Virus record (IMG/VR): IMGVR_UViG_3300045988_164290
Location: 1-48,543 of that record
Length of the DNA: 48,543 nt
Reading direction: 5' to 3' (one strand)
From: a virus
Notes under the pieces: model-generated
Seen by the model: the letters and a program-made list of their open reading frames with translations, nothing else
The model's database searches: none
Told to the model about the DNA's origin: nothing
Position numbers and translations under genes: made by a program
Part shown: piece after piece, positions 1 through 48,543 of the stretch
How the letters are laid out: every line of letters starts with the position of its first letter
How positions within the stretch are numbered: the first letter of the stretch is position 1

Positions 1-119
1 ATAACCTTGTTTTTCCATAAATTCTTGTAACTGCTTTTTCGCTGTAAGTTTATATTTATCGTTACACCACCGCGCAACCCTTGTCGGAAAGCCGTACCTT
101 TCGTAAAGTTCGCTCCACG
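1..119. repeat. terminal direct repeat copy 1 (identical to 48425..48543); circular-assembly overlap or terminal redundancy
   Basis: 119/119 identical on direct comparison of the two window ends. Confidence 0.95.
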
Positions 120-366
120 ATTTTGTCGGCTTTATTCTCACAAACTTTATTCCGAACCGCTCGCATTCCGACTGCATATAATCAATTACGTTTTTTATGA
201 ACGGATAATCGATTTCAAGTTCAAAATGCACCACACCGTCAAGCGGGTATTTATCAAGGTTATGTAAAATGAGATTGAGCATAAATAAACTGTCTTTCCC
301 GCCCGACACGCTCGCCCAATATACGGGCGCAATGCTAATTCTGTGCTTTGCATAATTCCTCCACAT
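1..366 (-). CDS. PAPS reductase-like / PP-loop ATP-pyrophosphatase family protein, N-terminal 122 codons; continues across the circular junction into 48011..48424
   Basis: ATG at 366..364. Translation MWRNYAKHRISIAPVYWASVSGGKDSLFM... contains the SGGKDS PP-loop. The frame leaves position 1 on a codon boundary and continues as ...QEFMEKQGYY at the other end of the window. Confidence 0.75.
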   Translation of the reverse strand, partial: MWRNYAKHRISIAPVYWASVSGGKDSLFMLNLILHNLDKYPLDGVVHFELEIDYPFIKNVIDYMQSECERFGIKFVRIKPTKSWSELYERYGFPTRVARWCNDKYKLTAKKQLQEFMEKQGY

Positions 367-937
367 AGCACCACGACTGCGGCGGGCGAGTTACAATCTT
401 TTTCCCTTTTTCTTCGCACCAGCATTCAAAATAAAGCGGGTTTTTACAATTTTCGCAACTGACTTTGCAAGGTATACAGAACTCGCTTAACTCTTTCGGC
501 TTATCATAAATCTTCAAGGCAGTAATATGTAAGCCGTAGCCGTCTTTGTTGCCCAAATAACCAACCATATCGTCATAATCAAGACAACTTTGGCGAGCAA
601 TCTCATTCGTTACGCTTTGTTCTTCGTCTGCGACAGAAAACCTGCTGCCTTGATTTTTTATCAAATAGACCTTATCGCAGACAAACTCGCCGATTACTTT
701 TCCCATATCCGTGTAGTGCGATTTATTATCAAGAAACGAATTAAATCTATCGTCTAAATAACGCCTTTTGCTTTCTTTTGTTTCGTAAATATAAGCCTTA
801 AACGGTACTTCTTTTGGGGCAGTCTTGCGTACTTCGATACGTTTCTCGTAAATCGGCTTACCGTTCTCGTCTTTGCCTATTTCGTGGCAAATTTTTTCGC
901 ACCATTTCGGGCGAACTGATAATAATATGTCTTTCAT
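335..937 (-). CDS. ASCH-like (PUA-fold) domain protein with C-terminal Cys cluster
   Basis: ATG start. N-terminus MKDILLSVRPKWCEKI...KRIEVRKTAP resembles ASCH domains. ATGA overlap with the upstream gene. Confidence 0.55.
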   Translation of the reverse strand: MKDILLSVRPKWCEKICHEIGKDENGKPIYEKRIEVRKTAPKEVPFKAYIYETKESKRRYLDDRFNSFLDNKSHYTDMGKVIGEFVCDKVYLIKNQGSRFSVADEEQSVTNEIARQSCLDYDDMVGYLGNKDGYGLHITALKIYDKPKELSEFCIPCKVSCENCKNPLYFECWCEEKGKKIVTRPPQSWCYVEELCKAQN

Positions 938-1398
938 TGCTCATACTCCTTTAATAGTTCGTCGATTTCTTCAATTAAACCTATTTCTGCATATCCTTGG
1001 AGATAATCTCTTTCGTGTATTACATTTTTCAACTTTTCCGCAAACTCTTTGACCGCTTGCTTCCTTTGCTCGTCAATGTTGCACATAGCGTTCATTTCTT
1101 TGACCGTATCTACGCTTAATAAAACTTGCTTTAACCTTTCGGTCAACCGCTCGTTTTCGGCTTCTCTTTCTTCAATGCCTTTTATGTAGCCCTCTTTATA
1201 TGCCTTTTGCGTGTCGCTTGCCAAGTCGCTTGTAAAGGTCTTGCGATAGCCTGCATTGTAAAGGGCTTCGGCGTGTCTATAGGAATTACATTGCCCGTTT
1301 TTAAAGTCGCATTTTGCACATTCTTCTGCGGTATGGGCTTGTGGGTTTCTCACACATCCAATGACTGCCATTTCTTCGATCTGCTGTTCTTTGTTCAT
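934..1398 (-). CDS. hypothetical protein (Cys-rich N-terminus, coiled-coil C-terminus)
   Basis: 154-aa ORF with ATG start. It shares the ...A(L/I)YNAGYRKT motif with the 6826..7173 product. Confidence 0.6.
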   Translation of the reverse strand: MNKEQQIEEMAVIGCVRNPQAHTAEECAKCDFKNGQCNSYRHAEALYNAGYRKTFTSDLASDTQKAYKEGYIKGIEEREAENERLTERLKQVLLSVDTVKEMNAMCNIDEQRKQAVKEFAEKLKNVIHERDYLQGYAEIGLIEEIDELLKEYEQ

Positions 1399-1724
1399 TT
1401 TTTGTACTCCTCCAACACTATATCTATAAGCACTCTTAAATCGTGAAAAGATACAAATTTGAATTTATTATTTGTCCTTAGCAATTTATCCACAAACTCT
1501 TTTACGGCTAATTGTCTTTGTTCTTTTGCAAACTTTTTTTGCTCAGCAATTAAAGTAGCCGCACTATCCGCATTGTCTTGAATTATAGCATCAAGCCTTT
1601 TAATCTCGCAAATCATTTGCGCTTTCCACGTTTTCGCTTCCTGTTCGGGGTTTTCGCAAAGTGTAGTCGGAGCGTAACCCATTTCGTCAAATTCGGCAAG
1701 CAGGTCTACAATTTCTTTATTCAC
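1395..1724 (-). CDS. hypothetical coiled-coil protein
   Basis: GTG start preceded by GAGGAG, overlapping the upstream stop (TAGTG). Confidence 0.55.
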   Translation of the reverse strand: MNKEIVDLLAEFDEMGYAPTTLCENPEQEAKTWKAQMICEIKRLDAIIQDNADSAATLIAEQKKFAKEQRQLAVKEFVDKLLRTNNKFKFVSFHDLRVLIDIVLEEYKK

Positions 1725-1924
1725 TATTTCATCTCCTCATAATATTTGCACTTTTCCTCGCCCCTTTTTGGCACTTCAAGGCAAGCACAATTCTCGCCGT
1801 TTAATTGAGCATTGCACCCGTCACAAGTCGGAGATAAATTGCAATAAGACCCGTATTTGTAATAATTGTACTTGCACGTTTCGCAGTCTGTTTCTGCAAA
1901 AACTTTGCTTCTGTCTTTATTCAT
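1724..1924 (-). CDS. small Cys-rich protein (66 aa)
   Basis: The ATG at 1924 (MNKDRSKVF...) follows the upstream TAA and a GGAGACGGA RBS. The longer track ORF overlaps the upstream gene. Confidence 0.5.
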   Translation of the reverse strand: MNKDRSKVFAETDCETCKYNYYKYGSYCNLSPTCDGCNAQLNGENCACLEVPKRGEEKCKYYEEMK

Positions 1925-1925
1925 T

Positions 1926-2270
1926 TTATTCCGTCTCCTTTTCGCCGTATTCGCAAAAATCACCGTCTCCACAGGCTTGACTCTTCGTAACGCAATAGCC
2001 GTCGTTGTAATAGCGGCAATCGCCGCAAAACACCGTCTCAGGCTCTTTCACAACTGTGTACCGCTTAACTTTGCATTTTTCGTCAAATCGGTTTTTCACC
2101 GTGATAAATTCGCTCTGAATTTTTATTCCGCTTTTTCGCAACTCGGATATTCGGCTCGCCAGTCTCATTACGCCCAATTCCGTCATTGCCTCGTATTGAG
2201 TTATCCAGCCGTTTGTCTGCATATACTTCAATACTCGTTCACTTTGTGTTGGTCTTTTGTTGTTTTCCAT
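1926..2270 (-). CDS. winged-helix/HTH DNA-binding protein with C-terminal Cys cluster
   Basis: ATG at 2270 after an AAGGAG RBS. ...VLKYMQTNGWITQYEAMTELGVMRLASRISELRKSG... looks like a phage HTH (HTH_39-like) domain. Confidence 0.55.
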   Translation of the reverse strand: MENNKRPTQSERVLKYMQTNGWITQYEAMTELGVMRLASRISELRKSGIKIQSEFITVKNRFDEKCKVKRYTVVKEPETVFCGDCRYYNDGYCVTKSQACGDGDFCEYGEKETE

Positions 2271-2862
2271 TGTTTCCACTCCTTATTTCATTTATTGTTG
2301 TCTGAATTTTTGTTTCAATTTCGGCTTGATTTTTACCTAATAATTGCCCAAATATTGCCATTAAACAAGTTGTTACTATGCTATCGCCAAAGCAATGATA
2401 TTGTGCCGAACGGCTTAAATTCTTGCCGATTTTGTATATGTCGTCGTCTTTAACGCCCATAAGCCTGCCACATTCTTTTTCGGTCAATTTGCGTACTCTG
2501 TATTCTCGCAAATTCGGCTCTACGATGCGGTTATTATGTTTTGGAGAACTGCCGTCGGTTGTCAGACAACCGATTGTTTCGTGCCTTATGCAAGAGTTCT
2601 GCTCGTCCAAAGCAAAAGGTTCTTTAAAAACTGTTTCTTCCATAATTTTAGGTTCTGTATTACCCCCCCCACACGTTGTCACCGTCGGCGCGCAACCGTC
2701 CGTGTCGTAAACCCTGCGCGTACAATCCATTGTTTTCTCGAATTTTCCACCGAGCCGACCTGCTATTTTACAATTCATTTTTTCTCCTATTACAACGTGC
2801 CAACACGCAATGTGTGCATCTATCGTCGGGCATATATCCAGCAGAGGTTCTACCCCCCCCAC
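2239..2862 (-). CDS. C-terminal segment of the split C5 DNA methyltransferase (TRD-like modules plus motifs IX-X)
   Basis: RRVYDTDGCAPTVTTCGGGNTEP, RKLTEKECGRLMGV and FGDSIVTTCLMAIF match the C-terminal half of C5-MTases. The frame is -1 relative to 2850..5048 and joins it at a G8 tract. Confidence 0.65.
   Translation of the reverse strand: MGGVEPLLDICPTIDAHIACWHVVIGEKMNCKIAGRLGGKFEKTMDCTRRVYDTDGCAPTVTTCGGGNTEPKIMEETVFKEPFALDEQNSCIRHETIGCLTTDGSSPKHNNRIVEPNLREYRVRKLTEKECGRLMGVKDDDIYKIGKNLSRSAQYHCFGDSIVTTCLMAIFGQLLGKNQAEIETKIQTTINEIRSGNNGKQQKTNTK
2663..2670 (-). repeat. homopolymer tract G8 (C8 on plus) inside the MTase 3' segment
   Basis: tacccccccca read directly; encodes CGGGN. Confidence 0.95.
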
Positions 2863-5048
2863 GGAAGTACCCGTGTCCTAATCGAACAATTACCTTTTCG
2901 TCCATAATTCAACTCCATTTTTGCCATTACAGTCAATCGTTCGGCACAATCCTTGCATCCCCCCCCCCTTTCAAAAGATGGTGATTTACCAAGCAACAAG
3001 CCATTTGCCTCATCAATGATAAAGTTGTCGCACGGACGAGTTCCGTTTTTCGTGAGGAGTGAGTTCGCTATACCGCTCCCATTAGTCGGCTCAAATTTAA
3101 AGCCGTTTCCACGCTCTGCATTTATTGTATTTCGATTAAAGTATGTTTCCAAAAGTTTCTCGCTTATATAATAATTTTGGGCAACATTGTTTTCAAGCAA
3201 ATCTTTTAGTTTTAAATTGCACCCAAGCGGTTTTGGGAACTCAAAATAATGATTGCCCAATACGCTTACCATAAAACACCTTTCACGATTTTGGGGTATT
3301 CCGAAGTTTGTAGCATTTATTACTTGCCATTTTGAGTGATAACCGATTTTATCTAAAAATGATACCCATTCAGCAAACGCTTTAATATTCTTATTCCCTA
3401 TTACTTGTTTAACGTTTTCCATTAAAAGAATTTGAGGTAATTCTGGGATTTCCTTCAAAAGCCTTTCAACTTCCCACAACAACCCACTTCTTGTTCCACT
3501 TCCCCTTTCCATTCCTTTACCAAGTCCCGCCGCAGATAAGTCCTGACAATTATGCACTATCGTGTTTTGCACTGTAAATGAGTGATTATTTTCAACTTCT
3601 ATATCGTATACATTCGATTGCCCACATTCGGTCACGCTTTTGATAGGAAACCAAATAAAACCATTTTCATAAAACGCTTTATCTTGCTTGCATACCTTTT
3701 CTTTCCAAATCAACTCGTATGTGTCGTGTTGATTTACAGTTCTACCCTCAATAACGCAAGTTTTCGCTCTCTTTGTATGATAAATTCTATACGGCATTCT
3801 ATATACTTTTGCAACACATTGACCAAGCCCATATATAAGTCCTCTGCTTATACTTGTTGCCTTATTATATCCCTTTATCACGCACCCGTCAGCACTCATA
3901 TAGCCGTTTAAAAACGAACGCAAAAGGTCTCTCGGCAAGTCCAATATAGTGTTTGTTAAATGCTTGTTTATCGCACCTTTCCCAAATTGTTCAACGAACT
4001 GCGAAAATTCTTTTTGCGGAATATGTATTTTATATATCGTCCGTTCTTTCACAATATTATATTTAAACAATTTATCGAGTTTTTTAACAAGGGTATCTAA
4101 CTTCTTAAAAGAACAGCAAATAACGATGCCGCCTTGTTTTCTTGTCCAGCCGTCTCCAATATATCGCCCTATTACATACCAAAAATCAGCATATTCCATA
4201 AGACCAGCCAATTCGTTTTTGTGACGTGCTTTTCTTCCGTCAGACCAATTATAAGTAATTCCATCCCACGAGGGAATTATTGCTTTTTGATTTATTGCGA
4301 CGCCCAAATAATCACTTTTTGTAAGTTGCACCGCCTCTTTCCAATATGGGTCTGAAAAAGTCCGACGAGAAAAATGTCCTACTCTACTCATAGTTCTTAC
4401 AAAAAACTTGTGATTTGTAGTGCATTTTATTTCGTCTATTGCCATAGCGTTAATTTTTAAAATGGGTTTAATACCATTGTTAAAAGTTTTCACGACTTTT
4501 TGATATGTATTATCGTGAGTAATAACCATCTCCCCAGCCTGAATTTTATCTATTGTTTTATAGCCACTATTCGTTAAGACAAGACTATCTGCCGTAAAAC
4601 AGGGGAATGAGTACGTCATAATATAGTTATATTTGTCGGTGTCTTTCACCTCTAAGTCTTCGCCTTTTATATTGCAAATTGAAACAAGGTTGTGCGAGGC
4701 TTGAATATTGTTGTAAATTGTCCGCAGTTTTTTCTCACCGTATCTATTCAACTGCTCTTTTGTGAGCGGCTGATTATAATCTGCACTGACGCCCATTTTA
4801 AAGAGAGTTTCAACAAGTTCGGGTTTGCCAAGTTCCTTTGAATAATCGTTATTATCTTCGGCAAAATGCAAATCTTTTAACGCCTGTATAGACGGTATCG
4901 CCCATTCGCAAGTTTTATAATGCTCAAACGGAACGCCCAAATATTTTAACGCTAATGCTTGACTGTCGTAACCGCTAAACAACGAAATAAGTCGTATAGG
5001 TTTTTCAATTTTAAACGGCTTTTCGCCGTCAAACATACTAATCTGCAT
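2850..5048 (-). CDS. DNA (cytosine-5) methyltransferase, N-terminal part, interrupted by an in-frame intein
   Basis: Motif I-like LISLFSGYDS. Motif IV is split as TYSFP|C...HN|CQDLSAAG. LLMENV is motif VI and GIPQNRERCFMVS is motif VIII. Confidence 0.85.
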   Translation of the reverse strand: MQISMFDGEKPFKIEKPIRLISLFSGYDSQALALKYLGVPFEHYKTCEWAIPSIQALKDLHFAEDNNDYSKELGKPELVETLFKMGVSADYNQPLTKEQLNRYGEKKLRTIYNNIQASHNLVSICNIKGEDLEVKDTDKYNYIMTYSFPCFTADSLVLTNSGYKTIDKIQAGEMVITHDNTYQKVVKTFNNGIKPILKINAMAIDEIKCTTNHKFFVRTMSRVGHFSRRTFSDPYWKEAVQLTKSDYLGVAINQKAIIPSWDGITYNWSDGRKARHKNELAGLMEYADFWYVIGRYIGDGWTRKQGGIVICCSFKKLDTLVKKLDKLFKYNIVKERTIYKIHIPQKEFSQFVEQFGKGAINKHLTNTILDLPRDLLRSFLNGYMSADGCVIKGYNKATSISRGLIYGLGQCVAKVYRMPYRIYHTKRAKTCVIEGRTVNQHDTYELIWKEKVCKQDKAFYENGFIWFPIKSVTECGQSNVYDIEVENNHSFTVQNTIVHNCQDLSAAGLGKGMERGSGTRSGLLWEVERLLKEIPELPQILLMENVKQVIGNKNIKAFAEWVSFLDKIGYHSKWQVINATNFGIPQNRERCFMVSVLGNHYFEFPKPLGCNLKLKDLLENNVAQNYYISEKLLETYFNRNTINAERGNGFKFEPTNGSGIANSLLTKNGTRPCDNFIIDEANGLLLGKSPSFERGGGCKDCAERLTVMAKMELNYGRKGNCSIRTRVLPWGG
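2853..2860 (-). repeat. homopolymer tract G8 at the junction of the two MTase ORFs
   Basis: CCG TGG GGG GGG TAG ends the 732-aa frame. One extra G, or a -1 slip, continues as ...GGVEPLLDICP. Confidence 0.95.
2959..2968 (-). repeat. homopolymer tract G10 inside the MTase
   Basis: gcatcccccccccctt read directly; encodes ERGGGC. Confidence 0.95.
3549..4601 (-). mobile_element. intein (351 aa) with LAGLIDADG homing-endonuclease domain, inserted in the PCQ catalytic motif
   Basis: CFTADSLVLT is block A and TTNHKFF is block B. WYVIGRYIGDGW and LNGYMSADGC are two LAGLIDADG motifs. NVYDIEVENNHSFTVQNTIVHN is followed by the +1 Cys. Removing the intein gives TYSFPCQDLS. Confidence 0.85.
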
Positions 5049-5184
5049 TTTCTTTTTCCAAATAGATTTTTACAAAATGGGCGAATACAAACATATCTTG
5101 ACGGTCGATTTCGCCCCTCAAAACCGTTTTGCAAATCTGTTCGGCTTTTGCAATTAAATATTCCTTTTCGCTCAAAACTTCCAT
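5038..5184 (-). CDS. small ORF (48 aa) overlapping the MTase start
   Basis: GGGAGaaaaaATG; MEVLSEKEYLIAKAEQICKTVLRGEIDRQDMFVFAHFVKIYLEKENAD; below the track length threshold. Confidence 0.35.
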   Translation of the reverse strand: MEVLSEKEYLIAKAEQICKTVLRGEIDRQDMFVFAHFVKIYLEKENAD

Positions 5185-5313
5185 TTTTTCTCCCATTTAT
5201 AACAAAAGCACACACCTCGGTCGGTACGAGCGACTTCGGCGTATGCGTTTTGACTTTTTAAATGACCACATATTTAAGTAAAAAGACCTCGTACTTCTTT
5301 CAACCTTAATTGC

Positions 5314-5342
5314 ATTATACTACTTTTGTTTGCCGTTGTCAA
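5314..5342 (-). promoter_or_regulatory. consensus promoter TTGACA-17-TATAAT
   Basis: The reverse complement reads TTGACAacggcaaacaaaagtagTATAAT, giving -35 at 5342..5337 and -10 at 5319..5314. Confidence 0.7.
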
Positions 5343-5869
5343 CCGTTTTTGCGATTATTCGCAAATTTTTTTATTTCGGTGGAAGATTTCAGAACGCAGA
5401 ACGGACGAACCCATAAAGCAAAAACATCATAGCAAGTCTTCACCTTATTTTTGAGGTCATCGACATAACAAACATAAACACTATATTCATATTCAGGACT
5501 TTCACCAGTCAAAGTCCAATACCGTTTGCCAATTTGTGGAATAATTTTGCAATATTTGCGATATTCGTTGATAGATATTAGCGATATTTTATCTACACAT
5601 TTACCATAATCATCACAACCGTCTTGGGTTCGCAAATCTCTTTCGAATTCAACAAGGTCGGATAAGTCTATTTCGGGAAATATGTCGTACATTTCTCGCC
5701 TTAAAGAGCATCCCTCCCAGTTATTTGTCATTTGCCCCCAAACACATATTTGATTAGTGTTATTTATTGCGAAAATTTTAATATTGCCGTTTTCGTCCTT
5801 ATCAAGAACAGTCCACAGCATATTTGCATACAATATGGTATCGCCAATTTTTGCCTCATTTGCTTGCAT
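5339..5869 (-). CDS. undiversified paralog of the DGR target proteins (DUF6273-like fold)
   Basis: GDTILYANMLWTVLDKDENG..., RYWTLTG... and the C-terminal WVRPFCVLKSS parallel the two VR-bearing genes. Only cagaacggacgaac matches the TR. Confidence 0.7.
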   Translation of the reverse strand: MQANEAKIGDTILYANMLWTVLDKDENGNIKIFAINNTNQICVWGQMTNNWEGCSLRREMYDIFPEIDLSDLVEFERDLRTQDGCDDYGKCVDKISLISINEYRKYCKIIPQIGKRYWTLTGESPEYEYSVYVCYVDDLKNKVKTCYDVFALWVRPFCVLKSSTEIKKFANNRKNG

Positions 5870-6344
5870 TTTTTTGTTTCTCCTTTAATCTGTTTTTTGC
5901 CTTAATATAATTTTCGTCAGGCACCGCACCCAACGATTTTAATTTTTCGTTCGGGTCGAGAAAGTCGCCGCAAATTATATTGTTTGCGAGTATTCCGCTT
6001 GCCAAAAGAATTGACAACTCGCTTGCTTGCGGAAACTGCGTTATAAACTGCTTTAAAAGCCGAGTTCGGCACTCGTGGCAGTTGTCCGCTTGAATATCCA
6101 CGCCAACAACGCTTGCGAGGGCTTTTAAGCCGTCTTTTTCGTTCTGACAAAACTTGTACTTACGGTCAAGTATTTCAACGAGGAAGTTCCCTGTTCCGCA
6201 GGACGGTTCGAAGAACGTCGTTTCAATATTTTCCCACATTTCGGCAGGAATAAGGTTGCACATATCCTTGACGATAAAGTCGGGCGTAAATACTTCGGCG
6301 AACTCCCGAACTCTCTTTTTACTTTTTATAAGTTTCTGCTTCAT
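5856..6344 (-). CDS. N6-adenine-MTase-like SAM-binding fragment (no NPPY-type motif IV seen)
   Basis: EVFTPDFIV, EPSCGTGNFL (motif I), VGVDIQ and ICGDFL are present. The ORF then ends at the start of the 5339..5869 gene. Confidence 0.6.
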   Translation of the reverse strand: MKQKLIKSKKRVREFAEVFTPDFIVKDMCNLIPAEMWENIETTFFEPSCGTGNFLVEILDRKYKFCQNEKDGLKALASVVGVDIQADNCHECRTRLLKQFITQFPQASELSILLASGILANNIICGDFLDPNEKLKSLGAVPDENYIKAKNRLKEKQKNASK

Positions 6345-6358
6345 CGCAAGTCAATATT

Positions 6359-6622
6359 TTATGCCCCTTTATAATAAATATCGTAAATTTTCCGTTCGTA
6401 CTGTTTGCTGTTTGCAACAGCCTCTTCTTTTGTTAAATGGACTTCGTTTTCGGCTCGTTTCAGACCGCCGCTTAAAAAATACAACGGTTTGCCGCTTCGT
6501 CATATTTCAACGCAAGCGATTTCCGCTTCTTCTTGTCTGAGCGGCAACAATTCGCCTCTAAAATACGGAATGCGATTTATCCAAACCTTTTGCCCGGGGT
6601 CAAACTTCGTCTGTATCTGCAT
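6359..6622 (-). pseudogene. 87-codon protein-like frame interrupted by one in-frame TGA (6502..6500)
   Basis: GAGAGG RBS plus ATG. Translation MQIQTKFDPGQKVWINRIPYFRGELLPLRQEEAEIACVEI*RSGKPLYFLSGGLKRAENEVHLTKEEAVANSKQYERKIYDIYYKGA*. No other ORF covers this gap. Confidence 0.35.
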
Positions 6623-6842
6623 ACTTCAACCTCTCAAAGTAATTGATTATGCCGTTGGAACATTCTTCGTCGAACGGCTCGTAAGTTTCGTCAGTCGCGA
6701 ACTTTTCGTTGCATTGCTCTCGCCATAGGCATACCTTGCAACTCTCGCAGTCGCTACGCCTTATAAAGTCCGCCATAAGTTGCTTAGTTGATTTTACCCC
6801 TCCCCTCAATTTTTCGGGGGTTGTCTTATTTTTTGAGTTCAT
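6600..6842 (-). CDS. hypothetical Cys-containing protein (80 aa)
   Basis: ATG at 6842 after an AAGGAG RBS; the track start is a TTG upstream. Confidence 0.5.
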   Translation of the reverse strand: MNSKNKTTPEKLRGGVKSTKQLMADFIRRSDCESCKVCLWREQCNEKFATDETYEPFDEECSNGIINYFERLKYADTDEV

Positions 6843-7173
6843 TTTCGTACTCCTTTGCCAAATCGTCAAGGCTTTGCCTTAATTCGTCAAGTTGCTCTTT
6901 GTATTCGTTGAGTTCGTCATTATATTTGTTTAGAGTAAATTTAATATCACTTTTTAAACAATCAATACGATACTTTATCGTGCTTTTCGCTCTTTCATAC
7001 ATTGCTTTCCCCGCTTCTTTTCCGTTTGCGGTTTTTCTGTACCCTGCTTTATATATAAGTTCCGAAACCATATCTTCCCAATCGCAATCTTCACAATATT
7101 CCGCTTTGCAAGCATTGCAATTTTTTGCAATCAAATCTCTTATTTCTTTTATTCCTTTTTCTTCCTCTGTCAT
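6826..7173 (-). CDS. hypothetical protein (Cys-rich N-terminus, coiled coil), paralogous motif to 934..1398
   Basis: 115-aa ORF with ATG start; contains LIYKAGYRKT. Confidence 0.6.
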   Translation of the reverse strand: MTEEEKGIKEIRDLIAKNCNACKAEYCEDCDWEDMVSELIYKAGYRKTANGKEAGKAMYERAKSTIKYRIDCLKSDIKFTLNKYNDELNEYKEQLDELRQSLDDLAKEYENELKK

Positions 7174-7195
7174 ATTTGCAAAAACTCCTTTAAAA

Positions 7196-7333
7196 TTATT
7201 TCGTGTCTTTTTTATCTCGCTCTACTTTTTCTTGCAATCTATCTTCTTTTGTGAAACGGTTAAGTATGAGCATAATCATAAGCACAGTAAATTCGCCAAC
7301 AAACCAACCGACTACTAAGCCTATCCAAAACAT
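7196..7333 (-). CDS. small single-pass membrane protein (45 aa)
   Basis: TAATG overlap with the upstream gene; MFWIGLVVGWFVGEFTVLMIMLILNRF... followed by a charged tail. Confidence 0.4.
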   Translation of the reverse strand: MFWIGLVVGWFVGEFTVLMIMLILNRFTKEDRLQEKVERDKKDTK

Positions 7334-7905
7334 TATTTTTCACCTCTAATAAATTCCAAAAAGTTTTCAAACGCCTTTTCTTTGTTTTTGTTCGGGTTGC
7401 CTTTAATGGAAAAATCAAGCGACTTTTTAAACCAATGGGCAACTTCTTTTTGAGCGTTTTTATAACCTTGCTTTAAGCCGTCGTAATAGCCCCGTGACGG
7501 CTTGTTTGCGGCAATCCCGACCTTTCCCACGCCTTGCGAGCCGCTCGTCTTGTTGAGCAACTGATAGCCCAAATCGGCGTAATATTTTATGAATACCTGC
7601 TCTTGCATATTCAGACTTTCTTCGCCGTATTCAGCAAACGCAATATTCCACCCGTCAGGGCGAGTTTCTCTGTCGTATAGCCCGTGACTTTTTAGCGAGC
7701 GGTCAATGTGTTGCTCGTAGCCCATAAGATGCTGAGCAAGCCGTGTTAAAATATGCTTTGCCTGCCCTATATAAGCGTACTTAAAACCGTTGCTATCTTT
7801 TCGGGTAAGTATGTAAATTCCGCTTCTTTCGGGCAAATGCGGGTTGACTTTTAAAAGTGTCTTTTTCGCCGCCTCTTGCCGTGCCTTTATTTGCCTATAA
7901 TTCAT
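7333..7905 (-). CDS. GIY-YIG nuclease domain protein (homing-endonuclease-like)
   Basis: SGIYILTRKD...YAYIGQAKHILTRLAQH. Confidence 0.7.
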   Translation of the reverse strand: MNYRQIKARQEAAKKTLLKVNPHLPERSGIYILTRKDSNGFKYAYIGQAKHILTRLAQHLMGYEQHIDRSLKSHGLYDRETRPDGWNIAFAEYGEESLNMQEQVFIKYYADLGYQLLNKTSGSQGVGKVGIAANKPSRGYYDGLKQGYKNAQKEVAHWFKKSLDFSIKGNPNKNKEKAFENFLEFIRGEK

Positions 7906-7917
7906 TCATTGTCTCCT

Positions 7918-8571
7918 TTAATCGCATTTAATTTTTACAGTTTGCTTTTCTTCGGGGTCATATCCGAACGTGTCTTTTACCTCTTCCGCCATTTGTATAC
8001 CGTAAAGCACGTCAGGACAGTATACCCTTGCAAAAAACGCTCCTGCTCGATATTGCAACATCTGCTCGGGCATTGTTTTCCACTTGCTTCCGGGCTTGTT
8101 TACCCAGCCTTCGTCTTGTGCCATTTGCATAGTGATTTTTGCTCCGCAAACCTCTTCGCCTTGAAGTGTAGTTGTTGTCATATAACAGCCCCATTCCCTC
8201 GTGTTCGGCTCGCCGAAAAAAACGGGTTTTAACGGTCGGGCAAATCTACGGCTGCCGTTTACAAGTGCGATTGCAAATTGTCCAGCCCAAGCGGGTTTGC
8301 CTTTAACTATGTAAAGATTTTGCATAATCGTCAGCGGAGACATTCCGCTTCTGTTTGCAAGGTCAACCGCAATTAAACAGTTTTCGGGTCTGCCGTAATA
8401 AGTATCTTGCGGCACTAACGCACTTTTTGAAAGATAGGTTGCAACCTTAAACGCCTGTTCAAGCATTCCCTTATCGTTCCACATTGAACGGTACTGCGGA
8501 GTTGCTATCATTTCAGAGGTTTGAGCCGCTTGAAGTTCCGTGTTTTCAACTTTTTGAATTTCATTATCCAT
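7918..8571 (-). CDS. recT: RecT-family single-strand annealing protein
   Basis: ...CLIAVDLANRSGMSPLTIMQNLYIVKGKPAWAGQFAIALVNG... is typical of RecT, and an exonuclease gene sits next to it. Confidence 0.75.
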   Translation of the reverse strand: MDNEIQKVENTELQAAQTSEMIATPQYRSMWNDKGMLEQAFKVATYLSKSALVPQDTYYGRPENCLIAVDLANRSGMSPLTIMQNLYIVKGKPAWAGQFAIALVNGSRRFARPLKPVFFGEPNTREWGCYMTTTTLQGEEVCGAKITMQMAQDEGWVNKPGSKWKTMPEQMLQYRAGAFFARVYCPDVLYGIQMAEEVKDTFGYDPEEKQTVKIKCD

Positions 8572-9235
8572 TTTCTTTTTCGTCCTTTTTCTGCCTTTTT
8601 TTAGTCTTTAAAGCGTTATGCAAGTTTAAACAACTCATAAATAACGTATCGTCCATTTCAAACGCTATCATTTTGTATTTTTGGTCTTTGCTTAAATGAA
8701 GTATAAATAACGCTCCGACTTCGCCTAAGCCGTTTATTTCGACGTTCTTCTTGTAAGCGTTTAATTGTATTTGAGCAAGCACCTTTTTTACTGCGCTGCT
8801 TGTTTTTAAATCAATTATCGCAAGTTTTCCGATTTTGTCGTGAATATCTACTTTACAATCTTCAAAAACTTTGTCGGCGAATGGCTCATCAATTTTGTAG
8901 ATGCGGTCAATCGTTCCTGCGTATTTTAACGCTTCATTTGCAAGCGGTTTTTCAATCGCAACATAATCGCCGATTTTATAATCTTTTTTAAATTGCACAT
9001 ACGCTCGGATATAATTTTCAATTTCTTCCGTGCATTCTACTTCTTTGTACTTGTCAAGGATTTCGGTCGCTTTATGTACCGCAGACCCTCTCTCGCAGGC
9101 ATTGTCAAGATTGTATTGCATTACATCGCCGTAGATTTCACGGCTCGCAAATCTTGCAATTTCTGAAACACTCGGCACTTCCTCGCCGTCTACTTCGTAA
9201 CGGTGTTCATCGTCAAAAAATATAAGTTTTGCCAT
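8564..9235 (-). CDS. PD-(D/E)XK (Cas4/RecB-like) exonuclease, recombination partner of RecT
   Basis: ATG at 9235 (TAATG overlap). Contains HRYEVDG..PSVSEI, GTIDRIY and AIIDLKTS (D...D-x-K). Confidence 0.65.
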   Translation of the reverse strand: MAKLIFFDDEHRYEVDGEEVPSVSEIARFASREIYGDVMQYNLDNACERGSAVHKATEILDKYKEVECTEEIENYIRAYVQFKKDYKIGDYVAIEKPLANEALKYAGTIDRIYKIDEPFADKVFEDCKVDIHDKIGKLAIIDLKTSSAVKKVLAQIQLNAYKKNVEINGLGEVGALFILHLSKDQKYKMIAFEMDDTLFMSCLNLHNALKTKKRQKKDEKENG

Positions 9236-9513
9236 TATTCGCTCCACCCACAGCAAGGACAGGATAAATGTGGCAGTTGATATTCGTCGTAATTGCCCCG
9301 CGTTTCCAATTCTTCGCCGCAGTTCGGACAGTAGCCGTCCTCTTTTAAATCTTGCTCTAAACGCTCAATTTTGCCGTTTAAAAACTCGATTATTTCGGGC
9401 TTGTCTGCTAATTCGTCTTTAAGGGCTTTGAGCCTTGTGAGACAGTCAAACGTGTCAGTATGCCCGATTGCATTGTCTATGTAACACTCAATTATGTATT
9501 CTAAATTTTCCAT
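9235..9513 (-). CDS. zinc-ribbon protein
   Basis: CPNCGEEL...SCPCCGW; AAGGAGG RBS. Confidence 0.55.
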   Translation of the reverse strand: MENLEYIIECYIDNAIGHTDTFDCLTRLKALKDELADKPEIIEFLNGKIERLEQDLKEDGYCPNCGEELETRGNYDEYQLPHLSCPCCGWSE

Positions 9514-9522
9514 ACAGCCTCC

Positions 9523-9933
9523 TTAAATTTTGTACGGACAACCGTCCGTATCTTCGCCTTTAATATCGCAAGCAACCGAGATTGCGTAAACGCCGCATTT
9601 TGTGAAGTCGCACCGATCGCAGTCGAGGCAATGAATTGTTCGCAAATCATTTATAGCAGGGTCTAAGTCCTGAGCGGCGGCGTTCGATATTGCCTCGGTA
9701 TAACTGCTATATTTCCCGACAAGTCGTAAAGCATTGCTTTCCATAGTCCGTTCAATTTTGTTTGCATAAGGCTTACCCATACGCTCAAACAAACTGCGGT
9801 TAAACGCTTTTGTAATATGTCTACGTTCTTCGCCCGTAAGTGTTGGGCTTTTGCTCATTTCTTCGCAAGTCGTTTGCATTGCGAGAAGTATTATGTGCCG
9901 AGTTCGGTCGGCGGCGTTAAAGTAAGTTTTCAT
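9523..9933 (-). CDS. hypothetical protein with C-terminal Cys cluster
   Basis: ATG at 9933 with ATGA overlap (MKTYFNAADRTRH...); the longer track ORF reads through the upstream gene. Confidence 0.5.
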   Translation of the reverse strand: MKTYFNAADRTRHIILLAMQTTCEEMSKSPTLTGEERRHITKAFNRSLFERMGKPYANKIERTMESNALRLVGKYSSYTEAISNAAAQDLDPAINDLRTIHCLDCDRCDFTKCGVYAISVACDIKGEDTDGCPYKI

Positions 9934-10115
9934 TTTTCGGCAATCTCTTCCAATGTTTTTATTTCGCCGAGAATATCGTCGCAAACTTCTTTTTCTTCGT
10001 CGCTTTTGAGATATTTTTTGTAGATTTCTATGTATTGCCGCAATTTCCACAACACACTTGCTTCGCCAGCCTTGCGTCCTTCTCTATAAACTTTCATTTC
10101 TTCGTTGACATTCAT
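9930..10115 (-). CDS. hypothetical small protein (61 aa)
   Basis: ATG at 10115 after GGAAGGAG (MNVNEEMKVYREG...). Confidence 0.5.
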   Translation of the reverse strand: MNVNEEMKVYREGRKAGEASVLWKLRQYIEIYKKYLKSDEEKEVCDDILGEIKTLEEIAEK

Positions 10116-10135
10116 TGTAAAACTCCTTCCTTTTT

Positions 10136-10324
10136 TTAATCTAAATATCCTATGCCGTGATTTTCTTTGTACTCTTCCCACGCTCGTTTTATTGCCGTAG
10201 TCATCGGTACGCCCGTGAAGTCAGAGTACTTTCTTATCTCTTGCACAAACGCCTTTTGAAAGCCGATTTTTTCTTGATAATCGTTTGTTCTCGGGCGTTT
10301 TTTTTCGTTCTTTTCGCCGTCCAT
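10136..10324 (-). CDS. hypothetical small protein (62 aa)
   Basis: AAGGAGAC RBS and ATG start. Confidence 0.5.
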   Translation of the reverse strand: MDGEKNEKKRPRTNDYQEKIGFQKAFVQEIRKYSDFTGVPMTTAIKRAWEEYKENHGIGYLD

Positions 10325-10352
10325 TGTTGTCTCCTTTTATTTTTGTACCTTT

Positions 10353-10381
10353 ATTTTATCATACCTTACAAGGGTTGTCGA
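10353..10381 (-). promoter_or_regulatory. promoter TCGACA-17-TGaTAAAAT
   Basis: The reverse complement reads TCGACAacccttgtaaggtaTGaTAAAAT, placed upstream of 10136..10324. Confidence 0.5.
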
Positions 10382-10572
10382 GTGTTTTTACGTCCTTTTT
10401 TAAATTTTATTAAAATTTTTGCAAACAGCACTTCCAGGCGGCTAAGTTTAAACCATTCGCCCCGAACGTTTTTCTTTTTAAACCGCCTATGAAGCCGTTT
10501 TTCAAAATTATGATAATCTCTCACCCATTCATCATTGTCTACTTTTTTTGCTCTGAAAATTGATTGTCTCAT
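10366..10572 (-). CDS. chimeric remnant: YopX-like N-terminus fused to a T5orf172-like C-terminus
   Basis: MRQSIFRAKKVDNDEWV parallels MREILFRGKRVDNGEWV of 46383..46772. ...HRRFKKKNVRGEWFKL resembles the end of a T5orf172 domain. Confidence 0.45.
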   Translation of the reverse strand: MRQSIFRAKKVDNDEWVRDYHNFEKRLHRRFKKKNVRGEWFKLSRLEVLFAKILIKFKKGRKNTRQPL

Positions 10573-10576
10573 TTTG

Positions 10577-10750
10577 TCACACCTCTATATTTATTATTTT
10601 GCCCTTTTGTTTTAAAACGATTTTCAGGGTTTCGTTTTCGTGATATTTGCGAAGAATTCGGATAATTTCTTCCGCCTCTTCTTTGCAGGTTACGGACAAA
10701 ATCGTGATTGCGTTCTGCCCGTTAAAATGCCTTACGATTTCTAAGTACAT
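10577..10750 (-). CDS. small ORF (57 aa)
   Basis: GAGGTG RBS plus ATG; MYLEIVRHFNGQNAITILSVTCKEEAEEIIRILRKYHENETLKIVLKQKGKIINIEV. Confidence 0.4.
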   Translation of the reverse strand: MYLEIVRHFNGQNAITILSVTCKEEAEEIIRILRKYHENETLKIVLKQKGKIINIEV

Positions 10751-10754
10751 TCTT

Positions 10755-11528
10755 CTACACCTCTTTTTTGTATCTCATATTTCGGCTTTCGTCTCGCTTG
10801 ACCTCGATTATATAATCTTCGGTTGCCAATTCGTAAATTCGACTTGCCATAGCCTCGTCGATTGCCGTAAGTTCGGCGATTGTTTTTTCGCTGCTTATAA
10901 TCGTTATAAATCGCTTGTTTTTTGTCGCTCGTGCAACGTTGTAGCGATAATCAAGTATCTGGATCGCCTTGTCTTTGTCTGCGGTCGTCGGAGTAAATTT
11001 AAAGAAGTCGTCGATAAATAAAACGGTTGCATTTTTCAAATCGTTCATTTCTCGGTTATAACTTGCGGGGTCAGAAACCACCGTTTGCTTTAATATCGTA
11101 ACCGTGTCATACCACACTATATATCGGACGTCTTTCCCTTGCTTTATAAACTCCCTTACCATAGCCGTGCAAATATGGCTTTTGCCGCACCCGACCGCAC
11201 CGCCGATATAAAAGCAATGCGAGTTTGTGTCATCAACAAATTTTTTTGCCTTATTATAAATCAAGGCTTGCCAAGGCTCTTCGTGAGTATATCTTGCGAA
11301 AGTGTATAGTTTTAACACCTCGCCGAGACCGCTCCACTTTGCACACGCCTGAGCCGCCCGGATCTTCATACACTCACACTCTTTTGCGTATTCGTTGTCG
11401 TCGTCACCCTCGCCGAGGTAATATATCCAGCCTTTATTTTTGCAAAGCGGACAGTTGTAGCCCGTCAAATCGCCCTCTTTCCGGTTCTCAGCCTCGATTG
11501 TTGATTTTTTAAACTCTCTGTAAGTCAT
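10755..11528 (-). CDS. DnaC/IstB-like AAA+ ATPase (helicase loader) with N-terminal zinc-binding motif
   Basis: Walker A GGAVGCGKSH and Walker B VLFIDDF; CPLCKNKG...ECECMK; ATGA overlap with the replisome-organizer gene. Confidence 0.8.
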   Translation of the reverse strand: MTYREFKKSTIEAENRKEGDLTGYNCPLCKNKGWIYYLGEGDDDNEYAKECECMKIRAAQACAKWSGLGEVLKLYTFARYTHEEPWQALIYNKAKKFVDDTNSHCFYIGGAVGCGKSHICTAMVREFIKQGKDVRYIVWYDTVTILKQTVVSDPASYNREMNDLKNATVLFIDDFFKFTPTTADKDKAIQILDYRYNVARATKNKRFITIISSEKTIAELTAIDEAMASRIYELATEDYIIEVKRDESRNMRYKKEV

Positions 11529-12349
11529 ACTATTATCCCCAACTGCCTTTTAATAGGCTTCGGCTTTTCCTCATATTCTTTTAAATCAAAAACGCCTTGA
11601 TAACTATTTTTTATCGAATGTTCAAGTATCTTAACACCTTTATCTATATTGCCGTTAGCAAACTTTTTAACGTCTTTAATAATCAAGTCAAAAGCGTGTA
11701 CTGTTAAAGGCTTCCTTATAGCCTTTCGCATTTTTATAAACTCTCTTAACGGCTCTCTTAACGGCTCTTCTTGCGATAAAATAAGATTTTCAAACTCGTT
11801 TTTTTCTTTTGATATGTTTTCTTTTCCTTTAATAGGTAATAATTCTTTATCTATCTCTATATCTTTATCTATCTCTATCTCTTTCTCTATATCTTTATCT
11901 GGTGGACAAATGTCCACCCCCTTGTCCACCTTTTTGTCCACCCTTGTGTCCTTATCTGTTTTTAATCTTAGCCGTTGCTGTTGCTTTTTAAAAGCCGAAT
12001 TTGACTGACTTCCGACCATTTCGTCGAAGTTGGTAATTTTTAAAATTCCGTTTTCTTGTTCATAAACAAGCCCAAGTTTTTTGTACAAAGTCATCGCAAC
12101 TCGTATAGTGTCGATCGTGAACCACTTTAAATCACGCTGTATTTTTTCCTCATCATAAGGAATTATAACTTCGCCTATTTCCCGGGATAAACAGCCGTTA
12201 TTATTGACGGTTTTTAAGCATAATAACTGATAGATTACAACATAATTTGCCCCGTCTTTTTGTTCCATTAAGAAGTCTACAACGTCGCTTGTCATAAATT
12301 TATCGGTAAGTTTTATCCAATAGTATCGCTGTGTATTATATTCCGACAT
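11525..12349 (-). CDS. phage replisome organizer (Phage_rep_org_N-like) / replication initiator
   Basis: ATG at 12349 after GAGGG. RYYWIKLTDKFMTSDVVDFLMEQKDGANYVVIYQLLCLK... is typical of replisome-organizer N-domains. Internal iterons are present. Confidence 0.75.
   Translation of the reverse strand: MSEYNTQRYYWIKLTDKFMTSDVVDFLMEQKDGANYVVIYQLLCLKTVNNNGCLSREIGEVIIPYDEEKIQRDLKWFTIDTIRVAMTLYKKLGLVYEQENGILKITNFDEMVGSQSNSAFKKQQQRLRLKTDKDTRVDKKVDKGVDICPPDKDIEKEIEIDKDIEIDKELLPIKGKENISKEKNEFENLILSQEEPLREPLREFIKMRKAIRKPLTVHAFDLIIKDVKKFANGNIDKGVKILEHSIKNSYQGVFDLKEYEEKPKPIKRQLGIIV
11844..11951. repeat. candidate origin: TC/TA-rich 18-bp tandem repeats followed by TGTCCACC iterons
   Basis: tctttatctatctctat occurs at 11844 and 11862. 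GGTGGACA (11901) is inverted to TGTCCACC at 11911, 11923 and 11935, with a partial TGTCC at 11947, giving exact 12-bp spacing. Confidence 0.6.
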
Positions 12350-12472
12350 AAAACCCTCAAATATTATAATATCCCACTTGCTACTAAGCGGTAACAGCAC
12401 CTTTCGCAAGCAGGATAGTATAAGCATATTATTAAGTCTTTTTGCAATCGTCTGTTACCCAATCGCAAATTG

Positions 12473-12501
12473 ATTTTAGCACTTCGCAGAAAAAAAGTCA
12501 A
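12473..12501 (-). promoter_or_regulatory. promoter TTGACT-17-TGcTAAAAT driving the replication genes
   Basis: The reverse complement reads TTGACTttttttctgcgaagTGcTAAAAT. Confidence 0.65.
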
Positions 12502-12522
12502 GCAAATTTCCGCAAAAAACAG

Positions 12523-12551
12523 TTGACTTTTTAATTTCCCCGTGATATACT
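12523..12551 (+). promoter_or_regulatory. promoter TTGACT-17-TGaTATACT, divergent from 12473..12501
   Basis: TTGACTttttaatttccccgTGaTATACT read on the plus strand. Confidence 0.65.
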
Positions 12552-12557
12552 TTTCTC

Positions 12558-12630
12558 GGTTGTTAAATCAACTCCTTTGTAAAAACTCCATTCTTTTGGA
12601 AAAGCGTCCCGATTGTTCGGGGCGTTTTTT
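12558..12630 (+). ncRNA. predicted ~70-nt terminated antisense RNA (oop-like)
   Basis: It lies between the 12523 promoter and the 12601..12630 terminator. It contains no ATG and is antisense to the minus-strand transcript just upstream of the replisome-organizer gene. Confidence 0.45.
12601..12630 (+). terminator. intrinsic terminator, strong on plus; only T4 follows the hairpin on minus
   Basis: GCGTCCCG-attgtt-CGGGGCGT stem followed by TTTTTT. Confidence 0.65.
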
Positions 12631-12941
12631 CAATCGTAAATGACCGTTTCATTTTTAACATCAAGTTTTAAAACTGTTTTGCCGATATACTCGGCATATT
12701 TTTTTTCGAGCATAGCCCCCTCGCTTTCGTTTGCGTTCGGAAGCAGAATAACGCAGTCCGCACTATCAACCATAGCGAAGCAAATTCGCATATAATCCGC
12801 TTTACTCATATCCTCAGGCAGAATTGCGGGCGATAAAATCGGACAGTCTCGCCCCATTTTTGCAACGACTTTTTTCGCCTCGGCAAAATCTCGATTATAA
12901 TTCGGGTTCCCGCTTATCTTTCCCGCTAAATAGATTTTCAT
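12630..12941 (-). CDS. DUF4406-like (nucleoside 2-deoxyribosyltransferase-like fold) protein
   Basis: MKIYLAGKISGNPNYNRDFAEAKK...ADCVILLPNANESEGAMLE resembles DUF4406. Confidence 0.6.
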   Translation of the reverse strand: MKIYLAGKISGNPNYNRDFAEAKKVVAKMGRDCPILSPAILPEDMSKADYMRICFAMVDSADCVILLPNANESEGAMLEKKYAEYIGKTVLKLDVKNETVIYD

Positions 12942-12987
12942 TTATTTACACCTCTAAGCCGTGTTTATTGTTTTTGTGGGTATTTAC

Positions 12988-13026
12988 CCGCCCCGCGAGT
13001 TTTTGTGCCTTGTGGGGCGGTTTTTG
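12988..13026 (+). terminator. plus-oriented hairpin plus T-run
   Basis: CCGCCCC...GGGGCGG stem followed by TTTTTgTT; in the minus orientation no U-tract follows. Confidence 0.5.
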
Positions 13027-13419
13027 TTAGTCAGGCGGGCTATCCGTCTCGATTTGGTCGACAACCTTTTTACATTCTTTCTCAACGTATGGCAAAGTGC
13101 AGATAATTCCGTCAAAACAAGTGGGGAATGCGTAATCAGAACCAAGCCCCGATTGTTCGAGGGCTTTTATATCTATTCCGTCGCCCAAGTGTCCACAATC
13201 AAAGCCGATGTAAAAGTCTTTTATCTGCCCATAATCATAAGGCAGATTGCCGCTTGAAAAAGATATTCCGCCGTGGCACTCTATTTTGTCGCAGTCGATA
13301 TTAAAAGGGGCAGAAACATAGCCGCAACGAAATCCGTGTCTGTTTAAAATGCAGATGCAATCGTGACCTTTATACGTGAATTGTTTTTCAATAACCGCCC
13401 AACCGTTTATTTTTTTCAT
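13027..13419 (-). CDS. hypothetical protein
   Basis: ATG at 13419 (MKKINGWAVIEKQ...) with an ATGA-type overlap with the upstream small ORF. Confidence 0.55.
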   Translation of the reverse strand: MKKINGWAVIEKQFTYKGHDCICILNRHGFRCGYVSAPFNIDCDKIECHGGISFSSGNLPYDYGQIKDFYIGFDCGHLGDGIDIKALEQSGLGSDYAFPTCFDGIICTLPYVEKECKKVVDQIETDSPPD

Positions 13420-13568
13420 TTCTCTTCGTCCTCGTCTTTTTCTTTTTCCTGCCAAAATTCGGCTTTCTCGCCCCGTTTTGCCTTTTTGTAGTCGGTTATA
13501 AGGGTATAGGCTAAAACGCCCGTTACAACCACCAATAAACCGCTCAGAATAATAATGTTGCCTATCAT
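13416..13568 (-). CDS. small single-pass membrane protein (50 aa)
   Basis: MIGNIIILSGLLVVVTGVLAYTLI... followed by an acidic tail; ATGA overlaps at both ends. Confidence 0.4.
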   Translation of the reverse strand: MIGNIIILSGLLVVVTGVLAYTLITDYKKAKRGEKAEFWQEKEKDEDEEK

Positions 13569-13882
13569 TTCACTTTGTTCTCCTTTGATAAAAATTTTAA
13601 ATCGTTTTCGGTAATTTTTTTATGCTTAAATGCTTCAATAACAATAAAGCCGTTTTTTTTGTGTTCGCCCTGTATTTCGTATGATAAAATATAATCGTTG
13701 TAACTCGTAGGGCGTTTCCCGTAAAAGTATGCGAACGCATTCCAAATCCTTGCCTTAAAGGGCTTTCGTCCGACTTTAAAAGCGACCCATTCGTCTCGTC
13801 CGTTCGGGGTGAAAAACCGTTCAACCGTGATTTTGTCTTTCAAATCGTCATCAAACCCTGATAGAAATTGCTGTATAATCAT
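13565..13882 (-). CDS. hypothetical protein
   Basis: 105-aa ORF with ATGA overlap. Confidence 0.55.
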   Translation of the reverse strand: MIIQQFLSGFDDDLKDKITVERFFTPNGRDEWVAFKVGRKPFKARIWNAFAYFYGKRPTSYNDYILSYEIQGEHKKNGFIVIEAFKHKKITENDLKFLSKENKVK

Positions 13883-14286
13883 TTCTTCGCTTTATACCTT
13901 TTTAAAAACTTTTCTGCCGTGTCGGCGGCGGTGCTTGCGTTGTGTCTGTACGCCGTCAGAATTTCGCCGCAGACCTTTTCAAAGTCGGTTGCCGTTAAGT
14001 CGGGGCGGCGGGATTTGACCGTATAGGCTATAATCAACTCGGGAAGTTTTACGCCGCAGTCGTAAGCGCGGAATAATTCCGCCGTAAATGGCATTTCGCC
14101 AAGTTCGCAGAATTTCCAACGCCCGCCCCATTTATCGGAAACAACTCCCGCCTGCTCGTCAATTGTCATTTCGTCGAAGCCGCTTTCTTGTTCGTCGCAG
14201 AATTTCGACATCGCAGAAGAAAGATTTTCGGCGTATTGATAATCAAATTCGCCCGTTTCGTCGTCTATTAGTTTAAAAATTTTCAT
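13879..14286 (-). CDS. hypothetical protein (135 aa)
   Basis: ATG at 14286 overlaps the target-gene stop (ATGA). The first 14 track codons are an out-of-frame reading of the VR flank. Confidence 0.55.
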   Translation of the reverse strand: MKIFKLIDDETGEFDYQYAENLSSAMSKFCDEQESGFDEMTIDEQAGVVSDKWGGRWKFCELGEMPFTAELFRAYDCGVKLPELIIAYTVKSRRPDLTATDFEKVCGEILTAYRHNASTAADTAEKFLKRYKAKK

Positions 14287-14924
14287 TTGTCGCCATCGGT
14301 CACATTTGCGGAAGATTTCAAGATGCAAAACGGACGAACGCCGCAGTCGAAGTTACAAAAATTGTAGTACAAAGTACCATTGTAGCCGACGTAACGGACA
14401 AGCTCGCTTTTATAATGGTTTTGACCTGAGTCTGGCGTGGCAGTCCACCACCACGAGCCAACGGGGAAGCGGTCAAGCGTTTTGACAAAACGGCGGTATT
14501 GTTCGCAAGTCAGAAGCCCTATTTTTTGCAGACAGTCGCCGAAATCGTTTAGCCCGTCATCGGCGGTTAGGTCGGTAGTGTGGGCGAGTATTTGCTCAAT
14601 ATCGAAACGTTGCAGAAATTCGCCATTTAACCACGAGCGAAGGCTCGATTTTGCGAAGTTCGGCGATTTATTGTCAAATACTTTTTCGATTATTTCGCCG
14701 TCTTCGTCTTTTAATAATTCTTTCGTGATGACTGCGACCCCGTCGGCGTTTTTGTCTAAAACGACCCAATCAAGCCCGCCGAAGTTCAGGACTTCGCCGA
14801 TCTCGAACTCGTCCGCCCTCTTTGCGTTTAAAAGTTTTATAATTTCGGCGTTGTCGATTTTTACGAAAATTTCGCCGTTTTTGCGTGTAATGTTTTTTTC
14901 GTTTATTGTCAATGTAATTTCCAT
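14283..14924 (-). CDS. DGR target protein 1 (DUF6273-like, C-terminal variable region)
   Basis: FEIGEVLNFGGLDWVVLDKNADG..., WWWTATPDSG...VRYVGYNGTLYYNFCNFDCGVRPFCILKSS; the 3' end matches the TR. Confidence 0.85.
   Translation of the reverse strand: MEITLTINEKNITRKNGEIFVKIDNAEIIKLLNAKRADEFEIGEVLNFGGLDWVVLDKNADGVAVITKELLKDEDGEIIEKVFDNKSPNFAKSSLRSWLNGEFLQRFDIEQILAHTTDLTADDGLNDFGDCLQKIGLLTCEQYRRFVKTLDRFPVGSWWWTATPDSGQNHYKSELVRYVGYNGTLYYNFCNFDCGVRPFCILKSSANVTDGDK
14329..14410 (-). repeat. DGR variable repeat VR-1
   Basis: Ungapped 82-nt match to TR 43836..43917. I count 12 mismatches, and all sit where the TR coding strand has A. Confidence 0.9.
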
Positions 14925-14928
14925 TTTT

Positions 14929-15147
14929 TTATTCTCCTTTGTTCGCCTCGCTCAACGCTTTTAAATAAGCGGTGTATATTGTGTTTACTGTTTTTAAATT
15001 CGCCCGAGCCTCCTCGTTATACTGTGAAGAGTAGTAGGCGATTGAGAACCCCGCCCATGTGGCGAGATCTTCCTTTTCCTCTCTTGTGCCTGTCTTCGCT
15101 ATGCTTTCCGCATCCGCGATAGCCTGCTTTAATTCTTCAGTGTTCAT
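14929..15147 (-). CDS. hypothetical protein (72 aa), first gene of the early block
   Basis: ATG at 15147 after AAGGAG (MNTEELKQAIADAE...). Confidence 0.55.
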   Translation of the reverse strand: MNTEELKQAIADAESIAKTGTREEKEDLATWAGFSIAYYSSQYNEEARANLKTVNTIYTAYLKALSEANKGE

Positions 15148-15193
15148 TATTAACTCCTTCGGGGCGTCTGCCCCTCTCAATCTTTACGCCCTT

Positions 15194-15222
15194 AGTATAC
15201 CACACTCCGCCGCCGTTGTCAA
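15194..15222 (-). promoter_or_regulatory. early promoter TTGACA-17-TGgTATACT
   Basis: The reverse complement reads TTGACAacggcggcggagtgTGgTATACT. A GGGGC-agac-GCCCC hairpin follows in the leader. Confidence 0.7.
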
Positions 15223-15399
15223 CCCTTTTTCTTGTACTTTCGTTCGCTCCCCTTATACTTTCGCCCGCTCTTTATCTCTTTTATTTATATTCTTTTTACG
15301 CCCCCGGGCGTTTTATTATGGAAAGCACAAACAACCGACAAAGGGGGAAGGAGGGGGAAAGGCTAACCCCTTGCCGCCGCCTGAATGGTTGCAAAACAC

Positions 15400-15551
15400 G
15401 AGAAGAGAAAAAAAGAAAAACGAAAAAAAAGAAAAGGAAAAGACGAAAAGCGAAAAGACAAACGAAAAGAAAAGTAATATAAAAGAAAAGATAAAAGAAA
15501 AGATAAAAGAAGAAAAGGGATAAGAAAAAAAAGAAAAAAGAAAAAAAGAGG
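15400..15551 (+). repeat. polypurine tract (~150 nt, >90% A/G on plus) with GAAAAG and AAGAAAAGATAA repeats
   Basis: Read directly. I count roughly 11 pyrimidines in ~152 nt. Confidence 0.9.
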
Positions 15552-15556
15552 CACGG

Positions 15557-15645
15557 GCGCGCAGGGGTGTGTGTAAGATAATATAAATATAGCGCGCTCG
15601 TGTAATATATTATAAATTCGGCGAGCGTGTAGATTATATATACAC
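15557..15645. repeat. three imperfect ~30-bp modules: GCG(C/A)GC, then GTGTA, then an alternating AT run
   Basis: GCGCGC at 15557 and 15592, GCGAGC at 15621; GTGTA at 15571, 15600 and 15627. Confidence 0.7.
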
Positions 15646-15878
15646 TATGCCGCCGTTTTTTGAAATTGTTGGGATTGTGTTTGTTTTGTGGTTGTTCTGT
15701 GAATGTGCAATAAAGCCCGCTTAAAGGGGGGAAGAGAAAAGACGAACGGCGGGAAGCGTTCCCGGGGGGCGGAGTTGTCCCGCCGCCTCCGACCGCTTCA
15801 ACAGCAACGGCAGCCGCCCCGTCCCTATTTTTTGAGGGTGTGCCAGCCCGCCGTTTACCCACACCCAATCAGAAAAAG

Positions 15879-15907
15879 TTGACAAAAAGTGAGAGGTGTG
15901 ATAAAAT
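15879..15907 (+). promoter_or_regulatory. late promoter TTGACA-17-TGaTAAAAT
   Basis: TTGACAaaaagtgagaggtgTGaTAAAAT sits immediately upstream of the TerL RBS and ATG. Confidence 0.75.
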
Positions 15908-15939
15908 GGGGGCAAACGAGAAGCGGAGGGGTCACGGAG

Positions 15940-17826
15940 ATGGCGGAAGACAGGCAAGCGGAGATAGTGAGGTACGACAGGGTATACGGCAAAATTCAAG
16001 GGAATCGGGAATTGAGGCAAAACGGGGAATTGCTCTACGAACTCGAAAGTCGGCGGTACGAGATATACTATGAGCAGATACACGGGTGGCTTGCGGGGCG
16101 GCAAACGGAACAAAGCGAAGGGGAGATACGGGAACACGTTCGGTTTGTAATTCAAAACGACCTTGTGCTTTGCGGGAATATGACGAGGCTGTATCTCAAC
16201 AGGGCGCAGGACTTCAAGCGGAAAAAGAAAGACGACGAAATGAGTGCGAACTTTGAGGAATACGGAAAATGGAACGCACTTTATGAGGGGTTTTATGCGA
16301 TAGCGGCGTTTCGGAGTTTGGAACACTTTGCGATATTTATGGAATGGGATAAAGCCCCGAGCGACAAAATGTGGGAATACAGCATAGACACGTTTAAAGA
16401 CGGCGGGTTTAGCGGCTGCACGAAAGGTTTTTTCCATTATATGACTTCGGCGATAATGCAACGGCGACCTTCGTACATTGAAAAGCAACTGCCGACGGCT
16501 TACGGGAAATCGTACTCGGACAGTATGGCGATTGCGTTTATTTTGGGGTATAACAAAAACGAGCAGATAATTAAGGTTGTCGGAAATAACAGTTTGCCGT
16601 CAAAATGCACAATGCAAGTTGTGAACATAATGACGAACAAACGATACAGGCAAGTTTTCCCCGAATATGCGAAATTATGCGACAGCGAAAAGAACGTAAA
16701 AGACCAAATATTCTCCGTTTGCAAAATTCAGGACGGAATGTTGACGGTTCGGGGAAGTGCAAAAGACACAAACTACGAATGTTTTTCAAAGGGATGCGAC
16801 CGAGACGGAATACGTTGTGGTTTTCTTTTTATGGATGATGTAACGCAACGAAGCGAAATTCTGAAATTAGATATGCACAAGTCAGACATAACAGCGTTTG
16901 ACGGAACGTGGAAAAGACGAGCGGAAAATGAGGCGAGGCTAATTATAGTCAACAGCGGAACGACATACGACGCATACGACATTTTAAGCGTGTTGAAATT
17001 CAGATACAGCGAAGGAATGCTTTACAAATCGAGCATTAACAAGTGGACTTACACAAACAAAGACAAAACGGCGGCGTTCATCTGCGTACCGAAACTCGAC
17101 GATAAAGGCAGGTTGACTTTTCCGCAAAAGTGCGTGTTAAAAAACGTGCTTGCCGACAAGCGTAACAACTACGAACTTTTTATGGCTATGGATATGCAGC
17201 AGCCGATTATTCCAAAAGAATACTCGTTTTATTGGGACTACTTGCAACAATATGATTATGTGCCGAGCGATTGTGCCGAATATGCTGTTGCCGCGCTCGA
17301 CCCGGCAAGAACTGGGAGCAACTACGTTTCAATGCCTATTTTTCGGAAAAGGAAAGAAATTGACAATGAAAGTCAGACGGAAATTGATAAATTTTACCTT
17401 GTCGACTGTCTTTACGAAAAAATCACAATGGACGAAGCGTACGGTAAAATCGTAAACCTTGTTGAAAAACATCATATAACGAAATTGCATATTGAGCGTA
17501 ATACAGACACTTCGCTTAAATACCTGCTTGCGAAAATAATGGCAGAGCGTGGAATAACATACTGCGAAATATCTGAGGTTTATTCGACGAAGAAAAAGGA
17601 AGATAGAATTTATGCCGACGAAACCGTAATAAAAAAGCATATTGTTTTCCCGAAAAAAGATATGTTTGAACTTGCAAGCCCAATGGGAACGTTTATGAAC
17701 CACATAATTTCGTACAAGTACAAAGGTGCAGAATACGACGATAGCATAGATAGCGTGGGACTTTTTTGCGACAGATTTGTGCTTAAACACCAACAGTTAA
17801 TGAGACCAAAAATAATTTCTTTGTAA
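15940..17826 (+). CDS. terL: terminase large subunit
   Basis: ATG at 15940 after GGAGG, downstream of the promoter. Walker A-like QLPTAYGKSYS and Walker B-like FLFMDDV. First gene of the late block, followed by the portal gene. Confidence 0.75.
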   Translation: MAEDRQAEIVRYDRVYGKIQGNRELRQNGELLYELESRRYEIYYEQIHGWLAGRQTEQSEGEIREHVRFVIQNDLVLCGNMTRLYLNRAQDFKRKKKDDEMSANFEEYGKWNALYEGFYAIAAFRSLEHFAIFMEWDKAPSDKMWEYSIDTFKDGGFSGCTKGFFHYMTSAIMQRRPSYIEKQLPTAYGKSYSDSMAIAFILGYNKNEQIIKVVGNNSLPSKCTMQVVNIMTNKRYRQVFPEYAKLCDSEKNVKDQIFSVCKIQDGMLTVRGSAKDTNYECFSKGCDRDGIRCGFLFMDDVTQRSEILKLDMHKSDITAFDGTWKRRAENEARLIIVNSGTTYDAYDILSVLKFRYSEGMLYKSSINKWTYTNKDKTAAFICVPKLDDKGRLTFPQKCVLKNVLADKRNNYELFMAMDMQQPIIPKEYSFYWDYLQQYDYVPSDCAEYAVAALDPARTGSNYVSMPIFRKRKEIDNESQTEIDKFYLVDCLYEKITMDEAYGKIVNLVEKHHITKLHIERNTDTSLKYLLAKIMAERGITYCEISEVYSTKKKEDRIYADETVIKKHIVFPKKDMFELASPMGTFMNHIISYKYKGAEYDDSIDSVGLFCDRFVLKHQQLMRPKIISL

Positions 17827-17844
17827 ATTTTTTTGCAAAAACAC

Positions 17845-17873
17845 TTGACAAATGCGAAATTTTGTGCTATTTG
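17845..17873 (+). promoter_or_regulatory. internal promoter TTGACA-17-TGcTATTTG
   Basis: TTGACAaatgcgaaattttgTGcTATTTG; the -10 is weaker than in the other promoters. Confidence 0.45.
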
Positions 17874-17900
17874 TGAGAATATAGTAGAGGTGCATAGAAA

Positions 17901-18077
17901 ATGCAAAAACTGAGATGTCCTATGTGCGGCAGTCTACTCATTAAGAATTGCGACCTTGTGACCGATAAAAAAGTCGAGTTTGGGTTGGATGAGATTAAAG
18001 CCGCAAAACCCGAAGAAGTCGGGAAAATTAAGTGTTATAATTGCAAACGGCAAATAAAGTATTTGCTTAAAGATTGA
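17901..18077 (+). CDS. zinc-ribbon protein (58 aa)
   Basis: GAGGTG RBS; MQKLRCPMCGS...KCYNCKRQ. Confidence 0.5.
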   Translation: MQKLRCPMCGSLLIKNCDLVTDKKVEFGLDEIKAAKPEEVGKIKCYNCKRQIKYLLKD

Positions 18078-18088
18078 CCGAGGTGCTT

Positions 18089-19678
18089 ATGGCAGACGTA
18101 GATACCGAAAATTTACGCACAAGTAAAATTACTGATTTTGGGTTTAAAGGAATACCCAAAATAATGATACCCAAAACCGACGACGATTTTAGGGGCAGTG
18201 ATTGGGGTGCGAGTATCTTAAAGAAATATTTGCCTATTTGCCTTTCAAAGCACAAACAAAATGCGGCAAAAATAGAATATTATCGGGCATATTATCAGGG
18301 CAGACAAGATATTTGCGAAAAGACGAGGCTTTACAGCAAGGACAGCGTAAACAATAACCGCATTACCGAAAATCACGCATTGCGGCAAATTGACTTTAAG
18401 GTTGGTTTTTTAACGGGCGAGCATAGAGAATATACTGCGAAAACCGAGTTAAAAGACGATCATACTTTAAAAAGCGAATTGTCAACGCTGAACAAATATT
18501 TTACAGATTGTAATTTTTTTGCAAAAGACAAAGACCTTAAAGAATGGGTTTATAATGTCGGCGTCGGTGTGACGGTTTGTAAGCCGAGAACTGATATTAT
18601 AATCGAAAACAACGGGAATTATTCGATTTCGCCGTTTTTCGATATTGAAAATGAAGCACCGTTTGAAATTGCTACTGTTTCGCCAATAGACAACTTTGTT
18701 GTTTATTCGAGCGGAATAGAAAACAATCCGCTTTTTTGCATATCAATAGTCGAGGTTGAAAAAGACAGCGATAGCCCTTCGGTTAAAACGCAAAATGAAA
18801 TTCATATCGAAACACGTTATGCAAGTTTTGTTTGTTATAGCAATTTATCTTACAGAGGACTTAACAATCTTCGTTTAGAAACCCTTAAAACTTCGCATTA
18901 TTTGCCAATTATCGAGCATTGGGCGAATATGTCTCGAATGGGGATTGTTGAACTTAACCGAGACCTTTTCAACAGCATAAATACGCTTGTATCGAGCGTA
19001 GCGGATATGGTAGTCGATAACGCAAATATTATTTACGTTTTTAAGGCTACGGATATAACAGGCGAAGAAGTAAGAAAAATGGTTCGGCAGGGTGCAATAG
19101 TTTTGCCTGCTCAGCAAATAGGAACAAACCAAGCCCCCGACTTAAATACGATTACAATTTCAATTCCGTTTAGCGGTCTCAATGAGTATTACGAACAGCG
19201 TCTTACACAAGCATATGATATTGCTGGCGTTCCGTTGGCAAGTGGAGCCGTTACGAGCGGCGGTGATACAGGTCAGGCAAGGCTTTTAGGCGGAGGTTGG
19301 AATAATGCATACACAATTATTCGCAACGATATAAACTCGCTTAACAGAGGTGACCTTGCATTGCTTAAACTTATTTTGTTTTTATGCAAGTTGTACCCGA
19401 ATTCGCCGATAAAAAAAATGTATGCAAGTCAGATTGACATAAAGTACAGAATAAATCAAAGCGACAACTTCCTTGTTAAGGCACAGGGTATTGCGCAACT
19501 TTATTCCACGAATATGCCGAAAGAACTTATCCTTAAATACAGCGGTATTTCAAGCGATATAGGGACGGAAGCAACGGCGTGGGAAGAAAAAGACACCGAG
19601 TTGCGTGGTGAAAAAACTTCGCAAGTTGATGATATAAATAGCGAAACAACGCTTAAAAATTCGACAGGAAAGTCGTAA
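18089..19678 (+). CDS. portal protein (SPP1 gp6-like)
   Basis: ATG at 18089. YYRAYYQGRQDI...NNNRITENHALRQIDFKVGFLTGE resembles SPP1-type portals, and the gene follows TerL. Confidence 0.75.
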   Translation: MADVDTENLRTSKITDFGFKGIPKIMIPKTDDDFRGSDWGASILKKYLPICLSKHKQNAAKIEYYRAYYQGRQDICEKTRLYSKDSVNNNRITENHALRQIDFKVGFLTGEHREYTAKTELKDDHTLKSELSTLNKYFTDCNFFAKDKDLKEWVYNVGVGVTVCKPRTDIIIENNGNYSISPFFDIENEAPFEIATVSPIDNFVVYSSGIENNPLFCISIVEVEKDSDSPSVKTQNEIHIETRYASFVCYSNLSYRGLNNLRLETLKTSHYLPIIEHWANMSRMGIVELNRDLFNSINTLVSSVADMVVDNANIIYVFKATDITGEEVRKMVRQGAIVLPAQQIGTNQAPDLNTITISIPFSGLNEYYEQRLTQAYDIAGVPLASGAVTSGGDTGQARLLGGGWNNAYTIIRNDINSLNRGDLALLKLILFLCKLYPNSPIKKMYASQIDIKYRINQSDNFLVKAQGIAQLYSTNMPKELILKYSGISSDIGTEATAWEEKDTELRGEKTSQVDDINSETTLKNSTGKS

Positions 19679-19724
19679 ATCGTGAAAATAGTCAGGAAAG
19701 ACTTTAATCGTGGAGGAAAACTAA

Positions 19725-20270
19725 ATGCCGAAAATCGACACAAGCACAATTCAAGGGTATGCAGATATGACGCCCGAACAAAAAATCTCTTATTTTGAAA
19801 GTTTTGAGTTTAACGACAATGCTTCGGAACTTGGCAAATTGCGTGAAAGTGTGAAAAAACTCACTGGCGAAAATGCCGACTATAAACGCAAATATCAAGC
19901 GAGCCTTGACGAGGCTGGCAAAAAAGAACTTGCCGACCAAGAACAAAAGGCACAGTACGAAGAAAGACTTGCAAAACTTGCCGAGTACGAAAAAAAAGAG
20001 GAATTGCTTAACAGCGGTTTTTCTGCCGAAGAATGTAAAGTTCTTATGGAAAAGAATTGCAGTGCGGCGGCGTACACGGAAATTTTCAAAAAAAGAGAAG
20101 AGGCTCTCAAAAAGTCTTTGGGGTTAGAGGGTATCAAGAAAACTACTGCCCGTGACGGTTTAGGTGCAATAGGAAACAAGGACGAAGAAGACGACCTTGG
20201 AACTCGCCTCGCAAAGAAAAATCTTTCAAACGGCGATATGCAAAAAATCAAAGACAGATATAAAATATAG
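19725..20270 (+). CDS. scaffolding protein (DUF4355-like)
   Basis: Coiled-coil, charged 181-aa protein between the portal and capsid genes. Confidence 0.6.
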   Translation: MPKIDTSTIQGYADMTPEQKISYFESFEFNDNASELGKLRESVKKLTGENADYKRKYQASLDEAGKKELADQEQKAQYEERLAKLAEYEKKEELLNSGFSAEECKVLMEKNCSAAAYTEIFKKREEALKKSLGLEGIKKTTARDGLGAIGNKDEEDDLGTRLAKKNLSNGDMQKIKDRYKI

Positions 20271-20282
20271 GAGATAAAATAA

Positions 20283-20681
20283 ATGGCAACTAAAACTTTT
20301 ATGGACGAAAAAGATATTCGTCTTTTCCCCGAAGTTTGCGTTGAAATCCCCGTTATCGTAGGAAATGCCGGCGTGACTGTCGGAACTGACGGAAGAAAAG
20401 TCATTAAGGCTGGAACTCCGATTGGCTCGACCACGAATGTATTTGAAAACAGACAAACGGTTCTCAACGTAACTAACACGGCAAACGCCTCTGCACCCGC
20501 TGCGGCGGACGGCAAAAACTCTTTCGGAGTACTTATGCACGATGTTGACGTAACCAACGGAAATGCAAATGCAAGTATGCTTATTGCAGGCTATGTAGAT
20601 TTGCTTAAACTCGACGTTACACCTGTCGCAGACGCAAAAACGGCTCTTTCGAGAATACTCTTTATAAAGGGGGCTAAATAA
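20283..20681 (+). CDS. head decoration-like protein
   Basis: Gly/Ala/Thr-rich 132-aa protein directly upstream of the gpE-like capsid gene; the call rests on position only. Confidence 0.4.
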   Translation: MATKTFMDEKDIRLFPEVCVEIPVIVGNAGVTVGTDGRKVIKAGTPIGSTTNVFENRQTVLNVTNTANASAPAAADGKNSFGVLMHDVDVTNGNANASMLIAGYVDLLKLDVTPVADAKTALSRILFIKGAK

Positions 20682-20683
20682 TT

Positions 20684-21733
20684 ATGGCAAAAATTTACGA
20701 CGTAATAACCGCAAAAGCGATAGGAAACTTCTGGGAAGCGTCGGCTCTTTACAGAGAACCGTATTTTGGCGAAAGTAAATTCCCCAACAGAAAGAAACTC
20801 GGTCTTGAACTTTCGTGGATAAAGGGTGCAAAAAATGCTCCAGTTATGCTTATGCCTTCTGCGTTGGACGCTAAGGTAATTCCCGTATCTCGTCAGGGCT
20901 TTGAAATGCCCTCGGCAAAAATACCGTTTTTCAAAAATTCAAGACCTCTCAACGAAGATTTAAGACAGCAGTTTAACTCTTTGGCGGAATACAATTCCGA
21001 AATGGCAGAGACTATTTCCGAAATGATATTCAACGATGAAGCGGATTTGCTTGAAAATGCGGCACTTACAAGAGAAGTTCTTCGTATGCAGGCTCTTACC
21101 ACGGGTGCAATTTCACTTGCTTCTAACGGTCAAGTTGTATCATACGATTACGGCATCCCTGCAGGAAACAAAAAAACGCCCACCGTAAAATGGGACGTTG
21201 CGGCATCTGCTGACCCGATCGCGGATATTAACGCTTGGATACTCGACCTTGAAAGTAAGAAAGGCGTTAAAATATCCGAAATGCTTATTAACAACGTTAC
21301 CCTTTCATACATTCAGAAAGCGGCGGCAGTTAAAAACCTTATGTTCGCAAACGTTACAAATCAGCCTGCGGCGGCTTCGAGAACGAAGACGATTGAGTTC
21401 CTTAAAGAAGAAACCGGTCTTGATGTTTATGTTTATGACAAAGGTTACGACAATGACGGCACGTTTACGAAATTTATTGCGGACGGCACGGTCGTACTTA
21501 TGCCTGCGGATTCACTCGGCAATACTTGGTTCGGAACTACGCCCGAAGAAAGTGACCTTATGAACGGCATAGGCACGAAAGCCTCTGTAAAAGTTGTTGA
21601 TACGGGCGTTGCGGTTACCACTTACAAAGAAGAAGACCCTGTTACGGTTATAACGAAAGTTTCCGAATTGGTTCTTCCGTCATTTGAAATGGCGGACTGC
21701 GTAATAATCGCGAGCGTAAAAACAGGCGGTTAA
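20684..21733 (+). CDS. major capsid protein (lambda gpE-like family)
   Basis: 349 aa. The N-terminal region ...FWEASALYREPYFGESKFPNRK...LSWIKGAKNAPVMLMPSALDAKV resembles Phage_cap_E. Position is canonical. Confidence 0.75.
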   Translation: MAKIYDVITAKAIGNFWEASALYREPYFGESKFPNRKKLGLELSWIKGAKNAPVMLMPSALDAKVIPVSRQGFEMPSAKIPFFKNSRPLNEDLRQQFNSLAEYNSEMAETISEMIFNDEADLLENAALTREVLRMQALTTGAISLASNGQVVSYDYGIPAGNKKTPTVKWDVAASADPIADINAWILDLESKKGVKISEMLINNVTLSYIQKAAAVKNLMFANVTNQPAAASRTKTIEFLKEETGLDVYVYDKGYDNDGTFTKFIADGTVVLMPADSLGNTWFGTTPEESDLMNGIGTKASVKVVDTGVAVTTYKEEDPVTVITKVSELVLPSFEMADCVIIASVKTGG

Positions 21734-21734
21734 A

Positions 21735-21923
21735 ATGAATTGGATAACAATAACTGACGGAAGAATAACCGTTACAGTTCCATATCAGTCGTACCTCGAC
21801 TTGTTTAGGCGTAACGGTTTTTCCGAAGTTATTGAAGAGGTGAAGAGCAATGACGATAGACGAACAATTACGAATAAACAGCGTAAAGTGTCAACTAAAA
21901 AAGAAATACCCGTCTCTAAATGA
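21735..21923 (+). CDS. hypothetical small protein
   Basis: ORF whose 3' end overlaps the next gene by 74 nt. Confidence 0.3.
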   Translation: MNWITITDGRITVTVPYQSYLDLFRRNGFSEVIEEVKSNDDRRTITNKQRKVSTKKEIPVSK

Positions 21924-22197
21924 TGTTGACTGCGAAAAGGCGTTTGATTTAGCCGTTGCGGACTACCTCATTAAAAAATATCCAAGTGAAAATAACAGAC
22001 CAACGCCCGAAACCCTGCTTTATGATTTTGTGACGGTGCAATGCCTTTACAAAATTATGGATTATTTGAGCGGTGCGTCGGGTATACCCGTAGGTGTCAA
22101 GGAATACAGCGAAAACAGTTTAAAGTTTGTCTTTGATACCTCGGTGTTGGCGAATTATTTTGACTTCGGCTTACCAAAGGCGGCAATTCCTAAATGA
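21850..22197 (+). CDS. head-tail connector (gp6-like adaptor)
   Basis: GAGGTG RBS; size and position fit. Confidence 0.45.
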   Translation: MTIDEQLRINSVKCQLKKKYPSLNDVDCEKAFDLAVADYLIKKYPSENNRPTPETLLYDFVTVQCLYKIMDYLSGASGIPVGVKEYSENSLKFVFDTSVLANYFDFGLPKAAIPK

Positions 22198-22550
22198 GAG
22201 TTGGCGATAGCGTTTGGTATTGCAAGCGGACGGGTGAAAGCGAATACGCAGAGCCGATTGAAATTAAGACGGCACTTATGCACTTTACAGTAATGGGAAA
22301 GTCAGGCTATCTTGATATTCAGGAATATGGCGAAAACATAAACAATTATTTAACGGCGGTTGCACAGCCTTATGCAAAATGGGACGGCGTTTTCCACGAA
22401 GGAGACCTGTTTTATTGCAACGGGGCAAGACCGAGTTTGTCGGAAGAATATTACGGGCAAAATGCAAACTACGTTGTCGATACAATCGATTACGGAAATG
22501 CTCGTATAAAACTCACTTTAAAGCGGACGGCTTATTATGAAAGTAATTAG
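22194..22550 (+). CDS. head closure / head-tail joining protein
   Basis: Position and ATGA-type overlap. Confidence 0.4.
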   Translation: MRVGDSVWYCKRTGESEYAEPIEIKTALMHFTVMGKSGYLDIQEYGENINNYLTAVAQPYAKWDGVFHEGDLFYCNGARPSLSEEYYGQNANYVVDTIDYGNARIKLTLKRTAYYESN

Positions 22551-23007
22551 GAACGATTTGCCGAACTTTTACCGAAAATTACAAGCGTTACGTTTAAAAG
22601 AGATAAATTCAGTTGCGTGTGGTTTACTTGCTGAAAAATGCCGATCGTTTGCCGAGTTGTACTGGGCGGGCGAAGCGACCATAACAGTAGAGGGCGAGGG
22701 AACTGAACGCAAAATAGTTGCAAGCGGCGAGCAAGTCGCATTTATTGAGTTCGGAATAGGTATAGAAGGTAAAGGCACTTATTTAGGCGAATTGCCTCAA
22801 AGTGGCGTACCATTTACTGGGGCTTGGCACTATTATTATCCGTCCAAGTCAAAAATAGAAATTAACGGCATTAAAGGCTGGATAGATAACAATGGGAATT
22901 TCCGTGTTGGATATGCGGCAAAAATGCCTATGTACAATACAATGCGAGACTTGCGACTGTATGTTGAAACAGACTTTATAAATGACCTTAAAGGAGCGTT
23001 AGCGTGA
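22537..23007 (+). CDS. HK97 gp10-like tail-completion protein
   Basis: ...VAFIEFGIGIEGKG... and position. Confidence 0.4.
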   Translation: MKVIRNDLPNFYRKLQALRLKEINSVACGLLAEKCRSFAELYWAGEATITVEGEGTERKIVASGEQVAFIEFGIGIEGKGTYLGELPQSGVPFTGAWHYYYPSKSKIEINGIKGWIDNNGNFRVGYAAKMPMYNTMRDLRLYVETDFINDLKGALA

Positions 23008-23465
23008 AAGTTTTACTTGACGATATAATTGCGTTCATAGACGGCAAATTCGCCGCTGAGAGCGATTTTACTAACAAACCGCAAGGTCATTACGCTTATG
23101 AGCAAAATTTAATTCCTACGGGCGTTTTCCCTTATTACGAAATTCAAGTAATAGGCGGCAACGATAGGACGGAAGAATTTAATCGGCTTGTAAGCCGTGT
23201 ATTAGACTTGCAGATAAATGTTTATGGCGTAAAAGCAAAATTAAAAACAAAATTGCAATCTCCGCAGGCGGTTTCAATGATACTTGCCGATAAATGCGAA
23301 GAATTTATGCAAGAGTTTAAATATGCAAACGGGGCGGTTCTGAGTTTGAGTGAAATTACTCGCAGTCCGACCTTACCATATAAGGACGGGGCAAAATCTT
23401 ATACGACAGCATTACGTTACAGAATTGAAATTGCCTTGCCTTACAAATCTATAAAAGGAGAGTAA
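23004..23465 (+). CDS. tail terminator-like protein
   Basis: Position directly upstream of the major tail gene. Confidence 0.35.
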   Translation: MKVLLDDIIAFIDGKFAAESDFTNKPQGHYAYEQNLIPTGVFPYYEIQVIGGNDRTEEFNRLVSRVLDLQINVYGVKAKLKTKLQSPQAVSMILADKCEEFMQEFKYANGAVLSLSEITRSPTLPYKDGAKSYTTALRYRIEIALPYKSIKGE

Positions 23466-23466
23466 T

Positions 23467-23949
23467 ATGGCTAACTATACAGCATTAACTACGATAGGTG
23501 TAAAGGTCGGATATGCGTTAGAAACAACTGACGGCACTCGACCGACTTCGGGGTATAAGCATTTAAAAGGTTTCAGGACAACTCCCGACTTTAACGTTGA
23601 ACCCAACACCGCCGATGTATCGACTTTTGAAAATGTTGAGTTTACGAGTAAAGTTGGTTTGCTTAAAGAAGCACCCGACAATTATAAGTTCGGCGGCGTT
23701 TTAAGCCAAGGACTTGGAACTGATTGGAAAACGCTTATTACGGCATACGGCACGGGAGCCAAAAGAATGTGGTTCGTTATCGAAGTTCCGGGCTATGATG
23801 AAGCAATGTATTTTTCGGGCATTCCTGAAAAGTTGTCATTCCCGTCTTTTGAAGTCAATAACGCAATCACCGATATGTCGTTGTTTATCAATGCGGACGG
23901 TGGCGAACCTTTGATAGCCGCTAAGCCTACTGAATGGGCGGCAGATTAA
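23467..23949 (+). CDS. major tail protein
   Basis: 160 aa, directly upstream of the chaperone pair. Confidence 0.6.
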   Translation: MANYTALTTIGVKVGYALETTDGTRPTSGYKHLKGFRTTPDFNVEPNTADVSTFENVEFTSKVGLLKEAPDNYKFGGVLSQGLGTDWKTLITAYGTGAKRMWFVIEVPGYDEAMYFSGIPEKLSFPSFEVNNAITDMSLFINADGGEPLIAAKPTEWAAD

Positions 23950-23969
23950 AATAAAAAAAGGAAAATAAA

Positions 23970-24284
23970 ATGGACACTATAAAAATAAATGGCACAGAGT
24001 ATGCTTTAAAGAAAATTAAGTTTTCGGGTATGTTAAAACTCGAACAATTAGGTCTCAGTTTAAGCAAATTAGAGAATATTAACGATTGCGTATTTGAAAC
24101 GCTTACGTCACTTGCGGCGTTCGTAATGAATTGCACTCCTGAAAAGGCGGCGGCTGAAATAGACGCTCACCTTGAAAAAGGCGGCAGTTTTAACGACCTT
24201 ACACCGCTTATCGAAATGCTTACAAAATCACCTTTTTTTACGGGAATGAGCCACACGGCAACGGAAGCGGTGGCACAGCAGTAA
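23970..24284 (+). CDS. tail assembly chaperone (gpG analogue)
   Basis: Position before the tape measure gene; slippery site near its 3' end. Confidence 0.65.
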   Translation: MDTIKINGTEYALKKIKFSGMLKLEQLGLSLSKLENINDCVFETLTSLAAFVMNCTPEKAAAEIDAHLEKGGSFNDLTPLIEMLTKSPFFTGMSHTATEAVAQQ

Positions 24285-24643
24285 AACTAACAAGCAAATA
24301 TTCTTCCATAGAGGAATGGTTACGGTCTGAATGGTTGTATCACGCCTTAGTTATCGGCGTTCCCGAACAAATTTTTTGGGGGCAAGACCCGAAAACCTTA
24401 GAGGTTTATTTTAAGGCGTATGAAAAACGCAGGCAGATTGATATACAAGACCAATGGCGGCAAGGTTTGTATTTTGCAAATGCAATCGCAAGCACGATTT
24501 ATTTTGGCAAAGGAACGCCGCCCAAATATCCCGATATGCCATTTCAAGAAGAAAACGAAAGTGGTATTACGGAAGAAGAATTGCAAAAAGAACGAGCAAA
24601 ATTTTATAGTGCTTTGCTTATGAGAGCAAAAGGACGGCAGTAG
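23970..24643 (+). CDS. tail assembly chaperone frameshift product (gpGT analogue, ~224 aa)
   Basis: The -1 frame joins the 24335..24643 track ORF with no intervening stop, checked codon by codon. Confidence 0.55.
24233..24239 (+). promoter_or_regulatory. -1 programmed frameshift slippery heptamer T TTT TTT
   Basis: The zero frame reads CCT TTT TTT ACG. The -1 frame from 24239 (TAC GGG AAT...) is open for 134 codons, to 24643. Confidence 0.6.
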
Positions 24644-24644
24644 T

Positions 24645-26459
24645 ATGGAAAACAATATCGACAAGTTACAACTGGATATTTCTGTAACGGGAAATGCGGC
24701 AAGTAGTGCAAAAGATATTAACAACCTCGCTACTGCCATTTCTAATTTACAGAGCAAAATAGGCAAAACATTTGAAACTTCGGGAATAAATAAAATATCT
24801 TCCGAAATTAAAAATGTAAAAGTTTCGCTTGACGGGCTTTCAACCGCTTCGCTGATAAAAATAGCCGATGACCAAGAAATAAGAAAAGGCAAAAAGTTGA
24901 GCGAACTTCTTGCGGATATTCAAGACAAATATAACGCAATAATAAAACAAGGCGGTAAACTCACAGAGGCACAAACAAAAGATTTTGAAGAAGCACAAAA
25001 AGCATTACTCGAAATTTATACGGGGCAAAGGAAAGACGTCGCCGTAAAACCGCCTAAAACTCAAAAATCAAAAAAGATAATTAAAGACGGCGAAAAGGAA
25101 AAGGACAATAAGAAAGAAGACAAAAGAGATAAATCAAGGCTGGCTGCCGCTATAAAAAGAATATCTATTTATAGAGCAATAAGAGCAGTAATAAGACAAA
25201 TTGCTGTTTCTGTAAAAGAGGGAATAGAGGCAGTAGCCGAAGTTTCTCCGACTTTTGGAAAAACCTTAAACGAAATTAACGGAAAACTAATGCAAGTTAA
25301 AGCGAGCATTGGTGTTATTTCAACAGGGATTTTACAAATGCTGGCTCCTGCCTTTGGTTCGTTTTCTGATAAGTTTGCAGATATAGCAAACAAAATATCG
25401 CTGGCAAATGCGGTATTAAATAAAAATGAAAAATACGTTTCAGTAAATACGCAGGCGTGGGCAAAATATAAAAAAGCAATTAACGGAGCATTGCTTTCGT
25501 TCGATACCTTTACGACTTTAAATGCCGAAATGTCTTTGTCGGACTTTATGGACGAAAAAGCGGTTTCAGAAACCACAAAAGATGAACAAGAGGCTGCATT
25601 AAATTTACAAAGTACAATAAAAGGCGTTATTGATACTGTAAAAACACTTGCAACAGCATTAACCGATATTGTTAGTGGGATAATAGTTCCTATTATAAAT
25701 TCGGGCGTTGTATTGTGGCTAACACAGGTTACGGCAGAGATTATTACAGTTTTAAATAATATCGGGCTTTTAAAAGGTGTTGTATTATCAATTATTGCCT
25801 TGAAAGTAGTAAGCGGCATTGCAAAAGTTGCAAGTGGGATAAAAATAGTCGTAAGCGGCATTGCAAAAGTTGCTTTAATGTTAGCAACAAGTTTAAACCC
25901 GGCAGTCAGTTTGTTGGCGGCAACAATAGCATATATCGCAGGTTATACAATAACTCAATCTCTTTTTGCAACGCTTTCGGAAGATGGGAAAAAAGCGGCA
26001 AGCATTATAGGAATTGTTACAGGATCTGCAATGGCTCTGTTGGCTGTTCTTATTGGCATAAAAGGAACTATGTCCGCTGGGCTTATGGCGATTTCTGCTG
26101 CGGGGATAGGCATTGCTTTGGCAAGCGTACAGCAGGCAATAAATTCATTTTCAGTAAAGAAATATGCAAATGGCGGAATAATGGAAGGTGCTGGAACACT
26201 TTATTCACTTGCAGGCGAAAGCGGTGCGGAAATTGTCGCCCAAGGCTCGCAAGGCACAGGCGTGGCAAATGTTAAGCAAATTGCTGAGGCTGTCTATCAG
26301 GGGCAAATGCGCGCGTTTATTGACTATAACGCCGCTCGTGGAGATATGAGCGGAATGTCTTTTGACGTTGACGGATATAGGCTTGGGCAAATGGTAGCAA
26401 GGAACGACGGTTTTATTAACGCTGTTAGACAAAAAAATCCGACGTTAAATTTTAGGTGA
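24645..26459 (+). CDS. tape measure protein
   Basis: 604 aa after the G/GT pair; coiled-coil N-half and repeated hydrophobic GIAKVASGIKIVVSGIAKVAL segments. Confidence 0.7.
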   Translation: MENNIDKLQLDISVTGNAASSAKDINNLATAISNLQSKIGKTFETSGINKISSEIKNVKVSLDGLSTASLIKIADDQEIRKGKKLSELLADIQDKYNAIIKQGGKLTEAQTKDFEEAQKALLEIYTGQRKDVAVKPPKTQKSKKIIKDGEKEKDNKKEDKRDKSRLAAAIKRISIYRAIRAVIRQIAVSVKEGIEAVAEVSPTFGKTLNEINGKLMQVKASIGVISTGILQMLAPAFGSFSDKFADIANKISLANAVLNKNEKYVSVNTQAWAKYKKAINGALLSFDTFTTLNAEMSLSDFMDEKAVSETTKDEQEAALNLQSTIKGVIDTVKTLATALTDIVSGIIVPIINSGVVLWLTQVTAEIITVLNNIGLLKGVVLSIIALKVVSGIAKVASGIKIVVSGIAKVALMLATSLNPAVSLLAATIAYIAGYTITQSLFATLSEDGKKAASIIGIVTGSAMALLAVLIGIKGTMSAGLMAISAAGIGIALASVQQAINSFSVKKYANGGIMEGAGTLYSLAGESGAEIVAQGSQGTGVANVKQIAEAVYQGQMRAFIDYNAARGDMSGMSFDVDGYRLGQMVARNDGFINAVRQKNPTLNFR

Positions 26460-26463
26460 GAAT

Positions 26464-27966
26464 ATGAGCGTATGGTTCGATTATAATAATAAGCCCGAAT
26501 ATCAAATGTGGGTTTTTAAGGAAAATCAAGAACAAACAAGAGGTGAAGTAAAACTTAGAAGATATAAAGACGGTAAGTTTGTCGTGACGGGAAAGGCGAC
26601 CCAAAATAAATTTTTCACATTGTCTCGCACAGTTTTTAAAAAGGGGAAATATTTAGTAAAAATTAAAAGAGACCTTTTTGAAAGTTCAACATCTGGGTTG
26701 TTGATTTACCTTGTAACACAGCCGTCTCAAAAAGAGTTGTATTTTCAAAATTCTGTACAAAACGATTTATTTTCGTACAATGCTCAAACTGGAATATTTG
26801 AAATTTACGAAGATACGCAATGTTTGATAAGTCTTGCAGTATACAAAGGATATAACAGCGAAAATTTATTTTACAAAACATTTGAAGTCAATATAAACAA
26901 AATCGACACAAATAATGTTGAGTTTGGTGTTGAGAAACTACATAATTATGCAAATCTTAATTATACTGTCGGTGGTATTACGATAAAATCTGTTTTAGGC
27001 GAAAACTCATTTACTATTACAGGCGGAACGACAACGGCTTATATTGAATTACGCATTTCAGACCAAACACTTTTTAAAAAAGGCAAATATTACTTTGACG
27101 TAAAAAGTTCGGGAAACGTTTTAAATGTCAACGAAAATAGAATTGCTCCATATATTGCAATATTTTCAACGGACGGGACAGAAGTAGGGCAAATTGCAAA
27201 CAGAGGTGGCGGCATAATTGAAGTTCCTTTTGATTTTACCGCAATCGTGTTTTTTATGATCCCCGAGATAGGCACAACTGTTATTGCTGATACAATAGAA
27301 TGGCATTTTTACAAACTTAGCGACCTTAACACAATTTACATAAGCGGTGCGGGCTATGTAGATTATCCGTTTAGAAACATTGACCGAGAAAGTCAACTTG
27401 GGTGGGATGCTCCCGTATGGGGATCGAGCCTAAAACGAACGCTTGGCTTTACACTTGAAACAGTAGACAGTGCGGCGTTTGGTGCGGTTGCGAGAGTTGA
27501 ACTTAACCTTAAATATTTAAACAGCGAAGATTATAAAGCCCTTGCTGATATGTCAAAAGAGCGAGCCGTTTATGTCACTTACTTCAACCGAGAGACTGGC
27601 AAGTGGGTAGAACGGCAAGAAATGTCGTTTACTTCGCAAGAAATTGAGAAGTTGTATGCGACAAACACAAATTATGTTGGCGTTTTCAATACCAAAATCA
27701 AACTCGTAGCGACAAATCGTGACAAGGCTGAAAAAACTTACACGATTAAACTTAACAGCAATTACACGGGCAGTACGGAAGCCGCTGTTGTGGCAACGGC
27801 TAACTGGTGCGAGGGATTTGAGTTGTCAGATGATGTTTTTACGCAAAGCGGCAAATCAATAAAATATTGGAGTACAACTGCCGACACTTTGGGCGGAAAA
27901 ACATATTTGGCAAATTCGCTTCTGACTGTTACTGACGATTTGGAGTTGTATGCAATATGGGAGTAA
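26464..27966 (+). CDS. distal tail protein-like, with inserted beta-sandwich repeats and a C-terminal Listeria-Bacteroides repeat-like domain
   Basis: Position after the tape measure gene. KKGKY(L/Y) is duplicated. The C-terminus reads YTIKLNSNYTGS...GKSIKYWSTT...DLELYAIWE. Confidence 0.45.
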   Translation: MSVWFDYNNKPEYQMWVFKENQEQTRGEVKLRRYKDGKFVVTGKATQNKFFTLSRTVFKKGKYLVKIKRDLFESSTSGLLIYLVTQPSQKELYFQNSVQNDLFSYNAQTGIFEIYEDTQCLISLAVYKGYNSENLFYKTFEVNINKIDTNNVEFGVEKLHNYANLNYTVGGITIKSVLGENSFTITGGTTTAYIELRISDQTLFKKGKYYFDVKSSGNVLNVNENRIAPYIAIFSTDGTEVGQIANRGGGIIEVPFDFTAIVFFMIPEIGTTVIADTIEWHFYKLSDLNTIYISGAGYVDYPFRNIDRESQLGWDAPVWGSSLKRTLGFTLETVDSAAFGAVARVELNLKYLNSEDYKALADMSKERAVYVTYFNRETGKWVERQEMSFTSQEIEKLYATNTNYVGVFNTKIKLVATNRDKAEKTYTIKLNSNYTGSTEAAVVATANWCEGFELSDDVFTQSGKSIKYWSTTADTLGGKTYLANSLLTVTDDLELYAIWE

Positions 27967-30026
27967 TGGTTTCTTTATCAACCGTAACAGGTGATAATAT
28001 TTATATAACAAAACATAACGGGCTTAAATCTTTCGAGTTTACTGAAAATATGACAAATTCCGCAACAGAACCTTTTTGCGGAGTAGTCTCAAATAGCGGA
28101 AGAATAATTATTGAAGATAAAAATTTAATACTTAAAAACGCTATTATAAATAATGTGTTGCAAAAATCGGGTTTTGAGGTTATAATAGGAAATTATGATA
28201 ACGGTTGGAAACCCAAATACTGCACAATGCATGCAAAAAAAAGCGATTATTCGGAAGATAATACCTATACAATAGAAATTGCAGATACAATTTCCAAATG
28301 GACTGATGTAAATTTTAATGGAATAAACTATATTGATAGAGAGGGAGTAGCAAATCTATACGAACTGTTGTATTCTTGTCTAAGCAATTACGGTTATTCT
28401 GATATTGCTGAGGACTTAAAAAATAGTACTGATGTATATTATTTCCCGAAATCGGATGGCACTTTTTTTGAAAGCACAGTTCCGAATTATTTAAAAAAAA
28501 TATACATTCCGTATACATTTTTAGATAAAACTTCATTTTATGATGCAATAACAAAAATATGTAAAGCCGCATTGCTTGTATGTTACAATACAAGAAGTGG
28601 GCAGGTTGTTTTTGTTCCGGCTATTGCAAAATGGAAATCAAAATTTTATGGGTTTTTAACTAATAAAAACTTTGCAGAGGAACCATTCAAAGATGTTATT
28701 ATAAATAATGTTTATGATAAAGTTTCTGTTTTGGCAAAAAATGCAAAAGAAACTCTTGAATATGCAACAAATGTCAACACAGCAAACGAAACAGTAAACA
28801 ATTATTCTATTTATAGCGACGCAAATGACGCTTATGCAGAAGAAAGATATAAATTTAATACATCAAATCATTCTCCAACATCGAGTTTATATACTTATTC
28901 AGCCGCTATTGCCGTAAATTCAAGGTTTTATCATACATTTAATATAATAATTCCGAAATATGACAATAATTATGCTCAGGAAAACTTAGATGTATTTTAT
29001 GGAATGAATCAAGATGAAACGCCTAAAATAGGTGTTTATGTAAAAGGCAAAAAACAAGTATGGAATACTTATGTAGGAGTTGAAATTGGCGGCAAAGATG
29101 CAAGTAAAATCCAAATTCAATCAGGAACTCAACCAACAGCATACATTACAGTTCCAACTCTTATTTTTGGAGACGAAAACCTAACGGTTAATGACTCATA
29201 TAATGAGCAGTTTACAACAAATGATGTTATTAAAAACGGGAAAGAACTTTGGAAAGAAGAAATAACGCAAAAAGGACATCCGACAACTTGGAGTGACGAT
29301 AATATTGCGGCAACTGTTGCAACGTCATTTATTCAGGCTGATGGAAGAAGTTCTTTAAATCCAATCATACAAACCGTAAAGACATCAAAGCCAACACGAA
29401 CTGCTGACGGCGGCTGGCAGTTTAGTTTGACTTGCGTATTAGGCGGAGATACACTACTATGTGCGACAGGAAGGAACCCCGAAAATTATTCAATATCAAC
29501 GCCTCCTGGACAATACTGGCGATGTGCAAGAACATTATATACCCCTGTTTCAATAGAATTTTCATTTAATGGAACAAAAAAGGTTATATCGCTTGAAGAT
29601 AAATATGTTTCAAGCGGCACAGGAACAACGAATGTTTATTTAATTAACGGCGAAAGTTCGTTATTGTCGAAAAACTCGCACATAAAAATAGATGGCGAGC
29701 AAAACGACACAAACCTTGCACAATATATTGCAAATTCCGTATACAATCATTACAAGGCAAACGGAAAACATACTATAACATTATCAATCGTAAACGGAAA
29801 AATTAAAGGGGAATATAAAGAGGGTTCTGAAATAATTACGATAGATTATATTCCTTGGGGATTTATAAAGTATGCCGATAATACCCTAAGACAACACAGA
29901 GACATAATTCGATGTAATGGTCGTTTTAATGTTAAAGGTGTAGATGAAAATATATATCGTTGTGTATCAGTATCAACTTCATACGACGGACAACTTTCGC
30001 AAAGAGTAATATTACAAGAAGAATAA
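27957..30026 (+). CDS. tail-associated / baseplate hub protein (Tal-like)
   Basis: 689 aa; the call rests on position only. Confidence 0.4.
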   Translation: MGVMVSLSTVTGDNIYITKHNGLKSFEFTENMTNSATEPFCGVVSNSGRIIIEDKNLILKNAIINNVLQKSGFEVIIGNYDNGWKPKYCTMHAKKSDYSEDNTYTIEIADTISKWTDVNFNGINYIDREGVANLYELLYSCLSNYGYSDIAEDLKNSTDVYYFPKSDGTFFESTVPNYLKKIYIPYTFLDKTSFYDAITKICKAALLVCYNTRSGQVVFVPAIAKWKSKFYGFLTNKNFAEEPFKDVIINNVYDKVSVLAKNAKETLEYATNVNTANETVNNYSIYSDANDAYAEERYKFNTSNHSPTSSLYTYSAAIAVNSRFYHTFNIIIPKYDNNYAQENLDVFYGMNQDETPKIGVYVKGKKQVWNTYVGVEIGGKDASKIQIQSGTQPTAYITVPTLIFGDENLTVNDSYNEQFTTNDVIKNGKELWKEEITQKGHPTTWSDDNIAATVATSFIQADGRSSLNPIIQTVKTSKPTRTADGGWQFSLTCVLGGDTLLCATGRNPENYSISTPPGQYWRCARTLYTPVSIEFSFNGTKKVISLEDKYVSSGTGTTNVYLINGESSLLSKNSHIKIDGEQNDTNLAQYIANSVYNHYKANGKHTITLSIVNGKIKGEYKEGSEIITIDYIPWGFIKYADNTLRQHRDIIRCNGRFNVKGVDENIYRCVSVSTSYDGQLSQRVILQEE

Positions 30027-30038
30027 AAGGAGCAAAAA

Positions 30039-32225
30039 ATGGCTACAATAGAAATAATCGATAGCGGTTTAGAAAAATACTCGCTTAAAAGCGATACAAA
30101 CGTTTTAGGGCGTATGTATGACAATAACGCCGAAGCGGTTGATATTATTATACCCGAAGCCGAGGCTGAAAGCGTTTGTTACGCAAACGTAATGTCTTGC
30201 GACGGCGAAGTGATTGACCGTATAAAAATCGAAAACAACTCATTGCCTATATCGAGCAATTTAACGCAGTATTGCGAGATTTATATCGGCTTTTCGTTTA
30301 TTCGCCCCGACGATACGGAAAAGCAAAGCGAACAGTTGAAATTCGGTTTTTTGTATGCCATTAAACCTAAGGACTTTACGCCCGAACAGTCCGACACCGA
30401 AAAAGCACTCGCAAAACTTATGGCAAGCGGGTTCATAAAACTCATTCAAGACGGCAATACAGTTAAATTTTACAACTGGAAAGATATTGTTGTCGGCACA
30501 ATTCATTACCAAGGCATAAAAGGCTTCAAAATCGTGGATGAATTGCCGACTGAAAATATTGACCCGCAAATAATCTATCTTGTAAAAGAAACAGTAGGCG
30601 AAGAATACGATTACTACAATGAGTATATTTATGTGGACGGGAAATGGGAATTGCTCGGGTCAACCCGAATTGATTTGAGCAACTACTATACGAAAGAGCA
30701 AGTTGATAAAATTATCGAGACTTTAACGGGCATTTTCAATGAAAAGGTTGATATTATCAACAAAAACATTGACAAAAAGTTTGACAAGATAGGCGGTACT
30801 GTAACGGGCGATGTGGTTGTTGGTGGAAACTTTACCGTTCAGGGCAAAACTACGACCGTAGACAGCGAAACTTTGCGTGTAGCCGACAAACTTATTGAGG
30901 TGGGCAAAGGCAACACAGCACCGCTAACTTCGCCCGCAGGGCTTTTTACGCCGAAATATGACGGGCAAAATAACGGTGGCATTGTTTATGATAATACAGG
31001 AACGGCTTATGTCGGAGATATTGTATTTGATAAAAACGGAAACGTTGATGTCGCAAAAAGTAATTTGCAGCCGATCGCAACAAGAGAAAATGCGGCAAGT
31101 TTTGAAGATAAGCATTTGCCCGTATGGGATAAAAATAATCAGCGATTAGCAGACAGCGATTATACTCCCGATGATTTTGTTGACTTGAAAACGCAACAGT
31201 CGATTGCGGGAATGAAAACGTTTACTGATGAAGTTCATTTCGGTACAACTCATTTCAGCAAAGACTTAAATGTCGATAATGCGGCGGTTAAGATATTCGA
31301 CAACCTGAAAGATTTAGTAACGCAATACAAGGCAGACAGTATCGTTATCGACAACGGCACAGGTTCATCGGCAGTTCAATATGTATTGACTTTACCGAAA
31401 AAGACGGGTATGTTGTTGTTAGATTTGTTTAAGTTTTCACAATTCGGAACGTCGAATGACGGTGATAATTGGACGCTTAACGACAGTACAAAGAACTTAG
31501 AAATTAAATATCAAGACGCAAATTCTCATTCGGGTTTACAGATTGAGAAAGATTATATCGAGTTGTCTGACATCAACGGAACAGGCACGGCAAAGATAAG
31601 TTTAGCGTCAAACATTCTCAGCCTTGACTCGGAAGATAAAGAGGGAAATCACAAACTCGTTAGAATATCTCCCGCCAAAGTAAGTATAGGAAACGGAACG
31701 GATGCGTTTTTAGTTGAAATCGACTCGTTGAGTACGAAGTTTAACAATCGTCCTCAGGTCAAAGATAACGGCAATTATGTAAACGTTGCATTGGTCGATG
31801 ATTTAAACAACTACGTTGCAAGTCAGAGCGAATCGGCGGATAAATATTATGCACAGATAACAAATGAAAATGGCATAATATCGGCGAGGATATTTAAGAA
31901 CGGCGAAGCGGACGTACAAAATTTAATCATCAGTAAAGACGGCGTTACGGTATTAGGAAAGAATGTTGCGAATACCGAACAAGTTGACGGCAAAGTTGAT
32001 AAATTGGCGGCTTCGCTCAGAAATCAAGCATACGTTCGTAACGCAAACGGCGAAGACAGCGGACTTGCATATACTTATACCGACGAAGGCAATACGTTGG
32101 CACTTAGAAATGCAAGTGGTCAGTTGCAAGTCAGCGACCCATCGCAAGATAAAGACGCAACGAATAAATCTTATGCTGATAACTTAAATGCTCGTTACGT
32201 CTCGACCTCGATATTAGGAGGCTAA
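30039..32225 (+). CDS. tail fibre protein
   Basis: ...KIGGTVTGDVVVGGNFTVQGKTTTVDSETLRVADKLIEV... is typical of phage fibre shafts. Confidence 0.55.
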   Translation: MATIEIIDSGLEKYSLKSDTNVLGRMYDNNAEAVDIIIPEAEAESVCYANVMSCDGEVIDRIKIENNSLPISSNLTQYCEIYIGFSFIRPDDTEKQSEQLKFGFLYAIKPKDFTPEQSDTEKALAKLMASGFIKLIQDGNTVKFYNWKDIVVGTIHYQGIKGFKIVDELPTENIDPQIIYLVKETVGEEYDYYNEYIYVDGKWELLGSTRIDLSNYYTKEQVDKIIETLTGIFNEKVDIINKNIDKKFDKIGGTVTGDVVVGGNFTVQGKTTTVDSETLRVADKLIEVGKGNTAPLTSPAGLFTPKYDGQNNGGIVYDNTGTAYVGDIVFDKNGNVDVAKSNLQPIATRENAASFEDKHLPVWDKNNQRLADSDYTPDDFVDLKTQQSIAGMKTFTDEVHFGTTHFSKDLNVDNAAVKIFDNLKDLVTQYKADSIVIDNGTGSSAVQYVLTLPKKTGMLLLDLFKFSQFGTSNDGDNWTLNDSTKNLEIKYQDANSHSGLQIEKDYIELSDINGTGTAKISLASNILSLDSEDKEGNHKLVRISPAKVSIGNGTDAFLVEIDSLSTKFNNRPQVKDNGNYVNVALVDDLNNYVASQSESADKYYAQITNENGIISARIFKNGEADVQNLIISKDGVTVLGKNVANTEQVDGKVDKLAASLRNQAYVRNANGEDSGLAYTYTDEGNTLALRNASGQLQVSDPSQDKDATNKSYADNLNARYVSTSILGG

Positions 32226-32226
32226 T

Positions 32227-33654
32227 ATGATAAAAAGCATTTTAGGTGGAAAGAGTAAGAATTTATGCGATCTTGCTTATTTACTTACATTACCACTTGA
32301 TAAAACGTTTAACAGTCAAGGATTTTGGCGAGTTTTCATCAATGCGGAGCCGAATACTACGTACACATTTAGTCGAGAAAATTCAAATCAAATAACAGAG
32401 TTTGGGAATTCTTATTTAGCAATAAGTACGTACGATGATATTATGCATAATTATTGGTTAAGTCATGGCTTGGTACCAGTTCTTAACTATAAATCGACAA
32501 CATTGACAACAAGTTCAGATGGTAAATTGTGGATATTGTTCAATGAGAACTTTTATAAGAATTACTGGCAAAAAAACCTAAACCCATTTGGTTATATCCA
32601 GCTCGAACTTGGTTCAACTGCTACTGAATATGTTCCTCACGAACTAACCTCGTATAAGAGTATAATGAAAGTAAGTGACGTATGTCAGTTAGTTGATAAA
32701 AGTAAGTTTACGGCAAGTGGCACAACAAATGGTATAACGTGGGTTAGTAATGGTGACGGAAGCATTACGTTAAATGGAACCTGCACGTATGGATTTGCAT
32801 TTAATCCATTTAATCAAGGAATTCCTGTTGATCAAACGCACTTCTATTATGTAAGTCCTTATATATCAATAAATTATAGTGTGAATAAAGATGGAACAGA
32901 TGAAACAGGACATATCGCGTTTATTAGAACATCGGCACATCCTACCAAATTCAATACTGTATTTTATATATGGATTGACAAAGATAAATCATTTTCAAAT
33001 GTAACCACATTTATCAATATAGACGACCTCACCGAAATGTTTGGAGCAGGAAACGAACCTAAAACCGTTGCCGAGTTCAAAGCGAAATTCCCGAATGATT
33101 ACTACCCATATTCGCCGAGTTGTTTTGTGACGAGTTATGATGAAAGAATGCCATGCAAGACGAAGAATTTGTTTAGTTCGTCAACGGAAGTTGGAACGTT
33201 AGAAGGTGGTTTTGGTGGACCGACTGTTACGAGGAATTTTGAAGAAAATAAGTGGTATCAAGGCTTTACAACAAATGGGTATTATAGTCCAACAACTGTA
33301 TTAGATTTTGATATACGTCCAAACTCGTTGTATGTATATAGTAAAGGTGCGGGTTACGGGATGTCGAGAGCAATAAAATGTGAGTCTAATACCGACTATT
33401 TTATATCTTGTTCATATAGCCACATAAGTGGCGGTGAAGGAAATGTTTATGTCGGATATTTTGATGAAGGTGGTAATTTTATATCAAATTTAAATATGGA
33501 CAGGAAATACAAATTTGTCATTACAACACCGAGTAATTGTAAGTGGCTTATTATAAATTTTGTTACACGAGGAGTTGGTAAGGTGTATTTTTCCGACATT
33601 CAATTAGTAAAAGGCACGACGGCAACAGATTACGTTCCATACGGATATGTATAA
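32227..33654 (+). CDS. tail fibre / receptor-binding accessory protein
   Basis: Two copies of the IQLE/VKG(S/T)TAT(E/D)YVP(H/Y) motif, which is common in phage receptor-binding modules. Confidence 0.4.
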   Translation: MIKSILGGKSKNLCDLAYLLTLPLDKTFNSQGFWRVFINAEPNTTYTFSRENSNQITEFGNSYLAISTYDDIMHNYWLSHGLVPVLNYKSTTLTTSSDGKLWILFNENFYKNYWQKNLNPFGYIQLELGSTATEYVPHELTSYKSIMKVSDVCQLVDKSKFTASGTTNGITWVSNGDGSITLNGTCTYGFAFNPFNQGIPVDQTHFYYVSPYISINYSVNKDGTDETGHIAFIRTSAHPTKFNTVFYIWIDKDKSFSNVTTFINIDDLTEMFGAGNEPKTVAEFKAKFPNDYYPYSPSCFVTSYDERMPCKTKNLFSSSTEVGTLEGGFGGPTVTRNFEENKWYQGFTTNGYYSPTTVLDFDIRPNSLYVYSKGAGYGMSRAIKCESNTDYFISCSYSHISGGEGNVYVGYFDEGGNFISNLNMDRKYKFVITTPSNCKWLIINFVTRGVGKVYFSDIQLVKGTTATDYVPYGYV

Positions 33655-33663
33655 GGAGATAAT

Positions 33664-34332
33664 ATGGAATTTAAGATATTTAAAAACGAAAATAGCAAAA
33701 TATTAAAAGAATATTGGCTTACTCAATCTGAATGGGACGCACTCGACAAGACGACTGTTCAAGAGGGAGATATATATCACATAGTCGGAATGATTGACAA
33801 AGGCGATTTATCAGCTGACGTGAATGCGAGTTTGGCGAAAGGAGATAGTTCGCTGCAAAAACCGACTGCAACGTTGGCGAAAGAGAGTTTTGTTAAGGTC
33901 GGAATAGACGGTACACAGAAGTTTGATGAAAGTTCGTATGTTGTTGTTCCTTCGGCAGACGGCACGGCGGGTCAAGTATTAAAGAAAACGGCAGCTGGAA
34001 CGGAGTGGGCAAATGAAAGCGGTGGCGGAAAGTTTTATAGACACAATTTAACTTGCAGCGACATAAGTAATAGTCAGGAAGTTGACATTAGTACCTATTC
34101 AACAAAACAAGAAAAGTTTACTGTTGATTATATTAAGGCACATCCAACTTGCTTAAATGGCTCAATTTCAACTGTGGTAAATGAAAACGGTCTAGAAAGT
34201 TTTGATAGACGAATTTTCCGTATTGAAGTTGACAACATTCCTCCCGCAGCCGACTTTGTAATCGAATCGGCTGGCATAACGCCAGTATCAAGGCAGTTAA
34301 AACTTACATCGGATAACGTAATCGAAGTTTAA
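33664..34332 (+). CDS. hypothetical tail-region protein
   Basis: 222-aa ORF with a GGAG RBS. Confidence 0.4.
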   Translation: MEFKIFKNENSKILKEYWLTQSEWDALDKTTVQEGDIYHIVGMIDKGDLSADVNASLAKGDSSLQKPTATLAKESFVKVGIDGTQKFDESSYVVVPSADGTAGQVLKKTAAGTEWANESGGGKFYRHNLTCSDISNSQEVDISTYSTKQEKFTVDYIKAHPTCLNGSISTVVNENGLESFDRRIFRIEVDNIPPAADFVIESAGITPVSRQLKLTSDNVIEV

Positions 34333-34358
34333 GGAAAGCAAATAAGGAGATATATATT

Positions 34359-34691
34359 ATGGGACTTACCAAACAAAACTACAAAGTAAAAGACACACCT
34401 TTCACACTTGAAAATGCGTATGCTTTAATAAAGTCAATGACAATCGAGGGCAGTTATGGCGTTGCTCATTTCGTCGTTCACGATACCAGAGAGCATTGTC
34501 TCTCGCTTAAACCGATTGAAGAGTACAACATTCCGTTCAAATTCGACAGGAACGAAAACCCGTATGTTACGGCGTACAAAAAAGCGACGGAAGGTTCGAG
34601 CGCGGTATACGTTGACCCGATAACGTTGCAAGAAAAGACTGTTGATAGTGGAATGCCGTTTTATAAGTGGTCGGACGATTTGCAGGAATAA
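34359..34691 (+). CDS. hypothetical protein, paralog of 34921..35304
   Basis: MGLTKQNYKVKD...NENPYVTAYKKA compared with MGLKTQNYKIKQ...NESPYVTAYNKA. Confidence 0.5.
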   Translation: MGLTKQNYKVKDTPFTLENAYALIKSMTIEGSYGVAHFVVHDTREHCLSLKPIEEYNIPFKFDRNENPYVTAYKKATEGSSAVYVDPITLQEKTVDSGMPFYKWSDDLQE

Positions 34692-34694
34692 AGT

Positions 34695-34916
34695 ATGGAC
34701 AGTATAAAAAAGATTGTTAAAATGTTGCTCATTATATTTTTCCCTATTGGAATATTATATTGCCTTTTGCATACTCTTGGGAAAGATTTCATCTGTTTTT
34801 TAGGTGCGTTATTTATATTTGGCATAGGAATACTTGTTGGAATATATATAATTAGCCCCGAAACAATACAACAATGGATAGGCGTTGTTCAAAACTTTTT
34901 TTCAAAAATGAGGTGA
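34695..34916 (+). CDS. small two-TM membrane protein (holin-like size)
   Basis: LLIIFFPIGILYCLL and FLGALFIFGIGILVGIYII hydrophobic helices. Confidence 0.45.
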   Translation: MDSIKKIVKMLLIIFFPIGILYCLLHTLGKDFICFLGALFIFGIGILVGIYIISPETIQQWIGVVQNFFSKMR

Positions 34917-34920
34917 CAAA

Positions 34921-35304
34921 ATGGGCTTAAAAACGCAAAACTATAAAATTAAACAGTATGATATAACAATTCCGTGGGCTTATGCCATTATAAGGAAAAT
35001 AACAATAGACGGCAATAACGGAACGGCTGAGTTCGCAATTCAGGAAACACGAGAAGCGGCAAAATTTAAAGAGCCGTTTGAAAAAGTTGTTGTAAATTTT
35101 GTCGTAAACCGCAACGAAAGTCCTTATGTAACTGCTTATAACAAAGCAAAGAAAGTCAAGCAAAACACATTTTTCGACACTACAACAAAGAAAATAACTG
35201 TTATCAGCGAAGAAAAAGGCGTTTTGGGCGGCTGGGAAGATGATTTTTGCAATGATGAAATTTTGCAAAATAATTCACAAAAAGACTTGACAAATACTAT
35301 TTAA
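34921..35304 (+). CDS. hypothetical protein, paralog of 34359..34691
   Basis: See the paralog entry above. Confidence 0.5.
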   Translation: MGLKTQNYKIKQYDITIPWAYAIIRKITIDGNNGTAEFAIQETREAAKFKEPFEKVVVNFVVNRNESPYVTAYNKAKKVKQNTFFDTTTKKITVISEEKGVLGGWEDDFCNDEILQNNSQKDLTNTI

Positions 35305-35314
35305 GTGTTATAAT
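35287..35314 (+). promoter_or_regulatory. promoter TTGACA-16-TGtTATAAT
   Basis: TTGACAaatactatttaagTGtTATAAT overlaps the end of the preceding gene. Confidence 0.65.
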
Positions 35315-35346
35315 AAAACTATAAGTGTAAAAAAGGTGGATATTTT

Positions 35347-35664
35347 ATGATAGAATATATTGAAAAAGCAAAACCCGGCGACGAAGAACTTGTCAAGTTG
35401 CTTGATGAGAAAATCGAAAACATTGAGATAGATAAACAGAACGAAATTGACAAGGCGATTGCCGAAATCAATGCAAAATACGACGAAAGGCTCGACCTTT
35501 ACAAGTCCGACCGTAAACATTACGTTGACCTTGTAGCGATTGAAAAACCCGACGAAGAGACTTCCGAAGAGGAGTGTGCGGTTGCCGAAGATACGGCAGA
35601 AGATAACGCCGAGAGCGTAATAAACGAGGAAACAGGATATGTAAATGAGCAGAGCAATTTTTGA
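35347..35664 (+). CDS. acidic coiled-coil protein
   Basis: GGTGGA RBS; 105 aa, rich in E and D. Confidence 0.5.
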   Translation: MIEYIEKAKPGDEELVKLLDEKIENIEIDKQNEIDKAIAEINAKYDERLDLYKSDRKHYVDLVAIEKPDEETSEEECAVAEDTAEDNAESVINEETGYVNEQSNF

Positions 35665-35956
35665 AAGTGCCATATCGGCACTTCAGGCGGAAAAGGAACA
35701 GTGCGTTCAGTCAGAGGCAACGAGAGTTCTTAACGAGGTTGTTATCCCGAAAAATGTTGAGTTTGATAACGAAAAACAGGCTCAAATTGTTGCGGAAAAC
35801 GAAAGGCATAATAAGGCAATCAGTCTTATTGAGGAAACGACTTTGGCAAAGAAACAGGCATTCGAGAAGTCCGAAATGGATAAGATTGAAAGGTCTGTCG
35901 AAGACAAGTACCATTTTTCCGTTCAGATAAACGCCCTCAAAGAGATAATCGGATAA
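35645..35956 (+). CDS. coiled-coil protein
   Basis: 103-aa ORF overlapping the upstream stop. Confidence 0.45.
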   Translation: MSRAIFESAISALQAEKEQCVQSEATRVLNEVVIPKNVEFDNEKQAQIVAENERHNKAISLIEETTLAKKQAFEKSEMDKIERSVEDKYHFSVQINALKEIIG

Positions 35957-35970
35957 GGGGGCAGAGGGAA

Positions 35971-36423
35971 ATGTTCAATCAGGTAAAAGACTTTTTAAAA
36001 GTTATTTGTGCGAACGAAGTCCTTATTTGGTGGATAATGGCGGCGATAGTTTTAATTTTATCGCAGGCGTTAAAACAACTTATAAAGATATTCACAAAAA
36101 AAATATCTGATGAGGGAACGAGGGAATGTGTTAATCAAACGATTATTTTAATTCCTGTCGGCTTGTCGTACTTGATATTGTGGCTTTATAAAACGTTTTA
36201 TTTGCACGCTCCTATGGACTACCAAGAAGCGACTTTACTTGCCTCGTCTGCAACTATGATTTATGCTTCGGTTGAGCCATTTTACAAGAAACTTAAAGCG
36301 AAGATTAAAAAAGATACAAGCGACGGCAAGGTTACGCCCGACGAAATAGCAGAAACAGTAAAAATTACAAAAGGACAAATGAAACAGTTAAAAGAAATGT
36401 TTTCCGAAAAACCCGAAAAATAA
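35971..36423 (+). CDS. three-TM membrane protein with charged C-tail (holin-like)
   Basis: Hydrophobic segments VLIWWIMAAIVLIL and TIILIPVGLSYLILWL, followed by a K/E-rich tail. Confidence 0.45.
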   Translation: MFNQVKDFLKVICANEVLIWWIMAAIVLILSQALKQLIKIFTKKISDEGTRECVNQTIILIPVGLSYLILWLYKTFYLHAPMDYQEATLLASSATMIYASVEPFYKKLKAKIKKDTSDGKVTPDEIAETVKITKGQMKQLKEMFSEKPEK

Positions 36424-36435
36424 AAGAGGACGGAA

Positions 36436-37041
36436 ATGAATAAAGAAATTGATAAAGATAAACTTCAAATGTACAATTCGATAGTTCGTACTACCATTGT
36501 GCTTTGTTGGTTATCTTTATTTTCTTTTTGGGGAATAAAAATTTTAGGTGGCAACTGGTTCGAGGTTGTTGTTGATAATGCGAATTTTATAAAGTTTTCA
36601 CGATTTGTGCAAAACTCGTGGCTCAGATACCTTGTCTCATTTATAACAATTTTTATTGCAAAGTATTTAACGCTATGTGCGGTTTGTCAGGAATTTTACT
36701 TTAATGGAATAAAACAACTTGTAGCAATACTCGGAATAATCTCAATATGGGCAGTTTGCAACTTTGTGCCATCTTCTTTTTATAATATGCCGTTTTGGTA
36801 TGGTTATTTGTTTATAATTATATTTGCAGCGGTTTATCAGAAAGGTTGGCGTAAATTATCCTCATTTATATCTATTGCGTTAGAGATAGGCTTCTCGACA
36901 ATTTCTATGCTTATCCGAAATATTCGGCTTGCTATGATTGACGATTATTTGCTACTTTTTATTTTGTCAATCGACGTGTTTATTATGTACCTTTTGTACT
37001 ATTTGCACGCAAATTTATATAGAATGAAAAAGGGGGTGTAA
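36436..37041 (+). CDS. polytopic membrane protein
   Basis: 201 aa with 5-6 hydrophobic helices. Confidence 0.5.
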   Translation: MNKEIDKDKLQMYNSIVRTTIVLCWLSLFSFWGIKILGGNWFEVVVDNANFIKFSRFVQNSWLRYLVSFITIFIAKYLTLCAVCQEFYFNGIKQLVAILGIISIWAVCNFVPSSFYNMPFWYGYLFIIIFAAVYQKGWRKLSSFISIALEIGFSTISMLIRNIRLAMIDDYLLLFILSIDVFIMYLLYYLHANLYRMKKGV

Positions 37042-37153
37042 ATATGGCTCTATTGTTGGGTAGCGGCTGGCTCTCTAAGAAAGAGGCACAGGAAAACGGC
37101 TACAATTCGTGGAGAAGATTTTGGCATAATATAGGCTATGCCTTGTCGTTTAA

Positions 37154-37762
37154 ATGGCTCAGAAAGAAAAAAGCGTAATCGGATTTAAGATTTTCGTATT
37201 TTTTGTTGGATTGCTTATTACAGTCGCAATTTTAGGCGGTGCGTGGCTTATAAACAAACTGCTACTTGCTCCGCCTTTAATTGTGTCTTTTCGCCTCGTT
37301 CGGACTAAAATTGAAACAAAGTTTGATATATGGCATTTGGCTACTATTTTTGCTTGTATGGTTGTTTCTACGCTTATTTGCCTATTTGGCGTTTACTTAT
37401 CGTTGCCTATTGCGATAAGCCTTATAAGCAACATCATTGTCGGTTCGCTGTTTGCCGTTATAACGTGGAAAATTCAAGAAATTGTGCAAGTTAAAATTGA
37501 TAAGGCTAAATTGCAAGACCGCCTTAATCAAATTGTTGCCGAAATAACGTTAAACGATAATTTCAACACCGAAACCTGCACAGAAGAAGAATTGCGGGCA
37601 AGATGTGCCGAACTCGGCTTTTCAGGTTGGAATACTGAACTTGCCATTGAATTTTTTATTTACAAGACAAAACAGAGCGACTTGGCAGATCGATTGTGTA
37701 TAAATGAAAAATCGGTGACAACACGCAAACGACGTATGAAAGAAAAACTTAATAAAATGTAA
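37154..37762 (+). CDS. membrane-anchored protein with C-terminal sigma-70 region-4 / LuxR-like HTH
   Basis: Four N-terminal hydrophobic helices, then ...ELAIEFFIYKTKQSDLADRLCINEKSVTTRKRRMKEKL. Confidence 0.5.
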   Translation: MAQKEKSVIGFKIFVFFVGLLITVAILGGAWLINKLLLAPPLIVSFRLVRTKIETKFDIWHLATIFACMVVSTLICLFGVYLSLPIAISLISNIIVGSLFAVITWKIQEIVQVKIDKAKLQDRLNQIVAEITLNDNFNTETCTEEELRARCAELGFSGWNTELAIEFFIYKTKQSDLADRLCINEKSVTTRKRRMKEKLNKM

Positions 37763-37764
37763 TT

Positions 37765-37792
37765 GTACACCTTTTGTGGGTGTACTTTTTTT
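37765..37792 (+). terminator. intrinsic terminator
   Basis: GTACACC-ttttgtg-GGTGTAC followed by T7. Confidence 0.7.
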
Positions 37793-37828
37793 GTTATATG
37801 GTTTATTTTAAAGGCGAGGGAAGCAAAA

Positions 37829-37974
37829 TGGATAAAAAAGAAATTATGTTAAAACTCGCCCATTTAAGCGAGCAGTTAAATTTAATAAGCAAAGACTTGG
37901 ACAAACTTTATGAAATTATGTCAAATAAAAATTTATCAAATACGGAACAGGAGGCTTTAAATGAACTTTTATAA
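37829..37974 (+). CDS. small coiled-coil protein (48 aa)
   Basis: GAGGGAAG RBS plus ATG (MDKKEIMLKLAH...). Confidence 0.4.
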
Positions 37975-38383
37975 CAACCCGTACTACGGGGGAAGTTACT
38001 CTAACCCTTATATGCAACCGCAACCTCAGGTGCAGCCGCAAACGCCGCCTACACAACAGTTAAGACCGTCGGCGATACAATATGCAACCGAACAAGAAAT
38101 AGCGTCTTATATCGTGTCTTACGGCGAAAAAATAATGGCGTTTGACCCGAAAGAAAAAATATTCTACATTAAATATTTGGACGGCACGGGTAAGCCCGTC
38201 TTTGAAAAATATACTTATGCGGAATTTATACCGCAAACAGCACAAACCCCGGGAAGTAATTACGTTTCAAAAGAGGAACTGTCGGGATATGTTCCCATAA
38301 GCAACTTTAAGGCTCTTGCAGATCGTATGGCAAAACTTGAAAACGCACTTAAAGGTACTGCATTGCCGAAACAAGGGGGCTAA
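37961..38383 (+). CDS. hypothetical protein with P/Q/Y-rich N-terminus
   Basis: 140-aa ORF. Confidence 0.5.
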   Translation: MNFYNNPYYGGSYSNPYMQPQPQVQPQTPPTQQLRPSAIQYATEQEIASYIVSYGEKIMAFDPKEKIFYIKYLDGTGKPVFEKYTYAEFIPQTAQTPGSNYVSKEELSGYVPISNFKALADRMAKLENALKGTALPKQGG

Positions 38384-38385
38384 CT

Positions 38386-38499
38386 ATGGCAGACTGTGAT
38401 TGTAAAAAATTGGAAAAGAAAATCTCATTGCTTGAAAAGCAACTTAAAATGTTAAGTGAGCGGCTAACTTTAATTGAAAAAACACTTGTTTCGAGGTAA
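38386..38499 (+). CDS. small ORF (37 aa, leucine-zipper-like)
   Basis: MADCDCKKLEKKISLLEKQLKMLSERLTLIEKTLVSR; fills the gap between two genes. Confidence 0.3.
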   Translation: MADCDCKKLEKKISLLEKQLKMLSERLTLIEKTLVSR

Positions 38500-38504
38500 A
38501 CACT

Positions 38505-38723
38505 ATGAATATAAACCCCATTCAATTACTTTTGGGCGGTGGAAATCCGCAACAAATTATTGCTCAAATGGTGCAAGATGACCCGCAAGCAAAAGCAATG
38601 CTTACGCAAATGCAAAGTAGCGGAATGAGCAATGAGCAGTTCGTTCGGCAGTATGCCAAACAACGCAATATCAACATTGAGCCTTTTTTAAATATGCTTC
38701 GGCAAAAAGGCGTAAAGTTTTAA
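38505..38723 (+). CDS. hypothetical small protein
   Basis: 72-aa ORF. Confidence 0.45.
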   Translation: MNINPIQLLLGGGNPQQIIAQMVQDDPQAKAMLTQMQSSGMSNEQFVRQYAKQRNINIEPFLNMLRQKGVKF

Positions 38724-38792
38724 GTATATCTCGCCTTTCCATTCGCGATACGAAATGGCGTTATATAAATATTTTTAAGGAGATTTATACTT

Positions 38793-39500
38793 ATGTATAT
38801 GGAAGGTGATGTTCCCGTCACAATGGGCGGGGCAGGAACTGGAAGCGGCTTTTTCAACGGCGACGGCATTTGGGCGATAATTCTTCTCGCCATAATCTTC
38901 GGCTGGGGAAACGGCGGTTGGGGAAGCAACAGACAAGCGGGAGGCGTGACCGACGGTTATGTCCTTGCGAGTGATTTTTCCAACATCGAACGTAAAATCG
39001 ACAACGTAAACAGCGGCATTTGTGACGGCTTCTATGCTATGAACACAGGAATGCTTAACGGTTTTGCGGGAGTAACGAACGCTATTACCACGGGCGGTTA
39101 TGAAACAAGAAACGCAATTAGCGACCTCTCGGCGCAACTTTCAGGTTGCTGCTGCGAAAATCGTCTCGCTCAAAAGGACACGCAGTTTGCAATAGCAGGT
39201 CAGACTTCCGCTATTCAGCAGTCGCTTTGCACGGGTTTCCGTGACGTGATTGAAAATCAAAATGCGACTTACAGAGCATTGCACGACGAAATTGTTGCAA
39301 ATCGCATAGAGGATAAAAATGCTCAGATAGCGGCTCAGCAGGCTGAAATAAATGCGTTGCATTTGAAAGCAAGTCAGGAGGCTCAGAACTCTTACCTTAT
39401 TAACGCACTCAGACCGACGGCAATCCCCGCTTATCTGACGTGTTCGCCTTATCAGAGCATTTATGGTTGCGGCACTCAGGTTTGCGGTTCGGTAGTCTAA
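38793..39500 (+). CDS. Gly-rich single-TM protein with CCCENR motif, unknown function
   Basis: GGAG RBS; GFFNGDGIWAIILLAIIFGWGNGGWG, then ...LSGCCCENRLAQKD... and a coiled coil. Confidence 0.6.
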   Translation: MYMEGDVPVTMGGAGTGSGFFNGDGIWAIILLAIIFGWGNGGWGSNRQAGGVTDGYVLASDFSNIERKIDNVNSGICDGFYAMNTGMLNGFAGVTNAITTGGYETRNAISDLSAQLSGCCCENRLAQKDTQFAIAGQTSAIQQSLCTGFRDVIENQNATYRALHDEIVANRIEDKNAQIAAQQAEINALHLKASQEAQNSYLINALRPTAIPAYLTCSPYQSIYGCGTQVCGSVV

Positions 39501-39557
39501 AAAGTCCGACTAATTATCGGCGAATATAGGAGATTGAAATATCCTGAATAACCTCAT

Positions 39558-39585
39558 AAGGCACAGGACTAATCTCTTGTGCCTT
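39558..39585 (+). terminator. hairpin with a weak U-tract
   Basis: AAGGCACA...TGTGCCTT 8-bp stem. Confidence 0.35.
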
Positions 39586-39610
39586 TACATTTAATTAAAA
39601 AGGAGACAAT

Positions 39611-40054
39611 ATGTTACTTTTAGGAATGAAAAATACGGCAAGTCAAACAGTGCTTGCCAACGGAACTATAAACCTTGGTTCGGTTTACCGCAGATATTGC
39701 AAACGCACTTGTGCGGGTCTGCCAACTTTTGCGGCTAACGGAAACAGCATAACGCTTAACGGCGAGGGTATTTACCATATAACGGCAAAGATTGTCGGAA
39801 GCGGAACTGCGGCATGCGTTTTAACCGCTCAAATGACGGCAAACGGCGAGGCTGTCGCAGGTGCTTTTGCAAGCGAGACCATAACTACGGCAGACACGGA
39901 ATTGAGAACGCTTGTGATTGACGAGTATGTAATGGTAGACAAAACCTGCGTACTCGGCAATTCTTCAGTAGTAAGTAAAACGATTGCGTTCCTTAACTCG
40001 GGTATCGCTTCTACGCTTACAAGCGTTGTTGTAAATATTGACAAGGTGGTGTAA
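39611..40054 (+). CDS. BclA C-terminal-domain-like (C1q/TNF jelly-roll-like) protein
   Basis: The pattern ITLNGEGIYHITAKIVG...LTAQMTANGEAVAG...IAFLNSG...SVVVNIDKV resembles the BclA-CTD fold; this is a weak by-eye call. Confidence 0.4.
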   Translation: MLLLGMKNTASQTVLANGTINLGSVYRRYCKRTCAGLPTFAANGNSITLNGEGIYHITAKIVGSGTAACVLTAQMTANGEAVAGAFASETITTADTELRTLVIDEYVMVDKTCVLGNSSVVSKTIAFLNSGIASTLTSVVVNIDKVV

Positions 40055-40058
40055 GGCT

Positions 40059-40589
40059 ATGAGAGGAATGAGAAGAGGAAGTGAACGGCGTTCGCAAAGA
40101 ACGGGGCGTTTTATGAGCGGGAAAAGACGAGACTACGGATATGAGCCGAGTTTTAGAACGGAACGAGGAATTGACCGCTACGAGCGAAACGAGCCTTATA
40201 GGGGCGATTTTTACAACGATAGATATAACAGAAGCGAAACCCGTGACTATGGCTACGATGACGATGACTGTTATTTGTCAAGCAAGGAACTTATGAAATG
40301 GGCAAGAGAGTTGTTTGCCGAAATCCCTGACAGTGACCGCCCGCTTTTCAGCAAAGAAAACGTTGAACGTAAAGCACAAGAAATGGCGATTACCTTTAAG
40401 GACTTTACTTTTGAGGAATTTTACACGGCAACGCTTATGCTTTACACAGACTATTACAAAACACTTGGAATGGGCAACTTGGATATTTACGCAAAACTCG
40501 CCAAAGACTTTTTAATGGATAGTGATCTTAACGTCGATGGCGGAGAAAAACTCGCACTTTATTACGAGTATATCGTTTGTGCCGATTAA
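40059..40589 (+). CDS. hypothetical protein with R/Y/D/E-rich low-complexity N-terminus
   Basis: ATG at 40059 (MRGMRRGSERR...RDYGYDDDD...). Confidence 0.5.
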   Translation: MRGMRRGSERRSQRTGRFMSGKRRDYGYEPSFRTERGIDRYERNEPYRGDFYNDRYNRSETRDYGYDDDDCYLSSKELMKWARELFAEIPDSDRPLFSKENVERKAQEMAITFKDFTFEEFYTATLMLYTDYYKTLGMGNLDIYAKLAKDFLMDSDLNVDGGEKLALYYEYIVCAD

Positions 40590-40947
40590 ATATCATTATT
40601 TTAACGCAAACCCGTTAAACCGGAAAGAAAAAGATTGCGTTTGTCGGGCGATAAGCCGAGCATTTAGATTGTCGTATGATGAAGTTGAACATAAACTTGC
40701 TTTAATAGGTGAATTATTCGATTGCGATAAACTATGTGTTTGTTGCTACGCTCACTTGCTTGAAGAAGTTTTTGGCTTAGAACCTCACTACGCCCACGGT
40801 AAAACCGTAAGTAAGATAGCCCGAGAATATCCCCGACAGATAATTATTATTCGCCTTGACGGGCATTTAACAGTTGTTGAAAATGGCGTGCTTTACGACA
40901 CTCGCAACTGCCGTAATGCGGTTGCGGATATGTTTTGGATAGTATAA
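40537..40947 (+). CDS. putative papain-like Cys/His peptidase (possible lysin); start uncertain
   Basis: ...KDCVCRAISRAF... and ...LDGHLTVVENGVLYDT are arranged like a Cys-His peptidase. ATG 40537 or GTG 40579 could be the start. Confidence 0.35.
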   Translation: MAEKNSHFITSISFVPIKYHYFNANPLNRKEKDCVCRAISRAFRLSYDEVEHKLALIGELFDCDKLCVCCYAHLLEEVFGLEPHYAHGKTVSKIAREYPRQIIIIRLDGHLTVVENGVLYDTRNCRNAVADMFWIV

Positions 40948-40984
40948 AAAGGACGGCAGAGAGTTTATCTACTGCCGCCCTTTT
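40946..40984. terminator. bidirectional terminator between the convergent blocks
   Basis: A5-GGACGGCAG...CTGCCGCCC-T4; the minus strand reads GGGCGGCAG...CTGCCGTCC-T5. Confidence 0.6.
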
Positions 40985-41005
40985 CAATGGGAGAACGTGT
41001 GTGGA

Positions 41006-41185
41006 CTATTTTTTGTTTTTGACAAGTTCTGAATAAAACTTATCAAGTGTGCCGCTGACGGCGTAATTTCGGTGTCTAAGCCGTATTATAAGGCAATCTG
41101 ACCCATTTGTCTCAACCGTTGTAATTCGGCTTGTGTTGAGTATTATTTGCCGTCCGTCAGTCAATTTAAGTTTAATAAATTTCAT
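41006..41185 (-). CDS. small ORF (59 aa), last gene of the minus block
   Basis: AAGAGG RBS; MKFIKLKLTDGRQIILNTSRITTVETNGSDCLIIRLRHRNYAVSGTLDKFYSELVKNKK. Confidence 0.4.
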   Translation of the reverse strand: MKFIKLKLTDGRQIILNTSRITTVETNGSDCLIIRLRHRNYAVSGTLDKFYSELVKNKK

Positions 41186-41197
41186 TTGAGCAACCTC

Positions 41198-41668
41198 TTA
41201 AAACGGCAATTCTTCATCGGAAATTTCTGTCATTGCTATTGCAGGCTGTAAAGGCACATTTGGCGTTCTGTGTTTAGCCGCAGGTTTCGCAGGCTTTTCA
41301 ACTTTTACTCTTTCCGCTTTCGGGCTTTCGTCATCTTGCTGTTGGTCTCTTCTCTTTATGTAAAAAAGTTCAACGTTTTTAACTCGTATATCTGTTTGCT
41401 TAATTCTCGAACCGTCTTTAAGTTCCCTCTCGGTTGTTATCAAAGTTCCCTCAACGCAAGCCTTGCTTCCTTTCGTTAAGTATTTAGCAAGAAATTCGGC
41501 TTGCTGTTTAAATACAACGAAGTTAAAAAAGTCTGTAATAGGGTTCCCTTCTTCGTCATTGTAGTCTCTGTTCACCGCAAGCGTAAATCTGCAATACGGA
41601 GTGCCGTTTGCCGAAGTCTGCAACTCGGTGTCTTTTGTTGAAGTTCCGCTAATAATTACTTTGTTCAT
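41198..41668 (-). CDS. ssb: single-stranded DNA-binding protein
   Basis: OB-fold pattern ...CRFTLAVNR...FFNFVVFKQQAEFLAKYLTKGSKACVEGTL and an acidic tip DEELPF. Confidence 0.85.
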   Translation of the reverse strand: MNKVIISGTSTKDTELQTSANGTPYCRFTLAVNRDYNDEEGNPITDFFNFVVFKQQAEFLAKYLTKGSKACVEGTLITTERELKDGSRIKQTDIRVKNVELFYIKRRDQQQDDESPKAERVKVEKPAKPAAKHRTPNVPLQPAIAMTEISDEELPF

Positions 41669-41951
41669 TTTTTATACCTTCCTCTAATTCATAATAGTCA
41701 GGCTCGTATTTTTTGATTACGGGCTTTTTGTATTTCGGTGTGTTTTGCTCAATCAAATGGTCTTTTGCGGCTTGCAATGTGGTAAACCACTTTTCGCCCT
41801 CGTCGCTATAATACCACCTAAGGCTATCAAACATTACCTCGTCGCTAAAATTGCGGACTATAAAACTATCCTCGCCTATAAAACCAACGTGCTGTCCAAT
41901 AACCGCTCCTCTGTAAATTGTAAAAACTTTTTGCCCAAACTTTACTTTCAT
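41649..41951 (-). CDS. hypothetical protein
   Basis: 100-aa ORF with ATGA overlap. Confidence 0.5.
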   Translation of the reverse strand: MKVKFGQKVFTIYRGAVIGQHVGFIGEDSFIVRNFSDEVMFDSLRWYYSDEGEKWFTTLQAAKDHLIEQNTPKYKKPVIKKYEPDYYELEEGIKNEQSNY

Positions 41952-42610
41952 TTTATTTTCTTAATTCCTGCTAATTCCTCGAAACGATCGAGTTCGTTCC
42001 TTATTTGCTCTTGCGAAATAGTCGGCTGTATAAATATAGGCAACCCGTCGCTTGCTCTTTTCATTGAGTGACCGATTTTTTCTGCCGCCAACTTTTCGCT
42101 TATAGGTCTACTGTCGGCAAGTCCGCTTTCCGAAGTGATAAGGTTTATCGAAACAAGCGTATCATCTATCCACTGAAAAACTGCCGAATAATCATAAGCG
42201 GTCAGCAAATCGTTATAATCTTTAACGGTTAGCCCGCAAAACCCGCAAAACAGTTGCTTAGAGGCACTTACTACGGCATATTCGTTAATATGCCCCATAA
42301 GCCTAATAAACTGCTTATAGGCGGCTTTGTAGCCGTCAGGCGGTATTTCTTCGGGTTGTTTTATGATAGGAAAATCAATAAATTCGCCATATAACGCACA
42401 ACTGATTTTTGTCGGCGTACAGGTAGGCTTTATTTCGTTCCGTTTTGTTGCTCGTTTTGTGCGAACAGTATCGCCGTCTCTCGTTACCTTAGTGTCGGTC
42501 ACATCATCGTCTGATAAATCAAATACTGTTTCGTCAAGGCTTTTGATTATTTTATCGGCTTTTGCCTTAAACCCGTATTTGTCAGCCGTCTCAGTCGTTT
42601 TCTTCGGCAT
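41948..42610 (-). CDS. hypothetical protein (weak resemblance to small-terminase DNA-binding regions)
   Basis: 220-aa ORF; the ...KQLFCGFCGLTVKDYNDLL... resemblance alone does not support a call. Confidence 0.45.
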   Translation of the reverse strand: MPKKTTETADKYGFKAKADKIIKSLDETVFDLSDDDVTDTKVTRDGDTVRTKRATKRNEIKPTCTPTKISCALYGEFIDFPIIKQPEEIPPDGYKAAYKQFIRLMGHINEYAVVSASKQLFCGFCGLTVKDYNDLLTAYDYSAVFQWIDDTLVSINLITSESGLADSRPISEKLAAEKIGHSMKRASDGLPIFIQPTISQEQIRNELDRFEELAGIKKIK

Positions 42611-42782
42611 TTCCGCTCCTTAAACCGTGGTCGAGAATGTATTTTAATTCGCTTTCTTTTATACGCCACGTCTTACCCAATTTTACTCCCCGTATTTGCT
42701 TCTTTTTCAAAAGTGTATAGAGGGTTCGGTGAGCATAACCTAATTTTTTACTTGCCTCTTCCAGGGTGAAAACTTCTTCCAT
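42591..42782 (-). CDS. excisionase-family / MerR-type HTH DNA-binding protein
   Basis: FTLEEASKKLGYAHRTLYTLLKKKQIRGVKLGKTWRIKESEL. Confidence 0.6.
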   Translation of the reverse strand: MEEVFTLEEASKKLGYAHRTLYTLLKKKQIRGVKLGKTWRIKESELKYILDHGLRSGNAEEND

Positions 42783-42796
42783 TTTCTTATCTTCCT

Positions 42797-43753
42797 TTAT
42801 AATTTCATTTTTTCAAACGCTTTCCACGAAGAATAACTTTTTTGATAAATTTCAGTTTCGCCGAGTTTTGTTTTTAACCTATTATATTTTTTATTTGCTC
42901 GTCTGCGATTTTCTCCGCATAATACTCTGATAGGTTCACTGTTGTTCGGGTATGTATGAAAACCTAAAAATTTTATTCCGTCGCTAAAATGCATTATTTG
43001 AGTTTTGCCGTTAAGGCTTAATTTTAAATTTAACAGTAATTTTGCGATTTCCGTTAAGCAGTATTTTAGATAATTTTTATCTGCGTGAATTAAATAAAAG
43101 TCGTCCATATATCGCCCATAATATTTGATTTTTAATTTATTGACGATAAAATGGTCTAACTCGTTTAATAGCAAGTTTGCAAATAGTTGGCTCGTTTGAT
43201 TTCCAAGTGCAAGTCCATCACCGTCAACACTATCAATAAACATATCGCATAGTGATAATACCTTGTTATCTGAAAAATAAACCCGCAACTTATCTTTTAA
43301 AACGCAATGGTCTATTGTATAGAAAAATTTTGTTATATCGCACTTTAAAAAGTATCCATTACTGCCGTATTCTTCAAAAAAGTCTTTTTCATCTTGCAAT
43401 AATCTATTTAGCCCATATAATGTGCCTTTGCCTTTTCGACCCGCAAAACACCTATCAATAAAATGTTTTTCCATTTTAGGAATAAGCACATTTTCGCATA
43501 GGCTCATTTGCACGATTTTGTCTTTCGGGTGAGCAGATTTTATTAAACGTTTTTTCGGCTCAAAAATTTCAAACTCATTATAAGGGCTAATTGTGTAACT
43601 GCCGTTAATAAGTTGTTTTTGCAAAATATAAAGGCTTTCAAGTGTCATACTTTCTATTTTGCATAATCGAAAACTTTTCCGTTTCCCTCGCTTAGATTTT
43701 TTCCACGCTCGATATAAATTACCAAAGTTTACTATTTGCTCAAATTCAGTCAT
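42797..43753 (-). CDS. DGR reverse transcriptase
   Basis: ATG at 43753 (MTEFEQIVNFGNLYRAWKKSKRGK). Motifs: KKRLIKSAHPKDKIVQ, CDITKFFYTIDH, LALGNQTSQLFAN (the DGR-type SQ motif), YGRYMDDFYLI and GIKFLGF. Confidence 0.9.
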   Translation of the reverse strand: MTEFEQIVNFGNLYRAWKKSKRGKRKSFRLCKIESMTLESLYILQKQLINGSYTISPYNEFEIFEPKKRLIKSAHPKDKIVQMSLCENVLIPKMEKHFIDRCFAGRKGKGTLYGLNRLLQDEKDFFEEYGSNGYFLKCDITKFFYTIDHCVLKDKLRVYFSDNKVLSLCDMFIDSVDGDGLALGNQTSQLFANLLLNELDHFIVNKLKIKYYGRYMDDFYLIHADKNYLKYCLTEIAKLLLNLKLSLNGKTQIMHFSDGIKFLGFHTYPNNSEPIRVLCGENRRRANKKYNRLKTKLGETEIYQKSYSSWKAFEKMKL

Positions 43754-43766
43754 AAAGTCAAAAGAA

Positions 43767-43931
43767 AGGTTGCATACTCTTTTGCATAATGCGGACTGAT
43801 TTCGGCTTTTGCCTACTCTTTCTCCCTGTTTCCAGAACGGACGAACGCCGCTGTTGTTGTTACAATAATTGTTGTTCAATGTACCATTGTAGTTGACGTA
43901 ACGGACAAGTTCGTTTTACAGTATGCAACCT
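43767..43931 (-). repeat. 12-bp perfect inverted repeat bracketing the TR and spacer
   Basis: Plus 43767..43778 (aggttgcatact) is the reverse complement of plus 43920..43931 (agtatgcaacct). Confidence 0.85.
43836..43917 (-). repeat. DGR template repeat (TR)
   Basis: Lies between avd and the RT gene. Read in the VR frame it encodes NELVRYVNYNGTLNNNYCNNNSGVRPF, with 9 Asn codons. Confidence 0.9.
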
Positions 43932-43937
43932 GAATTT

Positions 43938-44288
43938 TTATTTATCTTTTGACCGCCAAGCAAGCGTTAAATGCTTAACGTCAGCAATAGACTTCGCCCA
44001 AAATTCGCTGTCGTCTGCTGACATAATTTTACACTCAACGCATAACTCCACATAAAAACTTAACTCGTCGCACAATATTATTGCACGGCTTTGTCTTTTG
44101 TTTCTCTCCGCAATATCCCTCATTTGATTAGCCTCAAACAAGTATTCATAAATCTGCAACGCTTTTGTTTGCATTTTGTCGCAGAGCGTAAATCTATACT
44201 TTTTCGGGAATTTTTTGCAATTTGAGGTTTTTGTGATTGTATAAACTGCTAATTGTTTCGCTTTTACTATTACTGTTAATTCCTGCAT
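43938..44288 (-). CDS. avd: DGR accessory variability determinant
   Basis: ATG at 44288 overlaps the target stop (TAATG). 116 aa, helical; ...NCKKFPKKYRFTLCDKMQTKALQIYEYLFEAN... is typical of Avd. Confidence 0.8.
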   Translation of the reverse strand: MQELTVIVKAKQLAVYTITKTSNCKKFPKKYRFTLCDKMQTKALQIYEYLFEANQMRDIAERNKRQSRAIILCDELSFYVELCVECKIMSADDSEFWAKSIADVKHLTLAWRSKDK

Positions 44289-44926
44289 TATCGCACGACC
44301 TCGCAACAAGATTTCAAGATGCAAAACGGACGAACGCCGCTGATGATGTTACAATAATAGTAGTTCAATGCACCACCGTAGCTGACGCAACGGACAAGCG
44401 TTTCATATCCTCTTGTAGGCGTGGAATATGCAGTAGCAAGCCACCACCATTTTTTAGGGTTGTATTTAAGCATAATGTTCGTGTATTTGCAATATAATTC
44501 GCAAGTTAAAAGACTTACGTTGGCTTTGCATTTTTTATAATCTCTTAAACCGTCGTCTGCGGTTAAATCAACAGTATGCTCGCAAATGTTATTTGCGCCA
44601 ATTAAAGCCGCTAATCTGACGTAATATTCGTCGTTAAGGAATGAATAAATTTCAGACATTGCAAAATTATTCGTATCGCTATCAAACTTGCGGCTATCGG
44701 GAAGTAAATCTTTTTTCAAAACCGCCGTCGTATCGCCGCTTTGTTCAAGAACTATCCACTCTTCGCCGCCGATTTTAAAAGTTTCGCCGACGGGAACGCT
44801 TGCAAGTTTCACCTTCTTGTCAAAAAGGTCTTTCACTCTGTCAACGGGAATTTCAAAAATGATTTTATCGCCATCACGTTTTACCGCTTCGTTATCAGTT
44901 ACCTCAATCGTTATTTTTTTTGCCAT
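44288..44926 (-). CDS. DGR target protein 2 (DUF6273-like, C-terminal variable region)
   Basis: ATG at 44926 after GAGAGGTG. FKIGGEEWIVLEQSGD..., WWWLATAYS...VRCVSYGGALNYYYCNIISGVRPFCILKS. Confidence 0.85.
   Translation of the reverse strand: MAKKITIEVTDNEAVKRDGDKIIFEIPVDRVKDLFDKKVKLASVPVGETFKIGGEEWIVLEQSGDTTAVLKKDLLPDSRKFDSDTNNFAMSEIYSFLNDEYYVRLAALIGANNICEHTVDLTADDGLRDYKKCKANVSLLTCELYCKYTNIMLKYNPKKWWWLATAYSTPTRGYETLVRCVSYGGALNYYYCNIISGVRPFCILKSCCEVVR
44325..44400 (-). repeat. DGR variable repeat VR-2
   Basis: Ungapped match to TR 43836..43911. I count 11 mismatches, all at TR adenines. Confidence 0.9.
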
Positions 44927-44954
44927 TTTTCGCACCTCTCTTTTATTTGTTTTT

Positions 44955-44983
44955 ATTATATATTTTTTATTGACTTTTGTCAA
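44955..44983 (-). promoter_or_regulatory. consensus promoter TTGACA-17-TATAAT in front of the DGR operon
   Basis: The reverse complement reads TTGACAaaagtcaataaaaaataTATAAT. Confidence 0.7.
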
Positions 44984-45669
44984 CTATTGCCGCCATTATT
45001 ATGCAAATTGTCAAAAATACTTACTTGGCTTCGTTCGGCATTTAGTCTTGCCATACCTTTTTCAAAATATTCTTTGTCGAGTTCCGCACCTATAAACCGT
45101 CTGCCAGTTTTATAACACGCTACGGCGGTCGTAAATGACCCCATAAACGGGTCAAGTATTAAATCGCCCTCTTTTGTGTAATAATTGATAAGTCGCATTA
45201 TAAGTTGCAAAGGCTTTTGCGTGGGGTGAAAACGCTCGTCTTTATTTTTCATATTCTCTTGTATCATTCCGTTGTAAAGAAAATGAAAAACTCTTGCAAC
45301 GCCCTTACTGCACCACGCTAATTCACAATCGCTGAAGTCGTTTCTAATCTTATCGTCGCAACGCTTATCCCACACAACCCAACTTGCCGTAGGCGGTAAA
45401 ATGTTTGCGTAATAATTGCCGCCGAAAATGAGTTGATTGTTTGAGACCTGAAACATAAGGTCAAAATAGTCTTTTGAGAGCAACTTATCCCATTGTTTTT
45501 TATTATAGTTACGAGCCTTAGCATTTGGACTACCGCCGCCTATTATTTTCTGCCACCCAATTCCGTAAGGGGGGTCTGTGATTATCCAGTCGGCTTTTAC
45601 CCCCCTACGCATTTCGTCCATAAGGTCAAGGCAGTCGCAGTTGTATACTGTGTTTATTTCAAGTGACAT
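44980..45669 (-). CDS. beta-class N6-adenine / N4-cytosine DNA methyltransferase
   Basis: WIITDPPYG (motif IV) precedes HPTQKP and ILDPFMGSFTTAVA (motif I); start taken at ATG 45669. Confidence 0.8.
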   Translation of the reverse strand: MSLEINTVYNCDCLDLMDEMRRGVKADWIITDPPYGIGWQKIIGGGSPNAKARNYNKKQWDKLLSKDYFDLMFQVSNNQLIFGGNYYANILPPTASWVVWDKRCDDKIRNDFSDCELAWCSKGVARVFHFLYNGMIQENMKNKDERFHPTQKPLQLIMRLINYYTKEGDLILDPFMGSFTTAVACYKTGRRFIGAELDKEYFEKGMARLNAERSQVSIFDNLHNNGGNS

Positions 45670-45670
45670 T

Positions 45671-45976
45671 TTACGAAAATACTCCCGTGATGTCCAAACC
45701 GTCAAAGTTTTTAAGTTCGGTTGCCGTTTTGATTATTTCGTCGCAAATCGTTATTCGGTCGGCTTGGTTTTCTGCGGTTTTTTGACCCTTTAATAATTCG
45801 GCAAGAAAAAGCAATTTTAAAAGACGTTTTCCGTACAAATCTTCTATTGCCAAATTTTCGCTAAAAAAGTTAATAGCCTCTTTTGCGGTTTTATCTACCG
45901 AAAAATATTCTTTAATTGCAATAAAACTAATCATTTCTTCGCAACTTGGGTTTGTACTTGTTATTCTCTTTTTCAT
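45671..45976 (-). CDS. hypothetical protein
   Basis: 101-aa ORF. Confidence 0.5.
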   Translation of the reverse strand: MKKRITSTNPSCEEMISFIAIKEYFSVDKTAKEAINFFSENLAIEDLYGKRLLKLLFLAELLKGQKTAENQADRITICDEIIKTATELKNFDGLDITGVFS

Positions 45977-45977
45977 T

Positions 45978-46358
45978 TTATTTCACCTCAATGTCAGGAA
46001 GTTTAAAATCAAAATAAATCTTGTAATGGTACGGGTCAGTATGCGTTCCCGTTATATCCTCAACAACGTAAATCGTGTAATCGTTTAAGTAAACATAATT
46101 CTTTTTATATTGTCCCGCTCCAACTTTTGCCGTTACGACAAGTTCGCTATTGTTCTTGTCGGTTTCAATATTGATAAAACCCTCAATAAGCATTACACAC
46201 TTGTCGGTTCTGGCGTTATAAACAGTTACACGCCGTTCGCACTCAAAGTATTTAGCCTGTTGCGATATGTTATAATTTACTCGGTCTGCTTCTTTACAGC
46301 CGCATAAAGTTAGGGCTGCTGTTATGCAAATAAGTATTATTGCAGATATTTTTTTCAT
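45978..46358 (-). CDS. lipoprotein
   Basis: MKKISAIILICITAALTLCGC signal peptide with a lipobox-like motif. Confidence 0.6.
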   Translation of the reverse strand: MKKISAIILICITAALTLCGCKEADRVNYNISQQAKYFECERRVTVYNARTDKCVMLIEGFINIETDKNNSELVVTAKVGAGQYKKNYVYLNDYTIYVVEDITGTHTDPYHYKIYFDFKLPDIEVK

Positions 46359-46382
46359 TTTATTTCACCTTTATTCTACCTT

Positions 46383-46772
46383 TTATTTTCTTTTTTTTAT
46401 AAGTTCGGGGTTATCGTGAATGTTGCCAATTATTTTAAGGTTATACTCATCGCCAGTTAAAAAGGCAAAAGGATAATCACTTCGCCACTTACAATAATCC
46501 GGGGTAATAACAAATTTATATTTATTACGGGGAAACATAGTACGATATGCCAATATGATGTCGCCCTCAAATATCTTTTTGTCGTCCATACCTTTTCTGT
46601 TTATATACTCCCCCACGGTTTCACGGTCAACTTCGTAAGGGATAACGCAACCATTTTCAGCCACCGTATATATTGCGTGCTTTAAGCCTTTATTGCTTGC
46701 AACCAAAGCGTAAAATCCTTGCACCCATTCGCCGTTGTCTACTCGTTTGCCTCTAAATAAAATTTCCCTCAT
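46383..46772 (-). CDS. YopX-family protein
   Basis: MREILFRGKRVDNGEWVQGFY...IIGNIHDNPEL. Confidence 0.7.
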   Translation of the reverse strand: MREILFRGKRVDNGEWVQGFYALVASNKGLKHAIYTVAENGCVIPYEVDRETVGEYINRKGMDDKKIFEGDIILAYRTMFPRNKYKFVITPDYCKWRSDYPFAFLTGDEYNLKIIGNIHDNPELIKKRK

Positions 46773-46777
46773 TTTGA

Positions 46778-47560
46778 TTAAATACTCCTTTTTAATTGTT
46801 CAATTTTTTTAAGTGCTTCGGTTTCAGTTAAAAACAACGTCTTTCCTAAACTTGAAATTGCCGTTTGATATACCGAATTGCGAGCGAGTTTCAGTTTTAA
46901 ACCTTTTTCTGTAATTATGATTTCCTCAACCTTTGTCTGCTGAATAAACGGCGGTTTGTGGTTTTTAAAAACTTCGTAAATAGTATCTCCGACTTTACAA
47001 GGCAATTTAATAAACGTCCCGTTTTCGATTTTAGATTGATATTCTTTTAACTGTTTTCGTAATTTAAGAATTTCAACTCTCATTTCGTGTTTACTCATTT
47101 TTAAGTGGACTTGTTTAGGCTCTAACAATCTATCTTCTTCCCAACCATAACGAAGTCTATTTTGTAGCGTGCCAATAGGCATTCCCGTTTCTTTCGCCCA
47201 CTCGGTAACCGTTTGTGTTTTTCCGTGTATAGTAATTAACTTATTAGAACGCCTATTATAAGATTGCTCTTTTGCCGTTACCCACCTGCAATTATCAGAA
47301 GAATAGCCTTTGTTGTTGTCAATTCTATCAATCGTCAATCCTTTTTCATATCCGTTATTTACTGCCCACTCTCTAAAATTCTTTTGACCGTCTTTTCCAA
47401 GCCATTCTTCACAAACACTAATTCCCCTTTCTCCATACAAGTAAAAATATTTATAATCTGGATTTAAGCACCTACGCCTAATATCACACAAAACAATACA
47501 AAGTTTTTGTTTTGTTTCTTTTGTTATATCTCTATCGGTCAATCTTTTATAGTCTGTCAT
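46778..47560 (-). CDS. HNH-type homing-endonuclease-like protein
   Basis: ...YGERGISVCEEW...TIDRIDNNKGYSSDNCRWVTAKEQSYNRR... Confidence 0.6.
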   Translation of the reverse strand: MTDYKRLTDRDITKETKQKLCIVLCDIRRRCLNPDYKYFYLYGERGISVCEEWLGKDGQKNFREWAVNNGYEKGLTIDRIDNNKGYSSDNCRWVTAKEQSYNRRSNKLITIHGKTQTVTEWAKETGMPIGTLQNRLRYGWEEDRLLEPKQVHLKMSKHEMRVEILKLRKQLKEYQSKIENGTFIKLPCKVGDTIYEVFKNHKPPFIQQTKVEEIIITEKGLKLKLARNSVYQTAISSLGKTLFLTETEALKKIEQLKRSI

Positions 47561-47742
47561 CTTACTACCTCTATTCTTTTAACGTGTGTTTTACGGAAAG
47601 AATAATTTGCGACTTGGTAACGGTCGGGCTTCCACTCCGCGCGGGTTAATATGCCCGTTATCGTTGTATCGTCAAACAATATAACTTTTACTTTCTTGCC
47701 AAAAAGGGCGTTTAACTCTTTGCTTTCGTGTGTGTATTTCAT
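47557..47742 (-). CDS. hypothetical small protein
   Basis: 61-aa ORF with ATGA overlap. Confidence 0.45.
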   Translation of the reverse strand: MKYTHESKELNALFGKKVKVILFDDTTITGILTRAEWKPDRYQVANYSFRKTHVKRIEVVR

Positions 47743-47762
47743 TGCTCTACCTCTTTATCATT

Positions 47763-48014
47763 TCAAAAACTCTCTTTTTCAAATTTTCTGCAAGCCGTAT
47801 CTTTAAGCCTTATATCTGTTGCCGAACAATTTGAAATATGCCACAATTCACATTTATAATAATTCTTTCTGTTCCAACGACTGCAAATACAATGCTTACA
47901 TTGCCCGCAAGTAAAACCGTCTAATGTTCTGTATGTTTCTTGCATTGTTTTACGTTTCCTTGCACCCTTTTTCGGTACAGGTGGCTCTCTTTCTTCTCCA
48001 AACAAATCAATCAT
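47763..48014 (-). CDS. Cys-rich small protein
   Basis: ATG at 48014 (ATGA overlap, GGAGG RBS); CGQCKHCICSRW... Confidence 0.5.
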   Translation of the reverse strand: MIDLFGEEREPPVPKKGARKRKTMQETYRTLDGFTCGQCKHCICSRWNRKNYYKCELWHISNCSATDIRLKDTACRKFEKESF

Positions 48015-48543
48015 TTTTCTAATTCCTCCAACTTTTTCAGCCATTTTGTTTTTATAACTTTTTCAAGATAGTCAGCATTGTATTTTGGTTTTGACGAAAC
48101 GCAGGAAAACGGTCTGCCGAGTTCTTTCTCTCGAATGATTTCCGTTTCACGCATTTTGTTTATCATAAAGGCGAAATTTTCGGGATAATACTTGTAAAGG
48201 TACGCAAAATTTATAAAACTTGCCATAGGACAATACATACACCCGCAACGCTTTTGCGTTTCATAATAGTGGTTGAATATCGGTTGCGTTTTTGCCCACG
48301 CCCAAACCGTTTCTTCTTCGATTCTTTCTTCGACGAGTGGATAACGTTCGACTTTTTGCAAATCTACACGCTTTGCAAAACGCTTTTCTTCGTCAGCGCA
48401 ATACCCAATATAAAAAACAGTATAATAACCTTGTTTTTCCATAAATTCTTGTAACTGCTTTTTCGCTGTAAGTTTATATTTATCGTTACACCACCGCGCA
48501 ACCCTTGTCGGAAAGCCGTACCTTTCGTAAAGTTCGCTCCACG
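48011..48543 (-). CDS. PAPS reductase-like protein, C-terminal part (same gene as 1..366; 48425..48543 duplicates 1..119)
   Basis: ...YTVFYIGYCADEEKRF...CGCMYCPMAS.... Joined across the junction the gene is 780 nt (259 aa). Confidence 0.75.
   Translation of the reverse strand, partial: WSELYERYGFPTRVARWCNDKYKLTAKKQLQEFMEKQGYYTVFYIGYCADEEKRFAKRVDLQKVERYPLVEERIEEETVWAWAKTQPIFNHYYETQKRCGCMYCPMASFINFAYLYKYYPENFAFMINKMRETEIIREKELGRPFSCVSSKPKYNADYLEKVIKTKWLKKLEELEK
48425..48543. repeat. terminal direct repeat copy 2 (identical to 1..119)
   Basis: 119/119 identical to the window start. Confidence 0.95.

Follow-up and report, generated by a model that had tools for sequence, protein, structure and literature searches.

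A predicted class 1 LAGLIDADG intein at the catalytic PCQ motif of a phage C5 DNA methyltransferase encoded in separate reading frames

Is the 351-residue segment that interrupts the catalytic loop of a phage C5 DNA methyltransferase (C5-MTase) an intein, and if so, what enzyme would be left once it is removed? The window analysed here is a 48,543-nucleotide stretch (IMG/VR record IMGVR_UViG_3300045988_164290), a low-GC tailed-phage genome, and every feature located below lies on its minus strand. An initial annotation, made from the letters alone, had proposed a LAGLIDADG intein in the PCQ motif of a phage C5-MTase, and domain models, predicted fold, catalytic residues and intein-free homologs all concur with that proposal. 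We put the probability at about 90% that the segment is a canonical class 1 intein with a double-motif LAGLIDADG endonuclease, located between Pro149 and Cys in the alpha ORF of a phage C5-MTase with multiple target-recognition (TRD) modules.

The intein and its insertion site

The precursor ORF (2850..5048) encodes 732 aa. Its N-extein (4602..5048, alpha ORF residues 1-149) runs from the motif I region, LFSGYDSQ, to TYSFP and aligns over its whole length with intein-free relatives. The 351-aa intein (3549..4601) starts at Cys1 (codon 4601-4599) and ends in His350-Asn351 (Asn351 codon 3551-3549). The next residue, Cys+1 (3546..3548, codon 3548-3546), is the first of the C-extein and, in alignments, the catalytic Cys of motif IV (PCQ), which places the insertion point directly after Pro149 and just before the catalytic residue of the C5 DNA methyltransferase. 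By these codon positions, the limits first assigned to the intein are exact to the base, and the strings first quoted for it are all present, namely TYSFP/CFTADSLVLT, TTNH, YVIGRYIGDGW, LNGYMSADGC and VYDIEVENNHSFTVQNTIVHN/CQDLSAAG (slashes mark splice junctions).

A scan with HINT and LAGLIDADG profiles had been suggested as a check. Pfam Intein_splicing (49.5 bits, cutoff 35.8), Hint_2 (30.3, cutoff 28.4), LAGLIDADG_3 (24.4, cutoff 22.5) and DNA_methylase all score above their gathering thresholds, which argues that the intein match is not due to chance. NCBIfam intein_Cterm also scores above its cutoff (23.8 vs 15.6), and intein_Nterm falls just below (20.1 vs 24.5). An AlphaFold2 model of the intein has a pLDDT of 95.5 and a pTM of 0.92, and its top Foldseek matches are the TliVMA (TM 0.70), PI-SceI, PhoVMA, PI-PfuI and PI-TkoII inteins. 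In the model, helices 138-150 and 224-238 terminate in the two LAGLIDADG Asp-Gly pairs, and in the fold search the endonuclease part resembles I-DmoI and I-Tsp061I. Like the solved endonuclease-bearing inteins TliVMA (7qsu/7qss), PI-SceI (1vde/1lws), PI-PfuI (1dq3) and PI-TkoII (2cw7), the predicted structure has a HINT domain split by a double-LAGLIDADG endonuclease, and the sequence shares their Cys1, TxxH, His-Asn and +1 Cys. These matches have Foldseek E-values of 1e-19 to 1e-11 and TM scores of up to 0.70 at only 12-21% identity. The solved inteins differ in their hosts, which are VMA ATPase, RNR and DNA polymerase rather than a C5-MTase, and with 351 aa the methyltransferase intein is shorter than the 405-537 aa chains of PI-SceI and PI-PfuI.

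Conservation of the individual motifs was read from 92 homologous inteins (42-79% identity) from which both junctions could be extracted. Block B, TTNH (aa 61-64; 4410..4421), contributes Thr61 and His64. The endonuclease domain covers approximately aa 130-300 (3702..4214), with boundaries taken from the secondary structure of the model, and family conservation marks its two motifs, WYVIGRYIGDGW (4146..4181, catalytic Asp150) and LNGYMSADGC (3882..3911, catalytic Asp238). C1, T61, H64, G151, D238, G239, H350 and N351 are invariant across the set and D150 is conserved in 99%, so that both Asp residues of IGRYIGD150G and GYMSAD238G are at least 99% conserved, as expected of a two-motif LAGLIDADG enzyme. 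Each family member in which both junctions are readable (n=92) has P/C at the first and HN/C followed by Q or T at the second. Cys1, the block B TxxH, His-Asn followed by Cys+1, and the HINT fold together place the intein in class 1.

Excision of the segment is precise and in frame. The spliced-out sequence aligned to C5-MTases restores TYSFPCQDLS, and five intein-free relatives (P0001-P0005) and a sister locus, L001, read TYS[FY]PCQDLS with no gap at the site. The intein-less alleles proposed as a check are present among relatives. In the nearest solved MTases (8c56/4dkj, E 3e-31), TYSFPCQDLS stands on both sides of the alignment, and M.HhaI residues 73-205 are also matched. Cys+1 aligns with the PCQ cysteine of these solved enzymes, bearing out the earlier idea that the catalytic Cys doubles as the +1 residue. 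The same results bear on whether the segment could be a non-splicing HINT-like or domesticated insertion domain, either bacterial intein-like (BIL) or with a new function. BIL domains typically lack the terminal Asn and the +1 Cys. Here, all of the residues for four-step class 1 splicing are present and family-invariant, including those two, comparison with intein-free homologs shows that the insertion can be removed exactly, and the nearest folds are those of true inteins, which makes a non-splicing domain very improbable.

We propose that the 732-aa precursor is translated and that Cys1 would undergo an N-S acyl shift aided by Thr61 and His64 of block B. The thioester would then be handed to Cys+1, the enzyme's own catalytic cysteine, after which Asn351 would cyclise with the help of His350 and an S-N shift would leave a seamless TYSFP-CQDLS catalytic loop. 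Since 351 residues interrupt that loop, the unspliced enzyme should be inactive, and a strict dependence of methyltransferase activity on splicing, as first suggested, is a reasonable inference. Alleles that lack the intein should be cut at the sequence encoding PCQ, either by the freed intein or by the precursor, and the intein would be copied in by double-strand-break repair, possibly with the RecT and exonuclease encoded by the phage itself, with co-conversion of flanking extein DNA. We infer splicing, endonuclease activity and the dependence of methylation on splicing from the features described above.

The intein family and an intein-free sister allele

A homologous intein occurs in ~180 database protein clusters, the majority of them also with a PF00145 domain, and the same P/C insertion site is used in genomes of many bacterial phyla and of DPANN archaea. 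The named intein relatives come mainly from Bacillota in samples of gut and rumen, and the closest inteins are those of L014 (79% aa identity) and L016 (71%). Judged by these comparisons, the intein is not unique and belongs to a large family that occupies the P/C site. pN/pS is ~0.2 in the HINT and endonuclease parts alike (endonuclease 0.19-0.30 vs L014 and L016); both domains are under purifying selection.

Phage methylases are known intein hosts, with examples in mycobacteriophage DNMT-1/2 (PMC5050341) and an actinophage methylase (PMC9957025). Those inteins are likewise mobile, lie in DNA-modification enzymes, and are patchy and horizontally transferred between divergent methylases. The characterised ones, however, are in N6/N4 (PF01555) enzymes, unlike the C5 host here, and their carriers are actinophages, whereas the window is a low-GC phage. 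The part available to us of an actinophage survey lists C-5 methylases as intein hosts without giving the insertion site (bioRxiv 10.1101/2025.01.02.630785), and the main text of a survey of bacterial and archaeal inteins (PMC4760082) makes no mention of methylases. A full-text literature search for an intein at the PCQ motif returned only the N6/N4 methylase inteins and the bare C-5 listing.

The sister phage contig L001 is syntenic with the window, 93-99% identical and lacks the intein; its empty site reads ACATACTCTTATCCTTGCCAGGACTTATCA. Only the 60 nt on the 5′ side of the intein site and the ~210 nt on its 3′ side diverge sharply between the two, with synonymous divergence of 0.79 and 0.56, respectively, vs 0.026 in the distal N-extein. 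The N-extein region at 4662-5099 is 99.1% identical to L001. The divergent patch fits co-conversion and is probably a recombination or co-conversion scar, which suggests recent turnover of the intein. L014, L016 and the other alleles compared as donors match the patch no better than L001 does. With no close donor among the sampled alleles, the recombination event cannot be given a direction, and L001 could equally have lost the intein through recombination with an empty allele. The phage carries its own RecT and exonuclease genes.

Given that the +1 nucleophile is the catalytic Cys and that one insertion site has been kept over very wide taxonomic distances, the intein could have been co-opted as a regulator, with conditional splicing acting as a post-translational switch that delays or gates the methyltransferase, possibly under redox control through Cys1, Cys+1 or several other intein cysteines. 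We regard this as quite unlikely. Nothing in the sequence demands a regulatory role, conserved active-site motifs are an established general target of homing inteins (PMC4760082), and patchy presence between 99%-identical phages suits a parasite better than a required regulator.

A split host gene with poly-G tracts

The initial annotation missed that the methyltransferase frame stops short of motifs IX and X in the same ORF. Pfam DNA_methylase (117 bits) matches in two parts, profile positions 71-229 (1.5e-33) and 234-322 (8.7e-08). The first part falls in the C-extein (2850..3548; stop codon at 2852-2850), which holds motifs IV-VIII, TRD modules A and B, and an out-of-frame tail after a G10 run, while the second falls in a separate ORF in another frame (2239..2862). 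PCQ, ENV, QNRER, RKLT..E..RLMG and GDSI are all visible in the alignment; however, the full set of C5-MTase motifs is not on one polypeptide. Motifs I-VIII and IX-X occupy separate ORFs, as in a two-subunit layout. Since the host gene is split and frame-shifted downstream, a single full-length enzyme would not be obtained by splicing alone. A search of deposited phage genomes for close relatives yielded nothing beyond a 72-bp match in MTase genes of C. difficile phages.

M.AquI is a C5 methyltransferase of two polypeptides, with its alpha/beta split in the variable region. The locus resembles it in having motifs I-VIII in one ORF and IX-X in a second that has its own Shine-Dalgarno sequence (SD) and start in the TRD region, and the NCBIfam model for an N-terminal subunit of DNA (cytosine-5-)-methyltransferase (NF045953) matches weakly at aa 16-115. 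Unlike in M.AquI, the ORFs here overlap and there are several TRD modules, as in the multispecific MTases of Bacillus phages. An intein also lies in the alpha ORF, poly-G tracts interrupt the modules, and assembly of the subunits is putative.

Two starts lie within the beta region, with an SD and ATG at 2916-2903 and at 2788-2776. The first opens a 45-aa ORF (2768..2905; MDEKVIVRLGHGYFRGGG...) that has GGAG 7 nt upstream of its ATG, is also called in L001, and overlaps the homolog-supported stop of the alpha frame (TAA, 2892-2890). P0017 and P0022 carry its homolog in their KLPHGYFEGS...APTID...WH..IGEE module. The second start opens ORF-C (2239..2778), a short beta form of 179 aa with TRD module D and motifs IX/X (RKLTEKECGRLMGV, GDSIV). 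AGGAG precedes its ATG by 5 nt, L001 has the same ORF call, and its pN/pS vs L001 is 0.14. In four relatives (L002, L004, L006 and L008), the alpha ORF is 363 aa long and is overlapped by a beta ORF that begins at the module boundary equivalent to the start of ORF-C, so the alpha/beta layout with an SD and start at the module boundary is kept at 77-80% identity. A single cluster of the 363-aa alpha protein contains 153 member sequences. No slippery heptamer for programmed -1 frameshifting was seen by eye at the alpha/beta overlap, and an SD and ATG are found there instead, which favours separate initiation of beta.

Other causes of the frame breaks were considered. Rfam at its gathering threshold gave no group I or group II intron match in the whole window, an E-value search for an intron at 2200-5300 returned noise, and the break coincides with poly-G tracts and with the start of an overlapping ORF. 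Indels from generic sequencing or assembly errors are not a good explanation either. Every other large gene is intact, L001, which was assembled independently, shares with the window both the frame at the second poly-G tract and the alpha stop, and tract-length variants are present in Illumina/SPAdes contigs at up to 540x coverage.

The window has only three tracts of G8 to G10, all within 310 nt and all in the TRD modules of the methyltransferase, where ~0.18 runs of at least 8 would be expected in the whole window (P ~4e-8). GGG is the rarest Gly codon, and GGG-GGG is used in 0 of 26 Gly-Gly pairs elsewhere. Tract 1 (2959..2968, module B) is G10 on the coding strand, and a G8 or G11 would give the homolog-supported frame. 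The tail that follows it as it stands, CKDCAERLTV...LPWGG, lacks homolog support, whereas the alternative frame (MQGLCRTIDCNGKNGVELWTKR, to its stop) matches P0001, P0008 and P0017. In L001, tract 1 is 2 nt shorter and in frame (GATAAAGGCGGG). Tract 2 (2853..2860, module C) is G8 and is out of frame in L001 as well as in the window; were it G7 or G10, the 45-aa ORF would be the start of a long beta ORF. Tract 3 (2663..2670), G8 and in frame, codes for TTC-GGG-NTEPK. In 15 independent contigs it is G7 in six, G8 in six and G9 in three; all three lengths occur behind identical 24-nt flanks, and the reading frames change at the tract. The locus has two sequence marks of a phase-variable gene, homopolymers beyond composition and length polymorphism that switches frame.

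Out-of-frame tracts 1 and 2 also raise the prospect that a genuine intein sits in a decaying methyltransferase pseudogene, as selfish DNA only, with no active enzyme. The homolog-supported reading requires up to three frame changes in the window, and L014, the nearest intein-bearing relative, has a nonsense codon 13 codons past the intein and further breaks. Together with the frame-shift at the poly-G tracts here, the L014 nonsense codon suggests that some intein copies may sit in non-functional hosts. For this locus we consider decay unlikely, because pN/pS vs L001 is low in the exteins (0.12-0.27) as well as in ORF-C, the two-ORF layout and the large alpha cluster are conserved, and in the window neither tract 3 nor the beta ORF is broken.

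We tentatively suggest, as a possibility that is still doubtful, that the host gene is a phage 'phasevarion', a split multispecific C5-MTase with its own hypermutable poly-G tract in each target-recognition module. Most known phasevarions are type III mod and type I hsd genes on the chromosomes of host-adapted pathogens. The locus shares with them long G tracts inside a methyltransferase coding region that vary by +/-1 between close relatives, and differs from them in that its C5-MTase is an orphan enzyme carried by a phage and that several TRD modules each have a tract of their own. Full-text literature on poly-G phase-variable phage C5-MTases gave only unrelated phase-variation papers. We speculate that internal restarts at an SD and ATG would supply downstream modules and motifs IX/X even when an upstream module is off, and that a phage population would stochastically show differing combinations of methylation specificities, or none. 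This could be a form of bet-hedging between hosts that have classical restriction systems and hosts whose restriction depends on methylation, and the intein would place an extra post-translational requirement on the catalytic subunit.

Implications for phage methylation

The intein adds a well-defined and very widespread site, the PC/Q catalytic loop of C5-MTases, to the active-site motifs targeted by inteins, and our searches of the literature turned up little about that loop as an insertion site. As near-identical phages, the window and L001 form a natural intein-plus/minus pair with an apparent recombination scar, which is convenient for studying homing and co-conversion in phages. Since the +1 nucleophile is the catalytic cysteine of the enzyme, the system may also offer a clean splicing-dependent switch for DNA methylation. 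Overlapping alpha/beta ORFs and hypervariable poly-G tracts restricted to the specificity modules recur across related gut and rumen phages. The architecture of the host gene may be a more consequential lead than the intein; if the phase-variation proposal is true, phages would phase-vary their own anti-restriction methylation.

A class-1 intein at the catalytic cysteine

The intein-bearing methyltransferase (MTase) ORF, 732 aa on the minus strand at 2850..5048, matches Pfam DNA_methylase (1.5e-33) and reads ...KYNYIMTYSFP|CFTADSLVLT...(351 aa)...TIVHN|CQDLSAAG..., with bars at the intein junctions. The initial annotation placed a LAGLIDADG intein at 3549-4601, and these coordinates are exact: on the minus strand, Cys1 is encoded at 4601-4599, Asn351 at 3551-3549, and Cys+1, which starts the C-extein, at 3548-3546. 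Every string quoted for its splicing blocks and both LAGLIDADG motifs was found in the ORF, including TTNH (residues 61-64), YVIGRYIGDGW, LNGYMSADGC and VYDIEVENNHSF...IVHN. In profile scans, the intein exceeded the Pfam cutoffs for Intein_splicing (49.5 bits, cutoff 35.8), Hint_2 (30.3, cutoff 28.4) and LAGLIDADG_3 (24.4, cutoff 22.5), and scored above the NCBIfam cutoff for intein_Cterm and slightly below that for intein_Nterm.

We modeled the intein with AlphaFold2 from a family alignment of 61 sequences (pLDDT 95.5, pTM 0.92). The best structural matches in the PDB were endonuclease-bearing inteins, namely TliVMA (7qsu, E 8e-19, TM 0.70), PI-SceI, PhoVMA, PI-PfuI and PI-TkoII, and the central part of the model resembled free LAGLIDADG enzymes such as I-DmoI. 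A PDB sequence search recovered mini-intein termini (Spl DnaX, DnaB, gp41-1) and VMA inteins. Across 92 homologous inteins with both junctions extractable (42-79% identical), the residues that are invariant or at least 98% conserved include Cys1, Thr61, His64, Asp150-Gly151, Asp238-Gly239, Lys265, His350 and Asn351, and Cys occupies +1 in 92/92. Relative to the two closest relatives, pN/pS is ~0.2 in the splicing lobes and likewise in the endonuclease domain. Based on the model, the conserved residues and these ratios, we infer a class-1 intein in which selection maintains both the splicing and the endonuclease active sites. The proposed LAGLIDADG intein is thus supported by profiles, model and conserved residues alike; we assign the standard intein model a probability of about 0.9 for identity, and lower for each activity, and consider it very unlikely that the insertion is a non-splicing domain.

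Removal of the intein restores motif IV as had been predicted, yielding TYSFPCQDLS as in intein-free homologs, and TYSFPCQDLS[A/S]AG runs unbroken through the aligned intein-free relatives (P0001-P0005, P0008, P0017 and others). When the spliced sequence was aligned to solved structures, the best matches were C5-MTases: TYSFPCQDLS is identical in 8c56/4dkj (E 3e-31), and residues 73-205 of M.HhaI, PCQ motif included, are also matched. Because the intein-free relatives are gapless here and the spliced sequence matches solved C5-MTases, the intein separates the motif IV Pro from the catalytic Cys, which, as the initial annotation held, would double as the +1 splicing nucleophile. Catalysis by C5-MTases proceeds through Cys attack on cytosine C6. 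In the mechanism we propose, the alpha precursor (the ORF carrying motifs I-VIII) would splice via Cys1 and Cys+1 to regenerate the PCQ loop, the excised LAGLIDADG enzyme would target empty PCQ-coding sites, and repair would copy the intein plus flanking extein DNA. The data lend no support to conditional splicing as a regulatory switch, which we regard as possible but improbable.

Intein turnover and distribution of the PCQ site

An intein-less allele, which the initial annotation suggested seeking among relatives, was found in L001, a sister phage contig (Logan contig, SRR25448283). Its synteny with the window extends over ~8.8 kb, at 93-97% identity, and its copy of this MTase gene lacks the intein. 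Over 4662-5099 the two are 99.1% identical; identity drops to 68% across the 60 nt flanking the site on its 5′ side and to 79-85% across the 200 nt on its 3′ side, and is back at 97% over 3249-3348. At synonymous sites the distal N-extein has diverged by 0.026 and the 5′ patch by 0.79; the values are 0.56 for the 3′ patch and 0.084 beyond it. A diverged patch exactly bracketing the insertion point fits the product expected of co-conversion in homing; precise intein loss by recombination with a diverged empty allele explains the patch equally well. No close donor for the patch occurs among the sampled alleles. Whether by gain or by loss, these comparisons point to very recent intein turnover in this phage lineage, which encodes its own RecT and exonuclease pair. 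A plus/minus sister pair with a recombination scar is one ground for interest in this element.

A query restricted to the intein matched 180 proteins; PF00145 is also present in most of the 120 matches listed, and all readable junctions follow [F/S/T]P|C...HN|C[Q/T][D/S]. Scanning genomes, one per species, found 40 loci, most with the same junction, in Ruminococcus, Christensenellaceae, Eubacterium, Mollicutes, Treponema, Tannerellaceae, Bacteroidaceae, a Siminovitchia isolate, Actinomycetota, Gracilibacteria, Peribacteria and a Woesearchaeota MAG. Two viral contigs, L008 and L009, have exteins ~80% identical and a same-site intein just 37% identical. Inteins have evidently occupied the PCQ site for a long time, in diverse forms and across a very wide range of hosts. 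The L008/L009 intein (3065-4057) ends ...ISKN|C, without the penultimate His. Related inteins (31-34% identity) occupy another host protein in three loci (L047, L048, L049), with the junction ...[SQ]HA|C...HN|CG[VLM][LV]. Translated with table 11, the one table applied, the homologous MTase inteins of Gracilibacteria and Peribacteria MAGs (L053, L059) contain 21-24 stops in frame. These lineages read TGA as Gly, and our guess is that the stops reflect this alternative code; if so, the intein family has entered recoded genomes.

The element is a textbook intein, and its site is occupied in hundreds of database sequences. Phage methylase inteins have been described in N6/N4 enzymes (PMC5050341; PMC9957025). 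An actinophage survey preprint (10.1101/2025.01.02.630785) lists C-5 methylase as an intein host, which puts the host class already on record as intein-bearing; in the searchable literature we found this listing and no description of a PCQ-site intein.

Phage genome and neighboring elements

The window is a tailed-phage genome with large terminase, portal, major head and tail proteins, and encodes a replisome organiser and DnaC-like loader alongside RecT and the exonuclease; no tRNAs were found in it. Among deposited phages, DNA-level similarity is confined to 72 bp shared with MTase genes of C. difficile phages. The window also carries a diversity-generating retroelement (DGR), comprising a reverse transcriptase (42797-43879, minus; phrog_1423, E 6.5e-97), an adjoining 77-nt template repeat (43833-43909), and two variable repeats, at 44322-44398 (3′ end of ORF 44288-44983) and, ~30 kb away, at 14326-14402 (3′ end of ORF 14283-14924). 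Nearly all mismatches are at template adenines (9/10), and non-A positions are kept at 54/55 per variable repeat. Adjoining the MTase, the product of 5339-5869 (minus) ends ...WVRPFCVLKS and belongs to the DGR-target family (phrog_9958) as its third paralog; no template-repeat match was found in this ORF. Just upstream of the MTase, a small ORF at 5856-6344 (minus) has weak similarity to phrog_21201 (DNA methyltransferase annotation; E 1.4e-11).

A split methyltransferase gene with poly-G tracts

The 732-aa ORF covers Pfam MTase profile positions 71-229, and a second ORF, in a different frame, covers positions 234-322 (motifs IX, X). An intron was considered as the cause of this break, and no intron-like RNA was found. 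Alignment to full-length relatives supports a reading with three frame changes on the minus strand: a G10 tract (2959-2968), the alpha stop TAA (2892-2890) overlapping an ATG (2905-2903) preceded by GGAG at 7-nt spacing, and a G8 tract (2853-2860). The overlapping ORF (2768-2905, minus), with a Shine-Dalgarno sequence and start codon, begins at a target-recognition (TRD) module boundary; a short beta form, ORF-C (2239..2778, minus), has AGGAG 5 nt before its ATG. An alpha ORF of 363 aa, lengthened to 694 aa by an intein in L008, is present in each of four relatives at 77-80% identity (L002, L004, L006, L008) and is overlapped by a beta ORF with its own Shine-Dalgarno sequence and start at the equivalent boundary; the two ORFs lie at 4001-5092 and 5082-5780 in L002 and at 2618-4702 and 4692- in L008. 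Because this arrangement recurs and one 363-aa alpha cluster has 153 member sequences, the family is apparently naturally organised as two ORFs, resembling two-subunit C5-MTases of the M.AquI type; the NCBIfam 'N-terminal subunit' model matches the host weakly.

Of the intein-bearing relatives, L014 is the closest (79% identity in the intein). It and L015 carry an in-frame stop 13 codons past the intein (~5914 in L014; CQDLSSAGKG, stop, GMSRDSGTRS), and L014 has more frame breaks at two G8 tracts; its host is either pseudogenised or yet another split. This nonsense codon shows that decay occurs, as the main rival reading would have it, in which the host gene is decaying and the intein is purely parasitic. 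However, the two-ORF layout is conserved, and pN/pS for ORF-C is 0.14 against L001, so the C-terminal MTase part appears still under purifying selection; we consider a decaying host unlikely. The description that best fits the intein host is the putative alpha, catalytic, portion of a split phage C5-MTase with multiple TRDs.

The two frame-changing tracts and an in-frame G8 (2663-2670, minus) are the sole G or C runs of at least 8 in the 48.5-kb window, all inside TRD modules. About 0.18 such runs are expected in the whole window, and finding three within 310 nt has a probability of about 4e-8. Among Gly codons, GGG is used least (15%), and GGG-GGG encodes 0/26 Gly-Gly pairs in 13 other genes. 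Relatives (L002, L004, L005, L006, L008, L012, L014, L024-L030) have equivalent tracts in TRD modules and almost none in flanking genes. Two G10 tracts lie outside the MTase gene, at 2675 in L001 and 6678 in L007. At the conserved TTC-GGG-NTEPK site, the tract in 15 independent contigs is G7 in 6, G8 (the in-frame length) in 6 and G9 in 3, with the reading frame switching there, and an identical 24-nt flank occurs with G7, G8 and G9 (SPAdes contigs, 60-540x coverage). Such length variation is the signature of hypermutable contingency tracts and suggests that this phage C5-MTase is phase-variable. From the sequence as it stands, the expected products are an alpha precursor whose C-terminal tail is aberrant and the short beta form. 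This host architecture, with split ORFs and module-specific hypervariable poly-G, is unexpected and merits study in its own right.

Follow-up and report, generated by a model that had tools for sequence, protein, structure and literature searches.

DGRs of phages are read almost by default as receptor-switching devices, a reading that is called into question by the tgt2-type family of small targets. The tgt2 proteins of the gut phages nd4 and nd12 were described in 2023 as single-domain DUF6273 DGR targets (PMC10743442), and the same single-domain DUF6273 architecture was found in the small DGR targets of the Faecalibacterium phages Lelie and CP11 (PMC11792537) as well as in the second target of Toutatisvirus (bioRxiv 10.1101/2024.10.15.618418). 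In nd4 and nd12 one template repeat (TR) serves both a tentaclin and the tgt2 protein, for which Baykov et al. proposed a role as virion adhesin or receptor-binding protein (PMC10743442). A different role was inferred by the authors for the second DGR target of Quimbyvirus, namely a non-structural one in phage-host conflict (Benler et al. 2021, PMC8008677). Mtd of Bordetella phage BPP-1 lies at the tail-fibre tip, possesses N-terminal beta-prism and beta-sandwich domains, and its gene ends the tail module (PMC10743442).

DUF6273 is known from bacteria as well. The IgA peptidase of Thomasclavelia ramosa, a secreted and sortase-anchored protein of 137 kDa, carries a DUF6273 domain that is not DGR-diversified and whose binding partner is not stated in the paper describing it (PMC12402451). 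A link to early phage proteins is offered by the DUF3310 protein SaV, an early toxic protein of a lactococcal phage that has been tied to phage sensitivity to AbiV, an abortive-infection system (PMC8306868).

In the present study a stretch of phage DNA of 48,543 nt, hereafter the window, was analyzed, which encodes a DGR, two diversified targets and a third, undiversified paralog. As members of the tgt2-type DUF6273 family already published, the targets resemble those of nd4, nd12, Lelie, CP11 and Toutatisvirus: each has one DUF6273 C-type-lectin-like domain, the VR occupies the 3' end of the gene and falls on a predicted beta-hairpin, and the gene is remote from the tail genes. However, whereas the tgt2 phages pair their small target with a large Ig-domain tentaclin, the window displays two small paralogs, no tentaclin and, in addition, the undiversified third copy. 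[quoted passage not shown] The published reading of tgt2 is receptor binding, whereas the context data presented here point away from a tail role. Judged by description and gene context, the second Quimbyvirus target is similar in being a C-type-lectin target on the opposite strand and away from the structural module, there amid methyltransferases and a nuclease, here in a block of replication and DNA-modification genes; Quimbyvirus, however, is a Bacteroidetes phage with an additional structural target beside its tail fibre genes, which the window phage lacks. Mtd shares the DGR-diversified C-type-lectin fold, the C-terminal VR and the same logic of Avd, TR and reverse transcriptase (RT), but the window targets have only a 40-residue N-terminal extension and are encoded on the opposite strand among replication genes. 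The window phage is distinct in having no structural or tentaclin target, two small paralogous targets 29.5 kb apart and a third copy kept as a probable former target.

Genome structure and gene content

A direct repeat of 119 nt (1-119 = 48425-48543) terminates the window, which is therefore regarded as a complete phage genome, either circularly permuted or terminally redundant. The late genes occupy plus-strand positions 15889 to about 40947 and code for the large terminase, portal and capsid, a tape-measure-sized protein, four large tail-tip or fibre proteins and membrane proteins, the tail genes being assigned mainly by their order after the tape-measure-sized gene, as PHROG annotation of the tail region is nearly uninformative. 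No VR was found in these tail genes, whose proteins are encoded at 26464-34332 and which lie on the strand opposite to the targets. The minus-strand block runs from 14924 down across the genome ends to 41198 and comprises genes for a replisome organiser, a DnaC-like loader, RecT, a PD-(D/E)XK nuclease, a GIY-YIG protein, SSB and three methyltransferases (an intein-interrupted C5 enzyme, an N6/N4 enzyme and a short methyltransferase-like gene). All three members of the target family in the window are encoded in this block, so that the placement among minus-strand, non-structural genes given in the original prediction is borne out by the replication and DNA-modification neighbours, here as well as in relatives. 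An integrase or repressor was not seen in this genome. TerL shows only 20-22% identity to any GenBank phage, and no relative of it was detected among 185,579 GTDB representative genomes.

Perfect TTGACA-N17-TATAAT sites occur three times in the genome, compared with 0.03 expected. One of them, a perfect sigma-70-type promoter-like site (44955-44983, minus strand), is situated just upstream of the VR1 target and the DGR cassette, where it overlaps the stop of the upstream methylase gene; another (5314-5342, minus strand) overlaps the stop of paralog 3 and faces the downstream intein-containing C5 methyltransferase.

DGR cassette and diversified targets

The cassette (42.8-45.0 kb) is arranged in the order promoter-like site, VR1 target, Avd, TR and RT, and all elements listed below are on the minus strand. 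The RT (42797-43753, 318 aa from ATG) matches RVT_1 (E 2.6e-15) and displays the motif LGNQTSQ at residue 183, which fits the DGR-type [LIV]GxxxSQ; the mechanically called RT ORF extends upward through the TR. Position and size of a protein of 116 aa from ATG (43938-44288) fit a putative Avd accessory protein, with Pfam scores for bAvd (21.7 bits) and 23S_rRNA_IVP (23.2 bits) both under Pfam's cut-offs. Between avd and RT lies the TR (43836-43910, up to 43917 for VR2), which is 75 nt long and contains 23 adenines.

Within this 75-nt core, VR1 (44325-44399) differs from the TR at 10 positions and VR2 (14329-14403) at 11, and every one of these mismatches falls on a TR adenine. Two paralogous genes thus receive, at their 3' ends, copies of the DGR template in which the errors are specific to adenines. 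Over 24 VR2-target orthologs, the entropy per column amounts to 1.33 bits in residues 175-199, compared with 0.25 upstream and 0.16 downstream, and up to 11 residue types are found at a single position; orthologs of the VR1 target from other samples likewise differ mainly in the VR. Since natural orthologs are hypervariable almost only inside the VR, the DGR is active in nature, and it is a real one of standard type. No hairpin or cruciform 3' of VR1 or VR2 was better than shuffled controls (z = +0.8 and +1.1, respectively). Such a hairpin is not a universal feature of DGRs.

The VR2 target (14283-14924, 213 aa) opens the minus-strand block and overlaps, with its stop, the ATG of the gene that follows (ATGA), whose product (13879-14286) has 135 aa; the VR1 target (44288-44926, 212 aa) opens the DGR cassette. 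Directly upstream of the cassette an N6/N4 DNA methyltransferase is encoded (44980-45705; phrog_67, E 4.5e-47; N6_N4_Mtase in relatives). The two targets are 39% identical and both pass the gathering threshold of DUF6273 (PF19789; 23.5 bits), the VR2 target with 46.2 bits (E 6e-12) and the VR1 target with 28.9 bits (E 1.3e-6). Together with paralog 3 they match phrog_9958, which has no function assigned, at E 1e-23 to 8e-38. The VR1 target gene behaves as a mobile single-gene unit, for it is the sole gene that one related locus, L006, has in common with the window.

In none of the three paralogs was a hydrophobic N-terminus or membrane segment detected, as the maximal Kyte-Doolittle mean over 19 residues was 0.8-1.1, compared with 2.3 in a membrane protein of the same phage. 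The absence of a signal peptide or transmembrane segment, already noticed in the original prediction, was thereby reproduced, yet it does not discriminate between sites of action, because virion proteins also lack a signal peptide. By Pfam, DUF3310 and Lar_restr_allev modules are absent from all three proteins, and neither Pfam nor the AF2 model revealed Ig, Fn3, beta-prism or beta-sandwich domains in the targets. A conserved disulphide was considered as an extracellular marker and rejected, C200 being the sole invariant cysteine, with no near-invariant partner.

The undiversified paralog

Paralog 3 (5339-5869, minus strand, 176 aa) is a stand-alone protein of DUF6273 type, probably with a C-type-lectin-like fold, and is undiversified in the window. 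It had no Pfam match at E <= 0.01, DUF6273 included; its homology was recognized with the family profile (P0003 at 1.4e-47), besides phrog_9958 (E 1e-23) and the shared fold. It aligns over its full length with the VR2 target (29% identity) and also end to end with the VR1 target, identity to the diversified paralogs ranging from 25 to 29%. With these alignments, the common phrog_9958 match and the adenine-only mismatches of the VRs, the ORF is real and the proposed family of three members, two of them diversified, holds. The same applies to the DUF6273 layout, in that the two longer proteins pass the Pfam threshold and paralog 3 has the same predicted fold. Of the motifs given for it, the GVRPFC(I/V)LKS end corresponds to a fixed strand; 'IGxxxW' proved imprecise, with nine residues between G and W, and WW(W) is not common to all three, paralog 3 having one W where the others have WWW.

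As had been stated, the third copy retains only 14 nt of TR-like sequence, exactly GTTCGTCCGTTCTG (5397-5410, minus strand), which is an exact match to the TR 3' end and covers the codons for VRPFC. The genome contains the 11-mer GTTCGTCCGTT exactly four times, namely at the 3' ends of TR, VR1, VR2 and paralog 3. The adjacent VR-equivalent (5411-5485, minus strand), predicted to form a beta-hairpin of residues about 129-153, has lost its resemblance to the TR, with 45 matches, 18 mismatches at positions other than A and seven gap columns in the window allele.

Whether this copy is a decayed target or was never one had been left undecided, and the comparison of alleles leans to the former. Orthologs in syntenic phages are 94, 64 and 61% identical to paralog 3, the window copy being 94% identical to P0001. 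At the DNA level the first 90 nt of the alleles are 97-100% identical. The same range applies to the final ~60 nt when window, L086 and L087 are compared; in L003 the agreement (90%) extends as far as the VRPxCVLKSS codons, and the allele ends 16 nt sooner. In between, roughly 75 nt just 5' of GTTCGTCC, the alleles are only 20-57% identical. The allele of L086 agrees with the TR at 60 of 78 positions, with 12-13 mismatches at A, five to six elsewhere and one extra codon, while in the same phage the DGR cassette is missing from its usual place and a 63-aa HTH gene (HTH_17) lies behind the same promoter instead. Because the L086 allele is still template-like while the hairpin segment of the window allele is not, the paralog-3 lineage has probably been a DGR target, and the window copy is most likely a former target now kept as a copy of fixed specificity. 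That the gene was never a target, the 14-nt match and the conserved C-terminus reflecting shared ancestry of the fold, would agree with the 18 non-A mismatches and seven gap columns of the window allele, with the low identity to the diversified paralogs and with the fact that the common 14 nt encode the invariant VRPFC motif. It is nevertheless very improbable, as the orthologous gene of L086 is clearly template-like, most of its mismatches falling on adenines, and as the three allele groups diverge sharply just 5' of GTTCGTCC and have gene ends that are 97-100% identical.

Immediately upstream lies a methyltransferase-like gene (5856-6344, minus strand, 162 aa) with a weak N6_Mtase match and a match to the DNA methyltransferase family phrog_21201 (E 1.4e-11). 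The last 14 nt of this gene are shared with the beginning of paralog 3, and the pairing of both genes is conserved in all relatives seen (L003, L004, L005, L086 and L087).

Predicted structure

AF2 models were obtained for the VR2 target (pLDDT 91.6, pTM 0.83) and paralog 3 (pLDDT 90.6, pTM 0.87), and both show the same fold with identical order of strands and helices. Both diversified proteins have 40 extra N-terminal residues (three strands and a helix, pLDDT 71-80), which paralog 3 lacks. In the model of the VR2 target, residues 175-199 span the strands 175-179, 185-189 and 193-195, so that the VR constitutes the last, C-terminal beta-hairpin before the invariant VRPFC strand and the mutable codons lie on a hairpin that ends in the fixed GVRPFC(I/V)LKS strand.

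With Foldseek, the best solved match to this model was 9qa6, the N-terminal DUF6273 domain of the T. ramosa IgA peptidase (E 7.7e-8, TM 0.61 on the query), followed, with weak E-values, by the C-terminal domain of Legionella Lcl and C-type-lectin-like domains; the latter two were also the best PDB matches of paralog 3. Among viral models, DUF6273 proteins of gut phage MAGs and then DUF1566 proteins were matched. Neither sequence comparison nor Foldseek matched the window targets to Mtd, and a PDB sequence search with the VR2 target returned matches at chance level only. The structure prediction called for by the original prediction hence gave a C-type-lectin-like fold with the VR on the C-terminal beta-hairpin, and modelling shows each target as a small stand-alone C-type-lectin-like protein of DUF6273, tgt2 type.

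Relatives and their gene context

The best GenBank phage proteins are tgt2 of nd12 and nd4, with 38-40% identity. In IMG/VR 419 loci with relatives were found, and the best 80 of these 419 were examined, a set with one dominant lineage and crude ORF calls. In 13 dereplicated IMG/VR lineages 85 same-strand neighbours were scanned, and these included RT, Rep, DnaB, ParB/ParA, RusA, dUTPase, helicases and eight DNA-modification enzymes; no virion (head or tail) family was among the 25 neighbour families listed for the 13 lineages. In nd4 the tgt2 gene sits amid replication genes. In FP_Brigit, a cultured phage of F. prausnitzii, the gene for the family member AUV56625 holds third place in the early operon, between cro-like and exonuclease/RecT genes. 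Phages similar to nd12 show the order Dam methylase, zinc ribbon, DUF3310-DUF6273 protein, small membrane protein, Cys-rich protein, Rep-like protein, N6/N4 methylase, VRR-NUC, HNH and terminase. Several lineages possess a tandem pair of small paralogs beside Avd and RT, with both VRs matched to one TR, and the neighbours in these tandem-pair phages are ParB-like, DnaB, primase/helicase and methyltransferase genes. An integrase is present in one relative.

The family profile finds 5,420 cluster representatives, and the best 150 are mostly stand-alone proteins of 170-300 aa. The small DUF6273 family is therefore very abundant and consistently placed among replication and DNA-modification genes. 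In many relatives DUF3310-DUF6273 fusions occur, one 90%-identity cluster alone holding 23,439 sequences; an N-terminal DUF3310 (E 2.5e-16) or Lar_restr_allev module (31 bits, above the cut-off) was recognized in P0040, P0085, P0074 and P0090, such fusions being a feature of distant relatives. The Lar match may reflect a zinc ribbon alone. Matches of the DUF3310 module in the PDB were confined to designed armadillo repeats and were dismissed as spurious. When small homologs were sought in the anti-restriction 'leading' regions of plasmids, only large surface-type DUF6273 proteins were encountered, on C. botulinum plasmids (1063 aa).

Discussion

Gene context lends good, if circumstantial, support to the view that the targets in the window are not tail fibres. 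The best explanation overall, though adopted here only tentatively, is an active DGR with two C-type-lectin-like targets and one former target, which are likely soluble binders inside the cell. Encoded among replication and DNA-modification genes, the target proteins would be synthesized in the cytoplasm and, most probably, function as soluble binders within the infected cell, and the DGR would let the phage retune their binding to a variable factor of the host or of a rival element. A component of a restriction or abortive-infection system may serve as an example of such a factor, a role in counter-defence being a guess. An early cytoplasmic binder is favoured by the promoter site, the first-gene position and the DUF3310 and Lar fusions of relatives, taken together: one target lies behind a perfect host-type promoter-like site, another is the first gene in its block, and the non-structural context recurs in nd4, in nd12-like and tandem-pair phages, in the 13 lineages and in FP_Brigit. 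A precedent is given by the second DGR target of Quimbyvirus, located among methyltransferases (PMC8008677).

Several points speak against an intracellular role. Gene position and consensus promoters are circumstantial, and the window proteins themselves lack the DUF3310 and Lar modules, so that the link to SaV runs through the DUF3310-DUF6273 fusions of relatives only. To our knowledge, every C-type-lectin DGR target of known role acts outside the cell. This includes Mtd (PMC8008677, PMC10743442). Bacterial DUF6273 is found in secreted, wall-anchored proteins (PMC12402451), and in phages the domain also occurs in tentaclins, which are presumed to be exposed on the virion (PMC10743442). Methyltransferases are common here in many phage genomes, and adjacency to them may mean little.

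The targets could instead be accessory adhesins or receptor-binding proteins associated with the virion, Mtd-like in function, whose genes lie apart from the structural module and which are incorporated into the tail or capsid once synthesized. The C-type-lectin fold with its VR on an exposed hairpin would suit such a role, which is the one proposed by Baykov et al. for tgt2 of nd4 and nd12, the closest GenBank relatives; the N-terminal extension of 40 residues in the diversified copies, absent from paralog 3, could dock onto the virion, the TR of nd4 and nd12 is common to tgt2 and a presumed virion tentaclin, and among viruses most DGR targets belong to the tail (PMC8144416). We nonetheless consider this somewhat unlikely, as the target genes lie on the strand opposite the late operon, no tail or head family was listed among the neighbours in the 13 dereplicated lineages, and two further lineages, nd4 and FP_Brigit, have replication or early neighbours, the gene of FP_Brigit in an immediate-early position; moreover, the targets have no beta-prism, beta-sandwich or Ig domain, and modules of early proteins are fused to the family in relatives. 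Improbable in our view are moron-like, released lectins, which would have a host-type promoter of their own, be expressed maybe also in a carrier state or during lysogeny, be released through lysis or in vesicles and bind bacterial or mucosal carbohydrates to the benefit of phage or host. The perfect sigma-70-type promoter-like site before the cassette, the integrase of one relative and the VR1 target gene, which moves singly as seen in L006, would be in accordance with them, and according to a 2026 preprint a DGR-diversified DUF6273 tentaclin of Mushuvirus is found in vesicle proteomes of Faecalibacterium, its DGR being active during lysogeny. The vesicle evidence, however, concerns large Ig-domain tentaclins and not the small family, an export signal is lacking, neither integrase nor repressor was seen in this genome, and the genes of the VR2 target and of paralog 3 overlap their neighbours in the operons to which they belong.

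The tentatively preferred intracellular binders can be taken further, to a DGR wholly devoted to early intracellular proteins. It would then constitute a programmable module for counter-defence or host takeover that is re-aimed by adenine mutagenesis, with paralog 3 as a 'frozen' specificity beyond the reach of the DGR; we regard this extension as unlikely. If it were true, tgt2-type proteins of gut phages would have been misread as receptor-binding. If an intracellular role as such applies, a sizeable share of the DGR activity of gut phages serves something besides adsorption, and viruses perform targeted hypermutation of intracellular binders. If the proteins are virion adhesins instead, early operons can contain dispersed receptor-binding genes, a point relevant to annotation and to the prediction of host range. 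The question is open to experiment in FP_Brigit, the cultured Faecalibacterium phage with a member in its early operon.

The novelty implied by the original prediction was overstated, since tgt2-type DUF6273 targets and the non-structural target of Quimbyvirus had already been published. In the literature cited here we found no mention of the placement in early blocks across many lineages, of the SaV- and Lar-like fusions or of the former-target allele. As a minor observation, adjacency to a methyltransferase gene recurs, yet methyltransferases are common in this genome region; the neighbouring genes may form a functional module of two genes.

Apparent loss of the DGR cassette and apparent mobility of its target

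In the close relative L086 the entire DGR cassette, comprising target, Avd, TR and RT, is absent (L086 8200-8507 vs. window 42610-44983). A 63-aa HTH_17 gene takes its place, flanked by the promoter and, downstream, by the 220-aa gene that border the cassette in the window. An HTH_17 domain is also present on the RT ORF of the syntenic relative L003. Together these features suggest loss of the cassette through deletion. The VR1 target gene appears to be mobile as a single-gene unit, because it is the sole part common to the window and L006, a 131-kb IMG/VR contig, in which positions 9971-10643 match window 44275-44947 with 90% nucleotide identity over 675 nt, with a differing VR and unrelated flanks.

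Architecture and neighborhood of the target family

Small DUF6273 paralogs were found to be paired in tandem (about 200 + 178 aa) immediately upstream of Avd-RT in the loci L008, L009, L019, L057, L065, L081 and L083, where the VRs of both copies match one TR and the mismatches lie nearly all at adenines. In many family members the VR is followed by a conserved helix at the C-terminus, among them those of L052 (8088-8981), L023, L036 and L071, with a consensus of about KRAEAVDMMKHIAAAWDI..EEVF; this helix is absent from all three window proteins.

The stop codon of the VR2 target and the ATG of the next gene overlap as ATGA (14283-14286, minus strand). This following gene (13879-14286, minus strand) is kept in L003 as well as in the likewise syntenic L004, and its product of roughly 135 aa, for which no family match was obtained, is a possible partner protein.

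On the C. botulinum plasmid pCLD (L089 4851-10654) a 1063-aa DUF6273 protein adjoins a large N-6 DNA methylase, with a TrbC/VirB2 gene nearby. The 1063-aa protein is carried on C. botulinum toxin plasmids, and these are a further instance of DUF6273 adjoining a methylase, here on a non-phage element.

Genome organization and variation among relatives

As an exact direct repeat of 119 nt is located at both termini (1-119 = 48425-48543), the contig represents a phage genome in its entirety, with a minus-strand block that runs uninterrupted across the genome ends. The divergent blocks are separated by a gap of 960 nt, in which a low-complexity, purine-rich tract with A/G runs and a degenerate periodicity of 10-23 nt was observed immediately upstream of the terminase (15393-15547). 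It yields spurious long ORFs on both strands and could function in packaging or as an origin.

In L003 (7349-8356) and L004 a gene for a tyrosine recombinase (Phage_integrase) separates the GIY-YIG gene from the paralog-3 region. The window lacks a tyrosine recombinase gene, and lifestyle may therefore differ within this phage group. An intein (Hint_2, Intein_splicing, LAGLIDADG_3) splits the C5 cytosine DNA methyltransferase gene of the window (2850-5048, minus strand); the presence of the intein varies, as the gene of L086 possesses it and those of L003 and L087, another syntenic relative, do not. Inside the late block, a perfect match to TTGACA-N16-TATAAT (35287-35314, plus strand), the third such site in the genome, precedes small genes and genes for membrane (lysis-like) proteins.

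Follow-up and report, generated by a model that had tools for sequence, protein, structure and literature searches.

The DNA analysed here, referred to below as the window, is a stretch of 48,543 nt and represents a circular or terminally redundant assembly of a siphovirus-like gut phage, with about 48,424 bp of unique sequence. Between 15.9 kb and about 35 kb, a plus-strand block codes for terminase, portal, major head protein and tail proteins. Homologues of the capsid protein and of the targets suggest a host among the Clostridia. The minus-strand arm extends from 15.9 kb, over the junction of the ends, to 41 kb and contains genes for a replisome organiser, a DnaC-like loader, RecT, SSB, several DNA methyltransferases and a recombination directionality factor. 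The same arm holds two genes for DUF6273 proteins, termed target1 and target2. Since both targets lie in this DNA-metabolism arm, neither of them adjoins tail genes, which is somewhat unusual among phage DGRs. The window carries one DGR cassette, situated on the minus strand at 42.8-44.9 kb and arranged in the order target2, avd-like gene, template repeat (TR) and reverse transcriptase (RT). Each target contains a variable repeat (VR). The relevant features are as follows.

1..119, identical to 48425-48543, no strand: terminal direct repeat, 119 bp, exact, an assembly signature
14283..14924, minus strand: target1, 213-aa DUF6273 protein (Pfam DUF6273, E=6e-12; PHROG 9958)
14312..14344, minus strand: 3' boundary block of VR1, 33 nt, composed of the 16-mer GCGGCGTTCGTCCGTT and the 17-nt tail TTGCATCTTGAAATCTT
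14329..14410, minus strand: VR1, remote variable repeat, 82 nt, codons 173-198 of target1, gapless match to TR
42797..43753, minus strand: reverse transcriptase, 318 aa from ATG, RVT_1 with YMDD
43836..43917, minus strand: TR, non-coding, adenine-rich copy between avd and the start of RT
43938..44288, minus strand: avd-like accessory gene, 116 aa, in the canonical place between target and TR
44288..44926, minus strand: target2, 212-aa DUF6273 protein (Pfam DUF6273, E=1.3e-6), paralogue of target1
44308..44340, minus strand: 3' boundary block of VR2, the same 33-mer, identical to the VR1 block
44325..44398, minus strand: VR2, cassette-adjacent variable repeat, 74 nt, gapless match to TR

Because the 119-bp terminal repeat is exact, the genome is circular or terminally redundant, and the distances that the earlier note had given between VR1 and TR are thus correct: they measure about 29.4 kb within the window and, by way of the circle junction, about 18.8 kb. 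Another assembly of the same genome is present in ENA (ERZ28569356 / SAMN02333939; 48,479 bp; L288) and differs in 1 base over the 15,869 bp compared. A locus search with a 176-aa gene midway between the two VRs retrieved only this assembly, and look-up of a 135-aa neighbour protein gave no match.

Two further observations concern the minus-strand arm. A 732-aa ORF (2850-5048, minus strand) represents a DNA methyltransferase interrupted by an intein; Pfam domains Intein_splicing, Hint_2 and DNA_methylase are recorded for the identical product of L288, and the PHROG match of this ORF to ribonucleotide reductase is probably due to the intein. Upstream of target1, three related loci (L162, L287 and L298) encode a 556-aa protein with a weak LPD29 match. 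In the window, short unrelated ORFs (72-83 aa and 190 aa) replace this gene at 14929-15868, and similarity to the three loci ends at about 14940.

RT of the cassette matches Pfam RVT_1 with E=2.6e-15 and possesses the YMDD motif. Its best match among solved structures is 8ub7_A ("Reverse transcriptase", 328 aa), a full-length yet distant sequence match only (E=2e-36). The RT start lies about 80 nt downstream of TR; an alternative, longer ORF with TTG start reaches 43879 and overlaps TR. In some relatives, the RT ORF continues through the HTH_17/excisionase-like gene that lies downstream, so that an RT-HTH fusion of 387 aa is called, whereas in the window the two genes are separate (318 aa and 63 aa). 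The fusion ORFs and their equivalents are:

L166, 4177-5340, and L293, 3036-4199: RT-HTH fusion ORFs; window equivalents 42797-43753 and 42591-42782

The avd-like protein has DivGenRetAVD as its best NCBIfam match (E=1.7e-10, 41 bits, under the 80-bit cut-off). Its Pfam matches, bAvd (E=3e-4) and 23S_rRNA_IVP (E=8e-5), are both below cut-off as well, and a sequence search of PDB with the 116-aa protein yielded no match. TR contains 28 adenines in 82 nt, including runs of AAC/AAT codons. Apart from the substitutions given below, its position and sequence are the same in the RT-bearing relatives L166 and L293.

The earlier note had proposed that a second variable repeat, remote from the cassette, is served by the same TR. 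On the coding (minus) strand, VR1 does match the full TR without gaps over 82 nt. It differs at 12 positions, all of which (12/12) are TR adenines (5 A>G and 7 A>T); the codon changes given as examples, AAC to GGC, TAC, TTC and GAC and AGC to TGC, are each present. With 28 adenines in TR, the chance that 12 random mismatch sites would all fall on A is 3.7e-7. VR2 displays 9 mismatches, likewise all at TR adenines (9/9). The two VRs also differ from each other, as had been claimed, at 13 positions, every one of them a TR-adenine position. VR1 occupies the 3' end of its gene, codons 173-198 in a 213-codon ORF, and both VRs fall within the last 40 codons of the DUF6273 proteins.

The idea of one RT/TR for two loci agrees with the content of the genome, in which there is a single TR-like copy and only two TR-VR pairs. 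A scan of the window for adenine-biased repeat pairs detected two, TR-VR2 and TR-VR1. Repeat searches, together with searches for the 16-mer and the 33-mer, led us to reject the idea that the window contains another TR or any VR beyond these two. VR1 is thus a second VR outside the cassette that shows adenine-only differences and lies on the same phage contig, with no other TR or RT present.

Both VRs end in the same boundary block. The G+C-rich 16-mer GCGGCGTTCGTCCGTT has exactly 3 copies in the window (VR1, TR and VR2), and the complete 33-mer exactly 2 (VR1 and VR2), with 0 expected by chance. TR possesses the first 16 nt of the block only and diverges directly after ...CCGTT, so that the 17-nt tail TTGCATCTTGAAATCTT is identical in VR1 and VR2 and different in TR. 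In the BPP-1 paradigm, the difference between IMH and IMH* gives homing its direction. GCGGCGTTCGTCCGTT with the VR-specific tail fits IMH at each VR and IMH* at TR, which is the expected arrangement. The tail also encodes the peptide FCILKS, conserved in the family, and part of its identity may therefore reflect protein constraint; one relative has a synonymous change in it. DNA folds of 96 nt from IMH, compared with shuffled sequences, revealed no stable hairpin or cruciform downstream of the VRs (z = +2.05 and +1.12 for the two VRs). Guo et al. 2011 reportedly found that BPP-1 target recognition needs such a structure downstream of VR. Target recognition may thus differ here from that of BPP-1. 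A DGR can be called without the hairpin/cruciform, which is part of the BPP-1 paradigm.

The exact boundary 23-mer is absent from IMG/VR. A metagenome scan with GGCGTTCGTCCGTTYTG, which encodes the widespread peptide GVRPF/L, gave at least 120 unrelated loci, and none among the matches listed resembles the window.

Target1 and target2 share 36% protein identity, as paralogues, and their DNA alignment beyond VR and boundary block displays scattered identity only. The AF2 model of target1 has a pLDDT of 92.4, and VR is predicted to form C-terminal beta strands in it. DUF6273 proteins from uncultured phages are the structural neighbours of the model. In PDB, Foldseek gave a single strong match, 9qa6 (E=4e-7), the IgA peptidase of Thomasclavelia ramosa with a DUF6273-type domain, and C-type-lectin-like domains match weakly. 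These structural matches agree with the literature, in which DUF6273 is described as C-lec-like (PMC10743442).

In databases of phage sequences, relatives of this locus are distant. A DNA search of INPHARED with positions 13500-15500 gave no match, and protein matches to target1 in the same database are remote (nd12 and nd4 tgt2, 38-40%). No close relative was found in IMG/VR, where target homologues are at most 42% identical and RT homologues at most 53%. Among 80 IMG/VR loci with small DUF6273 proteins (L001-L080, 36-46% identical), none (0/80) has RT or a TR-like repeat within 3 kb. Small DUF6273 targets distant from the cassette may be common. A 45.8-kb contig, IMGVR_UViG_3300045988_024008 (L014 and L061), encodes two such targets, paralogous to each other, in which variable segments resembling VRs and a conserved boundary, GGCGTTCGCCCGCTTTGC, are present.

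Close relatives were obtained from a large protein collection: target1 has 23 clusters of orthologues there (77-90% identity), many of them from contigs 46-49 kb long, and target2 has about 45 orthologues. The resulting comparative series consists of dozens of genomes, about 90-95% identical, some with TR/RT and some without. The view of the earlier note that both loci are diversified is borne out by these relatives. VR1 is not invariant: its mean entropy is 1.45 bits, compared with 1.32 bits in VR2. In target1, this value applies to the hypervariable residues 166-195, while residues 1-165 and 196-213 have mean entropies of 0.21 and 0.12 bits, respectively; the corresponding flanks of target2 have 0.34 and 0.38 bits. 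At both VRs, variable columns correspond to those TR codons that contain A. Among 24 target1 orthologues, columns of A-containing TR codons have 7.0 distinct residues per column and A-free ones 1.5 (Mann-Whitney p=1.3e-5); among 45 target2 orthologues, these numbers are 7.7 and 2.7. When cluster members were added, 60 target1 orthologues contained 47 distinct VR1 peptides, with 5-26 differences from the window protein in their first 159 residues.

A second RT-bearing genome could be reconstructed from Logan contig SRR25571702_11136 (48,984 bp). One of its loci (L293) holds VR2, TR and RT, and another (L298), about 17.4 kb off, holds VR1. Compared with its own TR, mismatches outside adenines are absent here too, 13/13 in VR1 and 15/15 in VR2 being at adenines. 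The TRs of this genome and of the window differ at two positions. In both genomes, the number of non-adenine mismatches is 0 when a VR is compared with its own TR and 1-2 when it is compared with the TR of another genome; the exception is L293 VR2, which has 0 to the TR of L166. Since a non-adenine TR polymorphism (C/T in AAT/AAC) is copied into VR1, the two genomes provide direct comparative evidence for flow of information from TR to VR1. NODE_955 (48,741 bp; L166), a third genome, has CTT>TTT in its TR. The VR1 allele P0009, putatively that of NODE_955, carries Leu>Phe matching this change; the DNA of this allele, as seen on L287, has 2/13 mismatches at non-adenine positions versus the L166 TR.

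Several VRs deviate in length by one codon, in either direction, from every TR seen (VR2 of L166, VR1 of L162 and VR2 of L161, L165 and L289). These differences are always within AAC/AAT runs, which suggests either slippage in cDNA synthesis or unsampled length variants of TR. Further, target1 orthologue P0024 (49,436-bp contig) contains a target2-like stretch, KYTDIMLKYNPKKWWWLATAYSTPTRG, at residues about 145-170, just upstream of VR. This target1/target2 chimera points to recombination or gene conversion between the paralogous targets.

Many close relatives are without exactly the TR+RT module (window 42797-43937, 1155 nt). In these loci (L161, L165, L289, L291, L292, L294, L295 and L299-L305), the avd stop is directly followed by the HTH_17 gene, with one identical junction (AAAGATAAATAA/AGGAGGCAAAATATGG), and avd and both boundary-bearing VRs are kept. 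In RT-bearing genomes, the module is flanked by a short ATAAA repeat. Some RT-less relatives have an Avd protein identical to that of the window. Assemblies with RT-less relatives include ERZ27233094 and ERZ28574677. Seven different VR2 sequences occur among the RT-less loci. Within RT-less lineages VR2 alleles recur (P0316 on 15 contigs, P0317 on 9), as do the presumably linked VR1 alleles (P0278 on 20 contigs, P0309 on 11). The avd gene carries a frameshift in one RT-less lineage, and a split target2 occurs in a different one. This looks like freezing of VRs, followed by decay, after loss of RT. Recurrence of alleles and decay in RT-less relatives support the dependence of both VRs on this cassette.

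Taken at the level of sequence, adenine specificity, the shared boundary, hypervariability among relatives and tracking of each genome's own TR are demonstrated. The locus is very probably a canonical DGR with two targets, in which each VR is independently rewritten from one TR. Following the BPP-1 paradigm, the cassette at 42.8-44.9 kb would transcribe TR; RT together with Avd would copy the TR RNA into cDNA, misincorporating opposite template adenines, and the cDNA would replace VR wherever the matching 3' boundary, GCGGCGTTCGTCCGTT followed by TTGCATCTTGAAATCTT, is present. As this boundary occurs at two sites, at VR2 next to the cassette and at VR1 some 18.8 kb off, each VR would be rewritten independently. 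The outcome would be two small putative binding proteins with about 15 codons randomised on what is presumably the surface for ligand binding. Homing of cDNA from the cassette to a site 19 kb off is proposed here by analogy, and the element may be active in this particular genome at present. Several results count against the two-target reading: the non-adenine mismatches of the L287/P0009 allele, the VRs that deviate in length from every TR, the lack of a stable hairpin, the possible protein constraint on the 17-nt tail and the avd scores under the cut-offs.

The same observations bear on other explanations of VR1. It might be a fossil, written once from TR or from an ancestral TR, with VR2 alone being diversified today. 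Frozen VRs do occur in this lineage, as loss of TR/RT together with fixed VR alleles is seen in many relatives. However, among orthologues VR1 varies as much as VR2. In two independent RT-bearing genomes, its mismatches to the cognate TR all fall on adenines, and the C/T difference between the TRs of these genomes reappears in it. Its 3' boundary block, moreover, is intact and identical to that of VR2. On account of the variation among orthologues and of the adenine-only VR1 of SRR25571702_11136 we reject a fossil VR1, which we hold to be quite improbable.

Ordinary paralogy or gene conversion among the targets and TR, with no retro-homing at VR1, could be considered because target1 and target2 are paralogues and the chimeric P0024 demonstrates that such paralogues recombine. 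Yet neither process would put 12/12 differences on adenines of a non-coding third copy (p ~4e-7) or make variation in 60 orthologues track the A-containing TR codons, and the scattered DNA identity of the targets beyond VR and boundary block speaks against them as well; this explanation is extremely unlikely. It is just as hard to credit that VR1 is served by a different DGR, with TR/RT in the host chromosome or in a co-resident phage. The seven VR2 sequences of RT-less relatives leave room for such a supply in trans, but VR1 has 0 non-adenine mismatches to the resident TR in two genomes and tracks TR polymorphism between genomes, and the phage genome contains no other copy of TR.

The archetype of these systems is the DGR of BPP-1 (mtd-avd-TR-brt), with a single target, the protein of the tail-fibre tip. 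The DGR with two targets described here resembles it in the order target, avd-like gene, TR and RT, in adenine-specific mutagenesis, in the place of VR, which lies 3'-terminally in the gene for a lectin-fold protein, and in a G+C-rich boundary common to VR and TR that is followed by VR-specific sequence. It differs from BPP-1 in having two targets and no hairpin predicted downstream of its VRs.

Targets apart from the cassette are known. In the survey of Wu et al. 2018, 73 non-adjacent targets were assigned to 45/372 DGRs, with "many examples" in phage-associated DGRs (PMC5758913). As in those phage DGRs, one TR/RT is accompanied here by one target in the cassette and another in the same (pro)phage within 50 kb, the second target being assigned by A-to-N-only differences from TR (PMC5758913). 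Unlike them, the present case comes from a different uncultivated phage lineage, its two targets are paralogues of each other, and comparison of dozens of near-identical genomes speaks for activity. Dispersed VRs served in trans by one TR have also been described in the DGRs of Treponema denticola, Legionella and Stenotrophomonas (PMC5758913). These cellular multi-target systems reside in chromosomes and not in virions; the number of their targets reaches 7-8, and the distances extend into the megabase range.

Two VRs with one TR have been reported in the gut phage DGRs nd4 and nd12, which have DUF6273 targets (Baykov et al. 2023, PMC10743442), and two-target DUF6273 DGRs in the Faecalibacterium prophages Lelie, CP11 and Lagaffe_CP (PMC11792537). 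All of them share with our phage a gut origin, one TR, two VRs and DUF6273 / C-type-lectin-like targets, and the small nd12 tgt2 is the best phage-database match to target1 (40% identity). In nd4 and nd12, however, both targets belong to the cassette and have unlike architectures (tentaclin with a 5' VR and a small protein), whereas here they are same-sized paralogues, both with 3' VRs, one of them about 19 kb from the cassette, and both are located in the DNA-metabolism arm and not beside tail genes. Since non-adjacent phage targets and two-target DUF6273 DGRs are already published, the layout is a known one and the surprise is modest.

The relatives without TR and RT, with their at least 7 different VR2 sequences, allow one more reading, in which TR-RT is a dispensable polymorphic unit and RT-less phages are re-diversified in trans by co-infecting RT-bearing relatives. 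The remote VR1 would already show the cassette acting 19 kb away, which speaks for this reading; we nevertheless regard it as unlikely. If it were true, the DGR would be a shared population-level mutator, able to reach any genome with the 33-nt boundary.

Judging by sequence comparison, the two-target phage DGR is real and evolutionarily active. It leaves the present understanding of DGRs unchanged and adds a cleanly documented natural case of one DGR template with two dispersed paralogous targets in a phage. Its comparative series represents a natural experiment on the turnover rate of each VR, on joint selection, and on the fate of VRs and avd after loss of RT.

Follow-up and report, generated by a model that had tools for sequence, protein, structure and literature searches.

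A compact BPP-1-type diversity-generating retroelement with two small DUF6273 target genes in an uncultured gut phage

In the diversity-generating retroelements (DGRs) of Legionella and Treponema, and in metagenomic surveys, a single TR serves several paralogues that have a common VR 3′ end and flank. The BPP-1 element (mtd-avd-TR-brt) runs in the order target, avd, TR, spacer and RT, and its VR sits at the C-terminus of a lectin-like fold. Its spacer contains an essential RT-binding stem-loop positioned after a long-range helix (bioRxiv 10.1101/2023.10.23.563531), and its efficient homing needs a GRNA-loop hairpin or cruciform located 4-34 bp past the VR (PMC3240598); this requirement is not universal. 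Gut phages carry DGRs with DUF6273 targets, among them nd4 and nd12 (‘tentaclins’, tgt2; PMC10743442) and the Faecalibacterium phages Lelie, CP11, Roos and Pioen (PMC11792537), and DUF6273 is the VR-bearing C-lectin-like domain of these targets (PMC10743442, PMC11792537). Gut-phage DGRs of this type are already known; the element described here belongs to a well-known kind of system and leaves current understanding of DGRs unchanged. It provides a clean and compact phage example, with an 82-nt TR, an 82-nt spacer and two paralogous, putatively lectin-like small targets, one of them remote, and the phage lineage that carries it is not closely related to any deposited phage genome.

We analysed IMGVR_UViG_3300045988_164290, positions 1 to 48,543, from an uncultured gut phage; this whole 48,543-nt stretch is referred to as the window. 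For its source sample, SAMN02333939, the sister assembly is ENA ERZ28569356. Its ~48.4-kb circularly assembled tailed-phage genome very probably carries a complete BPP-1-type DGR that diversifies two targets. The components follow one another on the minus strand in the BPP-1 gene order:
44955..44983, minus strand: promoter of the sigma-70 type, TTGACA-17-TATAAT, immediately ahead of the operon target1-avd-TR-RT
44288..44926, minus strand: T1, target gene 1, 212 aa, with a putatively C-type-lectin-like DUF6273 domain and VR1 at its C-terminus
43938..44288, minus strand: avd, 116 aa, basic (pI 9.1)
43836..43917, minus strand: TR, 82 nt, with 28 adenines
43754..43835, minus strand: spacer (Sp) RNA, 82 nt
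42797..43753, minus strand: RT, 318 aa, with its ATG at 43753 and its stop at 42797

RT, Avd, TR and VR1 all lie at the coordinates first given by a sequence-only reading of this DNA. That reading had also placed TTGACA-17-TATAAT upstream of the operon, and the site at 44983..44955 does match the consensus at 12/12 positions. The window contains three such perfect sites (0.03 expected by chance), and the -35 hexamer of this one shares bases with the stop codon of the N6/N4 methylase gene that precedes it. Judged by its sequence and position, the promoter is probably in use and would drive a single transcript of target 1, avd, TR, spacer and RT. The avd start overlaps the T1 stop codon (TAATG). 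When we searched 50,697 phage records by megablast with the DGR region, there was no match and no near DNA-level relative of the genome. Exact-pattern scans for TR and VR (N at A positions) found no match in IMG/VR and JGI metagenome contigs.

The RT carries the motifs LALGNQTSQLFAN (also given as LGNQTSQLFAN) and YMDD, which fit the DGR patterns [I/L]GxxxSQ and YxDD. It matches PHROG 1423 (E 1.4e-96) and Pfam RVT_1, and its top sequence match in the PDB, the closest solved homologue, is the BPP-1 bRT (8ub7; E 2.3e-36, 129 bits). Among phage records, the nearest RTs come from the DGRs of Faecalibacterium, Bacillus, Vibrio and Bordetella phages, with identities of up to ~45%; the closest deposited one is that of nd12 (45.5%), tied with the unannotated fecal record MT837771.1. 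It is exceedingly improbable that the enzyme is of a different class (retron, group II intron or defence RT) and that the likeness of TR and VR reflects ordinary paralogy or gene conversion. The best NCBIfam model is indeed a group II intron RT/maturase, with Drt and retron models weaker, but its 95.9 bits fall far under the curated cut-off of 300. In the PDB search, group II and retron-type RTs reach E 3.5e-10 or weaker (about 1e-8 to 1e-10 in summary) and at most 43 bits, compared with 129 for the BPP-1 RT, a single-sequence score. Moreover, Rfam and tRNA scans were empty, with no intron or msr/msd RNA family. The call of a DGR-type RT thus stands: by search scores the enzyme groups with the BPP-1 RT and not with group II or retron RTs, and it has its PHROG match. 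The 116-aa protein likewise proved to be Avd-like, matching PHROG 3206 ‘Avd protein of DGR’ (E 2.5e-19) and NCBIfam DivGenRetAVD (E 1.7e-10), the latter at 41 bits under a curated cut-off of 80; Pfam bAvd scores 22 bits, also under its cut-off.

TR has two further copies in the window, one in T1 and the other in a distant paralogue, and these three are the only TR-like copies:
44325..44400 (core 44325..44398), minus strand: VR1, 76 nt ungapped to TR at offset +489
44308..44324, minus strand: IMH-like 3′ flank of VR1, TTGCATCTTGAAATCTT, 17 nt and VR-specific
14283..14924, minus strand: T2, remote target gene 2, 213 aa, DUF6273, 38% identical to T1
14329..14410, minus strand: VR2, aligned to the full 82-nt TR from 29.5 kb away

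Machine alignment of TR to VR1 gave 9 mismatches over the 74-nt core and 11 over the 76-nt version, without exception at TR adenines, in agreement with the ungapped alignment and 11 A-site mismatches reported from the sequence-only reading. The probability of an all-A outcome, computed from TR base composition, is ~2e-5 for 74 nt and ~3e-6 for 76 nt. VR2 differs from TR at 12 positions, all 12 of them adenines, and at none of the 54 non-A positions (chance ~2.5e-6). Aligned to both VRs by machine, TR therefore shows A-only substitutions, 23/23, with no non-A difference over 158 nt, and it alone among the copies has A at all variable positions. This A-specificity and the A-free, GC-rich TR 3′ end recall BPP-1, although the TR is shorter (82 nt compared with 134 nt). 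The TR length of 82 nt, proposed earlier, is supported because VR2 aligns to all 82 nt, and it does so alone; the 6 nt at the TR 5′ end remain unaligned to VR1. Also partly upheld was the idea that the 42 extra codons of a longer RT ORF, which starts at TTG, are TR sequence: ~15 of them are, and the other ~27 are TR-RT spacer. Read in the VR frame, TR encodes NELVRYVNYNGTLNNNYCNNNSGVRPF, with nine AAC/AAT codons as the earlier reading had counted, and no adenine substitution yields a stop codon; a repertoire of ~10^14 peptides is reachable without any stop.

TR and both VRs end in a common 16-nt A-free, GC-rich segment (GCGGCGTTCGTCCGTT at the 3′ end of TR), after which they diverge. The 17-nt flank of VR1 is identical after VR2 (14312..14328), whereas TR continues with CTGGAAACAGGGAGAAA. 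The same flank occurs in nearly all relatives, one of which (L003) has a single T/C difference. Since this flank encodes a conserved CILKS motif, protein constraint is inseparable from a DNA-level role. Unlike BPP-1, the window has no hairpin or cruciform after its VRs: we found no stable inverted repeat or GC-rich GRNA-loop hairpin downstream of VR1 or VR2, where fold z-scores were +1.1 and +1.5.

Serving two targets, one of them 29.5 kb off, sets this element apart from BPP-1. Compared with the multi-target DGRs of Legionella and Treponema, the arrangement here is in a small phage genome, whose circle separates the recipients by ~29.5 kb in one direction and by 17.8 kb in the other. Resemblance to nd4, nd12 and the Faecalibacterium-phage DGRs is closer, and includes DUF6273 with a C-terminal VR, one TR with two target genes, and a small single-domain target (tgt2, ‘small DGR target’). 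In contrast to those systems, the window has no Ig-repeat ‘tentaclin’, both of its targets being of the small type and paralogues of each other; its second target lies far from the cassette instead of within it; and the cassette sits among early genes, where theirs adjoin tail or structural genes. The single-domain targets of ~212 aa also differ from the 381-aa trimeric Mtd of BPP-1; what they have in common with it is a C-terminal VR in a lectin-like fold.

T1 matches Pfam DUF6273 at 28.9 bits (cut-off 23.5) and PHROG 9958 (E 2e-36), and T2 matches DUF6273 at 46.2 bits, over the gathering threshold. A third paralogue also lies in the window:
5339..5869, minus strand: T3, 176 aa, PHROG 9958 (E 1e-23)

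T3 is not diversified. It differs from TR at 48/82 positions without A specificity, and the part in common is the GVRPFC-type 3′ end only. We modelled T2 with AlphaFold2 (pLDDT 89.6) and searched for structural neighbours with Foldseek. The top match was 9qa6, a secreted bacterial IgA peptidase, through its N-terminal DUF6273 domain (E 3e-7); matches to C-type lectins were weak (probability at most 0.6), and Mtd and TvpA were not retrieved. The assignment of a C-lectin-like fold to these targets therefore comes mainly from the literature.

T1 and T2 are probably virion receptor or ligand binders. It is possible, though we doubt it, that they are instead early-expressed, non-structural binders (their ligands might, for example, be molecules of the host or of a competitor, within the cell or beyond it), such that the DGR diversifies something other than host range. 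T1, T2 and T3 all lie within the minus-strand early/replication block, alongside SSB, RecT-like, DnaC-like, replisome organiser and methylase genes, and away from the structural genes in their separate plus-strand block. Both T1 and T2 are single-domain proteins of ~210 aa in which we found no recognisable virion-anchoring domain (tail-fibre or Ig) and, by eye, no N-terminal hydrophobic stretch, and the best structural match belongs to a secreted peptidase rather than a phage tail protein. However, gene position is weak evidence on expression timing, and DUF6273 targets that are likewise small and single-domain (‘tgt2’, ‘small DGR target’) are proposed receptor binders in other gut-phage DGR cassettes (PMC10743442, PMC11792537). 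In addition, a weak PHROG match to Hoc-like head decoration proteins spans the VR end of the target.

Variation among related phages shows the same signature as the window. In two sister phages, VR carries 16 substitutions against its own TR, all 16 at adenines, and follows that TR at non-A variant sites: L005, whose VR shares a T-to-C variant of its TR, and L013, whose VR shares an AC-to-GT variant of its TR and carries an additional one-codon insertion. Among relatives, VR1 identity is 66-86%, while flanks are mostly 91-100% identical (82-85% in a short upstream overlap with L013). We also compared 24 T2 orthologues from other metagenomes, which are nearly invariant outside the A-containing TR codons. 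Entropy in this between-sample comparison is 2.30 bits at TR codons that contain A, compared with 0.23 bits both for non-A VR codons and for the remainder of the protein. The VR heterogeneity for which the sequence-only reading had looked to population data is thus present between samples, at exactly those codons. Ordinary paralogy cannot give 23/23 A-only mismatches, covariation of VR with TR and population variation restricted to A codons, and we return to a DGR with two targets. Profile-based locus searches of GTDB genomes and IMG/VR with the T2 alignment recovered no relative and no prophage copy. Exact-protein look-ups of T2 and two neighbours gave no match, leaving VR2 unpaired with a cognate TR in other RT-positive genomes.

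The RNA between avd and RT contains three further elements:
43920..43931, minus strand: helix 5′ arm, AGGTTGCATACT, between the avd stop codon and TR
43767..43778, minus strand: helix 3′ arm, AGTATGCAACCT, mid-spacer
43796..43818, minus strand: conserved spacer motif GAGUA-GGC(AAAA)GCC-GAAAUCAG, a stem-loop common to eight other phage DGR loci

The two arms form a 12-bp helix that encloses TR together with part of the spacer. Of 8 phage DGR loci, 7 have an equivalent helix, with compensatory changes at 10/13 pairs, and 98.9% of cells are paired compared with ~40% in slid controls; the arms were found by complementarity search, so the independent evidence is that they occupy fixed positions and that complements of 12-13 nt are improbable. 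The published counterpart of this helix in DGR RNA is the avd:Sp ‘cPRT Stop’ duplex (bioRxiv 10.1101/2023.10.23.563531), which in BPP-1 likewise runs from upstream of TR to the spacer. Both the spacer motif and the long-range helix are held in common with the nd4, nd12 and Faecalibacterium-phage DGRs. In contrast to the ~140-nt spacer of BPP-1, the 82-nt spacer has no evident RT-binding stem-loop: we found no stable stem-loop past the long-range helix, and the initial 130 nt of the RT ORF likewise gave no structured element. A minimal spacer that still has a covarying helix helps define which RNA elements DGR reverse transcription truly requires. RNAduplex searches for a TR:spacer template-primer duplex and a priming adenosine were ambiguous for this clade. 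Immediately 5′ of the helix arm lies an A-rich CAAAAG, a positional candidate only for the priming site.

Taken with the BPP-1 model, these features outline how the element would work. The TR and spacer RNA would fold with the 12-bp helix joining sequence just 5′ of TR to mid-spacer; RT and Avd would bind this RNA, prime on the RNA itself, probably in cis, and copy TR to cDNA while misincorporating opposite adenines. The cDNA would then replace a homologous VR, either VR1 in the adjacent gene or VR2 in the paralogue 29.5 kb off. With both VRs predicted at the C-terminal surface of the DUF6273 domain and followed by the same 17-nt flank, ~10^14 binding-site variants free of stops could result.

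Most close relatives are without TR and RT. Eight contigs, representing five avd-allele lineages, encode an Avd protein identical to the one in RT-carrying phages, with TR and RT absent, and at 31 segregating sites in avd all differences are synonymous. These phages keep VR-bearing targets and the same VR 3′ flank. Samples with RT-less relatives include ERZ28615907, SRR36234800, ERZ27255578 and ERR1135453. Such a lineage would fit a DGR that is intact-looking but silent, its VRs being frozen records of past activity, as would the identical VR1 alleles of RT-less contigs from different sample accessions (L004 = L008, L006 = L007), a premature stop in T1 of one RT-less relative and the lack of a hairpin after the VRs. 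We consider this quite unlikely for the window, where the RT ORF, catalytic motifs, avd, TR and RNA helix are all intact. Furthermore, its VRs show 0 non-A differences over 158 nt, compared with 1-9 in RT-less VRs and 3-6% divergence of flanking DNA among relatives, which argues for homing after the latest TR changes. We surmise that the window DGR is active at present.

The VR 3′ flank shared with RT-less phages makes it conceivable that RT-positive kin, when they co-infect, supply the TR and RT for rewriting the RT-less VRs in trans, in which case these phages would be more than simple wrecks. We regard this, or an RT-independent function of Avd, as rather improbable; if true, the DGR would be a shared or cheatable good in the phage population. 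RT-positive and RT-negative haplotypes in otherwise similar genomes offer a natural comparison for the fitness contribution of a DGR and for the rate of VR decay after RT loss. The RT-less junction is not an assembly artefact, as at least six assemblies, made from different samples, show it with the same sequence. Nor did the RT-less haplotype arise from the window sequence by a simple microhomology deletion: the intergenic stretch that remains is not the same (GGAGGCAAAAT versus GGAAGATAAGAAA), and the RT-less and window haplotypes therefore have separate histories.

The element, from a new gut-phage lineage, is a bona fide diversity-generating retroelement (DGR) with the architecture of Bordetella phage BPP-1 and two recipients. 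The sequence-only reading had proposed a complete target-avd-TR-RT system, correctly in both observation and interpretation. There is precedent for the kind of system, its target domain family, the RNA helix and the use of one template repeat (TR) for two targets; the element's most interesting feature is a natural polymorphism between forms with and without the reverse transcriptase (RT), combined with a conserved accessory variability determinant (Avd). The whole cassette lies on the minus strand, with transcription order promoter, T1, avd, linker, TR, spacer, RT.

Features of the DGR cassette, the target paralogues and the late genes
44983..44955, minus: predicted promoter, perfect TTGACA-17-TATAAT
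44926..44288, minus: T1, adjacent target gene, 212 aa
44288..43938, minus: avd, 116 aa, its start overlapping the T1 stop codon
43937..43918, minus: linker, 20 nt
43917..43836, minus: TR, 82 nt
43835..43754, minus: spacer, 82 nt
43753..42797, minus: RT, 318 aa, containing LALGNQTSQLFAN and YMDD
14924..14283, minus: T2, remote target gene, 213 aa, variable repeat VR2 at its C-terminus, 38% identical to T1
5869..5339, minus: T3, undiversified paralogue, 176 aa, same PHROG family as T1 and T2
about 15.9-40.9 kb, plus: late genes (terminase, SPP1-type portal, major capsid protein, tail proteins)

The TR and the variable repeat of T1 (VR1) align without gaps at an offset of +489. Nine mismatches fall within a 74-nt core (TR 43909..43836 against 44398..44325) and 11 over 76 nt, and every one lies at a TR adenine, as the earlier reading had counted. 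A scan of both strands of the window for the TR, scored on its non-A positions, gave three copies and no more: the TR itself, VR1 and VR2 at 14329..14410. VR2 aligns to the full TR with 12 mismatches at A and 0/54 at non-A positions; the 82-nt length claimed for the TR is therefore justified through VR2, the VR1 alignment spanning 76 nt only. Given TR composition, the chance of all mismatches falling on A is ~3e-6 for VR1 and ~2.5e-6 for VR2. Substitutions comprise 11 A->G, 11 A->T and one A->C. The TR contains 28 adenines and, as had been read by eye, nine AAC/AAT codons in a design that avoids stops: no adenine substitution yields a stop codon, and the encoded repertoire is ~10^14 peptides.

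VR1 and VR2 share an identical 17-nt 3' flank (TTGCATCTTGAAATCTT), and the sequence after the TR differs, which would be the expected asymmetry of IMH/IMH* type (the directional marker at the VR 3' end versus its TR counterpart). A DNA-level role for this flank is unproven because it also encodes a conserved CILKS motif. Efficient homing in BPP-1 needs a hairpin or cruciform (PMC3240598), whereas no hairpin was found 3' of VR1 or VR2.

The RT matches Pfam RVT_1, and its best solved relative is the BPP-1 RT, bRT (8ub7, E 2.3e-36, 129 bits), against 43 bits or less for group II and retron-type RTs, which bears out its assignment to the DGR type. NCBIfam, which holds no DGR-RT model, gave group II, Drt and retron matches far under their cut-offs. 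By tblastn against phage records, the RT matched DGR RTs of Faecalibacterium, Bacillus, Vibrio and Bordetella phages at 45% identity or less. The 116-aa protein described as Avd-like matches the PHROG 'Avd protein of DGR' (E 2.5e-19; pI 9.1); its matches to NCBIfam DivGenRetAVD and Pfam bAvd fall under the curated cut-offs. The RT ORF as listed has 360 aa and a TTG start within the TR. Its 42 extra codons had been taken as simply TR sequence; they do begin there, but only about 15 are TR codons and the remainder is spacer. The bRT alignment begins at residue 5 of the ATG-started RT. Two RT-positive sister phages carry an additional C (GCGTTTG[C]AAAAAATG) at a site corresponding to about 42813, in the A-run towards the 3' end of the RT gene; it joins the RT and the excisionase-like HTH_17 protein encoded downstream into one reading frame (387 aa; L005 3536-4699, L013 819-1982). 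The fused form represents a 49-member cluster (95% identity); in the window the two proteins are separate.

The predicted consensus promoter ahead of the operon, noted earlier, matches 12/12 positions and is unlikely to be a chance match, since the whole window holds three perfect sites where shuffled sequences predict 0.03. The other two TTGACA-N16-18-TATAAT sites are at 5314..5342 (minus), overlapping the T3 stop codon and facing an intein-containing methylase gene, and at 35287..35314 (plus), in the late block.

T1 and T2 match Pfam DUF6273 above the gathering threshold. A confident AlphaFold2 model of T2 (pLDDT 89.6) has as its best PDB match a Thomasclavelia ramosa IgA peptidase (E 3e-7), whose N-terminal domain is DUF6273, and matches C-type lectins weakly. 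DGR targets of gut phages have been described that carry their VR in DUF6273, a C-lectin-like domain; among them are small single-domain proteins whose TR also serves a second target (PMC10743442, PMC11792537). T3 was ruled out as a recipient because it differs from the TR at 48/82 positions without A bias.

We found no near relative of the genome among deposited phages, IMG/VR or GTDB genomes; exact-protein look-ups recovered related metagenomic contigs. In both sister phages, VR1 follows its own TR. The L005 TR differs from that of the window by T->A and T->C; its VR1 carries the C variant and 16 substitutions relative to its own TR, all at A. The L013 TR additionally has AC->GT; its VR1 has GT as well and differs from that TR by 16 substitutions, at A only, with one codon inserted in the AAC run. 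Across 24 T2 orthologues (77-100% identity, from contigs of different assemblies, many of 45-49 kb), the protein is nearly invariant outside the VR. Mean entropy is 2.30 bits at A-containing TR codons versus 0.23 bits at non-A codons inside the VR and 0.23 bits in the rest of the protein. This is the confinement to A positions for which the earlier reading had asked, here in a comparison across samples and not inside a single one. VR length varies by one to three codons in or beside the AAC-repeat part (VR1 of L013 and of L001/L004/L008; T2 orthologues), and the L013 VR exceeds its own TR by one codon; this suggests slippage in cDNA synthesis or later TR indels. A second, milder patch of variation among the T2 orthologues (DEDGEIIEKVFDNKSP; residues about 73-87, window about 14664..14708) lies beyond the VR and bears no relation to the TR.

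The exact Avd protein of the window is encoded by thirteen contigs, of which we examined ten. Two (L002, equal to L011, and L005) carry the TR and RT after avd as in the window. In the other eight (L001, L003, L004, L006-L010), 13 nt separate the avd stop from the HTH_17 gene, which in the window comes after the RT; the whole 1.14-kb TR-spacer-RT segment (window 42790..43937) is missing. The junction is identical in 8/8, and its intergenic sequence is unlike that of the RT-positive haplotype, so it did not arise by trivially deleting part of the window sequence. In the 37.6 kb inspected of one RT-less genome (49,350 bp), there is no RT, TR or T3, but T1, avd and T2 are present and the VRs show A-type diversification.

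Several observations are evidence that VRs in the RT-less contigs may be frozen. Identical VR1 alleles recur across sample accessions (L004 = L008, L006 = L007), and VR1 shows 1-9 non-A differences from known TRs, against 0 in three RT-positive lineages. In the RT-less L003, a premature stop cuts T1 (2363-3001) at codon 30 and the VR has lost a conserved Cys codon through non-A changes, which would fit decay following RT loss. In the opposite direction, all 31 differing sites among the avd alleles for the identical protein, five RT-less alleles included, are synonymous, which suggests continued selection on Avd, in a set biased towards conservation by its retrieval through exact protein identity. 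Recombination is evidently frequent in this phage group, judging from two cases: L004 and L008 share VR and avd yet are only 94% identical just upstream, and the T2 orthologue of another RT-less relative (L012 10001-10642, P0024) resembles T1 in a segment directly ahead of its VR (KYTDIMLKYNPKKWWWLATAYSTPTRG), which indicates recombination or gene conversion between target paralogues.

When the region between the end of avd and the start of the RT is folded, AGGUUGCAUACU (43931..43920), immediately 5' of the TR, pairs with AGUAUGCAACCU (43778..43767) inside the spacer. L014 (RT 68% identical), phages nd12, FP_Brigit and FP_Toutatis, and two fecal phage records have an equivalent helix of 12-13 bp in the same relative location, with arm sequences quite unlike each other. 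Compensatory changes affect 10/13 pairs, and 98.9% of cells are paired versus about 40% in slid controls, a percentage partly built in because the arms were located by complementarity; independent support lies in the fixed arm positions and the improbability of perfect 12-13-nt complements. The spacer also holds a conserved motif, GAGUA-GGC(loop)GCC-GAAAnCAG. The cryo-EM structure of the BPP-1 RT-Avd-RNA complex contains an avd:Sp (avd:spacer) 'cPRT Stop' duplex and an Avd-binding stem-loop, and such RNA elements are reported conserved in 207 DGRs (bioRxiv 10.1101/2023.10.23.563531). The window helix and spacer motif are the counterparts of this duplex and, plausibly, of the Avd-binding stem-loop. 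BPP-1 also has an RT-binding stem-loop, whereas the window has no obvious equivalent, since the RT ORF begins only 13 nt after the helix and its first 130 nt gave no stable structure.

Identical 119-nt direct repeats at the two ends of the window (1-119 = 48425-48543) mark it as a phage genome of 48,424 bp that was assembled as a circle or is terminally redundant. Its minus strand carries the early and replication genes, and the DGR, T1, T2 and T3 all fall within this block, an unusual position for receptor-binding proteins. A C-5 cytosine DNA methyltransferase (2850..5048, minus) is split in its catalytic PC motif (SFP-C/FTAD...IVHN/C-QDLS) by an intein with Intein_splicing, Hint_2 and LAGLIDADG_3 Pfam domains; in the RT-less relative the methylase at the equivalent locus is uninterrupted and 367 aa long. 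The stretch between the divergent early (minus) and late (plus) blocks, which has no convincing genes, holds a purine-rich (A/G) low-complexity tract of ~150 nt (15393-15550) immediately ahead of the terminase gene. One relative encodes a 556-aa LPD29-domain protein at the neighbouring position.
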